The translations under genes and the position numbers were made by a program. DNA of 62,775 nt, counting the filler, from Candidatus Zapsychrus exili (GTDB lineage Bacteria > Omnitrophota > Gorgyraeia > Zapsychrales > Zapsychraceae): the NCBI GenBank assembly GCA_030765585.1. It is 5 parts of 5 records of this genome, joined end to end, with 100 filler letters (N's around TTAATTAATTAA, not from the genome) between each part and the next. Parts side by side here need not be neighbours in the genome. Positions count along the whole stretch, not along the records: positions 32,212 to 60,002 come from JAVCCJ010000022.1; 4 more parts are not named here. The stretch is one strand, 5' to 3'. Positions 1 to 62,775 of the stretch are shown here, piece by piece; the stretch's first letter is position 1, and each line of letters begins with the position of its first letter. The notes below the pieces were generated by a model. It was not told the DNA's origin. It saw only the letters and a list, made by a program, of their open reading frames with translations, and made no database searches.

Positions 1-39
1 ATGAACCATACATCTATAAATCTTTCTAAAAGTATTCAT
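1..39 (-). CDS. 5' fragment of a gene running off the window start (MNTFRKIYRCMVH...)
   Basis: ATG at 39-37 preceded by GGGAGG SD (cctccc 46-51), directly after the stop of the upstream epimerase; product unknown. Confidence 0.45.
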   Translation of the reverse strand, partial: MNTFRKIYRCMVH

Positions 40-52
40 TTTCAACCTCCCT

Positions 53-982
53 TTAAATATTTGAATATTGACTGCGTTTAATAATTTTATAACCTTTAAT
101 AAGCTCTTTTATTCCGTCGGCAAGTGATACTTTTTGCTTGAAACCTGCCTTTTCTATTTTTTCATTGCTTACTATGTAATCTCTTTTATCTGGATCCTCT
201 CCAATAGATGCCTCCGCAAAGTAAAATTCAGAAACTTGCTTTTTTATTTCTTCACATAATTCAAGCTTACTTAAGTTCGCATCAGATAAGCCAACATTGT
301 ATGGTTCATTCTCCATCTCTTTAAAATTATTTAAAGAATGTATAAATGCTCCTGCTACATCACGAACATGAATAAAATTACGCTTAAAATGTGCTTCAAA
401 CAAAATTATACATCTGTCATAAACAGCTCTGTAAACAAAATCATTAACTAATAAATCTAATCTCATTCTAGGACTTACCCCAAATGCTGTCGCAAGTCTT
501 AACGTAATACCACCTGAATCTAAAATAGCTTTCTCTGCGTCACATTTAAGCTGTCCATAAAGAGATACCGGTCTTAATGGCGTTTCTTCTGTGCAAAACT
601 TACCCTTTTCTCCTACTCCGTAACCGCTATTTGTCGTCGGGAATATTACCATCTGATCTTTGCTTTTTAAACTTAATATAAGATTAACTGCATCAAACAG
701 AATAGCTTTAGCAGCATCTGGCTCTTTTTTACATAGCGGAGCACCTGTCAAACATGCAAGAGGAAAAATTGCGTCCGCACTTTTCATTAGTTCTGATATA
801 ACAACTTTATCTCTTGTATCTCCTCTAACAATATCTAAATTCGGATTATTACAACAATCCAGAAGAGATGTTTGATTGTACATAAAATTATCTAAGACCG
901 TCACTTTATGCCCTTCTTTTAACAGCTCTGGAACCATAACAGATCCCAAATATCCAGCACCACCTGTAATTAAAATATTCAT
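53..982 (-). CDS. NAD-dependent epimerase/dehydratase (extended SDR)
   Basis: MNILITGGAGYLGS Rossmann motif, YGQLK catalytic motif; start chosen at 982 behind AAGGA SD (ORF extends to 1000). Confidence 0.85.
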   Translation of the reverse strand: MNILITGGAGYLGSVMVPELLKEGHKVTVLDNFMYNQTSLLDCCNNPNLDIVRGDTRDKVVISELMKSADAIFPLACLTGAPLCKKEPDAAKAILFDAVNLILSLKSKDQMVIFPTTNSGYGVGEKGKFCTEETPLRPVSLYGQLKCDAEKAILDSGGITLRLATAFGVSPRMRLDLLVNDFVYRAVYDRCIILFEAHFKRNFIHVRDVAGAFIHSLNNFKEMENEPYNVGLSDANLSKLELCEEIKKQVSEFYFAEASIGEDPDKRDYIVSNEKIEKAGFKQKVSLADGIKELIKGYKIIKRSQYSNI

Positions 983-996
983 AAAAATTCCTTTTG

Positions 997-1908
997 TCAA
1001 CGGTTATACATTTCTTTTATTCCCTTTAATAAATCATGCTCAGCATTCCAGCCCAACTCAATTATCTTGCTATTATCCAATAACTTTTGCATTGTTCCGT
1101 CTGGTTTACTGTCATCAAATATAATATTCCCTTTAAAACCTGATATGTCTTTTATGATTTGAACCACTTCATTAATTGTTACATCATATCCGCAACCAAT
1201 ATTTATAAGCTCAACATCCTCATATTTATCCATTAAAAATAAAGCTGCAGATGCAAAATCGTCAGCATGTAAAAATTCGCGTCTAGGCTTTCCTGTTCCC
1301 CACACAATAACCTCATTTTGATTCTCTACAACAGCAGTTTTAAATTTATCTATTAAAGCTTCAATAACATGTGCTGATTTTAAATTAACTTTCTTTTGCG
1401 GCCCATAAATCGTTGGCAGAATAGCAACTATTGCATTTAAGCCGTACTGCTCTCTAAATGCCTGACACGACCTTATCCCAGCAAGCTTTGCCGTGGAGTA
1501 GCTTACAGATGTTTCCTCCATTTTGCCTGTTCCAATATATTCTTCTTTCATTGGCTGTTCACATATTTTTGGATAAACACAAGAACTTGCAAAATAAATA
1601 AGCTTTTTAACCTCAAACTTGTTTGCAACATACAAAACATTACTCTGACTCATTTGATTATGATAAATAAATTCAGCTGCTTGTTTTTGATTTGCCTCAA
1701 TACCTCCAGAACGCGTTGAACACAAGAAAACATACTCGGGACGTTTTTGTTGAAAGAAATGATACACGGAAGATTGTATTGCTGCATCTAAGGCCATTTT
1801 ACAAGACGAGAAAACATTATTAAATCCGCTAGCTTTCAAGCAATCTTTTAAAGAGTTTTCAATAACATCATTAGCCCCTACAATAAGTATTTTAGAATTT
1901 TGTTCCAT
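997..1908 (-). CDS. fcl: GDP-L-fucose synthase-like epimerase/reductase with degenerate N-terminal NADP motif
   Basis: GGIEAN, SSCVYPK, YSTAK, WGTGKPRREFLHADD, KPDGTMQKLLD match the Fcl/WcaG family. Confidence 0.75.
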   Translation of the reverse strand: MEQNSKILIVGANDVIENSLKDCLKASGFNNVFSSCKMALDAAIQSSVYHFFQQKRPEYVFLCSTRSGGIEANQKQAAEFIYHNQMSQSNVLYVANKFEVKKLIYFASSCVYPKICEQPMKEEYIGTGKMEETSVSYSTAKLAGIRSCQAFREQYGLNAIVAILPTIYGPQKKVNLKSAHVIEALIDKFKTAVVENQNEVIVWGTGKPRREFLHADDFASAALFLMDKYEDVELINIGCGYDVTINEVVQIIKDISGFKGNIIFDDSKPDGTMQKLLDNSKIIELGWNAEHDLLKGIKEMYNR

Positions 1909-1912
1909 AATT

Positions 1913-2956
1913 TTATTCTTTAACTAATTCTTTTGCTACAGAAATAATTTCTTTGACCCCTGGATAAAAAGCATTCTCTAAAACAAAACTACCAGGTGTT
2001 GATATGCCAGGAAAGGCTACTTTTTTTGGTGGAGCCTTAAGATAGCTTAATCCTTTTTCTGCTACAACAGATATAACTTCAGAGCTAAATCCGCCTGTCT
2101 TCCAGCTTAAATCAGCAACTAGTAATTTTCCTGTTTTCTTAACTGATTTTAAAATAATATCTTCATCTAATGGCTTAAGTGTTCTTGGGTCAATGACTTC
2201 AACACTTATGCCTTGTTTCTCTAATTCTTCTGCAGCTCGTAATGATTCAATAACCATATGGGATACTGCTAATATTGTTAAATCTGTTCCTTTTTTTCTC
2301 ACAACGCCTTCTCCGAAAGGAATAGAATAAATATGTTCTGGCACATAACTTTGATGTTTATAAAGCCAACGTTGTTCAAAAAATATAACTGGATTATTAT
2401 CTGCGATTGCTGTAATTAAAAGTCCTTTAGCGTCATAGCTTGTTGTAGGCATAACAACTTTCAATCCTGGTATATGAACAAAAAGAGACTGTAAAGCTTG
2501 TGAATGTTGCGCAGCAGATCCCCAACCACGACCAATACAAGAACGTATAACAATTGGCATTGGAACTTGCCCTGCGAACATATAGCTCCACTTTGATGCA
2601 TGATTAACAATTTGATCCATTGCAAGTAACAAAAAGTCTGGGCGATTATGCACATATACTGGACGCATACCTGCCATAGCAGATCCAACTGCAATACCTG
2701 TCATACCTAATTCAGACAAAGGAGTGTCAAACACCCTTGTCGTGCCATATTTTTTATAAAGACCATCGGTCGAACCAAACATCCCGCCTGGATCATTGAC
2801 ACCTTGACCCATAACATAGACGCTAGGGTCTTGCTCTAAAGCTTGATCTAAGGCTTCTTTTAAGGCGTCGCCAAACGAAAGCTTCCTTACATCACGACCA
2901 GCATCGCCATCAAAATGTGGCTCTTCTCTTTCTACTTGTAATTTTGTCCAAGGCAT
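1913..2956 (-). CDS. TPP-dependent 2-oxoacid dehydrogenase E1 beta-like subunit
   Basis: RVFDTPLSE, DQIVNHASK, QHSQ, EVIDPRTLKPLD motifs. Confidence 0.85.
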   Translation of the reverse strand: MPWTKLQVEREEPHFDGDAGRDVRKLSFGDALKEALDQALEQDPSVYVMGQGVNDPGGMFGSTDGLYKKYGTTRVFDTPLSELGMTGIAVGSAMAGMRPVYVHNRPDFLLLAMDQIVNHASKWSYMFAGQVPMPIVIRSCIGRGWGSAAQHSQALQSLFVHIPGLKVVMPTTSYDAKGLLITAIADNNPVIFFEQRWLYKHQSYVPEHIYSIPFGEGVVRKKGTDLTILAVSHMVIESLRAAEELEKQGISVEVIDPRTLKPLDEDIILKSVKKTGKLLVADLSWKTGGFSSEVISVVAEKGLSYLKAPPKKVAFPGISTPGSFVLENAFYPGVKEIISVAKELVKE

Positions 2957-2972
2957 AAATAAACCCTATTTA

Positions 2973-3947
2973 TTATTCACAATATAAATATTTTTCTAAA
3001 TCTTTCACGTCTGGCAAAGGACTCGTTTCCCCATACTCAAATGCAATTTTAATTTCTTTATCAATTTCTTCATTTATACAATCTACTTCTTTTTGTGTAA
3101 TAACATTCTTGTCTAACAAATCTTTTTTTAAACCAACTATAGGGTCACAAACCGTTTCGTCATTAAACACATCTTCCTTTCTACGATATTGTTCTGCTAA
3201 AGGATCTCCTGCCCCAGCATGTCCACGCCAACGCTGCACAATACATTCAATAAAATATGGACCTTTGCCTGACCTGGCATATTCAATTGCCTCACGAGAT
3301 TTCTGATAAACTTCAACTGCATTCATTCCATCGATTGTAATAGCTGGCATTCCAAAGCCAGAAACTCTTTTTGCTATTGACACTTTAGGCTGACGAACAT
3401 CTATATGAGAACACACTGAATAATGATTATTTTCACAAATAAAAACAACTGGAAGATTTTTTAAATTTGCCCAATTTAGACTTTCTTGTAGAACGCCTTC
3501 TTCACTTGCAGCATCACCAAAAAAACTTACTGCTACTAAATCTTTTTTTTGCATTACAAAAGCCATAGCAGAACCTACCGCATGCGGAATTGAACCCGCT
3601 ACAATAGCCGAGCTTCCATAGTGCCCCACAGATGTATCAATTAAATGCATCGAGCCGCCTCTGCCGCGAGCACAACCTGTTTCCTTGCAAAAAAGTTCTG
3701 CCATCATAGAATTTAAATTTCCACCTTTTGCTAAATAATGTCCATGACTTCTATGATTACTAAAAATTCTATCTTCTTTTTTTAAGTTAGAACAAACACC
3801 AACGGACACTGCCTCTTGACCTAAGCAAAGATGTACGGGAGTCTTCATCTGATCCTCATGATAGTGTTCTTCTATCACAAGCTCGACTTGACGAATCCTA
3901 ACCATGTTTTTAAAAAGTTCAATTAGTGTTTTTGAATCAATACTCAT
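2973..3947 (-). CDS. TPP-dependent dehydrogenase E1 alpha-like subunit
   Basis: HLCLGQEA, HRSHGHYLAKG, GRGGSMH, FFGDAA...CENN TPP motif, RWRGH. Confidence 0.85.
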   Translation of the reverse strand: MSIDSKTLIELFKNMVRIRQVELVIEEHYHEDQMKTPVHLCLGQEAVSVGVCSNLKKEDRIFSNHRSHGHYLAKGGNLNSMMAELFCKETGCARGRGGSMHLIDTSVGHYGSSAIVAGSIPHAVGSAMAFVMQKKDLVAVSFFGDAASEEGVLQESLNWANLKNLPVVFICENNHYSVCSHIDVRQPKVSIAKRVSGFGMPAITIDGMNAVEVYQKSREAIEYARSGKGPYFIECIVQRWRGHAGAGDPLAEQYRRKEDVFNDETVCDPIVGLKKDLLDKNVITQKEVDCINEEIDKEIKIAFEYGETSPLPDVKDLEKYLYCE

Positions 3948-3949
3948 AA

Positions 3950-4894
3950 TTATCTGTTTTCTTTAAACCACTCCATAGTCTCTTTTAACCCTTTTTCTAA
4001 CTTCACTTTTGGAGACCATTTAAGATGTTTGCGAGCCAAATATATATTTGGGCATCTTTGTTTAGGATCATCTATCGGAAGGGGTTGAAAAGTAATTTTA
4101 CTTTTAGAACTTGCTTGAGCTTTTACCTGTTTGGCAAATTCTAATATTGTAAATTCATCGGGGTTTCCAATATTAATAGGCCCTGAAACTTTAGAATAAA
4201 GTAATTTTATAATTCCTTCAATTAAATCAGAATAGAAACAAAAAGACCTAGTTTGCTTCCCATTGCCATAAACCGTTATGTCTTTATTGTGCAATGCCTG
4301 ATGAATAAAATTAGGAACAACTCGCCCATCATTTATTCTCATTCGTGGACCATAAGTATTAAAAATTCTTATAATCTTTGTATCCACTTTATGATAATTT
4401 CTATAGGCTAAAACAATTGCCTCTGCAAATCTTTTTGCCTCATCATATACACCACGTGGTCCAATAGGATTAACATTGCCCCAATAAGTTTCTTTTTGAG
4501 GATGAACCAAAGGATCGCCGTACACTTCTGAAGTTGATGCTAATAAATACCGTGCTTTCTTAAGTTTTGCTAAGCCTAGAGTATTATGCGAACCTAGAGA
4601 GCCTACTTTTAAAGTTTGAATAGGTAGTTTAAGATAATCAACTGGACTTGCAGGCGATGCAAAATGCAATACATAATCAACTTTACCTTTTATCTTTATC
4701 TCTTTTGATGCATCGTGTTTTATAAATTCAAAATCTTTATTCTTTGATTGATGTTTTATATTCTTTAAATTTCCTGTAATTAAATTATCGACACATATTA
4801 CCTTCATACCCTCGTCGACTAATCTATCACAAAGATGGCTACCTAAAAATCCAGCTCCACCAGTTACAACAACAACCTTCTTGTTCTTTGCCAT
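3950..4894 (-). CDS. UDP-glucuronate decarboxylase (UDP-xylose synthase) family
   Basis: [45 protein letters not shown]. Confidence 0.9.
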
Positions 4895-4905
4895 TACATC
4901 TCCCT

Positions 4906-6204
4906 CTATATTTTAATTACCTTATTGCTTTTAGTTTTTCCGTAAACATTTCTAGTATCAAAGACTAGCTTTGACTCCTTTAATATTCTCGAATAATTAA
5001 CCTTAGTGTGATCTGTCGCAATAATTACAACATCATACTTAGACAATTTTACTTTATTTAACTTTATAGATTCTTGATCAATCTTTCCTATTTTCAGATA
5101 AGGAATTAACGGATCATAATAATCTACTTTTGCCTGTTTTTGCTGCAACATCTCAATTAATTTTAGAGATGGAGATTTTCTTAAATCTTTAACATCTTTC
5201 TTATAAGTTACCCCAACAACTAAAAACTTACCATTCTCTATTTTCTTGCCCTTAACCTTTAAGATATCTGTTAGGCGTCCAACTGCATAATTAGGCATAT
5301 GAGAATTAATATCTGCAGCAAGTTTTATAAATTTCGCATTAAAACCATATCTCTTTGCTTTCCAGTAAAGATATAATGGATCATCTGGTATACAATGACC
5401 ACCTACTCCTAATCCTGGATAAAATGGCATATATCCAAATGGCTTCGTTTTAGCAGCTTCAATTACTTCCCACACATCAACGCCCATTTTCTGTGACATC
5501 ATTGCTATTTCATTTATCCATCCAATATTGATAATACGAAAAGAGTTTTCAAGAAGCTTTGTCATCTCTGCAGCTTTAGCTGAGCTAACTATGTGTACTT
5601 CTTTTATAATCTTCTTATAAAGTTCTGCCGTTAACTCTCCACTTTTTAAACTAGTTCCGCCGACAATCTTCGGAATTCTCGTAACATCATACTTTTTATT
5701 ACCTGGATCAATTCTTTCTGGAGAAAACGATAAAAAGAAATCCTTATCACAAACAAGTCCACCCTTCTCTAACTCTGGCTTTATCAGCTCTTCCGTTGTT
5801 CCAGGGTAAGTTGTACTTTCTAAAACAACAAGAGTACCCTTCTTCAAATACTTTCTAATACTTTTTACTGCACTTAATATAAATTTAATATCAGGAGTGT
5901 ATTTTCTTTTAAGCGGAGTTGGTACGCAAATAAGTGCAACGTCAGACTCTTCTATAACTTTAAAATCTGTTGTAGCAACTAATTTACCACTATTTACTAC
6001 TTTTGCTAATTCCTTCTTTGGTATGTCTAATATATAATTTATCTTCTTATTAATTCTATCGACTCTATCAAAATCACTATCTAGACCAAATACTTTAAAG
6101 CCTGCTTTTGCAAAATTAACAGCTAAAGGCAGCCCTACATAGCCTAATCCTATTACAGTTATTTTTGCTTTCTTCGTTATTATTTTTTGTTTTAAATTAT
6201 TCAT
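4906..6204 (-). CDS. Nucleotide-sugar 6-dehydrogenase (WbpA/WecC-like UDP-HexNAc dehydrogenase)
   Basis: [37 protein letters not shown]. Confidence 0.85.
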
Positions 6205-6235
6205 AATTCCCTTATTCTATTTATTTGGTCAATAT

Positions 6236-7555
6236 TTATACTCCTTGACCTATGCCGTAATATTCAAACCCTAGCTCTTCTAAGTCTTTACCATTATATA
6301 AATTTCTACCATCAAAGATTATAGGATGTCTCATAAGATTTTTTACTTTCTTAAAATTCAAGTCTTTAAATTCATCCCACTTCGTTAAAAGCAACACGCA
6401 ATCACAACCCTTTACTAGCGCATATGGATCCTTTGCGTAAGTAATGCCACGAATAACCTTTTTTGTATTCTCCATTGATACCGGATCATAAGCTTTGATT
6501 TTTGCGCCTTCAGACGCAAGCGCTTTTATAATATCAAGCGAAGGAGCGTTTCTCATGTCATCAGTATTAGGTTTAAAAGCAAGACCCAAAATACCTATAG
6601 TTTTATTCTTTACAATCCAAAGCTTATCTTCAATAAGTCTTACGAAGAACTCTCTCTGATTTATATTTATATTTCTAACTTCCTTTAAAAGATTAAAGTT
6701 GTATCCACTTTTTTCACTTAATCTAATAAAAGCATCAACGTCTTTAGGAAAACAACTTCCGCCATAACCAATACCAGCGTCTAAAAAACTTCTTCCAATT
6801 CTTTTATCAAGTCCCATACCTTCAGACACTTTAGATATATCTGCCCCAACCTTTTCGCAAACTTGAGAAAGCGCATTTACAAAAGATATTTTGGTTGCTA
6901 AAAATGAGTTTGATGCATGTTTAATTATTTCTGCTGAATTAATATTAGTTACAACTATTTTAGCGCGAAGTGGTTTGTAAATTTCCCTTAACAGTTTCTC
7001 TGCCTTTTTTGACTCAACTCCAATGACTACTCTATCCGGATTCATAAAGTCTTCAATAGCAGAACCTTCTCTTAAGAATTCTGGATTAGAGGCAACGTCA
7101 AAATCAATATTTAGTTTCTTTCCTTGTTTAAATTTCTTTGGCAAATTAAGTCGTATAGTCCTTGCTACTTTTTTACCAGTATCAGCCGGAACAGTGGATT
7201 TCTCTACAATAAGCTTATAAGAATCCATGGCTCGTGCTATTTCTCTTGCAACGTTTTCTACGTAAGTTAAATCAGCATCTCCATTCTTTTTTGAAGGAGT
7301 ACCAACAGCAATAAAAATAACAGTAGCTTTTCTTGTAGCATCTTTAACTGAAGTAGAAAAACTTATTTTTTTATTCTTTAAATATTTTTTAAGTAAGGCA
7401 TCTAAGCCTGGTTCATAAATAGGAACCTGGCCATCTTTTAATTTTTTTATTTTTTTACGATCCATATCAACGCATGTTACCTTGTGTCCTATATGCGCTA
7501 AACATACGCTCGTGACAAGTCCAACATACCCTGCTCCAATTATTGCTATTTCCAT
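6236..7555 (-). CDS. ugd: UDP-glucose 6-dehydrogenase
   Basis: GAGYVGL, SNPEFLREGSA, GYGGSCFPKD, GLAFKPNTDDMR. Confidence 0.9.
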   Translation of the reverse strand: MEIAIIGAGYVGLVTSVCLAHIGHKVTCVDMDRKKIKKLKDGQVPIYEPGLDALLKKYLKNKKISFSTSVKDATRKATVIFIAVGTPSKKNGDADLTYVENVAREIARAMDSYKLIVEKSTVPADTGKKVARTIRLNLPKKFKQGKKLNIDFDVASNPEFLREGSAIEDFMNPDRVVIGVESKKAEKLLREIYKPLRAKIVVTNINSAEIIKHASNSFLATKISFVNALSQVCEKVGADISKVSEGMGLDKRIGRSFLDAGIGYGGSCFPKDVDAFIRLSEKSGYNFNLLKEVRNININQREFFVRLIEDKLWIVKNKTIGILGLAFKPNTDDMRNAPSLDIIKALASEGAKIKAYDPVSMENTKKVIRGITYAKDPYALVKGCDCVLLLTKWDEFKDLNFKKVKNLMRHPIIFDGRNLYNGKDLEELGFEYYGIGQGV

Positions 7556-7564
7556 TGATACTCC

Positions 7565-9682
7565 TTATTCTGATTGCGACCCTGCTTTTCGTTTATTAAA
7601 ACTTGAACCAATATCAAATCCAATATTAGGAAATGCTTTTAGACGAAATACCAACAAAAACTCTTTTCCGTCTCCTCTTTTTTCTCTAAAACTAAAGTCC
7701 ATTTCCCAAGAATGTAGATCTCTTGTTAATGTATGTTGTTGTTCTTTCATACTTCTGACATCACTATCAAAATGTTGTATAAGTTCTAATTTCCATTTTT
7801 TATTAAACCTATAAGAAATTTCTGTTGATATTTGATTATCCGCATTATTAGTGTATCTATTGCTTATATTAAATTCCCACTTGTCTCCATTGTTTATATA
7901 GGCTTCAAAGTTAGCAGTGCTTAATGTTTCTTTATGCGTATCATACGCTGCATCAATATAAAACTCTAACCACTCTTTTGGTTTAAAATCAATGTCTAAA
8001 GTTATGCCGTCAAGACCTGAATCTGCAGGATCTTGTTTCAATTTATAATCGGTTGCTAAAATACATCTAATTAAATCTACTGTCTCTCCACCATTTTTAA
8101 CTTGCAGTTTATTTTCAATAGATAAATTTATATTATGAACATTATTTAAAGCATCTATGCTGTCATACTGATCTAGATCTGCAGGTAAAATTGTAGGATA
8201 ATTTGTATAATTATACGAAATTGTTGGCGTTATGATATGCCTTGCTTTTTCTATATCAATGCCTAGCACTCGCTTGTAAACTTCAAATATTTTATAAAAC
8301 TTCGTACTTACAGTAGCGCCTGTTTTAAAGATGCCTCTTATTACATCATATTTAGAAGTGTACTTCGTTTTGCTATAATATGTTTGTTGAGTTCCAACGA
8401 AAGGATTAACTTCCAAGAAAGCTATTTTCATTGGATAAGATATTTGATTATCAGTATCAAACCTGGTTGTATTTAATCTAGCTTCTGATGGTGATGCTGT
8501 TTTACGAGCTAGTTTTGCGAAAGAAGTTGTATTCTTATAGTAAAACCCTGTATCCAATATTTCTCTATTTGGCATATTGTAAGTTATCTCAGGCAATCTC
8601 TCTACTGCAGACTGGTGACGGTTAACTCTTAGGTCTGTGCGGAAAGTAAGCGAGCTACGATCAAAATTCTTTGTTAAAACAAAAAACGTTGATGGCTGAC
8701 CATCTTCTTCATATTCTTTTTCAAAATAATCTTTTAAGAAATTAGTATCACTTGTCATATAATACTGCAACACAGCCTGAGTTCTCTTATCTATATCCCA
8801 TTTGTGACGCCATTCTACTTTATATCTTTCTGTCTCAACAGTTGGTGTTGCTCTAATTTTCCAAAACCTGCTTGCGTCAATTGCACGCTCATGCATATAG
8901 TAAGTTCTTATAATACCATCCCCCATATTTGGAATCTTATACTCTAAATCAATACCAGATGCGAAATCTTTTCTTTCTCTAATATCTAAATGTATTGATG
9001 CCTTAAGGTTTTCACTAAAATCATACATATACGTGGACAATAAAAATATACCCCAATCCTTATAGTATCCTGGGGTTAAAACCCAACGAGACCTTCTGTC
9101 TTTTAGATTTTGAGTATATTTTGTGAAATACATCAGCGGAAGCTTACCTACTATCCATTTGACATTGTGTCCTACTATTTTGTCTTTTGGATAAACATCT
9201 ATTTTATTTGACTTCATGCGCCAGCCAGGCTTATCATAATCTGAAGTTGTAATATAACCGTTATCTATAACTATTTTATTTTTAGATACCTTTGTGGCTT
9301 TATCACCTTCTCCGTAATATGGATGAGCTACAATCTTAGCATTATAAAAATCCCCTAAACCTGTATTGAGATTATAAGTTACCTTATATCCTGAAATCTC
9401 ACTTTGTTCAGACTTAAGAACTACATGGCCTTTTGCATTAGCTATCTTTGTGTCGCGAAAAAATTCTACTTCATCGCAAAAAAGAGTTTGACCTTTATGA
9501 ATAATGGAAACATTTCCCTTAGCAACAACTTTATTGCCATCGATAGAATATTCTACGATATCTCCATTTATTTCAACTGGCTCTTTGTCTTGAGCAAATA
9601 CATTTGTTGCAAATAAAAGAAAACTAACTGAGACAACAAGAATGCATGTTAAGCAAAAAGTTTTATTTCTTACTATATTCAA
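7565..9682 (-). CDS. lptD: LPS-assembly outer-membrane protein LptD-like
   Basis: Signal peptide, OstA-like N-domain (VEINGDIVEY...AKGNV), beta-strand-rich body, C-terminal RDLHSWEM...LKAFP. Confidence 0.7.
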   Translation of the reverse strand: MNIVRNKTFCLTCILVVSVSFLLFATNVFAQDKEPVEINGDIVEYSIDGNKVVAKGNVSIIHKGQTLFCDEVEFFRDTKIANAKGHVVLKSEQSEISGYKVTYNLNTGLGDFYNAKIVAHPYYGEGDKATKVSKNKIVIDNGYITTSDYDKPGWRMKSNKIDVYPKDKIVGHNVKWIVGKLPLMYFTKYTQNLKDRRSRWVLTPGYYKDWGIFLLSTYMYDFSENLKASIHLDIRERKDFASGIDLEYKIPNMGDGIIRTYYMHERAIDASRFWKIRATPTVETERYKVEWRHKWDIDKRTQAVLQYYMTSDTNFLKDYFEKEYEEDGQPSTFFVLTKNFDRSSLTFRTDLRVNRHQSAVERLPEITYNMPNREILDTGFYYKNTTSFAKLARKTASPSEARLNTTRFDTDNQISYPMKIAFLEVNPFVGTQQTYYSKTKYTSKYDVIRGIFKTGATVSTKFYKIFEVYKRVLGIDIEKARHIITPTISYNYTNYPTILPADLDQYDSIDALNNVHNINLSIENKLQVKNGGETVDLIRCILATDYKLKQDPADSGLDGITLDIDFKPKEWLEFYIDAAYDTHKETLSTANFEAYINNGDKWEFNISNRYTNNADNQISTEISYRFNKKWKLELIQHFDSDVRSMKEQQHTLTRDLHSWEMDFSFREKRGDGKEFLLVFRLKAFPNIGFDIGSSFNKRKAGSQSE

Positions 9683-10603
9683 TTATGCTCCCTTTACAAG
9701 TACATGTGCTCCAATAATAGCAGCATCATCACCTAATTTAGCTCGAACAATTTTCACCATATCAGCCTGAGTTTTCATAGCTCTTGACTTTATGGTGTTG
9801 CTTATTACTTTATTTAAATATTTATAACTTTTAGAAACCCCTCCACCAATAACAATTAGCCTAGGATTTAAAACATTAACTACACCAATTAAACCATTCC
9901 CTATATGTGCCGCAATTTCCTCCCAAAGCTGTATAGCACGAGTATTTTCTTTCTCTGCTAAATCAAAAACATCTTCTAACATAATATTCTTATTCTTAAA
10001 AATTTTAGCTGCCTTTTCTAAAATCTGTTTATTTCCTACATATTGTTCAAAACATCCTTGCGAACCACAATTGCAACTCGGACCTTTTTCATTAATTGGA
10101 ATATGACCTATTTCTCCTGCAACAAAACCTTCACCTCTATAAATACTATTATTTAAAATAAGTCCTCCACCAACACCAGTGCCAAGTGTAATACAAATCA
10201 AATTTTTATAACCACGACCTGCTCCGAACTTCCATTCACCAAGAGCCATAAGATTAACATCATTATCTAAAAAAACTGGAAGAGATATCTTTTTCTTTAA
10301 GATATTTTTAAGAGGAACATTTTTCCAACCAGGAATATTAGGCAAAAAATTAACAATACCAGCTTTAGCATCAACAAGACCTGGCAAACCAATACCAATT
10401 CCTAATACATTGCTTTTCAACACATTGTTTCTATCGATTAAACTAAGAATATTGTCTGCAATAGCTTTTATTAACTTCTGTTTATTACACGCAAAACTCT
10501 CTGTTGTCAAATCACTTCTGTCAATTATCTTGCCAGAACGATTTACAAGACCGAGCTTTATATTTGTGCCGCCTACATCAACTCCAATAGTAAAATTTTT
10601 CAT
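9683..10603 (-). CDS. ROK-family sugar kinase (glucokinase-like)
   Basis: GVDVGGTNIK, DNDVN, TLGTGVGGG, GEIGH, CNCGSQGCFE. Confidence 0.9.
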   Translation of the reverse strand: MKNFTIGVDVGGTNIKLGLVNRSGKIIDRSDLTTESFACNKQKLIKAIADNILSLIDRNNVLKSNVLGIGIGLPGLVDAKAGIVNFLPNIPGWKNVPLKNILKKKISLPVFLDNDVNLMALGEWKFGAGRGYKNLICITLGTGVGGGLILNNSIYRGEGFVAGEIGHIPINEKGPSCNCGSQGCFEQYVGNKQILEKAAKIFKNKNIMLEDVFDLAEKENTRAIQLWEEIAAHIGNGLIGVVNVLNPRLIVIGGGVSKSYKYLNKVISNTIKSRAMKTQADMVKIVRAKLGDDAAIIGAHVLVKGA

Positions 10604-10825
10604 AAAGTTATATTCCTATTTTTATAAATTTAAATAGATATATAAAAATTAATATTATTAGTATTAATATAATGGAAGATTAATGGCTCTATTCTACAAG
10701 ATAAAATTTTAATATTCAACCCAAATCTCATATTAGAACATAATAAAAGAAATTTAAGCTAAAAATCAATTCTTATGTGGAAAATGATGCTTTTCAAAGC
10801 AAAAGGTGGGAGTTTATGTGCTGTT

Positions 10826-11851
10826 TTAGCTAGTTTCTTCTTTCGTGAAGCAGGAGACCCTGTTTCTTCCTTCTTTCTTAGATTGATATAAAGCCAAATC
10901 TGCTTTATCGATTAAATCATTTACATAGTATCCGTCTTTAGGCAAGCTTGATATGCCTATGCTAACAGTGACTTTAATAGATGTATCATATGCTCTTATA
11001 GAGTCTTGCTCAATTGCTGATCTAATACGCTCGGCAACATATTTTGCTCCCTTATATCCCGTATCTGGAAGTACGATACAAAATTCTTCTCCTCCGTAAC
11101 GTCCTGCGATATCTATTTCACGAATATTTTCTTTTATCATTGAACCAACTTCTCTTAAAACCTGATCTCCCGTTAAATGTCCATATTTGTCATTAAGATT
11201 TTTAAATAAATCTACATCAATCATAAGTGTTGCAAGATTAATTTCTATAGACCTTGAACGCTTAATTTCCTCTGCAAAACGCTCCAAAAGATATCGCCTT
11301 GTATGGACTCCCGTTAAACTATCAGTTATAGCAACCCTTTCTATTTCCTGATAAAGATCTACTCGTCTTAATGCTAGTGCAAATTGATGTCCTAAAATAG
11401 CAACTTTTTCTTTGTCTTTCTCGGAAACTCCGTCTACAAAAAGATAGCCTATTATTCTTCTCTTACCCTGTAATGTAAAAAGAAAATTATCTTCTGCCCT
11501 TTCTAAATCTTTAACCTCCTCAGAATCTGCTTTATAAAAATTACATGCCGTAAAAGAAACATGCTCGCTTAATTTCCGCTTAAATGTCTTAAAAGCTTCT
11601 TCTTCGCTTAAACTTTGTGTAATTTCCTTTGTAATTTCATAAAGAGTAAATATTTTAATAGCCTCTTCTTCTAACTCCATCTTTTCTTTAAATAAAAGAT
11701 CTTTCTTTTCACGAAGTTCATTTAACTCCCGCATTTCATTTTCAAACTTATCATCAAAGTCCAAAATGAATTCTTTAGAAAATTTCTTTATTACAACAAC
11801 AACTAAAACGATATAAAGAAAAATTAAAATTGTTGGCATTATAGTTTCCAT
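10826..11851 (-). CDS. Membrane-anchored diguanylate cyclase
   Basis: N-terminal TM helix, coiled coil, DSLTG, GGEEF active site, RxxD I-site (REID). Confidence 0.9.
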   Translation of the reverse strand: METIMPTILIFLYIVLVVVVIKKFSKEFILDFDDKFENEMRELNELREKKDLLFKEKMELEEEAIKIFTLYEITKEITQSLSEEEAFKTFKRKLSEHVSFTACNFYKADSEEVKDLERAEDNFLFTLQGKRRIIGYLFVDGVSEKDKEKVAILGHQFALALRRVDLYQEIERVAITDSLTGVHTRRYLLERFAEEIKRSRSIEINLATLMIDVDLFKNLNDKYGHLTGDQVLREVGSMIKENIREIDIAGRYGGEEFCIVLPDTGYKGAKYVAERIRSAIEQDSIRAYDTSIKVTVSIGISSLPKDGYYVNDLIDKADLALYQSKKEGRNRVSCFTKEETS

Positions 11852-11863
11852 ATTATTTCACTA

Positions 11864-13159
11864 TTAAGCGACACAAACCTTATCTCTTCCTGTATTTTTA
11901 GCTTCATAAAGAGCCAAGTCTGCTTTATGAATTAAATCTTCTTTTATTTGCGCATCTTCGGGAAAAGTAGCAACACCTAACGATATCGTTATATTAGTTT
12001 TTTTACGCCTTAAATAAATAGTTTCATTCGCCACTTTTTCTCTTATCCCATTTGCAAGCGCTGAAGCCTTTTCTTTGTCACAATCAGGAAGAAGAACACA
12101 AAATTCTTCACCACCATAACGACATACTAAGCTTCCCGGATCGTTAAAAAATTCTTTTAACATCTCCCCAACAGATTTAAGAACAATATCTCCTGCTATA
12201 TGTCCAAAACTATCGTTATAATTTTTAAAATAATCCAAATCTATCATAATAAAAGACATAGGGCTCTTACTTCTTAAATGTCTACTAACTTCTTTTGGCA
12301 TTCTTTCAAAAAGGTACCTTCTTAAATATAAATCAGTTAGTCCATCTCTAATCGCTAATTGTTCTACCCTCTCATATAGCTGTGCATTTTCAATTGCAAC
12401 AGCTCCCAAATCTCCGATTGTCATTAAAAACCTAAGATCTTCCGTGGTGAAATGCTTTTCTACTGAACTATCAATTCGCAAAATTCCTAACGCTTTGTGA
12501 CCAACTACAAGCGGCACACTTATAAGAGAACGAATAACTCTTGCTTCATCATACTGAATATTATCAGTATCGAAACGAAAATCATTTCTTATATCCTCAA
12601 TAAACAACGGTTGCATAGTTTTAACTACCCATCGGTCAAACACATCACCTTGTTTTAATCTAATATTAACTCTCATCTCACCTTTATGTGACGACGATAT
12701 GCCCAAATCTCCAGTCTTTGAGTGAAACAAATAAAGAATTATCGTAGTTTCTTTGTAACCAAAAAGCTTGTTAACTTCCTCTGAAAAAGTCTTTGAAGTT
12801 TCATCTAAATATACACACATACTTAGTTTTTCTGTTAAACCTTTAAGCTCTGAGAAACTAACAATTTTCTCTCTAAACGATTCGATAGCTTTGTTTTCAG
12901 ACACAATCCCTGCTTCTTCTAGATTTTTTCTTTCTTTTAAGTCTTCTATGTGAAGTTCTATCTCTGATTTTCTTAAAGAAAGCTTATGGTTGGAGGGGAC
13001 TAGATACGCAATAACTGCTACAGCAGCAACTATTAAAAATATAAAGAATGAGTTGTTTAAGGCAGTGGCGTAGATATAAAACGCCACCAAAGGAATTGTT
13101 AGCGCAGATATAATAAAAATTCGCGACTTAAATAATTGTTTTTTCAGTTTCTTTGTCAA
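11864..13159 (-). CDS. Membrane-anchored GAF + GGDEF diguanylate cyclase
   Basis: Two TM helices, GAF domain (SLISVPL...FTTEDLRFL...AIENAQLY), DGLT, RYGGEEF; TTG start uncertain. Confidence 0.88.
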   Translation of the reverse strand: MTKKLKKQLFKSRIFIISALTIPLVAFYIYATALNNSFFIFLIVAAVAVIAYLVPSNHKLSLRKSEIELHIEDLKERKNLEEAGIVSENKAIESFREKIVSFSELKGLTEKLSMCVYLDETSKTFSEEVNKLFGYKETTIILYLFHSKTGDLGISSSHKGEMRVNIRLKQGDVFDRWVVKTMQPLFIEDIRNDFRFDTDNIQYDEARVIRSLISVPLVVGHKALGILRIDSSVEKHFTTEDLRFLMTIGDLGAVAIENAQLYERVEQLAIRDGLTDLYLRRYLFERMPKEVSRHLRSKSPMSFIMIDLDYFKNYNDSFGHIAGDIVLKSVGEMLKEFFNDPGSLVCRYGGEEFCVLLPDCDKEKASALANGIREKVANETIYLRRKKTNITISLGVATFPEDAQIKEDLIHKADLALYEAKNTGRDKVCVA

Positions 13160-13732
13160 AAAAATGCACCTTGCTCATATCGAATACGAAATCCATATCC
13201 TTATTAACATCTGGCTTGTTATGAGCTCCAACACGAGCTATAAAAATATGTTTTCCAGAATTTAAATATAGATAGACTTCTGATCCTAAAGGCTCTACAA
13301 CCTCACAAGCAGCACAAACAGTGTTTTCGGGCGATACATCAGAGACAAATAGTTTGTCATATATGTCTTCAGCTCTAATACCAAGTGTCACTTCACGTCC
13401 AACATAAGGCATTATACTTTGATGCATTTCCTCTACTATTTTGACCTTAAATTTACCTTCATCAAAATAATATTTACGTTCACTTTTTATTATTCGACCT
13501 TCTAATAAATTTATTGGTGGAGAACCTATAAAGCTAGCTACAAACTTGTTAGCTGGCTTATCATAAATCGACATAGGGTCGTCGCATTGCTGTATTTCTC
13601 CGTCCTTCATTACAACAATTCTATCTCCCAATGTTAATGCTTCAACTTGGTCATGTGTAACATATATAAATGTTGTTTGAAGTCTTAGTCGTAATTTATG
13701 TATTTCCGTACGCATCTGAACACGCATCTTTG
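13128..13732 (-). CDS. Sugar ABC transporter ATP-binding protein (MalK/UgpC family), 5'-truncated by contig end
   Basis: YVTHDQVEA H-loop, PANKFVASFIGSP, VVEPLGSE TOBE domain. Confidence 0.9.
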
Positions 13733-13832
13733 NNNNNNNNNNNNNNNNNNNNNNNNNNNNNNNNNNNNNNNNNNNNTTAATTAATTAANNNNNNNNNNNN
13801 NNNNNNNNNNNNNNNNNNNNNNNNNNNNNNNN
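13733..13832. other. Artificial contig linker
   Basis: N44-TTAATTAATTAA-N44, stops in all six frames. Confidence 0.98.
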
Positions 13833-13954
13833 AATCTTATAGGTATTCTTCAAAAGCTAATTTTGAGACTTTAATGAATATTTATGAAAAGTCTATTGCA
13901 AACAATAATATAAGTAATTAAATAAACTTTACTAAGTAGGTTACCGGAGGGCAT

Positions 13955-15397
13955 ATGAATTGTGTAAAATCATTTTTTAGCAGGCTAGAAAATCCTAAGA
14001 ATTTTAAAATGGGACTTATTATAGTATTTTTATTGTGTTTTTCTTACTGGATATTCTTGATGTTTACCACTGAGATGTATGTTGTTTTTGATGCTAAAGG
14101 CTATCTTGATATAGGAGAAATGATACATAATAAGGGCTGGGTGGAATTCTTTAAGACAGGTCCAAACAGAGAGCCTATGTATCCAGCCATCATATCTTCA
14201 TCAATTAGTATTGGAGAAGCGTTTAATGTTCCATATCAGTTTATTCTTAAAGCTATTCAAGTTGGCTTGCTTTTTTTAACTCAAATTTTAATGTTAAAAT
14301 TATTAAATATACTAAAAATTAATAGGGCGGTTTCTTTAGTTACATTATTATATTGTGGATTTTCTCCAGCATTAGTGAATTCAGCTTTTAGCATGTTTTC
14401 TGAAATTTGCACTTTACCATCTATTTTGTTGTTGGTTTTATGCTTGATAAAATCTTGGAACAGCATAAGAGATAAAAGAGTTTCTGGCGCTGTTAAGATG
14501 GGGCTAGTTACTTCATTTGCATTCTTATTGTGTATTCTGAGTAAGGGTGTATTTTTGGGAGTTTTTATGATAGTTATGGCAGCTATTTTAATTAATGGTG
14601 TGTTGGCTTATTTTAGAAAAGATATAAAATATTTTTTAAATTCACTTATATTTATTTTAGTTTCACTTTGTATGATTTTTAGTTTCATGTTTTGCTATAT
14701 GAATGCAAATAAAACATATAATGGTCATTTTCAGTATACTAATCGTTTTACAGATATATTATATGGAACTGCTTATAAGAGAACTCAAAAAGTTACTCCT
14801 CGCATAATCGGTGCGCATATAGCAACAATACCTGGTAAGGGCGTATGCAGAAGATTTTTTAGTGAAGAAGAATGTGTTTATTGCGAAGCATATTCTGCTG
14901 ATTATTTTGCAGCCAGTAAATTGCCAGCTTTACTTGAAAATATTTCAGTTGAAGATAGGGATTCTGAGGTGGTAAGACTTTCCGTAGAACAGGCTTTGAC
15001 AAATCCTGTTCAATATGTTCTTTTTATGTTTTATGAGGCATCAAGAATGCCTTTTTGGGAGTCGACTAAAGTAGGCTTTGTTAAGTATCCTGATTTCTTA
15101 GAAAATATTTTTTCCTTTGGATTATTTAAAGATACATTAAGGTTGCTTGTTTCATTGGTAACTATTATATCAGTTATATACTTAGCTATTTTTTGTTTTA
15201 GAGAAAGAAAGGGCATATTTAATCATTTAAGCTGTAATGATCAGGCTAGATTATTGTTTATAATGCTTTTCTTGATTTGTGCTTTTACATCATTTTTTAT
15301 GATGACATTTATTTTAACAAGATACGCGTTTCCAATTGTGCCTATATATTTATTGTCTATAGCATTTTGGATGCACAATTTAATAAAACAAGATTAA
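13955..15397 (+). CDS. Polytopic membrane protein, GT-C (ArnT/PMT-like) glycosyltransferase candidate
   Basis: About 11-12 hydrophobic segments; FDAKGY, REPMYP in first loop, SE motif, TRYAFP near C-terminus; lies next to GT2. Confidence 0.6.
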   Translation: MNCVKSFFSRLENPKNFKMGLIIVFLLCFSYWIFLMFTTEMYVVFDAKGYLDIGEMIHNKGWVEFFKTGPNREPMYPAIISSSISIGEAFNVPYQFILKAIQVGLLFLTQILMLKLLNILKINRAVSLVTLLYCGFSPALVNSAFSMFSEICTLPSILLLVLCLIKSWNSIRDKRVSGAVKMGLVTSFAFLLCILSKGVFLGVFMIVMAAILINGVLAYFRKDIKYFLNSLIFILVSLCMIFSFMFCYMNANKTYNGHFQYTNRFTDILYGTAYKRTQKVTPRIIGAHIATIPGKGVCRRFFSEEECVYCEAYSADYFAASKLPALLENISVEDRDSEVVRLSVEQALTNPVQYVLFMFYEASRMPFWESTKVGFVKYPDFLENIFSFGLFKDTLRLLVSLVTIISVIYLAIFCFRERKGIFNHLSCNDQARLLFIMLFLICAFTSFFMMTFILTRYAFPIVPIYLLSIAFWMHNLIKQD

Positions 15398-15418
15398 TTA
15401 TTCAAAAGAAAGGTTTTT

Positions 15419-16141
15419 ATGCCAGTTTCCGAGAAGAAATTTAAATTATCTACAGTTATTCCAGTATACAACGATGAAGATACTATAGTTGAACTAGTTA
15501 ATCTTGTTAAAAATGCTAGAGTTCAAGATTGTGTAGAAAAAGAGATTATAGTTATAGACGATGGTTCGGATGATGGAACCAAAGATAAGCTAAAGTCTTT
15601 TGAAACTGGAGATACTTTTAGAATTATTAGAAAAGATAAGAACGAGGGAAAAACAAGTGCAGTAAAGATAGGAATAAAAGAGGCTGCAGGTGATTTTATT
15701 CTAATACAAGATGCTGATTTAGAATATTCTCCAGAATTTTACTATGACCTTTTAGACCCAATTTTAAATGATGCTAAAGAAGTTGTCTACGGTTCGAGAT
15801 TTATGGGCAATATAAAAAATATGACAATTGTTAATCGTACTGCAAATAGAATTTCTAATTTAACTATTAATTTACTTTTTGGAAGCAAGATAACGGATTT
15901 TCATACTTGTTTTAAGATGTTTAAAGCAGATGTTTTAAAAAGCGTGGATATAGAATCTAGAAAGTTTTCATTTGATACTGAGGTTACGGCAAAGCTTGTA
16001 AGAAAGGGTCATTTTATACATGAGATTCCAATTAGCTATGTTGCAAGAAAAAAAGGGAAGAAAATAACTTGGGGACAGGCATTAGAGGCATATTTTGTTC
16101 TTATTAAGTGTAGATTCGCTAATTATGAGGCAAAGAAATAG
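15419..16141 (+). CDS. GT2 glycosyltransferase (DPM1-like polyprenol-phosphate type)
   Basis: VIPVYND, IDDGSDDGT, IQDADLEY, VYGSRF. Confidence 0.9.
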   Translation: MPVSEKKFKLSTVIPVYNDEDTIVELVNLVKNARVQDCVEKEIIVIDDGSDDGTKDKLKSFETGDTFRIIRKDKNEGKTSAVKIGIKEAAGDFILIQDADLEYSPEFYYDLLDPILNDAKEVVYGSRFMGNIKNMTIVNRTANRISNLTINLLFGSKITDFHTCFKMFKADVLKSVDIESRKFSFDTEVTAKLVRKGHFIHEIPISYVARKKGKKITWGQALEAYFVLIKCRFANYEAKK

Positions 16142-16667
16142 GTGGGATTAAGCCAAGGTTTTAAGAAGTATTTTTGTAACTTTAGTGGTTTGGTCAGCAA
16201 TTATTCGTTGTTTGGGTCCTGATCAGTATGAAGTTTTTAGCTATACATTAGGTTCTTATTAAATAAATAGTAGTCTATCATAATTTCAGGCTTAGACATT
16301 TCTATTTATATGCGAGTAGATCGGATTATGGTCAAATGGATGTTGGTAATCAGACAAATGGATATTATTCTTCAGATGCAAGAACTAGTGAGGCATTTTG
16401 CTTCTTAAGCAAGATTGTGTGTTTTTAGATAATAATATAATTAAATTGTCTGAAGATCTTAAGTTAAGGGAGAGGGTGGGGTAGATGCCTCGTGAAAGAT
16501 ATTTAGAATTCTATGTTTCAGATAAGTGTGGAGCATTAACGATAGAGACTATTAATAATATTGAAAATATTGAATAAGAGCGGATTGTTTTAAGCTCTTT
16601 TAAGTAGGATTCTTATGGTGAAACTGTTGAATGTTTATTTTGTTATTGTTACTTTAACATATATAGT

Positions 16668-18314
16668 TTGGAGGGCTGTAATATTTTTAGAAAGAATGTT
16701 TTAAGCCTAGGGCATATCCCAACAGCACTTCTTGTGATTGGTTATGTTGTTTTTTGGATAGAGCTGTATTTATTTAATACTGCTTCTGGAAAAACATCTT
16801 TGCTAGCGCCAGGGATTCTTTCTTTAGTATCTATTTTTGTTTTGGTTAACAATTTAACTAAAATAAAATTATTTATAAAATCTATAAAAGATTCTTTTTT
16901 GAGACAAAGTTTATTTAGCAAAGTGTTTATTGTTTTGGGATGCGTAATTGCGTCTGCCATAATTGGCATTACTTTTTATGCATCGTTGTTTTCGCCGCAT
17001 TTAATTCAGGAATATGATTCTCTTAATTATCATATGACTTTGCCTCGTCAGCATTTGATTTTAAATTCTTTTAAGCATATAAGATGGTCATCGGCAGATT
17101 TGTTCCCTTTGCCAATAGACTTTGCTCTTGCGCCGTATTGGTTTTCTACAAGCCTGCCTAACAAATTTCCAAACTATATATTTTTTATAGGATTAATGTT
17201 TGTTTCAGTATCTTTGATTAATTCCTTAAAGTGCAAGTCGCTTTTAAGTAAACTAACAATTGTTTTTTCAATTTTAGGACTGCACGCTTTTGGTGTACAG
17301 GCAGGTACAGCTATGTTAGATATTATTTTATGTTATCTTTTTATTGCCGCTTTAGACAGTTTTTTAAACAAGCGTTACTTGCTAGCTTTGACCGAGGTTA
17401 CGTTTTTATTTTGGTCAAAATCTTTTATTCCGATACAGATTGTTGTGCTTTTGATATCTATTTTTGTAATTTATAAGATATTGATAAGACTTAAATTTTC
17501 TTTAAGATTGGTGTTAGAAGATGAAGGAGGACTGGTAAGGTTTTCTATGGATAAGAAAATGAAGGCAAGACTTTCTATGGCTTTTGTGATTTTAAGTTTA
17601 CTTGTAGGCGGGCCATTTTTGATTAAATCTACTTATTATTCGGGGACACCTTTGTATCCATTCTTTCCCGGAATATTAAAGATAAATAAGAATATAGATT
17701 ATGAGTCGGCAAATTGGAAATCAATAGAGTTATGTGCTAAAGAGCATATGATATCAAAAGATTCGTATGGACATGGCCGGTCGCCTGTAGACTTTATAAA
17801 GCATTTTTGGCTAATATCCGTGCCAGAAAAAGGTGTTAACAATAGCTTTGATTACCCAGTTGGTTTGCCATATCTACTTTTTTTAGGTCCTTTTATTTTT
17901 CTTTTTATGATATCTATTAAAAGAAGACATATTCCGCTAATACCTTTGTATATTGTTTTATCTTGGTTGACGTGGTGGTTTGGATCGCAACAATCACGCT
18001 TTCTTTTTATTTCTATTATGCTTATGATTATCGTTGTTTTGAAAGAAGTAAAGCCAACTAACATATTGTTATTAGCTGTTATAATAGCTATGACTTTTAA
18101 TTTATTGTCACTTTATCGTTCGCATAAAATTGATTTTGGTAAGTCTGGATTTGAAGTATTAAGACAAAAAGATAAAGAGCTTATTGATTTATCAAAGAAA
18201 TATTATAGTGATAATGTGAAGGGACCAATAGAATTAGATTATCCTGATGTCGCATTTGCAGGATTTCCTGTCTCTGTCGTAAAAAGTCGGCCACCATTTA
18301 TTCTAGAACTTTAA
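16668..18314 (+). CDS. Polytopic membrane protein, GT-C-like
   Basis: Many TM segments, YDSLNYH loop motif, GTPLYPF, QQSRFL; TTG start uncertain. Confidence 0.55.
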   Translation: MEGCNIFRKNVLSLGHIPTALLVIGYVVFWIELYLFNTASGKTSLLAPGILSLVSIFVLVNNLTKIKLFIKSIKDSFLRQSLFSKVFIVLGCVIASAIIGITFYASLFSPHLIQEYDSLNYHMTLPRQHLILNSFKHIRWSSADLFPLPIDFALAPYWFSTSLPNKFPNYIFFIGLMFVSVSLINSLKCKSLLSKLTIVFSILGLHAFGVQAGTAMLDIILCYLFIAALDSFLNKRYLLALTEVTFLFWSKSFIPIQIVVLLISIFVIYKILIRLKFSLRLVLEDEGGLVRFSMDKKMKARLSMAFVILSLLVGGPFLIKSTYYSGTPLYPFFPGILKINKNIDYESANWKSIELCAKEHMISKDSYGHGRSPVDFIKHFWLISVPEKGVNNSFDYPVGLPYLLFLGPFIFLFMISIKRRHIPLIPLYIVLSWLTWWFGSQQSRFLFISIMLMIIVVLKEVKPTNILLLAVIIAMTFNLLSLYRSHKIDFGKSGFEVLRQKDKELIDLSKKYYSDNVKGPIELDYPDVAFAGFPVSVVKSRPPFILEL

Positions 18315-18329
18315 AGTAGGGAGCGTATT

Positions 18330-19049
18330 ATGAAATTAAGCGTTTTAATACCAGTATTTAATGAAAAAGATACAATAGAGCCTGTTGTAGGTAAAGTTTT
18401 ATCTCAAAAAGTAGACGGAATAGATTCTCTTGAGATTGTTATAGTGGATGACGCTTCATCCGACGGAACAGATGGTATTATAAAATCTCTTATATCAAAA
18501 CATGATGGTAAGGTCATAAGCTTAGTGCATGATAAGAACAGAGGCAAAGGAGCAGCTATTAAAACAGCGATTGATGCTATGACTGGTGATATCTGTATTA
18601 TTCAAGATGCAGATCTTGAATATGATCCAAAAGATTATCCAATTATGTTAGAGCCTATAATAAGTGGTATTGCTGATTGTGTGTATGGGTCTCGTTTTGT
18701 TGGTATGCAATCAAAGAGAGTGTTATTTTTCTGGCATTTTTTAGGTAATAAGTTTTTAACACTTTTAAGTAATATATTTACTAATTTAAATCTTACAGAT
18801 ATGGAGACATGTTACAAAGCGTTTAAGTGTGATATCCTAAAAACAATTCCAATACGCTCAGCACGATTCGGTTTTGAGCCAGAGATTACAGCAAAGATAT
18901 CAAAACGTAAATTGCGTATCTATGAGGTTGGCATTAGCTATAGAGGTAGAACTTATGAAGAAGGTAAGAAGATAACTTGGGTTGACGGTGTTAAAGCCGC
19001 TTTCTTAATACTAAAATTTTGGATTATAAACGATTCTGCAAAAAAGTAG
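18330..19049 (+). CDS. GT2 glycosyltransferase (DPM1-like)
   Basis: VDDASSDGT, NRGKGAA, IQDADLEYDP, TDMETCYK, GRTYEEGKKI. Confidence 0.92.
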   Translation: MKLSVLIPVFNEKDTIEPVVGKVLSQKVDGIDSLEIVIVDDASSDGTDGIIKSLISKHDGKVISLVHDKNRGKGAAIKTAIDAMTGDICIIQDADLEYDPKDYPIMLEPIISGIADCVYGSRFVGMQSKRVLFFWHFLGNKFLTLLSNIFTNLNLTDMETCYKAFKCDILKTIPIRSARFGFEPEITAKISKRKLRIYEVGISYRGRTYEEGKKITWVDGVKAAFLILKFWIINDSAKK

Positions 19050-19259
19050 TAGGATTTAAAGATTTAGCTAACCATATTTAATATTTATGAATTTTTATGT
19101 TTAGTCCATAGAGTTAGTTTTTTAGTAGACTAAGAAAGTTATCTTGCTTGTTAAGTGTGAAAATAAATAGTAGGTTACTTTTGATATTTATTTTGCGGAA
19201 AAGCTATAATTTTGACGAAATAAATTTAATGTTATAGGTAATTAAAGGGAGTTGTTTGA

Positions 19260-21170
19260 ATGAATTATATTCAATTTTTCATGTTTTTTGTTTGCATTGG
19301 CTCTATTTTTTGTTTGGGAGTTTATGTTTACAAAATGATCAATAATGTTGATGCTGGATATATGAATCGATTTTTACATCTGGGAGAAGTTCTTATGCTG
19401 GGAAGTATTGTTTTGGCAGGAGAAATGCTTCTATTGTCTCTTTTGAAACTCTATACAGCACAATTTTTATGGTCAGTAGTTTTCTTGAATTATTTTGTGT
19501 TGATTAATAGAGATGTCAGGCTTAAGGTTAAAGAACTTTTTTCTTTAAATATAAGTTGGGATATTCCACTTTTTGGATTTATTTTTCTTATTGGATTCTT
19601 CATGTTTAGGAACTGTTATTTTTTGTCTGATGGAGATTCTCACTCTACATATCTATTAGCGCAAAAGTTATGGCTTGAGAATAAAACGAGTATTTTCGGA
19701 AATGCTTCTATGGATATTAAGATATTTGTTCCACATTTTAATGCTGTATTCTATGGATTGGGCTTAAGTGTTTTCCCAAAAGAGACTCTTTTTCCTCAAT
19801 TGATTGTTGCGTTTTGGACCGTAGTCGTATCTATTTTGGTTTTTGGATATACAAGTTATAGATTTAATCGGTGGTATGCAATTTCAGCTGTGATGTTTGT
19901 ATTATTTAATGACCACATCTATTATTCTGGAGCTAATAATTGCGTTATTATTAATAGTGCTTTGATAGCGCTCTTTTTTTCTGTTAGTTACAATTTTCTA
20001 GAAAGTAGAACTACAGGTGGATCGTTTAGATTTCTTTTGGCATTAATTTTCTTAACACAATTTATGGCAAACAAATATCAGGTCTTTTATGTAACTGTTT
20101 CTATGTTTATAGTTGGAATATTAATTCAAAAGCAACTTTTAAGCAATGTAAGAAGTATTTTATTTGACAAGAAGAAATTGGTTACACTTGTCATTGCAGC
20201 AATAATAATGCTTTTATGGTATATAAAGAATCAACTTGCTGTAGGTTTGGCAACCTTTCCTATATTAGCTGACAAGTTTGATATTTTAAACTGGAATTCT
20301 GAGATGGTTAATATTTTTGGCAAGGTATATCTAGGATCCATAGCGCCAGATAAATTCTTAAAATATATGAATTATATGTTTATATGGCCTGGAATCAAGG
20401 TATCTAAAATAGTTATAGTAACTATTTCATTGTTGCCGCTTTTCATTATGTTTTCAATTTCAAGAAATAGAGTAAGGGTAAAATCTGTATTTGAGCTTTG
20501 TTATTGGCTTTTTGTTTCGATCATTGTTGTGGCAGGTACTTGTATTGTTAGTTATGTTGATCCTAGGCATTATAGATATGGAATTGCGATTCTCGCTTTT
20601 ACATCAGTATTGTCGATAGATTATATTTTTCAAAAGGTTATAGGTCTGAGAAATACATTTTTTATTGGCATTGTTATTTTTGTTTTATCTGTAGCTAACT
20701 ATAGAATAATGTTTGATCAGGGGGGGGCTTTTAAAAGGCCCTTGATCGAGGAAAATGTAGGTGTAATTCTCGACAAAGTTCATTTTGAAGATGTTGAAGA
20801 AAAATATTTTCCATACAATACAATTGTCATGAAAAGTTTGAAGAAAAATAAAGATAAGTTTTTAAAGGGAGCTTGGGATGTAGGCGAAGGGGGTATGCAG
20901 AAATTATCTGCATTTTTATTGCCTACTCGTCCTCAAGTTGGCTTGTGGAGCACAACGCTTGTTAAATGGGATTCTTACGAGGATGAAAAGTTAATAGTAA
21001 AAGATTTATCGGATGCTGGCTTAGAATGGGTAATGCGCGTTGAAAATAAAGAACTAAAATATTTTAATTTAGACGAATATGCGAAAAAAGCAGTTAAGGA
21101 AGAAAGGTTTCCAAAGAAGGTGTTTTTTAACTATAATTTTCCCGAAGAGTTGACGGAGGTTAATTATTAG
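19260..21170 (+). CDS. Polytopic membrane protein, GT-C-like
   Basis: Many TM segments, GDSHSTY loop, WYIKN...FP, DPRHYRY, soluble C-terminal tail. Confidence 0.55.
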   Translation: MNYIQFFMFFVCIGSIFCLGVYVYKMINNVDAGYMNRFLHLGEVLMLGSIVLAGEMLLLSLLKLYTAQFLWSVVFLNYFVLINRDVRLKVKELFSLNISWDIPLFGFIFLIGFFMFRNCYFLSDGDSHSTYLLAQKLWLENKTSIFGNASMDIKIFVPHFNAVFYGLGLSVFPKETLFPQLIVAFWTVVVSILVFGYTSYRFNRWYAISAVMFVLFNDHIYYSGANNCVIINSALIALFFSVSYNFLESRTTGGSFRFLLALIFLTQFMANKYQVFYVTVSMFIVGILIQKQLLSNVRSILFDKKKLVTLVIAAIIMLLWYIKNQLAVGLATFPILADKFDILNWNSEMVNIFGKVYLGSIAPDKFLKYMNYMFIWPGIKVSKIVIVTISLLPLFIMFSISRNRVRVKSVFELCYWLFVSIIVVAGTCIVSYVDPRHYRYGIAILAFTSVLSIDYIFQKVIGLRNTFFIGIVIFVLSVANYRIMFDQGGAFKRPLIEENVGVILDKVHFEDVEEKYFPYNTIVMKSLKKNKDKFLKGAWDVGEGGMQKLSAFLLPTRPQVGLWSTTLVKWDSYEDEKLIVKDLSDAGLEWVMRVENKELKYFNLDEYAKKAVKEERFPKKVFFNYNFPEELTEVNY

Positions 21171-21457
21171 TAATAAGTAGCTTTTAACACATAATAAGAA
21201 AATTTCTTGTGGTATATGCTTGTATGATAACTTGTAAAGATTGGAGATGTGAGCTATGTTGTTTAATTCAGTTAATTTTGTTATTTTCTTAATACTAAAA
21301 TTCTGGATTACAAACGATTCTATAAAAAAATAGTTTAAAATAGTTGTAAATAATTGCTATATAAAAATTCTTCCCCTAAATCCGCTCTTATGGTATTCTA
21401 TTTCAACCTAAAGTTGTTTATTATCAATATCTTACAAAATAAATATTTATAATTAAT

Positions 21458-22225
21458 ATGAATAAAATTATTAATATATTAGGAGTCAATGTAGCTGTTA
21501 CTAATTTGAAGTCTGCAGTTAGTGTTATATTTGATTGGATTGATAATAAAGCTAAGCATTATGTATGTATTGCGCCAGTCTCTACCATTGTTGATTGCCA
21601 GAAAGATGAAAAATATCTAGAAATAGTAAATGGTTCTGGCATGACAACTCCTGACGGAATGCCTCTTGTGTGGATAGGAAGATTGAAGGGTAAAAAAGCT
21701 ATTTCAAGAACATATGGTCCAGATTTGATGTCTCTATTATGTGATTTAAGCCAAGACAAGGGATATAGACATTTTTTTTATGGTGGTACAGAAGAGACAA
21801 ATAAAAAACTTATTTGTAATTTAAAAGAGAGGTTTCCTAGAATTCAGATAGCAGGCGGGCATAACCCTGATTTTTTAAAGGTTGGAGAAGTTGAGAAGAC
21901 AGGCGTGATTGAGAAAATAAATAATGCTAATGCTGATATTTTATGGGTAGGATTAGGTTCTCCAAAACAGGATTATTGGATGCATAATCATAAAAGTAAA
22001 CTTAATACGACTGTTATGATAGGCGTGGGCGCAGCATTTGACTTTATAGCAGGTACCAAGAAACAGGCTCCAATATGGATGAGAAGGTCTGGTTTAGAGT
22101 GGTTTTTTAGATTAATAAGCGAGCCAAAAAGATTGTGGAGAAGATATTTGCTTGGAAATTCATTATTTATTTATCTTTTAATAAAAAATTGGTTTAAACC
22201 TAATAAAGCAGCGAGTTTGACATGA
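21458..22225 (+). CDS. WecB/TagA/CpsF family glycosyltransferase (GT26)
   Basis: PDGMPLVW, GPDLM, VGLGSPKQD, GVGAAFDF, GLEWFFRLISEPKRLWRRY. Confidence 0.93.
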   Translation: MNKIINILGVNVAVTNLKSAVSVIFDWIDNKAKHYVCIAPVSTIVDCQKDEKYLEIVNGSGMTTPDGMPLVWIGRLKGKKAISRTYGPDLMSLLCDLSQDKGYRHFFYGGTEETNKKLICNLKERFPRIQIAGGHNPDFLKVGEVEKTGVIEKINNANADILWVGLGSPKQDYWMHNHKSKLNTTVMIGVGAAFDFIAGTKKQAPIWMRRSGLEWFFRLISEPKRLWRRYLLGNSLFIYLLIKNWFKPNKAASLT

Positions 22226-23646
22226 TTAAAGCAAAGAAAAATTATTTAATAAGGTTAGCATATCTCGCAATTGATATTGTTTGCATATGTTTTGCAATTT
22301 ATTTAGCTTGTTTGATAAGACATACAACCCTATCTTTTGACATCACTTTCCAAAACTTATTTCTAAACGTAGATAATCCATTTCGTCCTATTTTTATATT
22401 TTGGACTGCTATAACGATGTTATTGTTGAGCTTTCAGCCTATATATCAAACAAAGCGAGCGATGTTAGAAGGCTTTGAAATAGGGGCAATAGCAAAGTAT
22501 GTTTCTTTAAGTTCTTTTGTATCTGTAGTCGCTATATTTGGGTTTAGAATTCAAGGTTTTCCTAGAAGCGTGTTACTTGTAGGGACCATTATGATAATTG
22601 CTTTTCTTTCTATTTGGAGAATATTAAAGAGGGCATTTGTAAAATATCTTGTTGCAAAAGGGTACAACAATTTTAATGCAATTATTATAGGAGCTGGAAA
22701 AGTTGGAACAGCATTGGCTGAGGAGATACGTAAAAATCCTGGGTTAGGGATTAAAGTTGTAGGATTTTTAGATGATTATAAAACAGGAGAGATAGAAAAG
22801 CTTAATATAAAAGCTTTAGGTAAGATTTCTAATTTAAAAAGTGTTGTTAAAAGGGAATTTGTTAATAAAGTTTTTATAACCATACATCATAATAGTGAAG
22901 TTTTTTTAAAAATATTAGAACAGGCAAAAGAACTTGGAATAGCGATAAGAGTTGTTCCGCAAGGTTTTGAGCTTATGCCTAGACAAATTTCAAATTACAA
23001 TATAGGGATTATTCCTATATTAGAATATTCAGATAATTTTCAATTTAAAAAGCAAATGGGTAAGCGTACGTTCGATTTTCTTACTAGTTTAATTGGAACG
23101 ATTTTAGCGTTGCCAGTATTAGTGATAGTTTCTGTGGCGATTAAATTTACGAGCAAAGGATCAGTTTTTTATACATCTAAGAGATATGGGCGAAATGGAA
23201 GAATTTTTAATATGTATAAATTCAGAAGTATGAATAAAGACGCCGATAAACTTCTTCATGAAATCTCTGAAAAGAACGAGGTGGATGGTCCTATATTTAA
23301 AATAAAAAATGATCCTAGAATTACAAAGATTGGAAAATTTTTAAGGAGATACAGTTTAGACGAGCTTCCTCAGATCATAAATGTGTTAAAAGGCGATATG
23401 AGCTTAGTTGGGCCAAGACCTTTGCCGATTGATCAAATTGTAAAAGAAGATTTAAAACAGTTGAAGCGTCTTGAGGTAAGGCCTGGAATTACAGGTCTTT
23501 GGCAGATAAGAGGTAGAAGTGATATTTCTTTTATGAGATTAGTCAAATGGGATATGTGGTATATAAATAATTGGTCTTTTTGGTTAGATTTAAGTATTTT
23601 GTTTCAAACAATACCTGTTGTGCTGAAAGGTAGAGGGGCGTACTAA
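22222..23646 (+). CDS. Polyprenyl-phosphate sugar-1-phosphate transferase (WcaJ/WbaP-like)
   Basis: KRTFDF, YKFRSM, DPRIT, SLDELPQ, GDMSLVGPRP, PGITGLWQ. Confidence 0.93.
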   Translation: MIKAKKNYLIRLAYLAIDIVCICFAIYLACLIRHTTLSFDITFQNLFLNVDNPFRPIFIFWTAITMLLLSFQPIYQTKRAMLEGFEIGAIAKYVSLSSFVSVVAIFGFRIQGFPRSVLLVGTIMIIAFLSIWRILKRAFVKYLVAKGYNNFNAIIIGAGKVGTALAEEIRKNPGLGIKVVGFLDDYKTGEIEKLNIKALGKISNLKSVVKREFVNKVFITIHHNSEVFLKILEQAKELGIAIRVVPQGFELMPRQISNYNIGIIPILEYSDNFQFKKQMGKRTFDFLTSLIGTILALPVLVIVSVAIKFTSKGSVFYTSKRYGRNGRIFNMYKFRSMNKDADKLLHEISEKNEVDGPIFKIKNDPRITKIGKFLRRYSLDELPQIINVLKGDMSLVGPRPLPIDQIVKEDLKQLKRLEVRPGITGLWQIRGRSDISFMRLVKWDMWYINNWSFWLDLSILFQTIPVVLKGRGAY

Positions 23647-23672
23647 TTTTTTAAGCTGTCAGCTTAAAAAAT
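23646..23672. terminator. Palindrome directly after the stop codon, likely terminator
   Basis: ATTTTTTAAGCTG-T-CAGCTTAAAAAAT, 13-bp arms. Confidence 0.55.
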
Positions 23673-23834
23673 AAAGCCCAAAACTCAAATACTACAAAAT
23701 TCAAATAGATATTTAGTGTTGGATATTAGAAAATAGTGGCCCGCCAAAATTTGTAAATTTTGTCGAGGTCTCGCCATTCATTGTAAAATGAACGGTGGAT
23801 AAGTTATAAGTTGTAAGGAAAAGAAAAAAATAAA

Positions 23835-23934
23835 NNNNNNNNNNNNNNNNNNNNNNNNNNNNNNNNNNNNNNNNNNNNTTAATTAATTAANNNNNNNNNN
23901 NNNNNNNNNNNNNNNNNNNNNNNNNNNNNNNNNN
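23835..23934. other. Artificial contig linker
   Basis: N44-TTAATTAATTAA-N44. Confidence 0.98.
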
Positions 23935-23935
23935 C

Positions 23936-25264
23936 CTGACGCTTCTTCAGAAGGAATGTAATGAAAAATTTGGATACACGGCTAATCAAACTTTGGAATA
24001 TGCCCAGGATTTGTACGAAAAGCAAAAATTGATCAGTTATCCCCGTACCGAGTCTAGGCATTTATCCGAGAATATCCGTCCAGAATTGCCTAGCATTCTT
24101 CATAGCGCGCCGGATAATTTAAAACACATGGCTGCAAAGTCCATAAAGCATCTTGAGTTGGGGTATAAGCTTGGCAAGAATTACATCAATGACAAGAAAC
24201 TAACTGATCATCATGCCATTATTCCGACAAAGAAAAAGCTGCAGGGTCGATTAGACAAAAATCTTGAAAATATTTACATGCTGATTCAAAAGCGGTTTAT
24301 CGCGATCTTTTATCCTGATTTTGTTGAAGATGTTACAGAGATAACGATGCATATTGAGCAAGAGGTTTTTATGTCCAAAGGAGCTCGTCCTGCTGTAATA
24401 GGATGGCGAAATATTTATCAAAAGGCTGTTGTCGACAATGCGGAGGGTTTAGGGCAAGCTCTAGATGCGAATAGTAAGAAAATTAGCGCTTTAGACCGAT
24501 ACCCTGTCCGTCCGGAAGTCATTGATATGTTAAGCGCAGAATTCACTAAAGGACAAATATTGCCCATTGACGCATTGGAAGTCCAGGAAAAAGAAACTTC
24601 ACCGCCCAAGGCGTTTACTGATGGGACTTTATTGAATGCCATGCGATATATCGGCAAGCAAGTTGATGATGATACATTAGCGGCGCATTTGAAAGATCAG
24701 GGCCTTGGAACGCAGGCCACTCGGGCAACAATTATCGAAAGACTGGTTAAGTCCAATTACATTGTTAGAAAAAAGAAGGCTTTGATTCCGACAGACAAGG
24801 GTATTCAATTGATAGACGTGGTTGTTCCTGATTTAAAAAGTCCTGAAATGACGGCTCAATGGGAGCAGAAGCTGACAGAAATTAAGGATGGAAATCTTAG
24901 CGAGAACGATTTTATGGGAGAGATCAAGTCTTTTGCTAAGGGAGTGATCTCTGAAATCAAAAATAATCATTCTCTTAAAGGCTCTGTCGGTGGTAAAATG
25001 AACTTCGGCACATGCCCGCAATGCAAACAAGGTCAGATTTACGAAGGAAAAAAGTCCTATTATTGCTCGCGCTACAAGGAAGGCTGCCAATTTATTTTAT
25101 GGTCAATAATCGCTAGCAAAAAGCTTGACTCTAATCAGGTTAAGAAAATAATAAAAGAAGGGCACTCGGATCTGATTGAAGGGTTCACATCCAAAAAGAA
25201 GCAGCCGTTCAATGCTGTGGTTGAATTGGATAAAGAGTTTAAGACGAGGTTTGTTTTCTTATAA
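23936..25264 (+). CDS. topB: DNA topoisomerase III (type IA), 5'-truncated by contig end
   Basis: Frame open from contig edge (LTLLQKECN...AQDLYE), catalytic ISYPRTES, DHHAIIPT, GLGTQATRA, C-terminal CPQC zinc ribbon and repeat. Confidence 0.88.
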   Translation: MTLLQKECNEKFGYTANQTLEYAQDLYEKQKLISYPRTESRHLSENIRPELPSILHSAPDNLKHMAAKSIKHLELGYKLGKNYINDKKLTDHHAIIPTKKKLQGRLDKNLENIYMLIQKRFIAIFYPDFVEDVTEITMHIEQEVFMSKGARPAVIGWRNIYQKAVVDNAEGLGQALDANSKKISALDRYPVRPEVIDMLSAEFTKGQILPIDALEVQEKETSPPKAFTDGTLLNAMRYIGKQVDDDTLAAHLKDQGLGTQATRATIIERLVKSNYIVRKKKALIPTDKGIQLIDVVVPDLKSPEMTAQWEQKLTEIKDGNLSENDFMGEIKSFAKGVISEIKNNHSLKGSVGGKMNFGTCPQCKQGQIYEGKKSYYCSRYKEGCQFILWSIIASKKLDSNQVKKIIKEGHSDLIEGFTSKKKQPFNAVVELDKEFKTRFVFL

Positions 25265-25278
25265 GAAAACAAACCTCG
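25245..25278. repeat. Perfect 34-bp palindrome spanning the topB stop codon
   Basis: CGAGGTTTGTTTTCTTA|TAAGAAAACAAACCTCG. Confidence 0.9.
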
Positions 25279-25643
25279 ACAAGGTGATTTCAAACCCGAG
25301 AAAATCTCAATGCAAGCGACAAGCTTTTCTTGTAGCTCATAGGAAATTCCAGACATTATGAAAATCTCGAACGGTTCTGCGAGTTTTCATAAACAAGAAT
25401 TTCCGTTTAATATGTTTCTCGAACAAAAATCACCGCAACAAGAATAACGTTTTATCAAGAACATCACCGCCCAAAATCTATTTCTGTACGGTCATGCTTA
25501 GAAACATAGCATGACCTTTTAGAGATAAGCTCTGCTTATCTCTTACATTACTGCGGAAAAAGAATAACATTTGGCGATGATTTTTGTTCATGAAAAACCG
25601 TTAAAGATTCGGTATTTTCATGGTGGTTGAAATCACCTTGTCG
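25277..25643. mobile_element. Non-coding MITE-like element with 17-bp perfect terminal inverted repeats
   Basis: CGACAAGGTGATTTCAA (25277-25293) and TTGAAATCACCTTGTCG (25627-25643); internal nested hairpins; no credible ORF. Confidence 0.5.
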
Positions 25644-25695
25644 CGATATTCTCATGGAATATCGCTTATTATTTTATTAGTATTTGGAGTTAGTT

Positions 25696-26151
25696 ATGTT
25701 GAATATTTATATTGATGCGTATGCATGTCCCGTAAAAAATGAAATTTATCGTGTTGCAGAACGCTATAAACTTGATGTGATATTGGTCGCCAACTGTTGG
25801 ATGCGGGCGCCAGAAGAATCTTGGATTACAATTGAGGTTGTGGGTGATCGTCTTGATGAGGCTGATGATTGGATTGTTGAACAGGTAAAATCGAATGATA
25901 TTGTGATTACGGCAGATATTTTGCTTGCTGGTCGTTGTTTAAAAGAAGAAGCGTATGTGATTGGGCCAAACGGAAAATCATTTGATAAAGATAATATTGG
26001 TGATGCAGTCGCAATGCGCTCTTTAATGTCGGAATTGCGTGATTCAGGAGAAATCACCGGAGGTCCGCCACCATTTCAGAAGAAGGACCGTTCAAACTTC
26101 TTACAAGAACTTGATCGCGTGATTCAGCTTATACGTCGTGAGCATTCATAA
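25696..26151 (+). CDS. yaiI: YaiI/YqxD (UPF0178) family protein
   Basis: IYIDAYACPVK, EADDWIV, VITADILLA, GGPPPFQKKDRSNF; ATG 25696 after GGAG. Confidence 0.88.
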   Translation: MLNIYIDAYACPVKNEIYRVAERYKLDVILVANCWMRAPEESWITIEVVGDRLDEADDWIVEQVKSNDIVITADILLAGRCLKEEAYVIGPNGKSFDKDNIGDAVAMRSLMSELRDSGEITGGPPPFQKKDRSNFLQELDRVIQLIRREHS

Positions 26152-26372
26152 CACCAGTTTTGGTGCCACGCACGCTGGCGCTGTAATCTGTTTTTTCATC
26201 TCATTTAAATCTTTCTGTATCATTCTTTTACGATAGTAATCCCTGTCATGACCTTTCATGGTTAAATGTACAACCACCCTAAGTTAAAACATTTGCATTG
26301 ACATATTGAAAAAATGTGTTAAATTATCAATGTAGAATAAATATCCGAGAATACCTTCAGGAGGTATCTACT

Positions 26373-27164
26373 ATGAGTAAAAATACAATAGGTCGGTTAG
26401 GTCCTATCGAGGCGCAGATAATAGCACGGCTGACGTATGAAGCCACAACTCTGGTTTCGGCAGAAGAGTTGGATAAAATTTTTAAACTTTCCGCTGTAGA
26501 TCGTGCCAAAGTTGTTTCGCGACTTAAAAAGAAAAATATATTATTCCCTATTAAACGTGGGCTTTATATTTTTTCCCCACTTGAATCAGGTCCTTCGGGA
26601 AGAAGCATTGATGAGATGTTGATACCATCTCTGTACTTGCCTAACGATAATTACTATATTGGATATTCAACTATGTTTAATTCTTATGGATTTAGTGAGC
26701 AGATATTCCAAACGATGTATGTTTTAAACACATCGTTTAATAAGCGGAAAAGTATTTGCGGCATTTCATTCAAATTTCTAAAGATTCCAGAAAATAGAAT
26801 GTATGGGATTAAAACAATAAAAGTAAAAGAACGTGATGTTATGATCAGTGATAAGGAAAGGACACTCATTGATTTGTTGTACTTTAACAAACCTGTTGGA
26901 GGCGTTTTTGCCTCGTCTGAGATTTTTAAGAGAGTGGTTCAGGGTAAACAATGCAACATAAAAAAAATTATTGGCTATGCGAGTAAATTTCCAAATGTGA
27001 CAATTCGAAAGAGAGTAGGAGTGTTATTAGAATCTGCCGGAATAAGTGAGTTAGATTTGAAGCCTTTATTTAGGTCTGTAAAGAATACGGCAATTAGTTC
27101 ATTAGGGAAAACACGAAAAGGGAAGTTGAGTAAGAAATGGAGAGTTATTATTGATGCTTCATAA
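26373..27164 (+). CDS. abiEi: Type IV toxin-antitoxin AbiEi-family antitoxin
   Basis: wHTH-like N-terminus (RLKKKN...IKRGLY), YYIGYSTMFN...GFSEQ, SDKERTLID; ATG after GGAGG; overlaps abiEii. Confidence 0.8.
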   Translation: MSKNTIGRLGPIEAQIIARLTYEATTLVSAEELDKIFKLSAVDRAKVVSRLKKKNILFPIKRGLYIFSPLESGPSGRSIDEMLIPSLYLPNDNYYIGYSTMFNSYGFSEQIFQTMYVLNTSFNKRKSICGISFKFLKIPENRMYGIKTIKVKERDVMISDKERTLIDLLYFNKPVGGVFASSEIFKRVVQGKQCNIKKIIGYASKFPNVTIRKRVGVLLESAGISELDLKPLFRSVKNTAISSLGKTRKGKLSKKWRVIIDAS

Positions 27165-28032
27165 GGATAAAGAAAAATTTTCTGACATGATTTACAGAGT
27201 TGTTAACCAGACAGGCTTTTCTGCACAGCTTCTTGAGAAGGATTATTATCTGACGCTCTTTCTTTCAAGAATTAATGAGCTCTCAGATAGCCTAATTTTT
27301 AAGGGTGGCACTTGCCTTAATAAGATTTATTATTCTTATTATCGCTTGAGTGAAGACTTGGATTTTAGTATGCGTCTTCCTGACTACACGACTGCACGGG
27401 GTAATAGACGTAAATGTATTCAGTCTGTTAAGGATACTATTGAGACATATGCTGAGCAGTTCGGATTAAAGGTTGATGATAAGGAAAATCCTGGACGTAA
27501 TGAATCAAAACAGTATGTTTATTATTTGATTTATCAGTCTGCTTTGCGACCGCAGGAACTGGGAATTAAATTTGAAGTTGGACTTAGATTTAATCCGATT
27601 CTTGATACTGAAACAAGGGAAGTTAGACATAAATTCTTACATCCGTTTACTGGTGAGCCTTTGTTTGATGGTGGGTGTGTAAGTTGTTTATCTTTAAAGG
27701 AAGTGGTCAGTGAAAAACTTAGAGCTGCCGCAATCCGAAAAATAATCGCTCCTCGTGATTTCTATGATCTTGATTTTATTGTTCGCCAAGGTTTTGATTT
27801 GTCGGATAAGGATGTGTTGAGCCTTTTTGTGAAAAAGCTAGAAGAAGATGGTGGTGATCCTGACTTAGAAAAATACAAAATTAACCTCGGTCGGTCGGAC
27901 AAAGAAATCAAAGATATGAAGTCACGGATTGAGAATGAGTTGTTTGATGTGTTGACTGTCAGCGAGCGAGAGAATTTTGATTTGGATACAGCTTTAAAAA
28001 GGATTAATAAGGTGATAGGAAAAATTGTATAG
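27154..28032 (+). CDS. abiEii: AbiEii/AbiGii nucleotidyltransferase toxin
   Basis: LEKDY, FKGGTCL...YYRLSEDLDF, EKLRA, RDFYDL. Confidence 0.9.
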   Translation: MLHKDKEKFSDMIYRVVNQTGFSAQLLEKDYYLTLFLSRINELSDSLIFKGGTCLNKIYYSYYRLSEDLDFSMRLPDYTTARGNRRKCIQSVKDTIETYAEQFGLKVDDKENPGRNESKQYVYYLIYQSALRPQELGIKFEVGLRFNPILDTETREVRHKFLHPFTGEPLFDGGCVSCLSLKEVVSEKLRAAAIRKIIAPRDFYDLDFIVRQGFDLSDKDVLSLFVKKLEEDGGDPDLEKYKINLGRSDKEIKDMKSRIENELFDVLTVSERENFDLDTALKRINKVIGKIV

Positions 28033-28063
28033 GCAGGAATAATTCTAGTTTGGAGATTTACTC

Positions 28064-29095
28064 ATGCAAAATATAATCATATCTAAATCCTACGATAATT
28101 TGTTTTTAAGAATCAAAAATGCTTTTTCTCTTGGGTTGGTCAAGGCAGAGAAGGCATTAGAATATCAGCGTATTAAAACCTATTGGCAGGTTGGAAGAGA
28201 AATAAATAAGGCAGCTTGCGCGCCTGGTAGCGAGTTATGTTTAGGCCAGATGCTCTATGAAAAAATAAGTGCTGATTTAAAGCAACAAATTAATTTAGAT
28301 ATTAGCCCTGATACAGTCAGTAGAACTGTACGTTTTAGCAAAGACTATCCTAAGTGTCCCAAGAAAACACATCTAACATTCACTCATTATCTTGCTTTGC
28401 AGCGTATTAAGGATCCAAAACTTAGGCTTAAGTTTGAGCGCGATGCTATTAGCAAAAACATGAAGGTTGAAGATTTAAAGAATGCTGTATATAAAATTAC
28501 CAATAGGGCGAATCCCAACCGCGAGCAAAGCCAACTTGTAGTAGAAAGAGGAGAGCCGTTTGTATATTCTGTATATGTAGATAGCAATGTTAAGGGTAAG
28601 GATACATTTCGTATTGATTGTGGCTTTAGAATAAATAAACACTTACATAAGCAAACTTTTAAAATTGATCAAAAGCTTACAATTTGCTCTATTAAAGAGG
28701 GTGATAAATATCGTACTCATATTTATAAGAGTGGTGCCCATAAGCTTTATACGTATCCTGCAAAGATAACCAAGATAATAGATGCAGATACAGTTGATGC
28801 GCAAATAGATGTTGGATTTTCAATTGGATTAAATGAGCGCCTAAGATTTAAGGGTATCGATGCCCCAGAGATAACAACGCAGGCAGGAAAAGTTGCTAAG
28901 AAATTTCTAGTTGATTATTTAGTTAAGTGTCCAATTGTAGTAATACGCACTAAAACAAAGGGAAATTATGGTCGCTGGATTTCAGATGTTTTTGCGCTTA
29001 AAGGATGTAGCGATCCTTACGAGATTGCCTCAAAAGGAGAATGTATAAATCAGCTTCTGATTCGTAATAATTTAGCAAAAATCTATAAAGGATGA
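28064..29095 (+). CDS. DUF1016 N-terminal-like domain fused to thermonuclease (SNase) domain
   Basis: N-term YWQVGREI...LTFTHYLAL; C-term KIIDADTVD, RLRFKGIDAPE, YGRWI, INQLLI. Confidence 0.72.
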   Translation: MQNIIISKSYDNLFLRIKNAFSLGLVKAEKALEYQRIKTYWQVGREINKAACAPGSELCLGQMLYEKISADLKQQINLDISPDTVSRTVRFSKDYPKCPKKTHLTFTHYLALQRIKDPKLRLKFERDAISKNMKVEDLKNAVYKITNRANPNREQSQLVVERGEPFVYSVYVDSNVKGKDTFRIDCGFRINKHLHKQTFKIDQKLTICSIKEGDKYRTHIYKSGAHKLYTYPAKITKIIDADTVDAQIDVGFSIGLNERLRFKGIDAPEITTQAGKVAKKFLVDYLVKCPIVVIRTKTKGNYGRWISDVFALKGCSDPYEIASKGECINQLLIRNNLAKIYKG

Positions 29096-29271
29096 TATCA
29101 AATTAAGGTTTAAGGTTAACTATTTGAATTCTTTTTATGTTCCGGGGACACAGAGCTGCAAGGGAATTCAAATTGATTTATTTTAATCGGTTAGTATTGA
29201 ATCATTTTCAAACATAACCCAGTTGTAAAACTCATCCACTTCGAGTAGAATATTTAAAAAAGGAGAAGATT

Positions 29272-29757
29272 GTGAAAAAAATAATTCTAATTATATTTGT
29301 ATTTTTAGTTTTCACTTCAGTATGCTATTCTCAAGATTCGCTATTACAGGTTAGCATAGAAGTAGATAAAGAATCATATGATCAAGGTGAAGTTGTAAAA
29401 ATAACTTTAAGAAATGACTTGAGCGAAAATGTTTTTTCTCAGATAGGAAGTCACACCCCTGTTTTTTCTATAGATAGTATTGAAAAGAAAGATTCTATTG
29501 GGGATTGGGAAAAACTGTTTGCACAATGCCAATACCCTCATTGTATTTATGATATGGATGGCCCTGTGGAGATAGAGTCAATGCAATCGGTGTCATTCGA
29601 TTGGAATCCTCTGATATATTTAGACGGTACAGATAAATATATTCAAGCAAAATCAGGAATGTATCGTTTGTTGATTCTTTACCAAACAAGAAAAGGAACT
29701 TCTTCGGAGGATTGGAAATGGTTAAAAGTATATTCTAATGAATTTATAATCAACTAA
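29272..29757 (+). CDS. Secreted hypothetical protein (possibly Ig-like beta fold)
   Basis: GTG after AAGGAG, signal peptide (MKKIILIIFVFLVFTSVCYS), VDKESYDQGEVVKITLRN, C-terminal SNEFII. Confidence 0.7.
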   Translation: MKKIILIIFVFLVFTSVCYSQDSLLQVSIEVDKESYDQGEVVKITLRNDLSENVFSQIGSHTPVFSIDSIEKKDSIGDWEKLFAQCQYPHCIYDMDGPVEIESMQSVSFDWNPLIYLDGTDKYIQAKSGMYRLLILYQTRKGTSSEDWKWLKVYSNEFIIN

Positions 29758-29820
29758 GAGATGCAAGTTTGCTTATGGCTTTGTGCATACATGGGGTCAG
29801 ACCCAAGAGCTTTAAATATC

Positions 29821-30942
29821 ATGAACAAGATTAAATTAATAGTAACAACAACTTTTGGACTTGAATCAGTTGTAAAAAAAGAACTGATTACTCTTGGCTT
29901 TGATAATTTTATTGTGTCAGACGGAAAGATTGAATTTGATGCTAATAAAAGCGACATACCTAAGCTAAATCTTTCCCTTAGGGCGGCCGATAGGGTGCTT
30001 GTTAAAATGGGCGAATTTAAGGCTACTGATTTTGACCTTTTATTTGACCAGACAAAAGCGTTACCTTGGAATAATTGGATTACAAAAGATGGAAAGATTA
30101 CCGTAATAGGCAAATCTGTAAAATCTTCTCTTAGAAGCGTTCGAGCGAATCAGTCTATTGTTAAAAAAGCAATTATTGAAAATATGCAGGAAGTATTTAA
30201 TAAAGAAATATTTCCTGAGACTGGTCCAGAATTTATTATTAAAGTTTCTATATTAAAAAATATTGCTCAGTTGACCATTGATACATCAGGTGTAGGGCTT
30301 CATAAGAGAGGCTATAGAATAGACACCGGGGATGTTCCTATAAGAGAGAATCTTGCAGCAGGGCTTATTCTTTTAAGTTTTTATAATAGAGGTAAAGTAT
30401 TAATTGATCCTATGTGCGGATCTGGAACTATTTTAATTGAGGCAGCAATGATTGGCAGAAATATTGCTCCAGGGCTTAATCGTAATTTTATATCAGAAGA
30501 TTGGCCGACACTTGATAAAAAGTTTTGGGAAGATGCAAGAAGCTTTGCTCATGCTGCGATTCGCCCAACAGGCGATTTGAAAGTTTTTGGTTATGATATT
30601 GATAAGGAAAGAATAGAGGGTTGCAAGGCTAATGCTAAGAATGCAGGTGTCTTAGAGGATATCGTTTTTAAACAACAAGATATAAAAGATTTAAAAGTAG
30701 AGTGTGAAAACGGTATGCTTATTTCAAATCCACCCTATGGTGTTAAAATGGCCCTTGAACGTGGTTTTAATCATATTTATGGTCCTATTAATATGATTTT
30801 TGCAGACAAACCGGGATGGGGAGTATATATCATAACTGCAGATAAAAATTTTCCTAACAGTTTTAAACAAGCAAAACCTAATAAAGTGCGAAAATTGTAT
30901 AATGGCACGATAGAAGTAAATTATTATCAGTATAGGAGATAG
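29821..30942 (+). CDS. THUMP-domain class I SAM-dependent RNA methyltransferase (RlmL/YpsC-like)
   Basis: TTFGLE, LHKRGYR, PIRENLAAG, DPMCGSGT, SNPPYG. Confidence 0.9.
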   Translation: MNKIKLIVTTTFGLESVVKKELITLGFDNFIVSDGKIEFDANKSDIPKLNLSLRAADRVLVKMGEFKATDFDLLFDQTKALPWNNWITKDGKITVIGKSVKSSLRSVRANQSIVKKAIIENMQEVFNKEIFPETGPEFIIKVSILKNIAQLTIDTSGVGLHKRGYRIDTGDVPIRENLAAGLILLSFYNRGKVLIDPMCGSGTILIEAAMIGRNIAPGLNRNFISEDWPTLDKKFWEDARSFAHAAIRPTGDLKVFGYDIDKERIEGCKANAKNAGVLEDIVFKQQDIKDLKVECENGMLISNPPYGVKMALERGFNHIYGPINMIFADKPGWGVYIITADKNFPNSFKQAKPNKVRKLYNGTIEVNYYQYRR

Positions 30943-31007
30943 TAGAGCCGCTTTTTTTTATTACATAAATAAAATAATCGTAGTAGAATAGTAAAATTAT
31001 ATAAAGC

Positions 31008-31045
31008 TAGGGTCAGACCCTCTGATCTTAGAGGGTCTGACCCTA
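31008..31045. repeat. 16-bp perfect inverted repeat built on GGGTCAGACCC (REP-like / terminator)
   Basis: TAGGGTCAGACCCTCT-GATCTT-AGAGGGTCTGACCCTA; single copy of the core also at 29794-29804. Confidence 0.75.
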
Positions 31046-31063
31046 AGGCATAAAAGGCTAATT

Positions 31064-31297
31064 ATGACTAACAATGATATTTTTAAAAAACTTAGAGTGG
31101 CGTTAAAGCTTAAGGATACTGACATTATTGATATTTTAAATTTAGCTGATTTTCAAATAACCAAAGCTCAATTATCTGCTTTGTTTAGAAGAGAAGATCA
31201 TGATAATTTTATTGAATGCAAGGATCAGATATTAAGAAAATTCTTAAATGGCCTTATTATAAAAAATAGAGGTAAAGAGTTTTATAATTCAAAATAA
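31064..31297 (+). CDS. DUF1456 (YehS-like) family protein
   Basis: MTNNDIFKKLRVALKL...CKDQILRKFLNGLI...RG. Confidence 0.85.
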   Translation: MTNNDIFKKLRVALKLKDTDIIDILNLADFQITKAQLSALFRREDHDNFIECKDQILRKFLNGLIIKNRGKEFYNSK

Positions 31298-31318
31298 TAG
31301 TTTAAAATTGGAGTAGAA

Positions 31319-31696
31319 ATGAACGAGAGAGCAAGTTTTAAAAATGAAGAAAATCCTTTAGAGGACAGCGCTGATACTGTTGTCATTCTAAAAAGAATAC
31401 AGAAGAAGTTAGAATCTATAGAAGAGAAAATAGATTCTTTAATAAAACAGTCAAAGCCAAGAACATTCTCGAGTAAGCATCATTCAAAGCCTTACAAGGA
31501 GTATGATAAGCCTAAGCGTTTCGGAGATAGAAAACGAGAAGGAAGTAAAGAAGGCGCCAGAGATGGAGCTAGTAGTGAAGGAAAGTTTTATCGCGGATAT
31601 CCGTTTAAGAAAAAAGATGATGCTAAGAGTTCTTTCAAAAAGAAAGAAGGCTCTAAAAGTTCTTATAGGAATAAAAAACGATCTTTAGATAAATAG
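31319..31696 (+). CDS. Hypothetical protein, coiled coil plus Lys/Arg-rich tail
   Basis: GGAG SD, LKRIQKKLESIEEKIDSLI, basic low-complexity C-terminus. Confidence 0.65.
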   Translation: MNERASFKNEENPLEDSADTVVILKRIQKKLESIEEKIDSLIKQSKPRTFSSKHHSKPYKEYDKPKRFGDRKREGSKEGARDGASSEGKFYRGYPFKKKDDAKSSFKKKEGSKSSYRNKKRSLDK

Positions 31697-31728
31697 TAAG
31701 ATATTACTAATAAAGGAGGAGTGACATA

Positions 31729-31809
31729 ATGGGAGATAAGAGCAAGAAAGATAAAAATAAAGGAAGTAAGCAAAAACAAGCAAAGCAAAATAAAAAGTCA
31801 AAGAAATAA
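31729..31809 (+). CDS. 26-aa Lys-rich microprotein MGDKSKKDKNKGSKQKQAKQNKKSKK
   Basis: Strong SD AAAGGAGGAG, followed by terminator; absent from ORF track. Confidence 0.55.
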   Translation: MGDKSKKDKNKGSKQKQAKQNKKSKK

Positions 31810-31859
31810 GTATATCGAAATAAAAGCAATAGAAAAAGAAGTAAACAATTAAACGTGTC

Positions 31860-31900
31860 TTTAAAAGGCCTAATACCGTTAAGGTGTTAGGCCTTTTAAA
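31860..31900. terminator. Intrinsic terminator hairpin
   Basis: TTTAAAAGGCCTAATACC-GTTAA-GGTGTTAGGCCTTTTAAA. Confidence 0.75.
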
Positions 31901-31927
31901 GTGAGGTTTTTAAAATTAAGGTACCGT

Positions 31928-32111
31928 TGTTAATGCTCACTAATTCGGTAACTCTTTTGGTATAATAATACAGCTAAAGGAGATCTAATGGTTTACAATC
32001 AACAAGTCCTTATTAAACGATGGATACCGATTCTTCAAGAGTACGAAAAGTGCAAGAATAAAGTAACACCGCGCTGTTTTAAATATGTTAAACATATATG
32101 TGAAGCTCATC
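31928..32111 (+). mobile_element. Possible left end of an IS (IS481-like) with transposase N-terminus 31988->contig end
   Basis: TGT-start, TATAAT, AAAGGAG SD, ORF MVYNQQVLIKRWIPILQEYEKCK...FKYVKHICEAH resembles transposase N-termini from memory; contig break fits a repeat. Confidence 0.35.
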
Positions 32112-32211
32112 NNNNNNNNNNNNNNNNNNNNNNNNNNNNNNNNNNNNNNNNNNNNTTAATTAATTAANNNNNNNNNNNNNNNNNNNNNNNNNNNNNNNNN
32201 NNNNNNNNNNN
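32112..32211. other. Artificial contig linker
   Basis: N44-TTAATTAATTAA-N44. Confidence 0.98.
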
Positions 32212-32628
32212 AGTATTTTACTTTCTGGTAAAGGCGCAGGACAAATGGCTGCAGCATCTGGCGTTGTAAGCGATCTTATTAATTTATCTTCAAAAGAGCC
32301 AGGAGCTAATCTATTGTGTAATTTATATGATGAAGATCCTAAGCTGAAGATTAAAAAAATTGACCAGATAAAAACAAAATTTTATATAAGATTTATGGCA
32401 CTTGATAAGCCAGGGGTGCTGTCCAATATATCTGGAATACTAGGGAAACATGGCATTAGCATTAATTCTGTGACTCAAAAAGCTCATAACAAAAAGGCAT
32501 CTGTTGCAGTCGTTATGCTAACAGATTACGCTACTGAAAAAATGGTTAAATTAGCTTTAGATAAAATACATAAACTTTCTATCGTAAGAAGTAAGCCAGT
32601 TGCAATAAGAATGGAGAAATTATGGTAA
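32212..32628 (+). CDS. hom: Homoserine dehydrogenase, C-terminal part (5'-truncated)
   Basis: GKGAGQMAAASGVVSD, ACT domain FYIRF..LDKPGVL; upstream of thrC. Confidence 0.88.
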   Translation, partial: SILLSGKGAGQMAAASGVVSDLINLSSKEPGANLLCNLYDEDPKLKIKKIDQIKTKFYIRFMALDKPGVLSNISGILGKHGISINSVTQKAHNKKASVAVVMLTDYATEKMVKLALDKIHKLSIVRSKPVAIRMEKLW

Positions 32629-33680
32629 ATTTTAAAGGCCTTATTGAAGAGTATAGAGAATTTCTTCCTGTGACAGAAAAGACTCCAGTTGTAAGTTTAT
32701 TGGAGGGAAATACTCCGCTCATTTATTCATATAATTTGTCAGAAATCTTAGGACTTAAGATTTATTTAAAATACGAAGGCCTAAATCCAACTGGTTCTTT
32801 TAAAGACCGTGGAATGACCATGGCAATCTCTAAAGCAAAAGAAGAAGGTGCAAAAGCTGTTATGTGTGCTTCTACTGGAAACACCTCTGCTTCTGCAGCT
32901 GCATACTCTGCGCGTTGTGGGCTAAAATGTGTCGTTTTAATTCCAGAAGGAAATATTGCTTTAGGTAAATTAGCACAGGCCATGGTACATAATGCTCAAG
33001 TAATTGCTATTAAAGGAAACTTTGATGATGCCTTAAATCTAGTTAAAGAGATAACATCAAATTATCCTATAGTTTTAGTTAATTCTCTTAATCCGTACAG
33101 AATCGAAGGACAGAAAACAGCGTCTTTTGAAGTCTGTAAAGTGTTAGGCGATGCTCCAGAGTTTCATGCAATTCCCGTAGGAAATGCAGGAAACATAACA
33201 GCCTATTGGAAAGGATACAAAGAGTACAAGGAAGCAGGTAAATCAAAAGGACTACCTAAAATGCTAGGCTTTCAAGCAAAAGGTTCGGCTCCTATAGTTG
33301 AAGGTAAGATAGTAGAAAAACCAGAGACTCTTGCAACAGCTATAAGAATCGGAAAGCCTGCAAGCTGGAAACAAGCAGAAGCTGCACGCGACGAATCAGG
33401 TGGTTTAATAGATTCAGTTACTGATGATGAAATTATTGCTGCCTATAAAATGCTAGCATCAAAAGACGGAGTTTTTGTTGAACCCGCATCAGCTGCTTCT
33501 GTTGCAGGTATATTAAAACTAAATAAGAACGGTTATTTCAAGAACGCAAAAGATCAAAAAATAGTTTGCACATTGACAGGTCATGGACTAAAAGATCCTA
33601 ACATCGCCATTAAAAACGTAGTAGAGCCAAAATCAATAGATGCTAATCTTAAAGCTGTTTTAAAAGAAATAGGACTTTAA
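32622..33680 (+). CDS. thrC: Threonine synthase
   Basis: NPTGSFKDRGM, CASTGNTSAS, PVGNAGN, TGHGLKDP. Confidence 0.95.
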   Translation: MVNFKGLIEEYREFLPVTEKTPVVSLLEGNTPLIYSYNLSEILGLKIYLKYEGLNPTGSFKDRGMTMAISKAKEEGAKAVMCASTGNTSASAAAYSARCGLKCVVLIPEGNIALGKLAQAMVHNAQVIAIKGNFDDALNLVKEITSNYPIVLVNSLNPYRIEGQKTASFEVCKVLGDAPEFHAIPVGNAGNITAYWKGYKEYKEAGKSKGLPKMLGFQAKGSAPIVEGKIVEKPETLATAIRIGKPASWKQAEAARDESGGLIDSVTDDEIIAAYKMLASKDGVFVEPASAASVAGILKLNKNGYFKNAKDQKIVCTLTGHGLKDPNIAIKNVVEPKSIDANLKAVLKEIGL

Positions 33681-33685
33681 GCAAA

Positions 33686-34327
33686 ATGGCACTAAAGAAT
33701 AAAAAGATACTAATAACCTGCGGTCCAACATGGGTTCCAATTGATGATGTAAGGGTCATAAGCAATACTTCGACAGGGTCGCTTGGCCAAACTATTGCAA
33801 GAGACCTAAAAACCGCTGGTGCGAAGATAACATTACTAGAAGGACCTGTAAAAGAACCAATTAAAGAAAAATCTGTAAAAGTTATAAAATTCTCTTATTT
33901 TAATGAGTTATCTGTTCTTCTTAAAAAAGAATTAAAAAAGAATTACGATATAGTAATACACGCGGCAGCTGTATCGGATTACAAGCTAACTAAAAAGCTT
34001 AAAGAAAAGATTTCCTCTAAATTTAAGAAATTAAAATTAGAACTAGTTCCCACTGAAAAACTTATAAATATAATTAAGAAGATTAACGATAAAGTTTTTC
34101 TAGTGGGATTTAAATTAGAACCAAAGATGACAAAACAAGTAGCTAAAAAAGAATCTGACAGTCTTATAAGCCAAGCGAAATGCAACCTTGTTGTAGCCAA
34201 TAGCAATCCAAATAAAAGATATTGCGCATATATCTTAGACAGCGGTCTTAATATATTGGCTAAAGATAAAACAAGAAAAAGCGTATCTAAATCTTTAACA
34301 AAAGTATTGAAGGAAGCTTATTTATGA
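33686..34327 (+). CDS. coaB: Stand-alone phosphopantothenate-cysteine ligase (CoaB half of CoaBC)
   Basis: LITCGPTWVPIDDVRVISNTSTG, HAAAVSDY, LVGFKLE, VVAN. Confidence 0.75.
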   Translation: MALKNKKILITCGPTWVPIDDVRVISNTSTGSLGQTIARDLKTAGAKITLLEGPVKEPIKEKSVKVIKFSYFNELSVLLKKELKKNYDIVIHAAAVSDYKLTKKLKEKISSKFKKLKLELVPTEKLINIIKKINDKVFLVGFKLEPKMTKQVAKKESDSLISQAKCNLVVANSNPNKRYCAYILDSGLNILAKDKTRKSVSKSLTKVLKEAYL

Positions 34328-35526
34328 AATATATAATCATCGTTCCTGATGGAATGGCTGACCATCCAGTAGAAGAAATTGGAGGCAGAACACCTCTGGA
34401 AGTAGCAAATACTCCTAATATGGATTATCTAGCACAACGAGGCTGTACCGGATTAGTACAAACAATTCCTAAAGGAATGCGTCCAGGATCAGATGTAGCA
34501 AACATGTCTCTTCTAGGATATGACCCCAAAACATGTTCTTTCGGACGCGCTTCACTTGAAGCCGCAAATCTAGGAGTTAATATAGAGGATGATGAGGTTG
34601 CTTTTAGATGCAACTTAGTTACAGTTGAAAACAATAACATGATTGACTATAGTTCAGGCCATATTAGCACAAAAGAAGCTTCACTTCTTATAGATGCGCT
34701 AAACGAAGAAATGGGTTTTCCTGAAATAAAATTATACACAGGAAAAAGCTATCGCCATCTTTTAGTTCTAAAAACAAATAATGCTAAAGAGTTTCTAAAA
34801 ATAGATGCTACTCCGCCTCACGATATTTTGAGTAAAGATATAAAACCATATTTACCAAAAGGAAATAATGCAGATGTCTTATTAAAATATATGGAAAAAT
34901 CTGTAGAAATTTTAAAAAAACATTCTGTAAATAAAGTTAGAATCGATTTAAAAGAAAATCCTGCTAACATGATTTGGCTCTGGGGACAAGGAGGCAAACT
35001 TAATATACCTTCTTTTGAAGATAAATTTGGCGTAAAAGGCTCAATTATATCAGCTGTTGACTTAGTCAATGGTCTTGGCAAAATAACAGATCTAGATGTA
35101 GTTACTGTTCCTGGAATAACAGGATACTACGATACAAACTACTTAGGAAAAGCTGAATATGGTCTAGAATCACTTAAATCAAGAGACTTTGTTTACATCC
35201 ATATTGAAGCGCCTGATGAAGCAGGGCATAATGGAGACTTAAATGCAAAAATACGATCTATAGAGCAAATAGATAAGCATATCGTAGGAACTGCAATTAA
35301 TAATTTTGGAGAGCATGATGATGTCAGAATCTTAGTTGTTCCAGATCACGCAACTCCATTAAATTTAAGAACACATACATCAGAACCTGTTGGTTTTGTT
35401 ATGTATGGCAAGGGGCTTCCACTTGACAATTCTTCTTCGTTCAGCGAAAAAATAGCATCTTCGCAAGAATTAAGATTTGAAAGTGGTTGCGAATTAACTA
35501 AATACTTTATAAAGAAATATACCTAA
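34324..35526 (+). CDS. apgM: Cofactor-independent phosphoglycerate mutase family (ApgM-like; possible homoserine kinase substitute)
   Basis: PDGMAD, TPLE, PGSDVAN, HIEAPDEAGH, PDHATP, THTSEPV. Confidence 0.85.
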   Translation: MKYIIIVPDGMADHPVEEIGGRTPLEVANTPNMDYLAQRGCTGLVQTIPKGMRPGSDVANMSLLGYDPKTCSFGRASLEAANLGVNIEDDEVAFRCNLVTVENNNMIDYSSGHISTKEASLLIDALNEEMGFPEIKLYTGKSYRHLLVLKTNNAKEFLKIDATPPHDILSKDIKPYLPKGNNADVLLKYMEKSVEILKKHSVNKVRIDLKENPANMIWLWGQGGKLNIPSFEDKFGVKGSIISAVDLVNGLGKITDLDVVTVPGITGYYDTNYLGKAEYGLESLKSRDFVYIHIEAPDEAGHNGDLNAKIRSIEQIDKHIVGTAINNFGEHDDVRILVVPDHATPLNLRTHTSEPVGFVMYGKGLPLDNSSSFSEKIASSQELRFESGCELTKYFIKKYT

Positions 35527-35528
35527 TT

Positions 35529-36749
35529 ATGAAAAAACCAATTATAGTTCAAAAATTCGGAGGATCCTCCGTAAAAAACATCGAACGCATAAAGGCAGTT
35601 GCAAAGCGTATCGTTGAGAAAAATCCTAAACGAAACCATTTGGTCGTTGTTGTCTCCGCCTTAGGAGATACTACTGACGAGCTTGAAGGTTTGGCATTTG
35701 GAATTACAAAAAATCCACCTAAAAGAGAGATGGATATGCTTATGTCAACTGGCGAGCAAATTTCTTGTGCGCTTCTTGCAATGGCTGTAAAAGAGTTAGG
35801 ATGTGACTCCATTGCTTTAACTGGGGGACAAGTTGGAATAAAAACAGACAAGTCTCACACTAAAGCAAGAATAGAAACAATTTGCGGTAGACGCATAAGA
35901 AAGGCCTTAGAAGAAAACAAAGTTGTTATAGTCGCTGGATTCCAAGGTATAAATGAAGATGACGATATAACAACTCTAGGTAGAGGAGGCTCAGATTTAA
36001 CTGCAGTTGCACTTGCGCAATCTTTAAAAGCTTCCGTTTGCGAGATATATACTGATGTTGATGGAATATACACATCAGATCCTAGAAAAGTAAAAGACGC
36101 AAAAAAAATAAATAAAATAACTTTCGATGAAATGCTTGAAATGGCATCACTTGGCGCACAAGTTATGCAGGCGCGCTCAATCGAAGTCGCAAGGAGATTC
36201 AATATTCCTTTACATGTTAGATCTAGCTATTCCAATCAGGAGGGAACAATGATAATTAAAAAAGATGAAAAACTTGAAGACATCTCTGTAAGAGGTGTAA
36301 CTAGCAATAAAACAGAATCAAAAATTACAATATGCTCTGTGCCAGATCAATCTGGAATTGCTGCTAAGATATTTACTGAAATATCTAAAGTGGGCGCAAA
36401 TGTAGATGTTATCGTTCAAAACATAAGTCGCACAAGACACACTGACATATCTTTTACTGTACCAAAAGCAGACTTAACCAAAGCTCTTAAAGCAGCTAAA
36501 ATAGTTGCAAAGAAAATAAAAGCAGGTGAGGTTACATCTGATAAAAATGTTGCGAGAGTTTCTATTGTCGGATCAGGTATGCGCTCGCATCAGGGAATAG
36601 CAGCAAGAATGTTCCAATCTTTAGCTAAGGCTAAAATTAACATAGATATGATATCGACTTCAGAAATAAGCATATCTTGTATCATAAGCCAAGATCAAAC
36701 GGATAAAGCTGTTAAGGCATTGCACAAAGAGTTTGAATTAGGAAAATAA
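35529..36749 (+). CDS. lysC: Aspartate kinase
   Basis: VQKFGGSSV, TTLGRGGSD, YTDVDG, two ACT domains, ISTSEISIS. Confidence 0.95.
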   Translation: MKKPIIVQKFGGSSVKNIERIKAVAKRIVEKNPKRNHLVVVVSALGDTTDELEGLAFGITKNPPKREMDMLMSTGEQISCALLAMAVKELGCDSIALTGGQVGIKTDKSHTKARIETICGRRIRKALEENKVVIVAGFQGINEDDDITTLGRGGSDLTAVALAQSLKASVCEIYTDVDGIYTSDPRKVKDAKKINKITFDEMLEMASLGAQVMQARSIEVARRFNIPLHVRSSYSNQEGTMIIKKDEKLEDISVRGVTSNKTESKITICSVPDQSGIAAKIFTEISKVGANVDVIVQNISRTRHTDISFTVPKADLTKALKAAKIVAKKIKAGEVTSDKNVARVSIVGSGMRSHQGIAARMFQSLAKAKINIDMISTSEISISCIISQDQTDKAVKALHKEFELGK

Positions 36750-36777
36750 AATAGCGCATAGCTAAGGAGAATGAATA

Positions 36778-38343
36778 ATGTCCAAAATAACTATATATGA
36801 CACAACCTTAAGAGACGGTTCTCAAGCTGAAGGAATATCTTTTTCTGTAACAGATAAAATTAAGATAGCTAAAAAGCTTGATGAGCTAGGGGTGCACTAT
36901 ATCGAAGGTGGTTGGCCGGGATCAAACCCCAAGGACAGAGAATTCTTTAAAGCTTTCAAAAATAAAAAGTTAAAAAATGCTGTAATTGCAGCTTTTGGTT
37001 CAACAAGAAGAGCCAAAATAAAGGCATCTGAAGATATAAATCTTAATGAACTTATAAAATCCGGAGCGCAAACAGTTACGATATTCGGAAAAACATGGGA
37101 TCTTCATGTAACAGATATAATAAAAACTTCCTTAGAAGAAAATCTGAACATGATATACGATTCAGTTAAGTTCTTAAAAAAGAAAAAGAGAGAAGTATTT
37201 TACGATGCAGAGCATTTCTTTGACGGATACAAAAGCAATCCAGAGTATGCAATAAAAACTCTTTTAAAAGCAGAAGAGGCAGGAGCAGATTATCTTGTTT
37301 TGTGTGACACCAATGGTGGCTCTTTAACTGAAGAAGTTAAGAAAATAGTATCCGCTGTTAAAGCGAGAGTATCTGTGCCTTTAGGATTCCATTGTCACAA
37401 CGACTTAGGATTAGCTGTTGCAAATAGCATTGCATCAGTCGAAGCAGGATGCGCTCAAGTGCAAGGAACATTAAACGGAATAGGTGAGCGTTGCGGAAAT
37501 GCTGATTTATGCACTATCATCGCAATACTTGCAACAAAAATGAATATAAAAAGTATTCCAGGTGCAAACGTAAAACATCTAAAAGAAGCGTCTTACTTTA
37601 TCAGCGAAATAAGCAATATAAAGGTGCCTGACTATGCAGCTTTTGTCGGACACTCAGCTTTTGCCCATAAAGGAGGAGTGCATATAGATGCTATGCTTAA
37701 AAATCCTTTAGCATATGAACATATTAATCCTAAAACAGTTGGAAACCATAGCAGATTTTTAACATCCGAGCTTGCAGGCAAGATGCCTATATTAATAAAA
37801 GCTCAAAAAATGAATGTTGTGTTAGATAAAAAATCTCCTGAAGCGAAAAAAATACTTAAAAGTCTTCAAGACAAAGAACACAAAGGTTATCAATTTGAAG
37901 CAGCTGATGCATCATTTGAGCTTTTTATAAAACGTTCTTTAAAAAAATACAAACCTTTCTTTGACTTAGAGGGGTTCAAGGTTACAACAGAAAAGCGTTT
38001 TGATGGCAAAACTTTTGCAGAGGCATCGGTAAGAGTTAAAGTAAAGGGTAAAGAAATGTTTAACGCATCTGAAGGAGATGGTCCGGTTGATGCCTTAGAT
38101 AAAGCACTTAGAACTTCTTTAAAAAAGTTTTACCCTAAATTGAAAGAGATGCATCTTACTGATTATAAAGTTCGTGTTCTTAATGCAAAAGAGGGAACTG
38201 CAGCACAAGTTCGTGTTTTAATTGAATCTCAAGATAACAACGATTCATGGACGACAGTAGGAGTACATAAAAATATAATCGAGGCAAGTTGGGAAGCCTT
38301 AATTGATAGCATTGAATACAAATTATTAAAAGATAAGAAATAA
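36778..38343 (+). CDS. cimA: Citramalate synthase (LeuA-like)
   Basis: YDTTLRDGSQ, EGGWPGSNPKD, YDAEHFFDG, HCHND, FAHKGGVH, GDGPVDALD. Confidence 0.9.
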   Translation: MSKITIYDTTLRDGSQAEGISFSVTDKIKIAKKLDELGVHYIEGGWPGSNPKDREFFKAFKNKKLKNAVIAAFGSTRRAKIKASEDINLNELIKSGAQTVTIFGKTWDLHVTDIIKTSLEENLNMIYDSVKFLKKKKREVFYDAEHFFDGYKSNPEYAIKTLLKAEEAGADYLVLCDTNGGSLTEEVKKIVSAVKARVSVPLGFHCHNDLGLAVANSIASVEAGCAQVQGTLNGIGERCGNADLCTIIAILATKMNIKSIPGANVKHLKEASYFISEISNIKVPDYAAFVGHSAFAHKGGVHIDAMLKNPLAYEHINPKTVGNHSRFLTSELAGKMPILIKAQKMNVVLDKKSPEAKKILKSLQDKEHKGYQFEAADASFELFIKRSLKKYKPFFDLEGFKVTTEKRFDGKTFAEASVRVKVKGKEMFNASEGDGPVDALDKALRTSLKKFYPKLKEMHLTDYKVRVLNAKEGTAAQVRVLIESQDNNDSWTTVGVHKNIIEASWEALIDSIEYKLLKDKK

Positions 38344-38349
38344 ACAACT

Positions 38350-40968
38350 ATGTCAGAACTTTCAAAAAGATTTGATTTTAAAGAAGTAGATTCCAAATGG
38401 TGTAAGTATTGGGAAGATAATGATGTCTTTGAGGCAAAAGCCAACAAAGACAAAATTCCATACACAATAGTAATTCCACCGCCTAATGTAACTGGAATTC
38501 TTCACATGGGCCACGCTCTAAATAATACCTTACAAGATATTATCATTCGCTACAAAAGAATGAAAGGGTTTGAAGCTCTTTGGATGCCCGGCACAGATCA
38601 TGCAGGTATTGCAACTCAAAATGTGGTCGAGAGAAAACTAGCCAAAGAAGGCAAAGGGAGAGAAGACGTTGGGCGCGACGCTTTTGTCGATATGCTCTGG
38701 AGCTGGAAAAAAGAATATGGCGACACAATTATAAATCAACTTAAAAATATTGGTGCATCATGCGATTGGAAACGTACACGTTTTACAATGGATGATGGCT
38801 ACAGCGAAGCGGTAAAACAAGCATTTATAAAACTCTACAAGAAAGATTTAATTTATCGCGGAACATATATTATCAACTGGTGTCCAAGATGTTTAACAGC
38901 CTTATCAGATGAAGAGGCGGAACATCAAGATCATCAAGGTCACCTTTATCATCTAAAATATCCACTTAAAGATGATCCGGAAAATTATATTATTGTAGCA
39001 ACAACTCGTCCTGAAACAATGCTTGGGGATACTGCTGTTGCGGTCAATCCAAAAGATAAAAGATATAAAAAGTTAGTCGGAAAAACATTAATTCTTCCTC
39101 TTATAAATAGAGAGATTAAAATCATTGCAGATGACTTTGTTGATATGGAGTTTGGCTCTGGCGCTGTTAAAGTAACGCCTGCTCATGACCCTAATGATTA
39201 TCATATGGGGAAAAGAAATAATCTTGAATTTATAAATGTAATGCACGAAAATGGAAAAATAAACAAGAACGGTGGAGAGTTTGATGGTCTTGATAGGTTT
39301 GATGCTCGCAAAAAAGTTTTAGAGTCTCTAGAAAAACAGGGGCTTCTTTTAAAAACAGAAGATCACGCACACGCCGTCGGACATTGCTACAGATGCGATA
39401 CGATTGTTGAACCATATCTTTCTAAACAATGGTTTGTCAGAATGGCACCACTTGCTGCACCTGCAGTAAAAGCGGTCAAAGATGGAAAGATTAAGTTTAC
39501 ACCTGATAGATGGACAAAAGTTTACCTAAACTGGATGGAGAACATTCGCGACTGGTGTATCTCGCGACAAATATGGTGGGGACACAGAATACCTGTTTGG
39601 TATTGTGATGATTGCAATAATGAAATGGTAGCCGCTGATGAGCTAAAAACATGTACTAAATGCAACTCTGCAAACATACGACAAGATGAAGATGTTTTAG
39701 ATACATGGTTCTCATCATGGCTTTGGCCTTTTGCTACTTTAGGGTGGCCAAAAGAAAACGAAGAACTTAAATATTTTTACCCAACATCATCCTTGTTTAC
39801 TGCGTCTGAAATTATATTCTTCTGGGTTGCTCGTATGATCATGGCAGGCTTTGAATTTATGGGAGATATTCCTTTTTCTGATGTATATATACACGGAACT
39901 GTTCGCGATTCAAAAGGACGCAAAATGTCAAAATCTCTAGGAAATGCTATTGATCCTTTAGAGATTGTAAACGAGTACGGAGCTGATGCGCTCAGATTCA
40001 GTTTAATTGTAAACTCGGGACAAGATCTTTTTATATCAAAAGAAAAATTTGAAATAGGTCGTAACTTTGCAAACAAAATATGGAATGCATCTCGTCTTAT
40101 TTTAATGAATGCAAAAGATATTGATAAAAACTTTGATTTATCTAAAACTGAAAATCTCGACTTACCATCTAAATGGATAATATCAAGGTTTCATTCAACA
40201 CTAGAAAAAGTATCTGACTCTATTGAGAGATACAGATATTCAGAAGCTGAAAATCTTATATACGAATTCTTCTGGAGCACTTTCTGCGATTGGTATTTAG
40301 AAATAATAAAAGACAACTGGGGCAATAAGCAGATTCAAAATATCGCATACAAAATAATGGAAGAGTCGTTAAAGATAATCCATCCATTTATGCCATTTGT
40401 TACAGAAGAAATTTGGGACAACATCAATAAAGACAAGGGTGTACTTTCCATTCAACCTTGGCCAGAACTAGACAAAAATCTTATAAATAAAAAAGCTGAA
40501 AAAAATATGTTGCTTGTAATCGAACACACGACTTCCATAAGAAACACACGCTCGCAATGGAACATAAGCCCTAAAGAAGAGCTTACTTGTCATTTTGCAG
40601 CACATTCAAAAGATTCCTTAAATACGCTAAAAGAAAACGCAGAAGTACTTATAAATATTGCCAAGTTGAAAGATGTAAAAATGGATGAGAAATTGCAGCA
40701 AACAAAGAATGTTGCTATAAATGTAATCGGAGATTCTGAAAATGCAATTCTTTTAGAGGGGATTGTAGATATAGGCAAGGAAAAAAGCAAAATATTAAAA
40801 CAAATAGACGAACACAAAAAACTTGGGGCAGGATTATCAAAGCGTCTTTCAAATAAGAACTTTACAGATAAAGCACCTGAAGATGTTGTAAAAAAAGAGA
40901 AAGAACGGCTAGAATCTATTGAAATAAAAGTAACAAAAATGGAGGCAGCAGTCGCTGCATTAAACTAG
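38350..40968 (+). CDS. valS: Valine--tRNA ligase
   Basis: PPPNVTGILHMGH, DHAGIATQ, DWCISRQIWWGH, KMSKS, C-terminal coiled coil. Confidence 0.97.
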   Translation: MSELSKRFDFKEVDSKWCKYWEDNDVFEAKANKDKIPYTIVIPPPNVTGILHMGHALNNTLQDIIIRYKRMKGFEALWMPGTDHAGIATQNVVERKLAKEGKGREDVGRDAFVDMLWSWKKEYGDTIINQLKNIGASCDWKRTRFTMDDGYSEAVKQAFIKLYKKDLIYRGTYIINWCPRCLTALSDEEAEHQDHQGHLYHLKYPLKDDPENYIIVATTRPETMLGDTAVAVNPKDKRYKKLVGKTLILPLINREIKIIADDFVDMEFGSGAVKVTPAHDPNDYHMGKRNNLEFINVMHENGKINKNGGEFDGLDRFDARKKVLESLEKQGLLLKTEDHAHAVGHCYRCDTIVEPYLSKQWFVRMAPLAAPAVKAVKDGKIKFTPDRWTKVYLNWMENIRDWCISRQIWWGHRIPVWYCDDCNNEMVAADELKTCTKCNSANIRQDEDVLDTWFSSWLWPFATLGWPKENEELKYFYPTSSLFTASEIIFFWVARMIMAGFEFMGDIPFSDVYIHGTVRDSKGRKMSKSLGNAIDPLEIVNEYGADALRFSLIVNSGQDLFISKEKFEIGRNFANKIWNASRLILMNAKDIDKNFDLSKTENLDLPSKWIISRFHSTLEKVSDSIERYRYSEAENLIYEFFWSTFCDWYLEIIKDNWGNKQIQNIAYKIMEESLKIIHPFMPFVTEEIWDNINKDKGVLSIQPWPELDKNLINKKAEKNMLLVIEHTTSIRNTRSQWNISPKEELTCHFAAHSKDSLNTLKENAEVLINIAKLKDVKMDEKLQQTKNVAINVIGDSENAILLEGIVDIGKEKSKILKQIDEHKKLGAGLSKRLSNKNFTDKAPEDVVKKEKERLESIEIKVTKMEAAVAALN

Positions 40969-40974
40969 AAAGTA

Positions 40975-41832
40975 ATGATGAACTCAAAAGAATCAAAACA
41001 ATTTATATTACAAGCGCTTTTAGAAGACACATTTGACCAAGACATAACAACAAATCTTTTGGTTCCTAAAAACAAAATGTCTTCTGCATATATTATTTCT
41101 AAAAACGATGCTACCGTTTGCGGAGTCAACATAGCAAAAGATGTATTTAAAAAGCTAGACAAAAAGATATCGTTTAAAGCTCATTGCAAAGATGGAGACA
41201 AAGTAAAAAAGGGAACAAAAATAGCATCACTAAAAGGAAGAACAAGAGCCATATTAACAGGCGAGAGAACCGCTCTTAACTTTTTAGGATACTTATCGGG
41301 AATTGCAACCAATACGAGTAAGTTTGTTGACAATATAAAACCATACAAAGCTGGAATATTAGACACAAGAAAAACAACTCCTGGTCTAAGAGCGCTCGAA
41401 AAATATGCTGTAAGATGTGGTGGTGGAGTCAATCATCGTCATAATTTAAAAGAAATGATAATAATAAAAGACAATCATCGTGAAATATCAGAACATTTTG
41501 ATAAAGTGATAGATTCTATTGAGAAGTTTAGAAAAAAATATAAGAAAATCATTGTTGTAGAAGTTGATACCCTAACTCAACTTCGTCAAGTTTTAACAGC
41601 CAATCCAGATATAATATTGCTTGACAATATGACACCAATTCAATTAAAAAAAGCTGTTAACATAGTAAAAAACATAAAAAAAAGAAAGAAGCCGTTATTA
41701 GAAGCTTCTGGTGGAGTAACTCTAAAAAGTGTTCGTTCTGTTGCAAAAACTGGCGTAGACAGAATATCTACCGGCGCACTAACACATACATACAAAACAA
41801 TAGATATGTCTATGGAGATTGATAGTTTATGA
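40975..41832 (+). CDS. nadC: Nicotinate-nucleotide pyrophosphorylase (quinolinate phosphoribosyltransferase)
   Basis: GERTALN, DTRKTTPG, IKDNH, LLDNM, EASGG. Confidence 0.95.
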   Translation: MMNSKESKQFILQALLEDTFDQDITTNLLVPKNKMSSAYIISKNDATVCGVNIAKDVFKKLDKKISFKAHCKDGDKVKKGTKIASLKGRTRAILTGERTALNFLGYLSGIATNTSKFVDNIKPYKAGILDTRKTTPGLRALEKYAVRCGGGVNHRHNLKEMIIIKDNHREISEHFDKVIDSIEKFRKKYKKIIVVEVDTLTQLRQVLTANPDIILLDNMTPIQLKKAVNIVKNIKKRKKPLLEASGGVTLKSVRSVAKTGVDRISTGALTHTYKTIDMSMEIDSL

Positions 41833-42656
41833 AATATAAAAAAATAACTGCTGCAATAGCAATATTATTTATCTGCCTAACGGCAAAGATGTCTTATGGG
41901 CAAGGAAGCTCGGCTCCCGCAACTCAACTAGAAAAGCCGAGATTCCTTCGAGCAAACGATGATATTTTAAAAATATCTATGCTAGAAGAAAAAGAAGAGC
42001 TTGTTGAAGCTCAAAAAGTCCTAACCATCACAAAAACAAACGGCAAAACACATAAAACAAATGGAAATGGCTCATATACAATATTCGACGATAAAATGCT
42101 TTTAGACGGATATACAAAAAAATATAGTGATCTTGCTAAAGAAATAATAATAGAGATGATAAAAGATGACACATTATCATCATACAAAACAGCTGCTTCG
42201 GTAAGAGTATTTAAAGAAAAATATTGTCGTCAAGTTGTATCACGCGAAAGAATACTCACAGAAAAAATACTTTTAAGAAGATTGCACAGGACAAGGTCTC
42301 CTTTTGTTCAAGTGGAGATAATGCATACATTGTGTCGCCTAGACAGATACAGATATTTTAAGTCAATGGTTCCTGCATTAATTCAAAAAATGAACCACTA
42401 CAATAAAACAGTAAATGATATAGCGTACAATAGCTTAAGCGATATCGTTGAGGTTGGCAACAAAAGGACGAGAGAGGCTAGAATAGTTTTTAATACGTTA
42501 CGAAAAATACTTTTCTTATCACGCCGCAGACTTGCATCTATAAAAGAACCTTCGGAGAAACTAAAACAAAAATTAGCATTACTACGTTGGTCAGTTAAAG
42601 TTCTTGGAACTCAAGAACTTAAGAAACTCCCTAAAGAAGTCTTAAGCTTGCTCTAA
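41829..42656 (+). CDS. Hypothetical exported protein (helical, basic)
   Basis: Signal-peptide-like N-terminus; ATGA overlap with nadC stop. Confidence 0.7.
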   Translation: MKYKKITAAIAILFICLTAKMSYGQGSSAPATQLEKPRFLRANDDILKISMLEEKEELVEAQKVLTITKTNGKTHKTNGNGSYTIFDDKMLLDGYTKKYSDLAKEIIIEMIKDDTLSSYKTAASVRVFKEKYCRQVVSRERILTEKILLRRLHRTRSPFVQVEIMHTLCRLDRYRYFKSMVPALIQKMNHYNKTVNDIAYNSLSDIVEVGNKRTREARIVFNTLRKILFLSRRRLASIKEPSEKLKQKLALLRWSVKVLGTQELKKLPKEVLSLL

Positions 42657-42692
42657 TAGTTAGAGTAGATATTTTCACATCTCAAATTATCT

Positions 42693-44516
42693 ATGAAAAA
42701 AACCTCTTGGATTATATTTATTCTGGTTTCAATATTAAGCCTTTTTATATGGCATAAATATACCTACCCACAACTTGCCTTTATAAACCTATCCGTAGAT
42801 AGGGAAGAAGCTCTTAAAATCAGCAAAGAATATTTAAAAGAAGTCGGAGTTAATCCCGAAGAGTTTAAATCTGCAATTATTTTTACAAGAGAATCTAGCG
42901 TAGATAGATACTTACAAAAAACAATCGGTTTTAAAAAATTTAAAGAATTCATAAAAGAACACGATTTCAATATGTTTCTTTGGATAATTAGGTTCTTTAA
43001 AGAAAATGAAAAAGAAGAATATAGACTTTCAATAAGCTCTTCAAATGGAGAAATAAATTCCTTTAGACATACTATTGATGATAGCACTTACAAAGAAGAC
43101 TTGGGAGAAGCGGCAGCAGAAAAATACGCGATAACTTTTCTTAAAGAATATTTCAATTTTAATAGCGACGAATATACGCTGCATAGCAAATCTACAAAAT
43201 CGCTAGACAACAGAAAAGACTACTATGTCTCTTTTAGAAAGAATAGCGTACATATTCCTTGGAGCCAAGAGAAAGACACTGGCGCAGGCAAACTAATAAT
43301 TGGTGCAACAATATCAGGCAAAGAAGCTCTTTCATTTTTTAAATATGACTTTCTAGTACCAGACCAATTTAATCGATATATGGACAATAAAAAGGATACT
43401 GGAAGAAACTTATCTGCAATAGTTCAAATTTTCTACACAATGCTATTTTTCTCTGCAATGGGGGTGATTTTCCTAAAACGAAATCATCTTGCAATGCATG
43501 TAACGAAAAAATTCTATATGGGCCTTGGTATCGTTTACTTCATATTACTTTTTCTAACTATTTTTAATTATTTTCAAGATGTATTTTTTGATGTCTCAAC
43601 TTCTTCTTCTGTGGACACCTATCTCTTAAGACATTTTATAAATTTAACTATAGGTGCCGTGTTTGCAGCAACCATTTTCATTATACCTGGAGTGTCAGGA
43701 GAACTGCTTCATTTTGAAAATCTCCAAGAAAAGAAAGAAGGTGCTTTTCTTTGTTTCATTAGATCAACATTTTTATCGCGCAGTTTAAGCCAATCAATTC
43801 TTTTAGGATATTTTGTATGCATTATTATGCTAGGCCTACAAAGTCTTATAACGGCAATAGGGCAAAAATATATGGGCGTATGGGTAGAGTACAGTTGGAT
43901 GGGACAACTATCAACAGCATACTTACCATTCTTAGCAGCATTAACAATAGGCGTAACAGCTTCTCTTTCAGAAGAAACTATGTATAGATTGTTTTCTATC
44001 AGTCTTATTAAAAAATTTACAAAAAATATAATACCTGCTGTTATAATTTCATCTCTTATCTGGGGATTTGCTCATAGCAGCTATCCTGTATTCCCTATGT
44101 GGTTTAGAGGAGTAGAGGTAACCTGCCTAGGGCTACTCTTATCATATATATATTTATCTTTTGGTATCGTTCCTGTAATTATCGCACACTATTTATTTGA
44201 TGTTTTTTGGAATTCATCAAGCTATCTTCTTGGCGTAGCAAAACCTTTTGACTTCTTCAGCTCTCTAGCTATACTTTTGCTTCCTTTGGTGTTCTGCGCA
44301 ATTTGCTTTATTGCAAACAAAAACAAAGAAGAGAAAAAGCTCAAGTGGCTTCTTACCAAGCATCAAGAATTTAATCTAAATATCTTAAAAACATTCATAA
44401 AAGAAAACAATGCTGTCTTTTCCAATAAGGCTAGGGAAGAAATAGCTCAAGAAATCTGTTCTCATGGGTGGGATATTGCGGTGGTAGAAGTTGCTTTAGA
44501 CGATCTAAACTATTGA
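42693..44516 (+). CDS. CPBP/Abi (type II CAAX) intramembrane metalloprotease with large extracytoplasmic N-domain
   Basis: EETMYR, WGFAH, IAHYLFD motifs within multiple TM helices. Confidence 0.8.
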   Translation: MKKTSWIIFILVSILSLFIWHKYTYPQLAFINLSVDREEALKISKEYLKEVGVNPEEFKSAIIFTRESSVDRYLQKTIGFKKFKEFIKEHDFNMFLWIIRFFKENEKEEYRLSISSSNGEINSFRHTIDDSTYKEDLGEAAAEKYAITFLKEYFNFNSDEYTLHSKSTKSLDNRKDYYVSFRKNSVHIPWSQEKDTGAGKLIIGATISGKEALSFFKYDFLVPDQFNRYMDNKKDTGRNLSAIVQIFYTMLFFSAMGVIFLKRNHLAMHVTKKFYMGLGIVYFILLFLTIFNYFQDVFFDVSTSSSVDTYLLRHFINLTIGAVFAATIFIIPGVSGELLHFENLQEKKEGAFLCFIRSTFLSRSLSQSILLGYFVCIIMLGLQSLITAIGQKYMGVWVEYSWMGQLSTAYLPFLAALTIGVTASLSEETMYRLFSISLIKKFTKNIIPAVIISSLIWGFAHSSYPVFPMWFRGVEVTCLGLLLSYIYLSFGIVPVIIAHYLFDVFWNSSSYLLGVAKPFDFFSSLAILLLPLVFCAICFIANKNKEEKKLKWLLTKHQEFNLNILKTFIKENNAVFSNKAREEIAQEICSHGWDIAVVEVALDDLNY

Positions 44517-44711
44517 TCAAGCACGTTTAGAAATCTTTACATTTTTGCAAATTATTAGTAAATTTAATTAATTGTAGTGTTAACAAAAGCTATAATTCTG
44601 CTATAATACTTTTAATAGTATATTTTAATAAGTTTTAGAACTTAACGCTATAGTAGCTCTGTTGTTACTTATGCATCAATTCGCACCTATAATTTAAAAG
44701 AGGATATAGCC

Positions 44712-45086
44712 ATGATCAAAAAAACCCTTATTCTTATTTCTTGTATATTTCTTTTATCGTCCTGTAGTGTTTATAAAGTCACATCTCAAGATATAACAGA
44801 CAACTATTACTCTTCTAAAGCCTCAACTAAAGATGTTGCTTATATTAAAACAATATCAAAACCTCATGAAGTCATAGGATACATTACTGTAAATGCTGAA
44901 AGGCGTCAGCCAATGGATGAGGTGTTGGAGAAAATAAAAAGAGAGGCTGCGATATTAGGTGGCGATGCTATTACAGATATAAAGACAGATGCAACAGGTC
45001 AATGGAAAAGTCTTCCAGCGCAAAAATTTATAGGAAATGCTTACGTAAGAGCTAACTTTACAGCGACAGTTGTAGCATTTGAATAG
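44712..45086 (+). CDS. Small lipoprotein (YbjQ-like fold candidate)
   Basis: Lipobox LLSSC, HEVIGYI...KREAAILGGDAI. Confidence 0.7.
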   Translation: MIKKTLILISCIFLLSSCSVYKVTSQDITDNYYSSKASTKDVAYIKTISKPHEVIGYITVNAERRQPMDEVLEKIKREAAILGGDAITDIKTDATGQWKSLPAQKFIGNAYVRANFTATVVAFE

Positions 45087-45124
45087 TATCTTCGGTGCCT
45101 GGCACCGTTTATTGGAGTATTTTT

Positions 45125-46210
45125 ATGACAATTTTTATATTATTAATTGTTTTATCAGTCGCAGGAATTGCTTTTGTCATTTTCACTATGAAAAAGGAAG
45201 AGCCTTGCGATGAGAGCGAAATCGCAGAAATATCTCCAGAGCAAGTTGAGACTACAAATAAATCAAGTTTATTAAATTTCTTATCGTTCGGAAAGAAAAA
45301 AGAAGACATAGTAGAGCCTCTATCTCTAACAGAAGATTCGCTAGAAGATTCAGATATTGGCACTGCTTCTTTAATGACGTCTCCTGTTGAAGAACTAAGC
45401 CAATCAGAGAAAATAATAGAAGAAATTGTGCAAGAAGAGGTCGCTTTACCAGAAGATAATACAGAAGAAAAAAAAACAAAACTAGAAGAACTTCTTAAAG
45501 AAAAAAATGCCGCACTAGAGGAACTTCAAAAGGCTCTTAACAAAGAACAAGAAAACAGAGAATCGTTTGACAAGGTAAAAGAAATACTTCAAAAGGAACT
45601 TATAGACACAAGAGAGAAGGCAAGAAAAGCAAAAAAAGAGTTAAGCCTAACAAGCGATGAAGGAGATCAATACGCAGAACAAATAGACGAACTTCAAGAA
45701 AAAGCAAATAACCTTGAAAGAAATTTAGAGGATAAGGATAAGGACATAGAAGAGCTCACAAGAAGACTTGAACAAAACAAACATAAGCAAGAAGCAGAAA
45801 AAGAAGGACTTAAAATAGTCTACGAAGAACCCATGAAAACTGAAGATAATATTATAGTTAGCGAAAAAGTAGAAGAAATAAAGCAGGAAGATTTGCCTGA
45901 AGTAACCGTTGTTACTGAGAGCGAAGAGCCTGACATTGATTTAACAAAACACAATGAGATAGAAATAATAAATACGGATGAAGTTTCAGAAGACATTGCT
46001 TCAAAAGAAAAAAATATTGTTGAGCAAGCAACTTCTGTTGAAGACGATAAAAAAGATCCTGTTATAGAAATAACAGATACGGACTTAAAAGAAGCTTCTG
46101 AAGAAGATAATACAAAAGAGGACGAACAAGAAGAAGAATCAGAAGAAGAACAAAATCCTGGCTTTCTAAAATTAAAACCTGATATTCTCAAAGAAGAAGA
46201 CAAAGAATAA
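45125..46210 (+). CDS. Membrane-anchored acidic coiled-coil protein
   Basis: N-terminal TM helix, long coiled coil, Glu/Asp-rich tail; ATG 45125 after GGAG. Confidence 0.7.
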   Translation: MTIFILLIVLSVAGIAFVIFTMKKEEPCDESEIAEISPEQVETTNKSSLLNFLSFGKKKEDIVEPLSLTEDSLEDSDIGTASLMTSPVEELSQSEKIIEEIVQEEVALPEDNTEEKKTKLEELLKEKNAALEELQKALNKEQENRESFDKVKEILQKELIDTREKARKAKKELSLTSDEGDQYAEQIDELQEKANNLERNLEDKDKDIEELTRRLEQNKHKQEAEKEGLKIVYEEPMKTEDNIIVSEKVEEIKQEDLPEVTVVTESEEPDIDLTKHNEIEIINTDEVSEDIASKEKNIVEQATSVEDDKKDPVIEITDTDLKEASEEDNTKEDEQEEESEEEQNPGFLKLKPDILKEEDKE

Positions 46211-46294
46211 TAACGATTATATAAAATCCCAAATATAAAACAACACCTGACTACCTATAAACAATAATCCCAAAAAAGCTACGAGGAATAATTT

Positions 46295-46861
46295 ATGAAA
46301 ATAAAAATATCTATAATTTTAACAGCAACACTATTATTCACATTAACATCAATATTCTTTACTAAAGAAGGAGAAACACAAATGTCAGAAGGCACAACAA
46401 TTGTTTTTGAAACAAATCAAGGCGAAATCGAAATCAAACTTTTCCAAGATATAGCACCTAAAACATGTGAAAATATGGTGGGTCTAATTGAAAAAGGATA
46501 TTATGATGGAATCATTTTTCATAGAGTAATAAAGAATTTTATGATACAAGGCGGCGATCCAACAGGAACAGGAAGAGGCGGAGAAAGTCTGTGGGGAGAC
46601 AAATTTGAAGATGAAGTAACTCCTGCTGCCGCATTTGACAAAAAAGGCATACTTGCAATGGCAAACGCTGGTCCAAATACAAACGGAAGCCAATTTTTCA
46701 TCACAACAGCTGCAACTCCTTGGTTAAATATGAACCATACTATATTCGGTGAAGTCGTTACTGGTTATGATGTCGTTGAAAAAATAGAAAATACACAAGC
46801 AGGGCCAGGAGATAAGCCAGTAGAAGATCAGAAGATTATAAAGGCATATATTAAGCAATAA
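46295..46861 (+). CDS. Cyclophilin-type peptidyl-prolyl isomerase
   Basis: [47 protein letters not shown]; hydrophobic N-terminal extension (alternative start 46382). Confidence 0.95.
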
Positions 46862-46899
46862 TAAAGTAATTATTTAATATTCAACACTTTTTTTATGAG

Positions 46900-46938
46900 T
46901 TTTCCATAAGCTATTACAATATAACGGCTTATGGAAAA
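46900..46938. terminator. Hairpin downstream of the cyclophilin gene
   Basis: TTTTCCATAAGC...GCTTATGGAAAA, 12-bp arms. Confidence 0.5.
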
Positions 46939-46958
46939 TGATGTTTTCTTGCAAGCTC

Positions 46959-46986
46959 TTGTCATTTGCAAGAAATATGTTATACT
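46959..46986 (+). promoter_or_regulatory. Sigma70-type promoter for the giant gene
   Basis: TTGTCA-16 bp-TATACT with extended -10 TG; overlapped by IRs TTTCTTGCAA/TTGCAAGAAA and CTTTTCCTA/TAGGAAAAG. Confidence 0.5.
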
Positions 46987-46999
46987 TTTCCTACTATAG

Positions 47000-47139
47000 G
47001 AAAAGGCAACGTTTCCTTGTAGCTTTTCTAAACATAGAAACAGTTACAAGGGAATCTCGGTTTTTCTAATTAAATAGTAACCGAACTTACCTTTTCAATA
47101 TCCAGCCACAATAAGAGACGCGTTTATTCGCAGTCTCTT
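47000..47139 (+). ncRNA. Structured 5' leader (three-way junction plus hairpin), candidate cis-regulatory RNA
   Basis: P1 47000-47009/47087-47096, P2 47012-47054 (19 bp, 2 G-U), P3 47057-47084, P4 47113-47139. Confidence 0.4.
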
Positions 47140-47193
47140 GCTTTACAATCAATTGAAAATTATATATCTATTTTATACAGGAGGAAAACTTGA

Positions 47194-50100
47194 ATGATGA
47201 GTTCTATTTCAAAATCAAAAACAAGTTTAGCTTACAGAGTATTATGTTCATTTATAGCATTTTCAGTTGTATTTACTGCTGTTATTCCACCTTCATACGC
47301 TCAAAGCTATGTGAGTCTTCCGGCTCCGGGAACATTCGTAAACATTACGAACAGTTTCACCCCCACAATAGTAAAAGGGATAACAATTCATCCTGAAAAT
47401 CCTCTAGAATTCGATTTTATTGTTGATTCTGGTGATAATAAGCTAAAAGGGGAGCAATTAAAAGAAGAATCACTTAAACTCATCAAATACTTCCTTGCAA
47501 CACTTACCGTTCCTGAAAATGAACTTTGGGTCAATTTAAATCCATCCCAACCAGATAAAATAATGCCTGAGAAGCTTGGACATACTGAAATGGGACGTGA
47601 TTTACTTGCTCAAGACTATATATTAAAGCAATTGACAGCTTCTTTAATGCATCCTGAAGGAGAAACAGGTAAGGAATTCTGGAATAAGATATATAAAAGA
47701 ACAAAGAAAGAGTTTGGAACAACTGATATAAACACAGATACTCTAAACAGAGTTTGGATAGTTCCAAGCAGTGCGACCGTATATGAAAAAGATAACTCTG
47801 CTTTTGTACTTGAATCAGAACTAAAGGTCTTGCTAGATAAAGAATATCTTTCAACTAAAGAAGGCACTGCATTAGATAATTCAACTACTACTCAAATAAT
47901 AAAAGAAATCATCATCCCTGAACTAGAGCGTGAAGTAAATACAGGCAAAAACTTTGCTCTTCTAAGGCAAATATCAAATTCTATGATACTTGCTACCTGG
48001 TTTAAGATGAATCTAAAAGAATCTTTATTAGGCAAAGTATATGTAGATCAAAACAAAGTAACAGGAATAGATTTAGAAAACAAGAATGTAAAGCAAGAAA
48101 TCTATAATCAATACCTAGAAGCGTTTAAAACAGGCGTATATAACTATATAAAGGAAGAGTACAATTCAGAAACACAAGAAATCATACCTAAGAAATACTT
48201 CTCTGGTGGTATGGAGACAAAATGGAGCCCTAAAATAAATGTGGTTAATGAAGATACAGCTGATAGTGCTTTATTAGCACAAGCGGCTGATGTAGCAGGT
48301 AGTGTAAGTAACTTGAAGGTTAATCTTTATGATTTTGGAGCAGATGCAGATCTAGACCAAGCAATGGTGGCATCTAAAAAATTCATCGGTGCAACAGAAT
48401 ACACCACAGTCGAAGGCGAACTCTCAAGCATTCCTGCAAGCGCTCCGATAGACAATCCTTGGCCACAAGTAGTATCAAAGCCAACAGGCATAGCTATTAG
48501 TGGTATTGGCAGGATTGGAAGATTGCTTGTAAGACAAATAACTGATTACAATAACCCTAACACTGAAATCAAAGCTATTATCGGAACAGACGTATCAAGA
48601 GAGACAACTCAAGAAGGTAAATTAAATCTTCAGCTTAAATACGCAAAACAAATAACCGAAAGACTAGCAATTGATACAGCCTACGGAGAATTTAATGCTG
48701 AATTAGATTATGGCGTAGATGAAAATTCTGACGTATACATCACGGTAAACGACAAAAAAATACCAATAGTAAACAGAGAAAAGACTTCAGATTTATACAA
48801 ATGGTCTGACTTGGGAGTAGATGTTGTTGTAGAAGCGTCAGGCGCACTTAAAGATAAGAAGAAAGCAGGTGGACATCTAACAGCAGGTGCTAAAAGAGTT
48901 TTAATAGCAGCTCCTGGAGGATCAGACGTAACAGGAACTTTTGTTGTAGGTGTTAATGAAGGTGAATTTGATCCTAGAAATCCAGAACATGATATCGTAT
49001 CAAATGCATCTTGTACTACAAATGCAATTGCACCTGTAATGCAAGTATTAGGGAACATTGGTTTTCAAGCAGGTTCTCTAAACTCTACTCATGCTGTAAC
49101 AAAGAGTCAAGTACTTCTAGATGGAACAAATCTTAAAAAACCAGAACAAGGAAGAAGTGCTTTAAAGAACATTATAAAGACTTCAACCGGTGCTTCAAAA
49201 GCACTTAAGGCTTTAGGAAGAAAGCTTTGGTCTAGAATGAGTGGTTCAGCTTACAGAGTCCCTACTTTAACTGGTTCTGTTATTACATTAGATTTTAAAG
49301 TAGATGATAAAAACATGACAAAAGAACAAATGCTAGAAGCCTTTAAGACAGCTGCTGCAGGAGAACTAAAAGGTGTTATAGCAGTAGACGGAAGTTTATC
49401 TACGAGAGATATTATAGGAAGAACAGAAGGCGCTATAGTAGCAGAACAATCGGTTAAAGTTATAAACACAAACGATGGCTCATTAGTCCATATGCAAATA
49501 TGGTATGACAATGAATACGGATATACAACTCAACTTCTTAAAATGCTTGATGAAATGTCAGAAAAAATAGAAAAAGTTGAGAACGGAGAAGAAATAGAAG
49601 TAACAGAAAATATTGATGCAGCTATTCCTGCAGTTTTAACCGCAGATCAAATCGATGCTCCAGAAATACCTGAACTTTTAACACAAATAAGAGAAGCTCA
49701 AAAAGATCTTAACAGACCAATCAGACTTGGTGTAAACGGTCCTGGAAGAATAGGAAGACTTATCGTAAGACAGCTAATTGGTAATCCTAATTTTGATCTA
49801 AGATCTATTCCTTACGATTCTCCTTCAGTGCTAGCAAGATTACTTAAAGATGACACTGTTCATGGAAAAATAAAAGGAAAGATAGAATTTAATGATGCAG
49901 AAAGATGGCTAAGTGTAAATGGTAAGAAAATAGCAATACCAAAGAGAGTTAGAACACCGCAAGAAACAAAATGGGAAGACTATGATGTTGAAATGGTTAT
50001 AGATGTAACTGGTAAATTTACAACGCAAGAAGACTTATCTGGCCATTTAGGTCAAACTGTTAAAAAAGTAATTATTGGTGCACCAGCAAAAGGAGATATA

Positions 50101-53100
50101 GAAGGTACTTTTGTATTTGGTGTTAACGAAAACACCTATGATGGCGCAACACAAAACGTTATATCAAACGCATCTTGTACTACAAATGCACTTGTTCCTG
50201 TAGTAAAAACAATTAAAGATGTATTTGGAATCAAAGCTGGTTTTATGACAACAGTGCACGCTGTTACATTAAGCCAACCTAGCCTAGATTCAAAACAAAA
50301 GAAACCAGATCGTGAACCAGCATCAGGAGCAAACATAACTCTTACATCAACAGGTGCTGCAAAAGCAGCAGGACTAGTTTTACCTGATGTAAAAGGACTT
50401 CTAGACGGCGATGCTCTAAGAGTTCCTGTTGAAGATGGTTCTATGATAAAACTATCAATTGAAACAGAAAAGCCTGTAAAAGATGTTGATACATTAAACA
50501 ATGTTTTAGCACAAGCAGCTGATGGATACCTAAACGGAATACTAAAAGTAGAAGAGATGGAAGTGTCTTCTCAAGTTATAGGCCAAAGACTAGGTGCTGT
50601 TGTTGCAAAACAAGGAACAGCTGTTGAGCAATTACCTAATGGCGGAAGTCTTATAACTCTACATATATTCTATGACAATGAAGCTGGATACACATCACAA
50701 CTGCTTAGAATGGCACAACATGTTGGAGAAGGTATGGTAGGGGTAGCTGACCAAGCAATGGTGGCATCGACGGATAAGATGACGTTAGAAGACATTGATG
50801 ATGCAGTTTATAATGGAAATCCTGTTATGATCCGTGTTGATTTTAATGTTCCTCTAGATGAAAATGGAAAAATTACAGATGACACAAGAATAAGAGCAGC
50901 AATACCAACAATCAAATACGCTTTATCTAAAAACGCTAAAGTTATTATAGCTTCTCATATGGGCCGTCCAAAGGGAGAAAGAGTAAAAAATCTAAGCTTA
51001 GCTCCTATTCGAGAAAGATTAAAAGAACTGCTTAAAGATTCTGCAGACTTTGTGCACTTCAGTGATGAGTTTATGACAGCTGCAGACGCAGAAGATTTTA
51101 TTGATAATGTCATGGACTCAAAACAAGTTCTTCTTTTAGAAAACACAAGATTTAATGAGGGCGAACAATCTAAAGACCCTGAAATCCGTCAAGCTTTTGC
51201 AGATAAAATGTTTAAAGGAATTAAAGCATTTATTTTAGATGGATTTAGCGTAGCTCATAGAGCAGAAACATCTGTTGTGATGGCGCCTAATGATATCCCT
51301 AAAGCAGCCGGTTTTCTTGTTGCTGAAGAAATAAACGGTTTACAGAAAATAGTAAATGAAGTTGATCTTGTTGTTATGGGAGGCAGTAAGGTATCTGGCA
51401 AGATTAATATAATCGAAAATCTACTTAAAAAAGAAACATTAAAGCATGTCTTAATAGGTGGAGCAATGGCAAATGCATTCCTTGTTGCAAAAGGGATGAA
51501 ACTTGCTAAAGGCAATGCTGGTATTGCGCCAGAAGAAGTAAAAATAGCTAAAAAACTTCTTAATTCAAAAAATGCAGATAAAATAATTCTTCCTTTAGAT
51601 GTTGTTGTTGCAAAAAGCTTTAGTAAAGACGCAGAGTATATGACAATAAACGTATCGGAAGACGCAGGAAAATACGCAGTAAAACAAATACTTGAACCTG
51701 ATGCTTGGCTATCGCCAACTTTTGTTGATACAGGCTCTGGAATGACCCTAATAGAACCATCAATCCAATCACCAGAGTTTCTTAAAGATTGGATAGCAGT
51801 TGATATCGGATTCGCAACTAGCGCCTATTATAGTAGCTTAATCGAAGAAGGAAAGGTTATGTTCTGGAATGGTCCAATGGGAGCATTTGACAAATTTTTA
51901 TTTGCTCAAACCGGAACTAGAGCTATTGCTCGTTCTTTAGAAAAAGCAAAAGGCTTTACTGGTGCAGGCGGAGGAGACTCTGTTGCAGCTATTAATCAAT
52001 TTGGTATCAAAGGTATTGACTATATATCTAAAGCAGGTGGCGCTACACTTGAATTCTTAGAAGGCAAAGATCTTCCTGGAATAGTTGCTTTATCGGATAA
52101 AGCTGACCAAGCAATGACAACTAGAAATTTATCTACACCTTTATCAAAAGCTATTTTTGAAGCTCGCGTAGCACATGATTCTCGAGGAAGAGAAACAGTT
52201 GAGGTTGAAATGGCTATACCTGCAATAATAGCTCCAGTAACACTTACTCTAAAAACTACTGGTATTGTTCCAGCAGGCGCGTCAAAAGGAAAAGCAGAAG
52301 CTGTTACAGTAGGCGTAGAGCAGGCAATAAAAAACATAAACGAAGTTATTACCCCTGCTTTACAAAAAAGCGGTCTTAATATGAATAAACATAAAGACCT
52401 TATTAAAGCAGATAGGCTTATCGCAAAATTAGCAGGTGATAATTTTAAAGACCTTGGAGCAGATGCAACTGTTCCTGTATCTTGGGCTTTATGGAGAATG
52501 GCTGCAGAGTCACAAGACATGAGCCTGGGTGAGTATATCAAAAAATACGAACCAGATGCTTATGATAATGCAAATGACCGCGTAAATTTCTATATGAATA
52601 TTTACAATGGTGGCTTACATGCATTAAAAGATGGCGAGACTCTTGGTGTTGATAGAATTGATACTCAAGAAACTATGCTTGTAATAAAAGCTGCTACTTA
52701 CCAAGAAGCTATCGAAATGGGTGACAAAATTGATGCTGAACTTAAATTGATTTTACTAGGTGAATTTGAGATTGAAACAATAACAAGAGCTGACGAAGCA
52801 GGTTTCTCAGTAAAAGGCTTAGGCGACTCTGATAAAGCAATAGAGCTTGTTTTAGAAGCAATAGAAGAAGCTGGTTATACTCCAGGAAAAGATGTCAAGC
52901 TTGCTTTAGATGTTGCTGCTAGCTCTTTTTATATAGAAAAAACTGGTATGTATGATTTTCAAGGAGAAATGAGAACGTCAGAGTGGATGGTAGATTATTA
53001 TGTAGGACTAGCCAAGAAATATCCTGGTGTTTTCATATCTATAGAAGACGGTCTAGAAGAAGATGGTTGGGAAGCTTGGGCATCTCACGCAAAAACAATG

Positions 53101-56100
53101 CAAGAACAAAAAGTTGAAACCATTGGAGACGATTTATTCGTTACTCAAAAAACACGTTTCCAAAAAGGAATAGAAGAAAAATCTGCTTCTGCTATTTTAA
53201 TTAAGGTAAACCAAAATGGAACAATGACAGGCACCTTAGATGTTATCAAAATGGCAAAAGAAAATGAATTAAAATGGGTCGTATCACATCGTTCAGGTGA
53301 AACAATGGACGCTGGAATAGCTGATCTGGCTTATGGCACCAACGCATTTGGCCTAAAGACTGGCGACCCTCAACCAAATTATGATTTTGGTGAAGGCGGA
53401 CAATATGAAGGTAAAGATCTTGTCAGAAGAGCTAAATACCAACGCATGGTTGAGCTAGAAAAAGCAGCAAACGATAAAGCGATGGTGGCAGAAATTAATA
53501 ACCTTCTTAGCCAAAGCGATATATCAACAAATGGTCGCGTAGGCCTAACCTTAGCTTTTGGACGTAGAGTGTTTAGTTTGTATTCTGAAAAGCTAGGCAA
53601 AACTTTGCATGTAAAAACTATAGGTGCAAATAATGAAATAGAATGGGCAACGATTGTAAAAGGAAATAAATTAAACGAAGAATATACTTATAATATGGAA
53701 AAAAATGATGGGGCTACGGAAGTATCAGAAGATGTCTATCCGCTCATCAAGACAAGCCTTATAGCTCTGAACCTAGTAGCTGACCAAGCAATGGTAGCAA
53801 ATACAGCTTCTGAGCTAATCAACAACATATCGAGCTATATAACTTACAACAAAAATACTAATGCCTTTGAGGTGACTGACATAAATAAACTGCTCAATGA
53901 AGGCATAGACTATCTTGTTAACGAGTCTGCACTAAGCAAGAATATAATTGTCAAAAAAGCAGCAGCTCAAATAATAATGGAAGTAGGTGAATTAATAGGC
54001 ATTCACTCTTCATCTATGCACGATGTATACGCAGCAAGAAGAAGAGGCGAAATACTTCAAAAGTCAACTATTCCTGCAAACAACATTCGTGGAATGGCAT
54101 ATGATACAGCAAAGACCGCATTTGAAGTTATGATCGATAACAATGCTTCAGGTATCTTTGAACTTGCAAGATCTGAAAGAGGATATACAAAACAACCTCT
54201 TTGGGAATATTCAGCTTCTATTTATGCTGCAGCTATTAAAACAGGATATAGAGGAAAGATATTCCTTCAATTAGATCATGCTCAAATAGATAAAAAGCTT
54301 TATTTTGGATTTGGAGGCAAAGAAGCTAATCCAGAAAAAGCAATTCAAGATATCAAAGACTTAATAAATGAGGCTGTTTCTGCAAGGGTTTACAACATTG
54401 ACATTGATGCATCGTCCTTGATGATCGCAGGAAACTTAAAGAAAAATAACGCAACTCATAAAGAGGCAATAAGTTTAAAATTAGATAACCTTACAGAACT
54501 TAGCGGTAATGACCTAGTAGCTCTAGATGCAAAGAAAATACTTGCCCGCCAAACATTCAACATCCGTGAAACCGTCAATCTTACAAAATACATTCGTGAC
54601 CTTGAGAAAAAACTCAATATACCTGTAACTATTGCAATAGGTGGCGAGGATATGCACGTTGATCAGGATGTATATAGTACTGAACATTCAGTTGAAGTGT
54701 TCTGCCAAGGGTTAGAAAAAGCTTTAATTGAAGCAGGAATCAAAAAAGGCAAAGGTGTCATCAAAATAAGCGTTCAGAGTGGAACTGGCCATGGTGGAAT
54801 TACAATTGCTGGCGTTCCAGTCGGAGAAGCAGCTATTCAAATCAATCTAACAGATCTAAAAGCTATTACTGAAATGGCTCAAAGAGGAGAGTTGGGATCA
54901 ACAATAGCTGGTGTTGTTCAGCACGGAGCTTCAACTGTACCTGAAAAATTCTTTGCTGAATTTGTAAAACACTTAGTAATTGAGGTGCATTTAGCAACCG
55001 GATACCAAAATCAACAACTTCGTGCAATACGAGAGAATGATCCTTCATTATATCAACTATTAAATGTATCTATGGTTGATGTCGCCAGTGGATTATGGAT
55101 TAAAGAAGATGGCACAAGCGGAGAGATTATAACAAATATGATCAAATACCTTAAATACTATTATAAAAAAGCTTATGGTAAAGCAGCAAAAGATACAGAG
55201 CTAGCTAGTATCTTAAAAAAAGCTATTAATATAGTTGAAGGACAAAAGAATTGGGCTAAGTTCTCTGAGGATATCATAAAAGAGGTAGGAGAGTTAGAAG
55301 AAGGAAAGTTAAACAAAGACATAGACCAAATTGCACGTTTTGCAATTGCTGAGGCTTTTTATCGTTCATATAAAAAAGTCTTTGGACTTGAAAAACACGC
55401 TCTTTGGAACATGCGTTCAGATCTAAAAAAAGCAATAGCAGACGCCCTTAAGAAAAACTTTTCATCTATCTGGGTACCTTTAGGATTCAATAATATTAAA
55501 GGAGATGTTGATAAGGCTGCAAAAATCATTCCTCTTTATCCAAAGCAAAGATCAATTGAGCTAAAACAAGCTATGGTGGCAGCAAATATTACGCTACATG
55601 ACGGATTTACAAAGAAGAAAGCTCGAGCATATATAAATAAAATAACTCTGATGTTCACAGTTCACGGTCAAGAATTTAAAGATACAATCTTTTTTGACCA
55701 AAAAATAGATGGAAGAGGTTATTTTTTAGGTTTCGCAGAAATTTTGGATGATAGAAGAACTCTTGTTTTTGAAAATAAGTTTACTGCAATTTTGCCACAA
55801 ACGCTTGAAGAATACGGTAATATTAGCGATAATACGAGAAAAATAAAAAATTACCTATCAACAAGTATTGCCAACATTAAAGATCAGGCAATGATTACAC
55901 CTGGTGGTATTGATCTTAATCCTGCCTACCTGGATATGCAAATTAAACGTGATGGAGCTGGTATTCCGCTATCACTTGATATGCAATCAATAGAAACAAT
56001 GAGAATTGAAGGGTTTATACCTGTTATTATAAATATCACTCCTATTAATAATTTCCCAATGCTTTTGGGGATGAGAAATACAGCTGACGATGAAGGGGAG

Positions 56101-56169
56101 AAAGAAACACAAAAATTAAGCTCTGCTAAAGAGCTTGAACCAATGGATAAAGCTCACGCACTTATTTAA
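47194..56169 (+). CDS. 2991-aa polyprotein: signal peptide, N-domain, GAPDH, GAPDH, PGK, enolase, orphan module, class II FBP aldolase, orphan module, GGIDLNP C-domain
   Basis: Single uninterrupted ORF with GGAGG SD; family motifs for each enzyme; modules separated by (D/K)-x-A-M. Confidence 0.92.
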   Translation: MMSSISKSKTSLAYRVLCSFIAFSVVFTAVIPPSYAQSYVSLPAPGTFVNITNSFTPTIVKGITIHPENPLEFDFIVDSGDNKLKGEQLKEESLKLIKYFLATLTVPENELWVNLNPSQPDKIMPEKLGHTEMGRDLLAQDYILKQLTASLMHPEGETGKEFWNKIYKRTKKEFGTTDINTDTLNRVWIVPSSATVYEKDNSAFVLESELKVLLDKEYLSTKEGTALDNSTTTQIIKEIIIPELEREVNTGKNFALLRQISNSMILATWFKMNLKESLLGKVYVDQNKVTGIDLENKNVKQEIYNQYLEAFKTGVYNYIKEEYNSETQEIIPKKYFSGGMETKWSPKINVVNEDTADSALLAQAADVAGSVSNLKVNLYDFGADADLDQAMVASKKFIGATEYTTVEGELSSIPASAPIDNPWPQVVSKPTGIAISGIGRIGRLLVRQITDYNNPNTEIKAIIGTDVSRETTQEGKLNLQLKYAKQITERLAIDTAYGEFNAELDYGVDENSDVYITVNDKKIPIVNREKTSDLYKWSDLGVDVVVEASGALKDKKKAGGHLTAGAKRVLIAAPGGSDVTGTFVVGVNEGEFDPRNPEHDIVSNASCTTNAIAPVMQVLGNIGFQAGSLNSTHAVTKSQVLLDGTNLKKPEQGRSALKNIIKTSTGASKALKALGRKLWSRMSGSAYRVPTLTGSVITLDFKVDDKNMTKEQMLEAFKTAAAGELKGVIAVDGSLSTRDIIGRTEGAIVAEQSVKVINTNDGSLVHMQIWYDNEYGYTTQLLKMLDEMSEKIEKVENGEEIEVTENIDAAIPAVLTADQIDAPEIPELLTQIREAQKDLNRPIRLGVNGPGRIGRLIVRQLIGNPNFDLRSIPYDSPSVLARLLKDDTVHGKIKGKIEFNDAERWLSVNGKKIAIPKRVRTPQETKWEDYDVEMVIDVTGKFTTQEDLSGHLGQTVKKVIIGAPAKGDIEGTFVFGVNENTYDGATQNVISNASCTTNALVPVVKTIKDVFGIKAGFMTTVHAVTLSQPSLDSKQKKPDREPASGANITLTSTGAAKAAGLVLPDVKGLLDGDALRVPVEDGSMIKLSIETEKPVKDVDTLNNVLAQAADGYLNGILKVEEMEVSSQVIGQRLGAVVAKQGTAVEQLPNGGSLITLHIFYDNEAGYTSQLLRMAQHVGEGMVGVADQAMVASTDKMTLEDIDDAVYNGNPVMIRVDFNVPLDENGKITDDTRIRAAIPTIKYALSKNAKVIIASHMGRPKGERVKNLSLAPIRERLKELLKDSADFVHFSDEFMTAADAEDFIDNVMDSKQVLLLENTRFNEGEQSKDPEIRQAFADKMFKGIKAFILDGFSVAHRAETSVVMAPNDIPKAAGFLVAEEINGLQKIVNEVDLVVMGGSKVSGKINIIENLLKKETLKHVLIGGAMANAFLVAKGMKLAKGNAGIAPEEVKIAKKLLNSKNADKIILPLDVVVAKSFSKDAEYMTINVSEDAGKYAVKQILEPDAWLSPTFVDTGSGMTLIEPSIQSPEFLKDWIAVDIGFATSAYYSSLIEEGKVMFWNGPMGAFDKFLFAQTGTRAIARSLEKAKGFTGAGGGDSVAAINQFGIKGIDYISKAGGATLEFLEGKDLPGIVALSDKADQAMTTRNLSTPLSKAIFEARVAHDSRGRETVEVEMAIPAIIAPVTLTLKTTGIVPAGASKGKAEAVTVGVEQAIKNINEVITPALQKSGLNMNKHKDLIKADRLIAKLAGDNFKDLGADATVPVSWALWRMAAESQDMSLGEYIKKYEPDAYDNANDRVNFYMNIYNGGLHALKDGETLGVDRIDTQETMLVIKAATYQEAIEMGDKIDAELKLILLGEFEIETITRADEAGFSVKGLGDSDKAIELVLEAIEEAGYTPGKDVKLALDVAASSFYIEKTGMYDFQGEMRTSEWMVDYYVGLAKKYPGVFISIEDGLEEDGWEAWASHAKTMQEQKVETIGDDLFVTQKTRFQKGIEEKSASAILIKVNQNGTMTGTLDVIKMAKENELKWVVSHRSGETMDAGIADLAYGTNAFGLKTGDPQPNYDFGEGGQYEGKDLVRRAKYQRMVELEKAANDKAMVAEINNLLSQSDISTNGRVGLTLAFGRRVFSLYSEKLGKTLHVKTIGANNEIEWATIVKGNKLNEEYTYNMEKNDGATEVSEDVYPLIKTSLIALNLVADQAMVANTASELINNISSYITYNKNTNAFEVTDINKLLNEGIDYLVNESALSKNIIVKKAAAQIIMEVGELIGIHSSSMHDVYAARRRGEILQKSTIPANNIRGMAYDTAKTAFEVMIDNNASGIFELARSERGYTKQPLWEYSASIYAAAIKTGYRGKIFLQLDHAQIDKKLYFGFGGKEANPEKAIQDIKDLINEAVSARVYNIDIDASSLMIAGNLKKNNATHKEAISLKLDNLTELSGNDLVALDAKKILARQTFNIRETVNLTKYIRDLEKKLNIPVTIAIGGEDMHVDQDVYSTEHSVEVFCQGLEKALIEAGIKKGKGVIKISVQSGTGHGGITIAGVPVGEAAIQINLTDLKAITEMAQRGELGSTIAGVVQHGASTVPEKFFAEFVKHLVIEVHLATGYQNQQLRAIRENDPSLYQLLNVSMVDVASGLWIKEDGTSGEIITNMIKYLKYYYKKAYGKAAKDTELASILKKAINIVEGQKNWAKFSEDIIKEVGELEEGKLNKDIDQIARFAIAEAFYRSYKKVFGLEKHALWNMRSDLKKAIADALKKNFSSIWVPLGFNNIKGDVDKAAKIIPLYPKQRSIELKQAMVAANITLHDGFTKKKARAYINKITLMFTVHGQEFKDTIFFDQKIDGRGYFLGFAEILDDRRTLVFENKFTAILPQTLEEYGNISDNTRKIKNYLSTSIANIKDQAMITPGGIDLNPAYLDMQIKRDGAGIPLSLDMQSIETMRIEGFIPVIINITPINNFPMLLGMRNTADDEGEKETQKLSSAKELEPMDKAHALI
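48484..49557 (+). other. GAPDH domain 1 within the giant ORF
   Basis: ISGIGRIGR, VVEASG, SNASCTTN, THAVT, STGA, YRVPT, WYDNEYGY. Confidence 0.92.
49714..50724 (+). other. GAPDH domain 2 within the giant ORF
   Basis: GVNGPGRIGR, DDTVHG, SNASCTTN, VHAVT, STGAAKA, LRVP, FYDNEAGY. Confidence 0.92.
50776..52098 (+). other. Phosphoglycerate kinase domain within the giant ORF
   Basis: RVDFNVP, DDTRI, SHMGRPKG, LLENTRF, GGAMAN, WNGPMG, GGGDS, LEFLEGKDLPG. Confidence 0.93.
52117..53460 (+). other. Enolase domain within the giant ORF
   Basis: DSRGRETVEV, VPAGAS, NGGLHA, LDVAAS, SIEDG, GDDLFVT, LIKVNQ, SHRSGET, LKTG. Confidence 0.93.
53794..55563 (+). other. Class II (Zn) fructose-bisphosphate aldolase-like domain within the giant ORF
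   Basis: TIPANNIRG, IFELARSE, LQLDH, IDIDAS, SVQSGTGHGG, VQHGAST, EVHLATGYQN. Confidence 0.85.
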
Positions 56170-56192
56170 TACAACATCAAAATTATCCATTG

Positions 56193-56245
56193 AAAAACCC
56201 CGGCATTACTGATCAATTAAATTGACCAATAATGCCGGGGTTTTT
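56193..56245. terminator. Intrinsic (bidirectional-type) terminator after the giant gene
   Basis: AAAAACCCCGGCATTA...TAATGCCGGGGTTTTT, 16-bp arms. Confidence 0.85.
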
Positions 56246-56298
56246 ATTTGCCTTAAATTTCTACCATAACTGTCAGTACGAGCCAATTTATTAGCTAA

Positions 56299-56379
56299 GA
56301 TTGCTTCGTCAGCTTGATTCAGGGGTCAGGCACCTGTAGATTTCTTTTAGGTGCCTGACCCCTTCTTCCTCGCAATGAC
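56299..56379. repeat. REP-like element GATTGCTTCG...CTCGCAATGAC with nested 15-bp inverted repeat
   Basis: Inner AGGGGTCAGGCACCT (56321-56335) / AGGTGCCTGACCCCT (56349-56363). Confidence 0.65.
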
Positions 56380-56403
56380 AAAAGAAATCAAAACAACAAA
56401 TAA

Positions 56404-56442
56404 GAAATTGCCGCGTTCGCCTTCGACTCACTCACAATAACA
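56404..56442. repeat. Degenerate REP-like copy, inverted partner of 57458-57497
   Basis: About 31/40 identity to the reverse complement of 57458-57497 by manual alignment. Confidence 0.6.
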
Positions 56443-56805
56443 ATGTTTTGTCATATTTTATCTATTTTGCCGCTCTATCACTACTATTTTATCACTTTTA
56501 GCACATCTCAATAGACAGGGGAGAGATAACTATATATGGCTCAAGGTCGCTCTCTAAGCGCTTCTTTGACTTATCTACTAGTAAGAATACATAACTATTT
56601 GTTACTGTTTTATAGAGAATAATACTATATACGCCTACAGCAATACTAGATTAATTATATGTTCACAAATGTAAAAGAAGTGTCTGGATTTTTTAATTAT
56701 TTATATTTCCGGTAAGTCTAAACGAGTTTATCCACAGGTCAATTTAAAAACTACATTAAAGCATTGGGGCACAACAGCTTAAGGCGCCTTTTTCTCATTT
56801 CACCA

Positions 56806-56833
56806 AGTTAACATAAGATGTATTATAGGAAGT
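56806..56833 (-). other. dif-like XerC/XerD recombination site
   Basis: Minus strand ACTTCCTATAA-TACATC-TTATGTTAACT; 11-6-11 layout close to Firmicutes dif (ACTTCCTA(T/G)AA N6 TTATGTAAACT) and the E. coli XerD arm TTATGTTAAAT. Confidence 0.7.
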
Positions 56834-56873
56834 TGCGTAGGTAAGCAAATATATGTGTAACTATATCAAAAAC

Positions 56874-57314
56874 CTATGTTTTTATAGATTCTTCTGTACT
56901 TATTTGATGCTTATGGCGGGTTGAAAAGTTTAAAATTTGTTTGCGAATGTTTTCTTCTGCTTGTTGTGCAGAAATATTTTCTGTAAATGTATCTTTCTTT
57001 GGCAAACTTCTTTGTCTTAAACCAACTTGTACATCACCAACACGAACTCTAATTGTTTTACCATTAACAAGCGCATCTGCAATAATTTTTCGACCTTGTC
57101 TAAGTATTCTACCAAAGCTTGGACGCGACAATCCCATTATTTGCGCTCCTTCTGACTGGTCATAACCCTGATAATCAGCTAATTTTATAGCCTCAAACTG
57201 ATCTACTAGCAACTGCGCCTCATCAGGCCTTCCTGGCTTACCACGAGGACTAAATTGGGCTATACTAGGCATTTCCTGCACATATCTAACCTTTTTACGT
57301 CTACCTTTATTCAT
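56874..57314 (-). CDS. DUF134 family putative DNA-binding protein
   Basis: GRRKKVRYV...FSPRG, FEAIKLADYQGYDQSEGAQIMGLSRPSFGRIL...ADALVNGKTI; GGAGGT SD. Confidence 0.88.
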   Translation of the reverse strand: MNKGRRKKVRYVQEMPSIAQFSPRGKPGRPDEAQLLVDQFEAIKLADYQGYDQSEGAQIMGLSRPSFGRILRQGRKIIADALVNGKTIRVRVGDVQVGLRQRSLPKKDTFTENISAQQAEENIRKQILNFSTRHKHQISTEESIKT

Positions 57315-57344
57315 TATATAACCTCCATTTAATATATATTTATT

Positions 57345-57421
57345 ATAAGCACATGCTCATTTAAACGTACCACTTCTTATGAGCATATGCTCATTATAAG
57401 TCTATGGTTTATTTATTGCAA
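57345..57421 (-). promoter_or_regulatory. Sigma70 promoter with two palindromic operators upstream of the DUF134 gene
   Basis: TTGCAA(57421-57416)-17 bp-TATAAT(57398-57393); perfect palindrome ATGAGCATATGCTCAT 57379-57394 and 14/16 copy 57345-57360. Confidence 0.7.
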
Positions 57422-57457
57422 GAAATAATACGTTTTTTTAGCATCCCTCTCATCTTT

Positions 57458-57497
57458 TGTCGTTGCGAGTGAATCAAAGGCGGGCGGCGGCAATCTC
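57458..57497. repeat. REP-like element TGTCGTTGCGAG...GGCAATCTC
   Basis: Same family as 56299 and 56404 copies, opposite orientation. Confidence 0.6.
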
Positions 57498-57530
57498 AAG
57501 AAAGAATTGTCTGTTATGCTGCCAAACGAT

Positions 57531-60002
57531 TTAAGATTTAATTGCTTTGGAAAGTTCTAGCGTTTGGACTTCATTCGGGCTATCGTCTTCGACTGCGCCC
57601 AATAATAAAGGTAGGTTTACGACAGGTGTAATGCTGAAGATTACAGGAATTAGACCATTTATCTCAATATTCTCTAAATCGCCAGTATCAATATCAAACT
57701 CTTGACCCTCCCCTCTTATTTGAAGGTCTATTTTGTCTGGATTTAGGTTAATACCACCGACTTCTTTATCCGTCAGCATTGCTTTATCTTCCATTACAGG
57801 GTCTTCTCTCTTAGCTTTAAAAGCCAACATATAGCTTTTATATTGTTCTTTCGCAATACGCTTTTCTGTATATGATTTTATCCATTTCTTAGAGGCATTT
57901 AAACCTTTTAAAATATCAACGTTTTTATTGTCCTGCGGAAAAGCATAAACTTTAACCTCTAGTTCAAAATTAGGAAAATATTTCTTAAAAATTCTCCCCA
58001 TTATTGTACGAAAAAATATTTGATTAATTGTAATTTCATCTTCTTCTAAATCCTCAATAAACTTATTATCAACGATTTTAAAAAGCTTTGCCTCATCTGC
58101 CATCATTGCTTGATCAACTAAGACTGATTCCTCCAAAACCGGTTTTCTTATTTTTCCGTTTGCTTCAAAACCGCTAAAAGTATAATTTACATCCATCAAA
58201 GCTTCTGTAAATATTTTTGTTTCTCTTCTGACCGGTTCAATCTTAAATTTCCAATCATCATATTTTTCCCAAAACTGAACAGTTAATCTTTTAAAAATAG
58301 GTTCCATATATTTCTTTCCTCTAAGCCTATCTTTAGTTCCATTGGTATCATTGCCCAAAGATACTAATCTAAAATATATGCTTTGTAGTCTTTTATGCTC
58401 TTCAACAGAAATACTAAAAATAAAGTCACCTTTAGAAATATTACCTCCCAATATATATTCTTCAAATTTCTTAACCTTAACATATGCACTCCCTATTTTT
58501 ATATTGCCAGCAATTATATTTTCTAACTTATCTACTATAGCAATATGATGAAAAACCCCTTCTCCCCTATCAATTTCTAAAGACAAAAATACTATTTCAT
58601 CTAAATGTATAACATCTGTTTGCTCATAGAACTTCTCTATTATTTGTTCTCTAGTGCCGGCAAGTTCTACCACTTTTGGGTCTTTATCCCAACTTAACTT
58701 AGCGTTAATTTCACGATTAAGCTTTTTAAATTCTTCCCAAAGCTGTGTGCCTTCTAAAAGAGTTTGAAATGATAATAAGCTTGGCTTCTCTACCAACATT
58801 GCATTATCTTTCTCCGGAAACAATTCCTTCTTGTCTTTATTGGCTTTTATGACTTCCTTTAAGAATATTGTCTTAAATTTAGCTTCACTTAAATTATAAT
58901 CATTAGTCTTAAAATCTAAATTTTTATGCGCAATACCATTTAAGCCAGAAAGATTGAGCATTGTGTTAAACATATTCATAAACAAAGAATAGTTTCCGTG
59001 CTTAAAAATAATGAAGTAGTCACCCTCACTACTTGTAGATATCTTATAAAAAAGACTAGATATCCAATCAACTGTTTCTTTGCCCAAAAATCCCTTCTTA
59101 TCACTTAAGAAAACAAAATGTTTAAATACCTTGTAAATATTTATTCTCATATCATGGGTTGTTTTAAGAGAAAGGCTTTCAACGTAAGATAAAAATTCAT
59201 CCCTAAGCGAACCTTCTCCGCCAAATAATACAAAATATTTATCCTTCCAAAACATTGGTAAGGTTCTAGGTATATAAAAAGTCTCTCCGTCTACACCTGT
59301 AAGTAAGATTTTATGCAAATAGACTAGTTCTTTATCAAATTCTTTAAGAGAAAGAAGATCCTCTGTTTTAATTCTTTTTAAAAGCCTTAAAAAAGCAATA
59401 CGAACCTGTTTTTGGTTTTCAAAATAATTTTCTTGATTCTTCTTCGTATAAACTTCGGTACTATACTTAGCATATTCTAAGCTAAAACCCTCTTCACTCT
59501 TTATTACACTATCTTGAGACTTTGGGTCCCTTACAAGCTCTTTCCACTTTGTAAGAGCAGCTTCTTTAACATTAAAATTAGGCAATGCTTCCTCTATTTC
59601 AGCTAGTTCATCAGAAGATATAAAATCAAATATGTTGTAATCGGATTGCTCTGTGCGAATCTTGTTTGGTACGAAAAAACTAAACAAACTTTGTCCTGTC
59701 AACATTGCGCTATCGCCCCCTGCTTTTAATAAAACTGACTTAAGATTATTATGCTGCTCATACAAAGCAATTCCGCGGTCTCCATAGCCTATATCACCCC
59801 AAGGAAGCAAATTAAAAACATATTTTAAATCTTTCGACCAAGACATAGCTTTTTGATCCATCACCACGTACTTTACATTTTCTAAGAAATATTTATGATT
59901 GTTAATAACACCATCGAAAGCCTTCATAAAAAATAAATCAATTTCTTTATTGATAAGCTTTTCAGCTAAAATATTGTCCGACATAATATTAGGGTCACTT
60001 TC
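57531..60002 (-). CDS. C-terminal part of a second D-x-A-M modular protein (5'-truncated by contig end)
   Basis: Frame open to contig edge (ESDPNIMSDN...); DSAM, DNAM, DQAM, DKAM; C-terminus GGINLNP...DLQI...INGLIPVIFSITPVVNLPLLLG homologous to the giant ORF. Confidence 0.85.
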   Translation of the reverse strand, partial: ESDPNIMSDNILAEKLINKEIDLFFMKAFDGVINNHKYFLENVKYVVMDQKAMSWSKDLKYVFNLLPWGDIGYGDRGIALYEQHNNLKSVLLKAGGDSAMLTGQSLFSFFVPNKIRTEQSDYNIFDFISSDELAEIEEALPNFNVKEAALTKWKELVRDPKSQDSVIKSEEGFSLEYAKYSTEVYTKKNQENYFENQKQVRIAFLRLLKRIKTEDLLSLKEFDKELVYLHKILLTGVDGETFYIPRTLPMFWKDKYFVLFGGEGSLRDEFLSYVESLSLKTTHDMRINIYKVFKHFVFLSDKKGFLGKETVDWISSLFYKISTSSEGDYFIIFKHGNYSLFMNMFNTMLNLSGLNGIAHKNLDFKTNDYNLSEAKFKTIFLKEVIKANKDKKELFPEKDNAMLVEKPSLLSFQTLLEGTQLWEEFKKLNREINAKLSWDKDPKVVELAGTREQIIEKFYEQTDVIHLDEIVFLSLEIDRGEGVFHHIAIVDKLENIIAGNIKIGSAYVKVKKFEEYILGGNISKGDFIFSISVEEHKRLQSIYFRLVSLGNDTNGTKDRLRGKKYMEPIFKRLTVQFWEKYDDWKFKIEPVRRETKIFTEALMDVNYTFSGFEANGKIRKPVLEESVLVDQAMMADEAKLFKIVDNKFIEDLEEDEITINQIFFRTIMGRIFKKYFPNFELEVKVYAFPQDNKNVDILKGLNASKKWIKSYTEKRIAKEQYKSYMLAFKAKREDPVMEDKAMLTDKEVGGINLNPDKIDLQIRGEGQEFDIDTGDLENIEINGLIPVIFSITPVVNLPLLLGAVEDDSPNEVQTLELSKAIKS

Positions 60003-60102
60003 NNNNNNNNNNNNNNNNNNNNNNNNNNNNNNNNNNNNNNNNNNNNTTAATTAATTAANNNNNNNNNNNNNNNNNNNNNNNNNNNNNNNNNNNNNNNNNN
60101 NN
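60003..60102. other. Artificial contig linker
   Basis: N44-TTAATTAATTAA-N44. Confidence 0.98.
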
Positions 60103-60104
60103 AT

Positions 60105-60245
60105 ATTATTAATCTGCTTTAAAAATATGGCATCACTCATTTGATGTGGGATAAAGACAAGTATCCAGAATGGGATTTATCATTTCTTAATTTAACTGAA
60201 GTTGTTTCATCTGGGTCTATTTCGCTTTATAAATTTAATTATTGA
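60105..60245 (+). pseudogene. 3' remnant of an upstream gene (IINLL*KYGITHLMWDK...LYKFNY)
   Basis: Reads like the C-terminal tail of a membrane glycosyltransferase; in-frame TAA at 60120 may be a contig-edge base error. Confidence 0.3.
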
Positions 60246-60246
60246 T

Positions 60247-60927
60247 ATGAAACTTAGCATAGTTGTTCCAGCGTATAATGAGTCAAAAAATTTAAAGTTG
60301 TTAATTCCACAGCTTGATACAACTTTGTCAACTCTTAATCAGGAGTATGAAATTATTATTGTCGACAACGCTTCAATTGATGATACACAGGAGACATTAT
60401 CTATATTAAAGAGTAGGTTTCCAAGAATAGTTGGCATATTTGAAGAAAAAAAAAGATTCGGAAATGCAATACTTGCTGGATTAGGGCACGCACGAGGAGA
60501 AGTTATTGGGTATATTCATGCTGACAACCAAATGGAAGCAATGGATATTGTGCATATATATCAAAAGCTTTGCCAAGAGAATTTAGATTTATGTAAGGCA
60601 ACGCGAATGGATAGGCATGATGGAGTTGTAAGATGGATTATAAGCAAGGTGTATAATTTTCTATTTCGCATAATGTTTAATGTTCGTTTGCTTGATATCA
60701 ACGGAAGCCCAAAGCTTTTTACTAGAAAATTTTTTGAACAAGCAAATATATCTTCTCGCGACTGGTTTATTGATCCTGAAATTATTATTAAAGCAGGTAG
60801 AATGCGTGTTCTTATGGGAGAAGTTGAGATACATACTAATCCGCGCGAGTACGGCTCATCTCAAGTTAGGGCAGTAACTGTTTTAGAATTTTTAAAGAAT
60901 ATGTTTCATTATTGGAGGAATGGCTAA
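60247..60927 (+). CDS. GT2 glycosyltransferase
   Basis: MKLSIVVPAYNE, VDNASIDDT, YIHADNQ. Confidence 0.88.
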   Translation: MKLSIVVPAYNESKNLKLLIPQLDTTLSTLNQEYEIIIVDNASIDDTQETLSILKSRFPRIVGIFEEKKRFGNAILAGLGHARGEVIGYIHADNQMEAMDIVHIYQKLCQENLDLCKATRMDRHDGVVRWIISKVYNFLFRIMFNVRLLDINGSPKLFTRKFFEQANISSRDWFIDPEIIIKAGRMRVLMGEVEIHTNPREYGSSQVRAVTVLEFLKNMFHYWRNG

Positions 60928-61915
60928 TATGAAAAATTTTTGGAAAAATCGAAGAGTGCTTATTACTGGGGCAAATGGATTTTTAGCAGGCTGGCTATCA
61001 AAAGATCTTATAGATCGTGGAGCTCAGCTTTGTGCTTTAATATATCAAAAAAATCCAGTATCTATATTTGAAACCAAAAAGCTTGCCAAGGATTCAAATG
61101 TTATTTATGGCGATATACTTGATTTTAATTCAATGAAAAAGATGCTCAAAGACCATAATATTCAAACAATATTTCATCTTGGTGCCCAAGCAATCTGCAA
61201 AATAGCGCTTGATGATCCAACAAGCACGCTTGATGCTAATATTCGAGGTACAATTAACGTGCTCGAAGCAGTACGCGTTACAAATCCTAGAATTCAGGTT
61301 GTTGTTGCTTCATCTGATAAGGCTTACGGAATTCATCGCAAGCTTCCATATAAAGAAACATATCCTCGTCATGGTGAATTTCCTTACGAAGTATCAAAAA
61401 GCTGTGCAGATCTTATCAGTCAGATGTATTATAATACATATTCTCTTCCAGTCTGCGTTGTCAGGAGTGGAAATCTATATGGCGGAGGGGATTCTCATTT
61501 TTCGCGAATTTTTCCTAAAACAATTCATCGCATATCGCGGAATTTACGCCCAAATCTTATAAATAATAGTATACGAGACTATCTTTATGTGCAAGATGCT
61601 GCAGATGCGTATCGGATGATTGCCGAACAAATGAATAAGGGTATAATTGGTGAAACTTTTAATACTGGACACAATAAGCCAGTGCCTGTTTCTCGTGTTT
61701 TGAATTTAATTGCAAGAACAATGGGAAAACCACACTTAAAGCCAATTCATTCAAAAAAATCTACAGCAGAGATTCCAAGCCAGTATCTTTCTATTGCTAA
61801 GATTAAAAAAATGATTGGATGGAAGCCAGAAATATCTCTAGAAGAAGGCACAAAAAGAACAGTGGATTGGTATTCTGATTTTTTTAAGTCAAATAATGTT
61901 AAGCTTTCTGATTAA
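60920..61915 (+). CDS. NDP-sugar dehydratase/epimerase (CDP-glucose or GDP-mannose 4,6-dehydratase-like)
   Basis: FWKNRRVLITGANGFLA, ASSDKAYG, PYEVSK, GNLYGGGD, RDYLYV. Confidence 0.85.
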   Translation: MANMKNFWKNRRVLITGANGFLAGWLSKDLIDRGAQLCALIYQKNPVSIFETKKLAKDSNVIYGDILDFNSMKKMLKDHNIQTIFHLGAQAICKIALDDPTSTLDANIRGTINVLEAVRVTNPRIQVVVASSDKAYGIHRKLPYKETYPRHGEFPYEVSKSCADLISQMYYNTYSLPVCVVRSGNLYGGGDSHFSRIFPKTIHRISRNLRPNLINNSIRDYLYVQDAADAYRMIAEQMNKGIIGETFNTGHNKPVPVSRVLNLIARTMGKPHLKPIHSKKSTAEIPSQYLSIAKIKKMIGWKPEISLEEGTKRTVDWYSDFFKSNNVKLSD

Positions 61916-61921
61916 TATATT

Positions 61922-62775
61922 ATGAAAAAAGATTTTAGAGGCAAGAATATTGTAATTACAGGAGCTAGTGGTTTTATTGGTTCAAAATTATCAAAAGAAC
62001 TTATTAAATTAGGTGCTAATGTTCATGCTTTAATTGATCAAAATTCTTCAATGCACAGGATTAAAGATATTCAAGAAAATATTATCATCCACAAGATAAA
62101 AAAATGGGATCAAGGGGCACTTGAAAAACTATTTAACAATATAAACCCAAATATTATATTTCATTTGCGTGCAGCTATTAATCCTGCTTCTGGGCAAGAG
62201 GCACAGAAAAATTTTTTTTTGCAAGTGAATTTTAAACAAACAAAAGAATTAGTAAATGCATCGTTTAAGTTTAATTTAGAATCATTTGTTAATACTGGTA
62301 CTATTGCAGAATATGGAGCAACTTCTACACCATTTAAAGAAAACAAAAAAGCTGAGCCAATATCAGAATATGGAGAAACTAAGCTAGCGGCAACTAAATG
62401 GATTCAATCATTTAGCCAAAAGTCTAATTTTCCAGCAGTTCTTATTCGTTCATCAGTTGTCTATGGCCCAGGACAAACACCTTATTCATATTTAGTCCCT
62501 AATGTTATAATGTCTTGCTTAAAAGGAGAAGATTTTCATATTCCATCATCTGGCTTGCAGACGCGAGACCCTTTATTTGTAGATGATGATGTTCAAGGAT
62601 TAATTGCGGCCGCAGTCTCACCAAAAGCAAAATCGGAAATTATTAATCTTGGACTAGGTAAAGAATATACAGTTGTTGGCATTGCACGTATTGTAAATAA
62701 TCAGTTTGGCAATCCAATTAATATTACAACTGGGTCTAAAATTGATAGGCCTGGAGAAAATAAAAATTACTGGCA
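61922..62775 (+). CDS. NAD-dependent epimerase/dehydratase, runs off window end
   Basis: MKKDFRGKNIVITGASGFIGS, GTIAEYG, YGETK, VYGPGQ; absent from ORF track because it has no stop. Confidence 0.85.
   Translation, partial: MKKDFRGKNIVITGASGFIGSKLSKELIKLGANVHALIDQNSSMHRIKDIQENIIIHKIKKWDQGALEKLFNNINPNIIFHLRAAINPASGQEAQKNFFLQVNFKQTKELVNASFKFNLESFVNTGTIAEYGATSTPFKENKKAEPISEYGETKLAATKWIQSFSQKSNFPAVLIRSSVVYGPGQTPYSYLVPNVIMSCLKGEDFHIPSSGLQTRDPLFVDDDVQGLIAAAVSPKAKSEIINLGLGKEYTVVGIARIVNNQFGNPINITTGSKIDRPGENKNYW

Follow-up and report, generated by a model that had tools for sequence, protein, structure and literature searches.

Conserved head and tail regions, exchangeable enzyme cargo and short delimiter motifs in a putative carrier protein family of Omnitrophota

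Introduction

Does a giant open reading frame (ORF) that places glycolytic enzymes between copies of a short motif encode a protein that works intact, or a carrier whose modules are set apart by a factor reading that motif? The question is raised by a gene, here P0001, in the window analysed, a 62,775-nucleotide stretch of several contigs of Candidatus Zapsychrus exili (GenBank assembly GCA_030765585.1) joined via runs of N; the source genome is a 2 Mb metagenome bin of 129 contigs. A first-pass annotation had proposed fixed N- and C-terminal handles round interchangeable cargo, with D-x-A-M as a candidate protease site, and had regarded the architecture as uncharacterised. In agreement with the last point, our literature search found no paper describing the arrangement of head, tail and delimiter. 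New here are the cysteine depletion of the cargo, the predicted docking of the tail into the head, a delimiter that varies with lineage at the same boundaries, and the recognition that the neighbouring gene P0002 is a fragment cut off by the end of its contig.

Results

P0001 (47194..56169, plus strand; 2,991 aa) runs for 8,976 nt without interruption. As read from the sequence, it begins with a Sec-type signal peptide (aa 1-36, 47194..47301, ending in ...PPSYA just before Q), followed by the head domain (aa 37-339, 47302..48210), which has KKYFSGG at its C-terminal end. Delimiter 1 (DQAM, aa 388-391, 48355..48366) precedes a module of two complete type I GAPDHs (48367..50748; about aa 433-788 and 843-1172), delimiter 2 (DQAM, aa 1186-1189, 50749..50760) a phosphoglycerate kinase (PGK) module (50761..52104; Pfam PGK at aa 1201-1625, E 2e-102), and delimiter 3 (DQAM, aa 1638-1641, 52105..52116) an enolase module (52117..53472; Enolase_N at aa 1657-1782, Enolase_C at aa 1800-2059). 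A 99-aa module (53485..53781) lies between delimiter 4 (DKAM, aa 2094-2097, 53473..53484) and delimiter 5 (DQAM, aa 2197-2200, 53782..53793). It is followed by a 590-aa module (53794..55563) with a weak class-II fructose-bisphosphate aldolase match at aa 2456-2616, a degenerate delimiter (KQAM, aa 2791-2794, 55564..55575), a 102-aa module (55576..55881) and delimiter 6 (DQAM, aa 2897-2900, 55882..55893). The tail starts three residues on (55903..56166), reads GGIDLNP...GFIPVIINITPINNFPMLLG and continues into an acidic extension.

Both GAPDH copies retain the catalytic cysteine of SNASCTTN and share one module with no delimiter between them; judged by their sequences, the GAPDH, PGK and enolase copies look catalytically intact. 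The P0001 cargo represents second, divergent enzyme copies, 24-37% identical to the stand-alone enzymes of the genome, and phosphoglycerate mutase, the step between PGK and enolase, is absent from it according to Pfam. With regard to the other modules, the aldolase-like match (Pfam, E 9.6e-07, 29 bits against a cut-off of 25.5) lies in a module without a sequence match in the PDB, the 99-aa module has neither a Pfam match nor a paralogue in the genome, and Pfam and in-genome paralogue searches gave no assignment for the 102-aa module. The suggestion that the motif Met lies close to the start of the free enzyme was borne out for enolase, where it stands 8 aa before the position aligned with the housekeeping Met, and for PGK, where it stands 12 aa upstream of the Pfam model start. 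The first GAPDH is separated from its motif Met by a 39-aa gap.

D-x-A-M had been counted seven times in the giant ORF. Six of these sites are exact (aa 388, 1186, 1638, 2094, 2197 and 2897), against 0.43 expected from composition, but the site at aa 2791 reads K-Q-A-M-V-A and keeps the extended motif without the Asp; P0002 has four exact sites against 0.05 expected. The claimed position at domain boundaries was confirmed among 12 members in the source genome, with domain spans entered by hand from domain annotations: none of the 51 motifs falls inside an annotated domain (chance 2e-12), and for 21 the nearest domain edge is no more than 25 aa away, a figure that none of 10,000 random placements matched. 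The extended motif occurs 80 times in 32,364 family residues and 13 times in 577,560 background residues, an enrichment of about 110-fold. Across 230 homologues, the median distances of the first motif from the head and of the last from the tail are 57 and 27 aa. The Asp codons (GAT/GAC) and Ala codons (GCA/GCG/GCT/GCC) of the motif are variable, and the constraint therefore acts at the protein level. It is very likely that the delimiter is a recognition site. The motif Met was rejected as a retained or internal start codon, a Shine-Dalgarno-like 4-mer being present at only 14 of 81 motif ATGs.

P0001 almost certainly belongs to a large, Omnitrophota-restricted family of carrier proteins with a shared architecture, in which a putative cleavable Sec-type signal peptide is followed by a head of about 300 aa, swappable enzyme cargo and a tail of about 60 aa. 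The source genome holds about 17-21 family genes, and profile searches located the head in 17 of its ORFs and the tail in 16. Head and tail pairing is near-obligate: nine of the 16 tails share one ORF with a head, two are joined to a head ORF over a frameshift and one over a contig junction, and the remaining four are truncated on their upstream side, either where the contig ends or at an in-frame stop. In public data, the head profile matched 8,247 representative clusters (E<=1e-3); the head is N-terminal in 150 of 150 among the matches listed, and all named sources are Omnitrophota or metagenomes. The cargo is clearly shuffled among paralogues and comprises glycolysis enzymes, methyltransferases, GNATs, NUDIX, HTH arrays and kinase-type ATPases (Pfam), with radical SAM (Fe-S) domains among homologues, so that the proposed fixed handles with interchangeable cargo are well founded. 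The head shows 50-93% identity and 41 invariant columns in 57 aligned members. It corresponds to no Pfam or NCBIfam family, has no Pfam match to TraB/PrgY/GumN even at E<=10, and its AF2 model (pLDDT 73.8) gave no fold match.

Structure prediction of head with tail, a check suggested earlier, yielded a complex with ipSAE values of 0.80, 0.81 and 0.81, against 0.00 for the best of three controls. Of 157 solved complexes, 116 attain this ipSAE mark, as do 2 of 215 mismatched pairs; these figures are only approximate because we used our own alignments. At least 52% of contacts are shared between the docking runs, with a partner pLDDT of 44-57; the fold of the tail itself is uncertain (pLDDT <50 in one docking run), and when a complete 606-aa member was folded in one piece, its tail region scored a pLDDT of 65-83. 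The predicted interface of 60 residues contains 14 of the 41 invariant head residues, against 8.0 expected (p 0.013). The models predict that the tail docks into a head groove lined by these invariant residues.

P0002 (57531..60002, minus strand) had been described as the convergent partner of P0001, with unrelated cargo and a shared tail. The GGI(D/N)LNP tails are indeed homologous (phmmer E 1.6e-12 and 3.1e-12; 38% identity between the tails of P0001 and P0002), but the minus-strand protein is a contig-end piece, its frame being open to the contig end at 60002; it counts 817 aa from the first Met (ORF 57531-59984(-)). Its delimiters lie exactly where they had been placed (nt 59714, 58808, 58115 and 57788), namely DSAM (aa 91-94, 59703..59714), DNAM (aa 393-396, 58797..58808), DQAM (aa 624-627, 58104..58115) and DKAM (aa 733-736, 57777..57788), and the tail, GGINLNP...GLIPVIFSITPVVNLPLLLG (57534..57758), starts six residues after the last. 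Because the contig end overlaps contig C43 by 18 nt and the frame runs on into a head-carrying 1,084-aa ORF, P0002 is probably the C-terminal part of a member of about 1,900 aa and not a head-less protein. Its cargo matched no Pfam family and had no homologue among 20 related genomes.

D-x-A-M is not the universal delimiter among the homologues. Only D-x-A-M occurs in 39 of 120 homologues, only SSP[VILMA] in 51, both in 4 and neither in 26, with 83 D-x-A-M observed against 1.07 expected and 152 SSP against 6.1; in the larger set, 66 of 230 have neither, and many of those sequences are partial. The delimiter forms are lineage-specific, at least two and probably three in number: D-x-A-M, (A/S)-S-S-P-(V/I/L) and R-S-E-x-R. 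On the head tree, the motif form switches 30 times, against 41-63 times in 500 label shuffles. Where orthologous enolase cargo is 52-60% identical to that of P0001, a delimiter is kept at the same N- and C-boundaries, the pairs being, by protein, DQAM/DKAM, DAAM/NAAM, ASSPI/AASPL and RAEAR/RSEAR; the enolase flanked by RAEAR and RSEAR is 59% identical to that of P0001. The family of the source genome contains no SSP-type motif, and the genome contains only five RSExR strings, with no ORF having two. Head residues show no clear co-variation with the motif form, the best column being only D versus E, and the independent-pairs test is underpowered. A common cleavage logic for the three forms is not obvious.

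In the source genome, each of the 17 heads opens with basic residues, then a hydrophobic run and x-[FYL]-[AG] before Q. Cysteine accounts for 0.14% of family residues against 1.19% in the rest of the genome, a depletion of about eight-fold. P0001 has four cysteines among its 2,991 residues: the signal peptide and the aldolase-like module contribute one each, and the other two are the catalytic residues of the GAPDH copies. By comparison, six are present in the 335-aa ORF of the housekeeping GAPDH. These features make export of the family proteins likely, a claim founded on sequence reading and cysteine depletion. Cargo needing NAD, ATP or Fe-S clusters is hard to square with periplasmic work.

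Discussion

The explanation we favour, with some reserve, is an exported carrier acted on by a delimiter-reading factor, most likely an endoprotease. The family proteins would pass the inner membrane through Sec, travelling in an unfolded state or via an oxidising space. With the tail docked in the head, each would form one composite unit with the cargo looped out, or molecules would be chained head to tail. A lineage-specific factor would read D-x-A-M-[VLIMT]-[ATSVG]-[DE], or A-S-S-P-V or R-S-E-x-R in other lineages; if an endoprotease, it would free the modules and remove head and tail after export. Cleavage itself is put forward tentatively and may well not occur. No protease was identified, no gene family recurs beside the paralogues, and at seven related loci the family genes lack adjacent equivalents of the CPBP/Rce1-like protease and cyclophilin encoded upstream.

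A less probable reading, though one of some weight, is that the protein stays intact and the delimiters are docking or hinge peptides, for example for a chaperone, translocon or anchoring partner. P0001 would then be a single exported multi-enzyme scaffold that passes intermediates from GAPDH through PGK to enolase by channelling, and it might polymerise head to tail. Consecutive pathway steps do stand side by side, related proteins combine PGK, TPI, enolase, PPDK and GAPDH, the predicted head-tail docking would permit closed loops or chains, the neighbourhood searches found no protease, and the two GAPDH copies share a module without a delimiter. Nevertheless, a hinge does not need a strict motif of four to seven residues, the exact bracketing of head and tail fits trimming better, and channelling would be interrupted because phosphoglycerate mutase is missing between PGK and enolase. 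It is improbable that the hydrophobic N-terminal stretch is an uncleaved membrane anchor, tethering a second glycolysis to the cytoplasmic face or in an internal compartment. The cargo is cytoplasmic in type and cofactor-dependent, and according to the accessible text of West-Roberts et al. (2023, 10.1101/2023.11.21.568195) the predicted location of the glycolytic domains of giant proteins could be reversed if a transmembrane segment had been missed. However, the hydrophobic stretch comes after basic residues and leads, in 17 of 17 heads, to a conserved small-x-small site before Q, an eight-fold cysteine depletion that spares catalytic cysteines is unexpected in cytoplasmic enzymes, and housekeeping copies of the same enzymes are present in the genome.

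We see little prospect that the motif has no protein-level function and is a relic of gene fusion in which start codons were kept, a point of internal translation initiation or a site in the DNA for cassette recombination, even if its Met precedes the natural starts of PGK and enolase by 8-12 aa and cargo is shuffled among paralogues. The Asp and Ala codons are free to vary at synonymous positions, a Shine-Dalgarno-like 4-mer stands ahead of 14 of the 81 motif ATGs, compared with 458 of the 872 putative real starts and 207 of the 987 internal Met controls, and SSSPV or RSExR, without Met, occupies the same boundaries in other lineages. That the giant ORF is chimeric or not expressed, as an assembly artefact or pseudogene, is scarcely credible: the source genome, binned from a metagenome, is split into 129 contigs, in-frame stops or frameshifts occur in several paralogues and no RNA runs are listed, but the 8,976-nt frame is unbroken, the catalytic motifs are intact and thousands of homologues have the same architecture.

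With regard to known systems, long or giant multi-enzyme proteins of Omnitrophota are the subject of two preprints, West-Roberts et al. (2023, bioRxiv 10.1101/2023.11.21.568195) and one on "multi-enzyme metabolic clusters" (bioRxiv 10.64898/2026.06.07.730766). As far as their accessible text goes, these proteins resemble P0001 in phylum, in glycolytic or sugar domains (TPI, PGI, FBPase, PGM, FBA, PPDK) within long proteins and in an outward-facing prediction with signal peptides common, and both preprints ask whether such proteins get cut into pieces. In the same text, both are silent on a common head or tail and on delimiter motifs; the former states that cleavage-point information is lacking, and "cleavage" or "linker" has 0 occurrences in the latter (10.64898/2026.06.07.730766). 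The proteins described there have at least 10,000 aa, with many transmembrane helices, SecA-like motors or dockerins. In contrast, P0001 has 2,991 aa and none of the giant-protein hallmarks in Pfam.

The conserved ends of P0001 flank variable modules, as in MARTX toxins, whose conserved N- and C-terminal regions surround effector modules released by cuts in short inter-domain linkers. MARTX toxins are secreted by type I systems, are not known to have a Sec signal peptide and contain both glycine-rich repeats and an internal cysteine protease domain, whereas P0001 has a Sec-type signal, neither of these features (Pfam/NCBIfam) and cargo of housekeeping-type metabolism instead of effectors. CdiA/Rhs polymorphic toxins likewise have swappable modules with a short conserved peptide (VENN or DPxGL) placed exactly at the swap point, behind a conserved secretion-competent N-terminal part; in these, only the C-terminal module is known to vary, no conserved tail is known to follow it, and the toxin has an adjacent immunity gene. 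P0001 differs from them in having no TPS, FHA or RHS domains (Pfam). Type IX cargo and type V autotransporters combine a Sec signal peptide with a conserved C-terminal domain, about 60-100 aa long, for sorting or translocation, and autotransporter passengers are cysteine-poor. The P0001 family shares the Sec-type signal, a conserved C-terminal tail and few cysteines with these proteins. P0001 has no match to the type IX C-terminal domain or autotransporter barrel families (Pfam/NCBIfam); unlike theirs, its tail runs into an acidic extension with no terminal beta-signal and is predicted to bind its own head.

Carrier proteins with fixed ends and interchangeable cargo

This analysis bore out the first-pass observation, apart from minor corrections, and supported the proposal of the first-pass annotation that the carriers constitute a modular family with fixed ends and interchangeable cargo. 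In the genome of Candidatus Zapsychrus exili, the N-terminal domain (head) was found in 17 ORFs, with phmmer E-values down to 1e-222 among paralogues, and the C-terminal domain (tail) in 16, together with varied cargo domains. The family ORFs total ~97 kb, which corresponds to 4.7% of the genome. Nine of the 16 tails share their ORF with a head, two are located behind a head ORF across a frameshift (contigs C73 and C119), one (P0002, see below) is connected with a head over a contig junction, and four are truncated on their upstream side, either by a contig end or by an in-frame stop.

The recognisable cargo of P0001, the 2,991-aa carrier encoded at 47194-56169 (+), was found to be glycolytic. 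Pfam and NCBIfam identified two complete type I GAPDH copies, a phosphoglycerate kinase (PGK; aa 1201-1625, E 2e-102), an enolase (aa 1657-2059) and a weak class-II aldolase match (aa 2456-2616, 29 bits vs a cut-off of 25.5). The PDB contained no sequence match for this aldolase-like module. At E<=0.01, the Pfam scan returned six families, all glycolytic, in agreement with NCBIfam. Neither database had a match in the first ~390 or the last ~95 residues of P0001, in two modules of ~100 aa, or anywhere in P0002.

The paralogues exhibit a diverse range of other cargo. The member on contig C83 carries UDP-glucose pyrophosphorylase, phosphofructokinase (PFK) and glucose-6-phosphate isomerase (PGI), with a phosphoglucomutase beyond an in-frame TGA; others carry PPDK-like PEP-utilising domains, guanylate kinase, methyltransferases, GNAT acetyltransferases, NUDIX domains, arrays of HTH domains or GHKL ATPases. 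Stand-alone GAPDH, PGK, enolase, PFK and PGI are also encoded in the genome, and the cargo copies are 24-37% identical to these. In a 606-aa member (L045, G129:C1), a fold search of the whole protein matched only the small cargo at aa 446-534, which resembles the periplasmic ferredoxin-like fold of PilO, GspM and GspL (Z 9.0, rmsd 2.2 Å over 81 residues); as this is a common fold, the modelled likeness is no more than a hint.

Several family genes are interrupted. A single in-frame stop is present on C83 (L012, L034; TGA, immediately ahead of the phosphoglucomutase module), C39 (L032, L006; TAA) and C67 (L033, L009; TAG), and could reflect a sequencing error, a pseudogene or read-through. A frameshift splits the genes at 3378-11319 of C119 (L020, L035), where it falls inside a PPDK-like PEP-utilising domain, and at 6257-14507 of C73 (L010, L011).

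With regard to P0002 (817 aa, 57531-59984, - strand), its gene is convergent with that of P0001 on contig C80, which occupies places 32212-60002 of the window. The genome bin consists of 2.04 Mb in 129 contigs, and the window is a concatenation of several of them (C75, C80, C84 and probably others) via N runs (352 N in total, with a short TTAATTAATTAA spacer). Features spanning these joints (13733 onward; 60003-60140) are not real. The end of C80 (59985-60002) is identical over 18 nt to the start of C43 (L007), and the frame of P0002 runs from '...SESDPNI' into 'MSDNIL...', the beginning of a 1,084-aa head-bearing ORF on C43. Most likely, therefore, P0002 represents the C-terminal portion of a member of ~1,900 aa, one gene split by the assembly. 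A search for P0002 orthologues that might confirm the junction recovered no homologue of its cargo in 20 relatives; the tail alone was matched.

The head and the tail

The head comprises ~300 aa directly after the signal peptide and ends in KYFSGG. Across 57 aligned members its identity is 50-93%, and 41 columns are invariant, none of them His or Cys. The AF2 model of the head is mixed alpha/beta (pLDDT 73.8, pTM 0.71). No Pfam family matched the head even at E<=10, including TraB, which would be expected of a TraB/PrgY/GumN-like domain. Foldseek found no PDB match at E<=1e-3, and the VIA wide fold search (best Z 4.2) and a second VIA search (best Z 2.7) returned nothing clear. Matches in the ESM Atlas were to unnamed Omnitrophota clusters alone. 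Weak Foldseek matches pointed to ClyA-family alpha pore-forming toxins (NheA, MakA/B/E, AhlB, SmhB; E 0.12-0.8, TM ~0.1), which are elongated helical bundles with a beta-tongue head; none of them attained Z 2 against the head model in the second VIA search.

The tail has the consensus GGI(D/N)LN...G(F/L)xPVIxxIxP...LLG and is present in both P0001 and P0002. The two tails had been described as homologous, which was borne out (E 1.6e-12 and 3.1e-12; 38% identity). Structure prediction of the head with the tail, a check proposed in the first-pass annotation, had a positive outcome, with ipSAE values of 0.80, 0.81 and 0.81, as compared with 0.00 for the best control; the mark applied is reached by 116 of 157 solved complexes and by 2 of 215 mismatched pairs, counts which are rough here because our own alignments were used. 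The runs share at least 52% of their contacts. As the pLDDT of the partner is 44-57, the tail's own fold is uncertain. In the predicted contacts, the GGIDLNP and PVIINITPI stretches of the tail face head residues including the invariant W112-V-N-L-x-P117, Q140, D141, K145, W188, P191, L257 and W269. The 60-residue predicted interface contains 14 of the 41 invariant head residues, vs 8.0 expected (p 0.013). These models support head-tail binding, which could be a clasp within one molecule or a chaining between molecules.

A divergent member, L042 (G061:C1), is a complete ORF of 426 aa that is almost head only, with '...YFSGGVDLRDIRL...' immediately behind the head. The sequence following YFSGG, VDLRDIRL, resembles the start of the tail, and one SSSPA string is found inside the protein. 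This arrangement suggests that the first strand of the tail may once have been contiguous with the head, the cargo having been inserted between them.

A delimiter peptide at domain boundaries

Seven D-x-A-M motifs had been reported in P0001. Six are exact (aa 388, 1186, 1638, 2094, 2197 and 2897; 0.43 expected), while the string at aa 2791 is a degenerate K-Q-A-M. P0002 contains four (aa 91, 393, 624 and 733; 0.05 expected), and the nucleotide positions originally assigned were correct. Over the family members of this genome, 81 sites define an extended motif, D-x-A-M-[VLIMT]-[ATSVG]-[DE]. Its x position is usually occupied by K, Q, N or E, and there is free variation in the codons used for Asp and Ala. 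This extended form was counted 80 times in the 32,364 residues of the family vs 13 times in 577,560 other residues; several of these 13 are in ORFs continuing family genes. Four of the 13 are found within 500 residues (aa 5768-6263) of the giant protein of this genome, a 9,937-aa ORF on C24, and therefore the same delimiter may serve giant proteins too.

The motifs mark domain boundaries, as had been proposed. In the 12 members with annotated domains, whose spans were entered by hand from earlier annotation results, none of 51 motifs lies inside a domain (chance 2e-12), and 21 have a domain edge no more than 25 aa away, which none of 10,000 random placements equalled. For PGK and enolase, the Met had further been said to lie close to the start of the free enzyme. 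The Met of the enolase motif is 8 aa ahead of the residue aligning with the Met of free enolase, and that of the PGK motif is 12 aa ahead of the Pfam model start; the first GAPDH has a lead-in of 39 aa, and no motif separates the two GAPDH copies. Internal translation start at the motif Met was rejected: of the 81 motif ATGs, 14 have a Shine-Dalgarno-like 4-mer ahead of them, as compared with 458 of the 872 presumed genuine start codons and 207 of the 987 internal Met controls.

Many homologues without D-x-A-M exhibit (A/S/T)-S-S-P-(V/I/L), hereafter the SSP form, in its place. Among 120 homologues, 39 have D-x-A-M only, 51 SSP only, 4 both and 26 neither, with 83 D-x-A-M motifs vs 1.07 expected and 152 SSP motifs vs 6.1 expected. 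The family in this genome contains 80 motifs of the D-x-A-M form and none of the SSP form. On a tree of 230 heads, the delimiter form switches 30 times vs 41-63 times in 500 shuffles, a clustering that relatedness alone can cause. In enolase cargo 52-60% identical to that of P0001, the same two boundaries, N- and C-terminal, remain marked by a delimiter. These delimiters read DQAM and DKAM in P0001, DAAM and NAAM in the homologue P0233, ASSPI and AASPL in P0240, ASSST and SSSPI in P0241, RAEAR and RSEAR in P0246, and ASSPV and ASSPA in P0263; P0259 has DKAM at its N-terminal boundary. Motifs of the R-S-E-x-R form number five in the whole Zapsychrus exili genome, with none in P0001.

Sequence features suggestive of export

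Each of the 17 heads opens with basic residues, followed by a hydrophobic stretch and x-[FYL]-[AG]|Q (aa 1-36 in P0001), a segment which, as read from the sequence, is a predicted Sec-type signal peptide. Cysteine accounts for 0.14% of family residues vs 1.19% in the rest of the genome. P0001 has four cysteines: two are the catalytic residues of the GAPDHs, and the signal peptide and the aldolase-like module contain one each. Depletion of this kind is typically seen in proteins which have to traverse the periplasm in an unfolded state or which function in an oxidising environment.

Distribution of the family and of similar proteins

In public data, the head query matched at least 3,460 proteins among 8,000 candidates scored, and the head profile matched 8,247 representative clusters, 7,770 of them at E<=1e-10. 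The head was N-terminal in all 150 of the profile matches listed. The named sources of head homologues were all Omnitrophota/Omnitrophica or metagenome; three related loci carry the label 'uncultured Planctomycetales'. Within the phylum, the head is present in 26 of 201 sampled genomes, including eight of nine of the same order and members of several families of the same class, and in none of the 63 genomes of the largest other family. The family thus belongs to part of the phylum and not to the whole. Up to 26 tail matches were found in a single related genome.

When the PGK-enolase region was used as the query, 33 long proteins were recovered, P0001 among them, in which PGK, TPI, enolase, PPDK, GAPDH and aldolase are combined; a single protein of 4,793 aa contains almost all of the lower pathway. 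Apart from P0001, 16 of the 32 proteins are without this head and tail, as judged with a crude regular expression. All 16 are Cys-poor, and many (P0234-P0239, P0243-P0248; 0.06-0.42% Cys) exhibit another carrier arrangement around PGK-TPI-enolase cargo, in which an 'LRP' motif closely follows the signal peptide and '...EFxNKV' forms a common C-terminal end. Exported, delimiter-punctuated multi-enzyme proteins thus seem to be a general theme in Omnitrophota. A 3,935-aa protein with PGM, NUDIX, PGK and PGI domains, P0260, bears the source label Endomicrobiaceae, which reflects either mis-binning or the existence of similar proteins beyond Omnitrophota.

Discussion

Exported multi-enzyme Omnitrophota proteins are an already known kind, and modular secreted polyproteins such as MARTX toxins can be likened to the family by analogy alone. 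MARTX toxins have an internal cysteine protease domain (Peptidase_C80) and glycine-rich RTX-type repeats and use type I secretion without an N-terminal Sec signal, whereas P0001 has neither domain (Pfam E<=0.01, NCBIfam) and begins with a signal-peptide-like segment. Type IX cargo carries a C-terminal Por secretion tail domain; the tail of P0001, compared by sequence only, had no match in Pfam (E<=10) or NCBIfam. Type V secretion relies on a C-terminal beta-barrel or an N-terminal TPS domain, neither of which was found in P0001 by Pfam, and the head model is mixed alpha/beta rather than a beta-helix, with nothing clear from fold searches. Polymorphic toxins (CdiA, Rhs) exhibit a pre-toxin demarcation domain, RHS/FHA repeats and a C-terminal toxin with an immunity gene; their Pfam families are absent from P0001 and its paralogues, and the gene after P0001, on the opposite strand, encodes a DUF134 protein. 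The Archaeovorin/Dockerin-type giants, as described by West-Roberts et al. 2023, have tens of thousands of residues, many transmembrane helices and SecA-like or dockerin domains. P0001, at 2,991 aa and without a SecA or dockerin Pfam match, has only the glycolytic cargo theme in common with that description.

West-Roberts et al. 2023 (bioRxiv 10.1101/2023.11.21.568195) report that giant 'Archaeovorins' with a predicted extracellular location contain glycolytic domains, suspect proteolytic processing and state that information on cleavage points is lacking. A 2026 preprint on 176 complete Omnitrophota genomes (bioRxiv 10.64898/2026.06.07.730766) defines 'multi-enzyme metabolic clusters' and concludes that the metabolic parts of these clusters are oriented towards the periplasm or the outside; its main text contains neither 'cleavage' nor 'linker'. 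Whether the long Omnitrophota multi-enzyme proteins function intact or as cleaved pieces is a question asked in both preprints. Seymour et al. 2023 treat glycolysis as ordinary cytoplasmic metabolism, and their main text contains none of the terms fusion, fused, paralog, signal peptide or secreted. The tail strings GGIDLNP, GGIDFNP, GGINLNP and GGINLDP were not found in the searched literature (preprint supplements aside), nor was the combination of Omnitrophota, glycolytic and fusion. Within that literature, the head, tail and delimiter system is undescribed.

The position of the delimiter is kept while its sequence switches, a pattern which speaks against both a structural hinge and a fusion scar, and in favour of a putative recognition site read by a co-evolving factor. 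The first-pass annotation had proposed D-x-A|M as a candidate protease site. No recurrent neighbour gene family was observed around 24 family ORFs. The genes upstream of P0001, including those for the CPBP/Rce1-like protease, lipoprotein and cyclophilin, had no counterparts beside family genes in seven related loci, obtained by a search with a single protein, and head columns showed no convincing co-variation with delimiter form. With no reader emerging from these searches, cleavage at the delimiter remains putative; it is our leading reading, held tentatively.

The question of whether such proteins work whole or cut gains a concrete handle from the defined arrangement of head, tail and delimiter, from delimiters with constant positions but lineage-dependent sequences, and from a strong sequence signature of export on enzymes usually considered cytoplasmic. 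If the delimiters are cut, any such protein could be parsed into its products and a new processing enzyme would be implied; if they are not, they mark a new kind of recognition peptide. Since ~5% of a 2-Mb genome is spent on the family, the organism appears to invest heavily in a second, divergent set of glycolytic and other enzymes that is predicted to be placed outside the cytoplasm. This bears on how these uncultured, probably host-dependent nanobacteria feed. A bolder scenario, which we regard as improbable when taken as a whole, is that some Omnitrophota export and release whole glycolytic segments, an outsourced glycolysis for a predatory or parasitic lifestyle. The segments would be made as cysteine-free polyproteins and pushed through Sec; the head-tail clasp would hold each protein, self-closed or, through strand donation, linked into head-to-tail chains; the delimiter tags would be cut by a lineage-specific protease; and the freed, active enzymes would work outside the cell or within attached prey.

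Finally, some features of the surroundings of P0001 were recorded. An envelope-type gene run lies directly upstream (41829-46861, +) and encodes a protein with a signal peptide (275 aa), a CPBP/Rce1-like intramembrane protease that contains YcdB/YcdC-like repeats (607 aa), a lipoprotein (124 aa), a membrane protein (371 aa) and a cyclophilin with a signal peptide. The P0001 gene (47194-56169) was traced to two public sequencing runs, both DNA and none RNA, which are labelled salt lake metagenome and contain 77% and 23% of its sampled words. The same contig encodes a stand-alone cofactor-independent phosphoglycerate mutase at 34324-35526 (+), the single step from PGK to enolase that is missing in the cargo of P0001.
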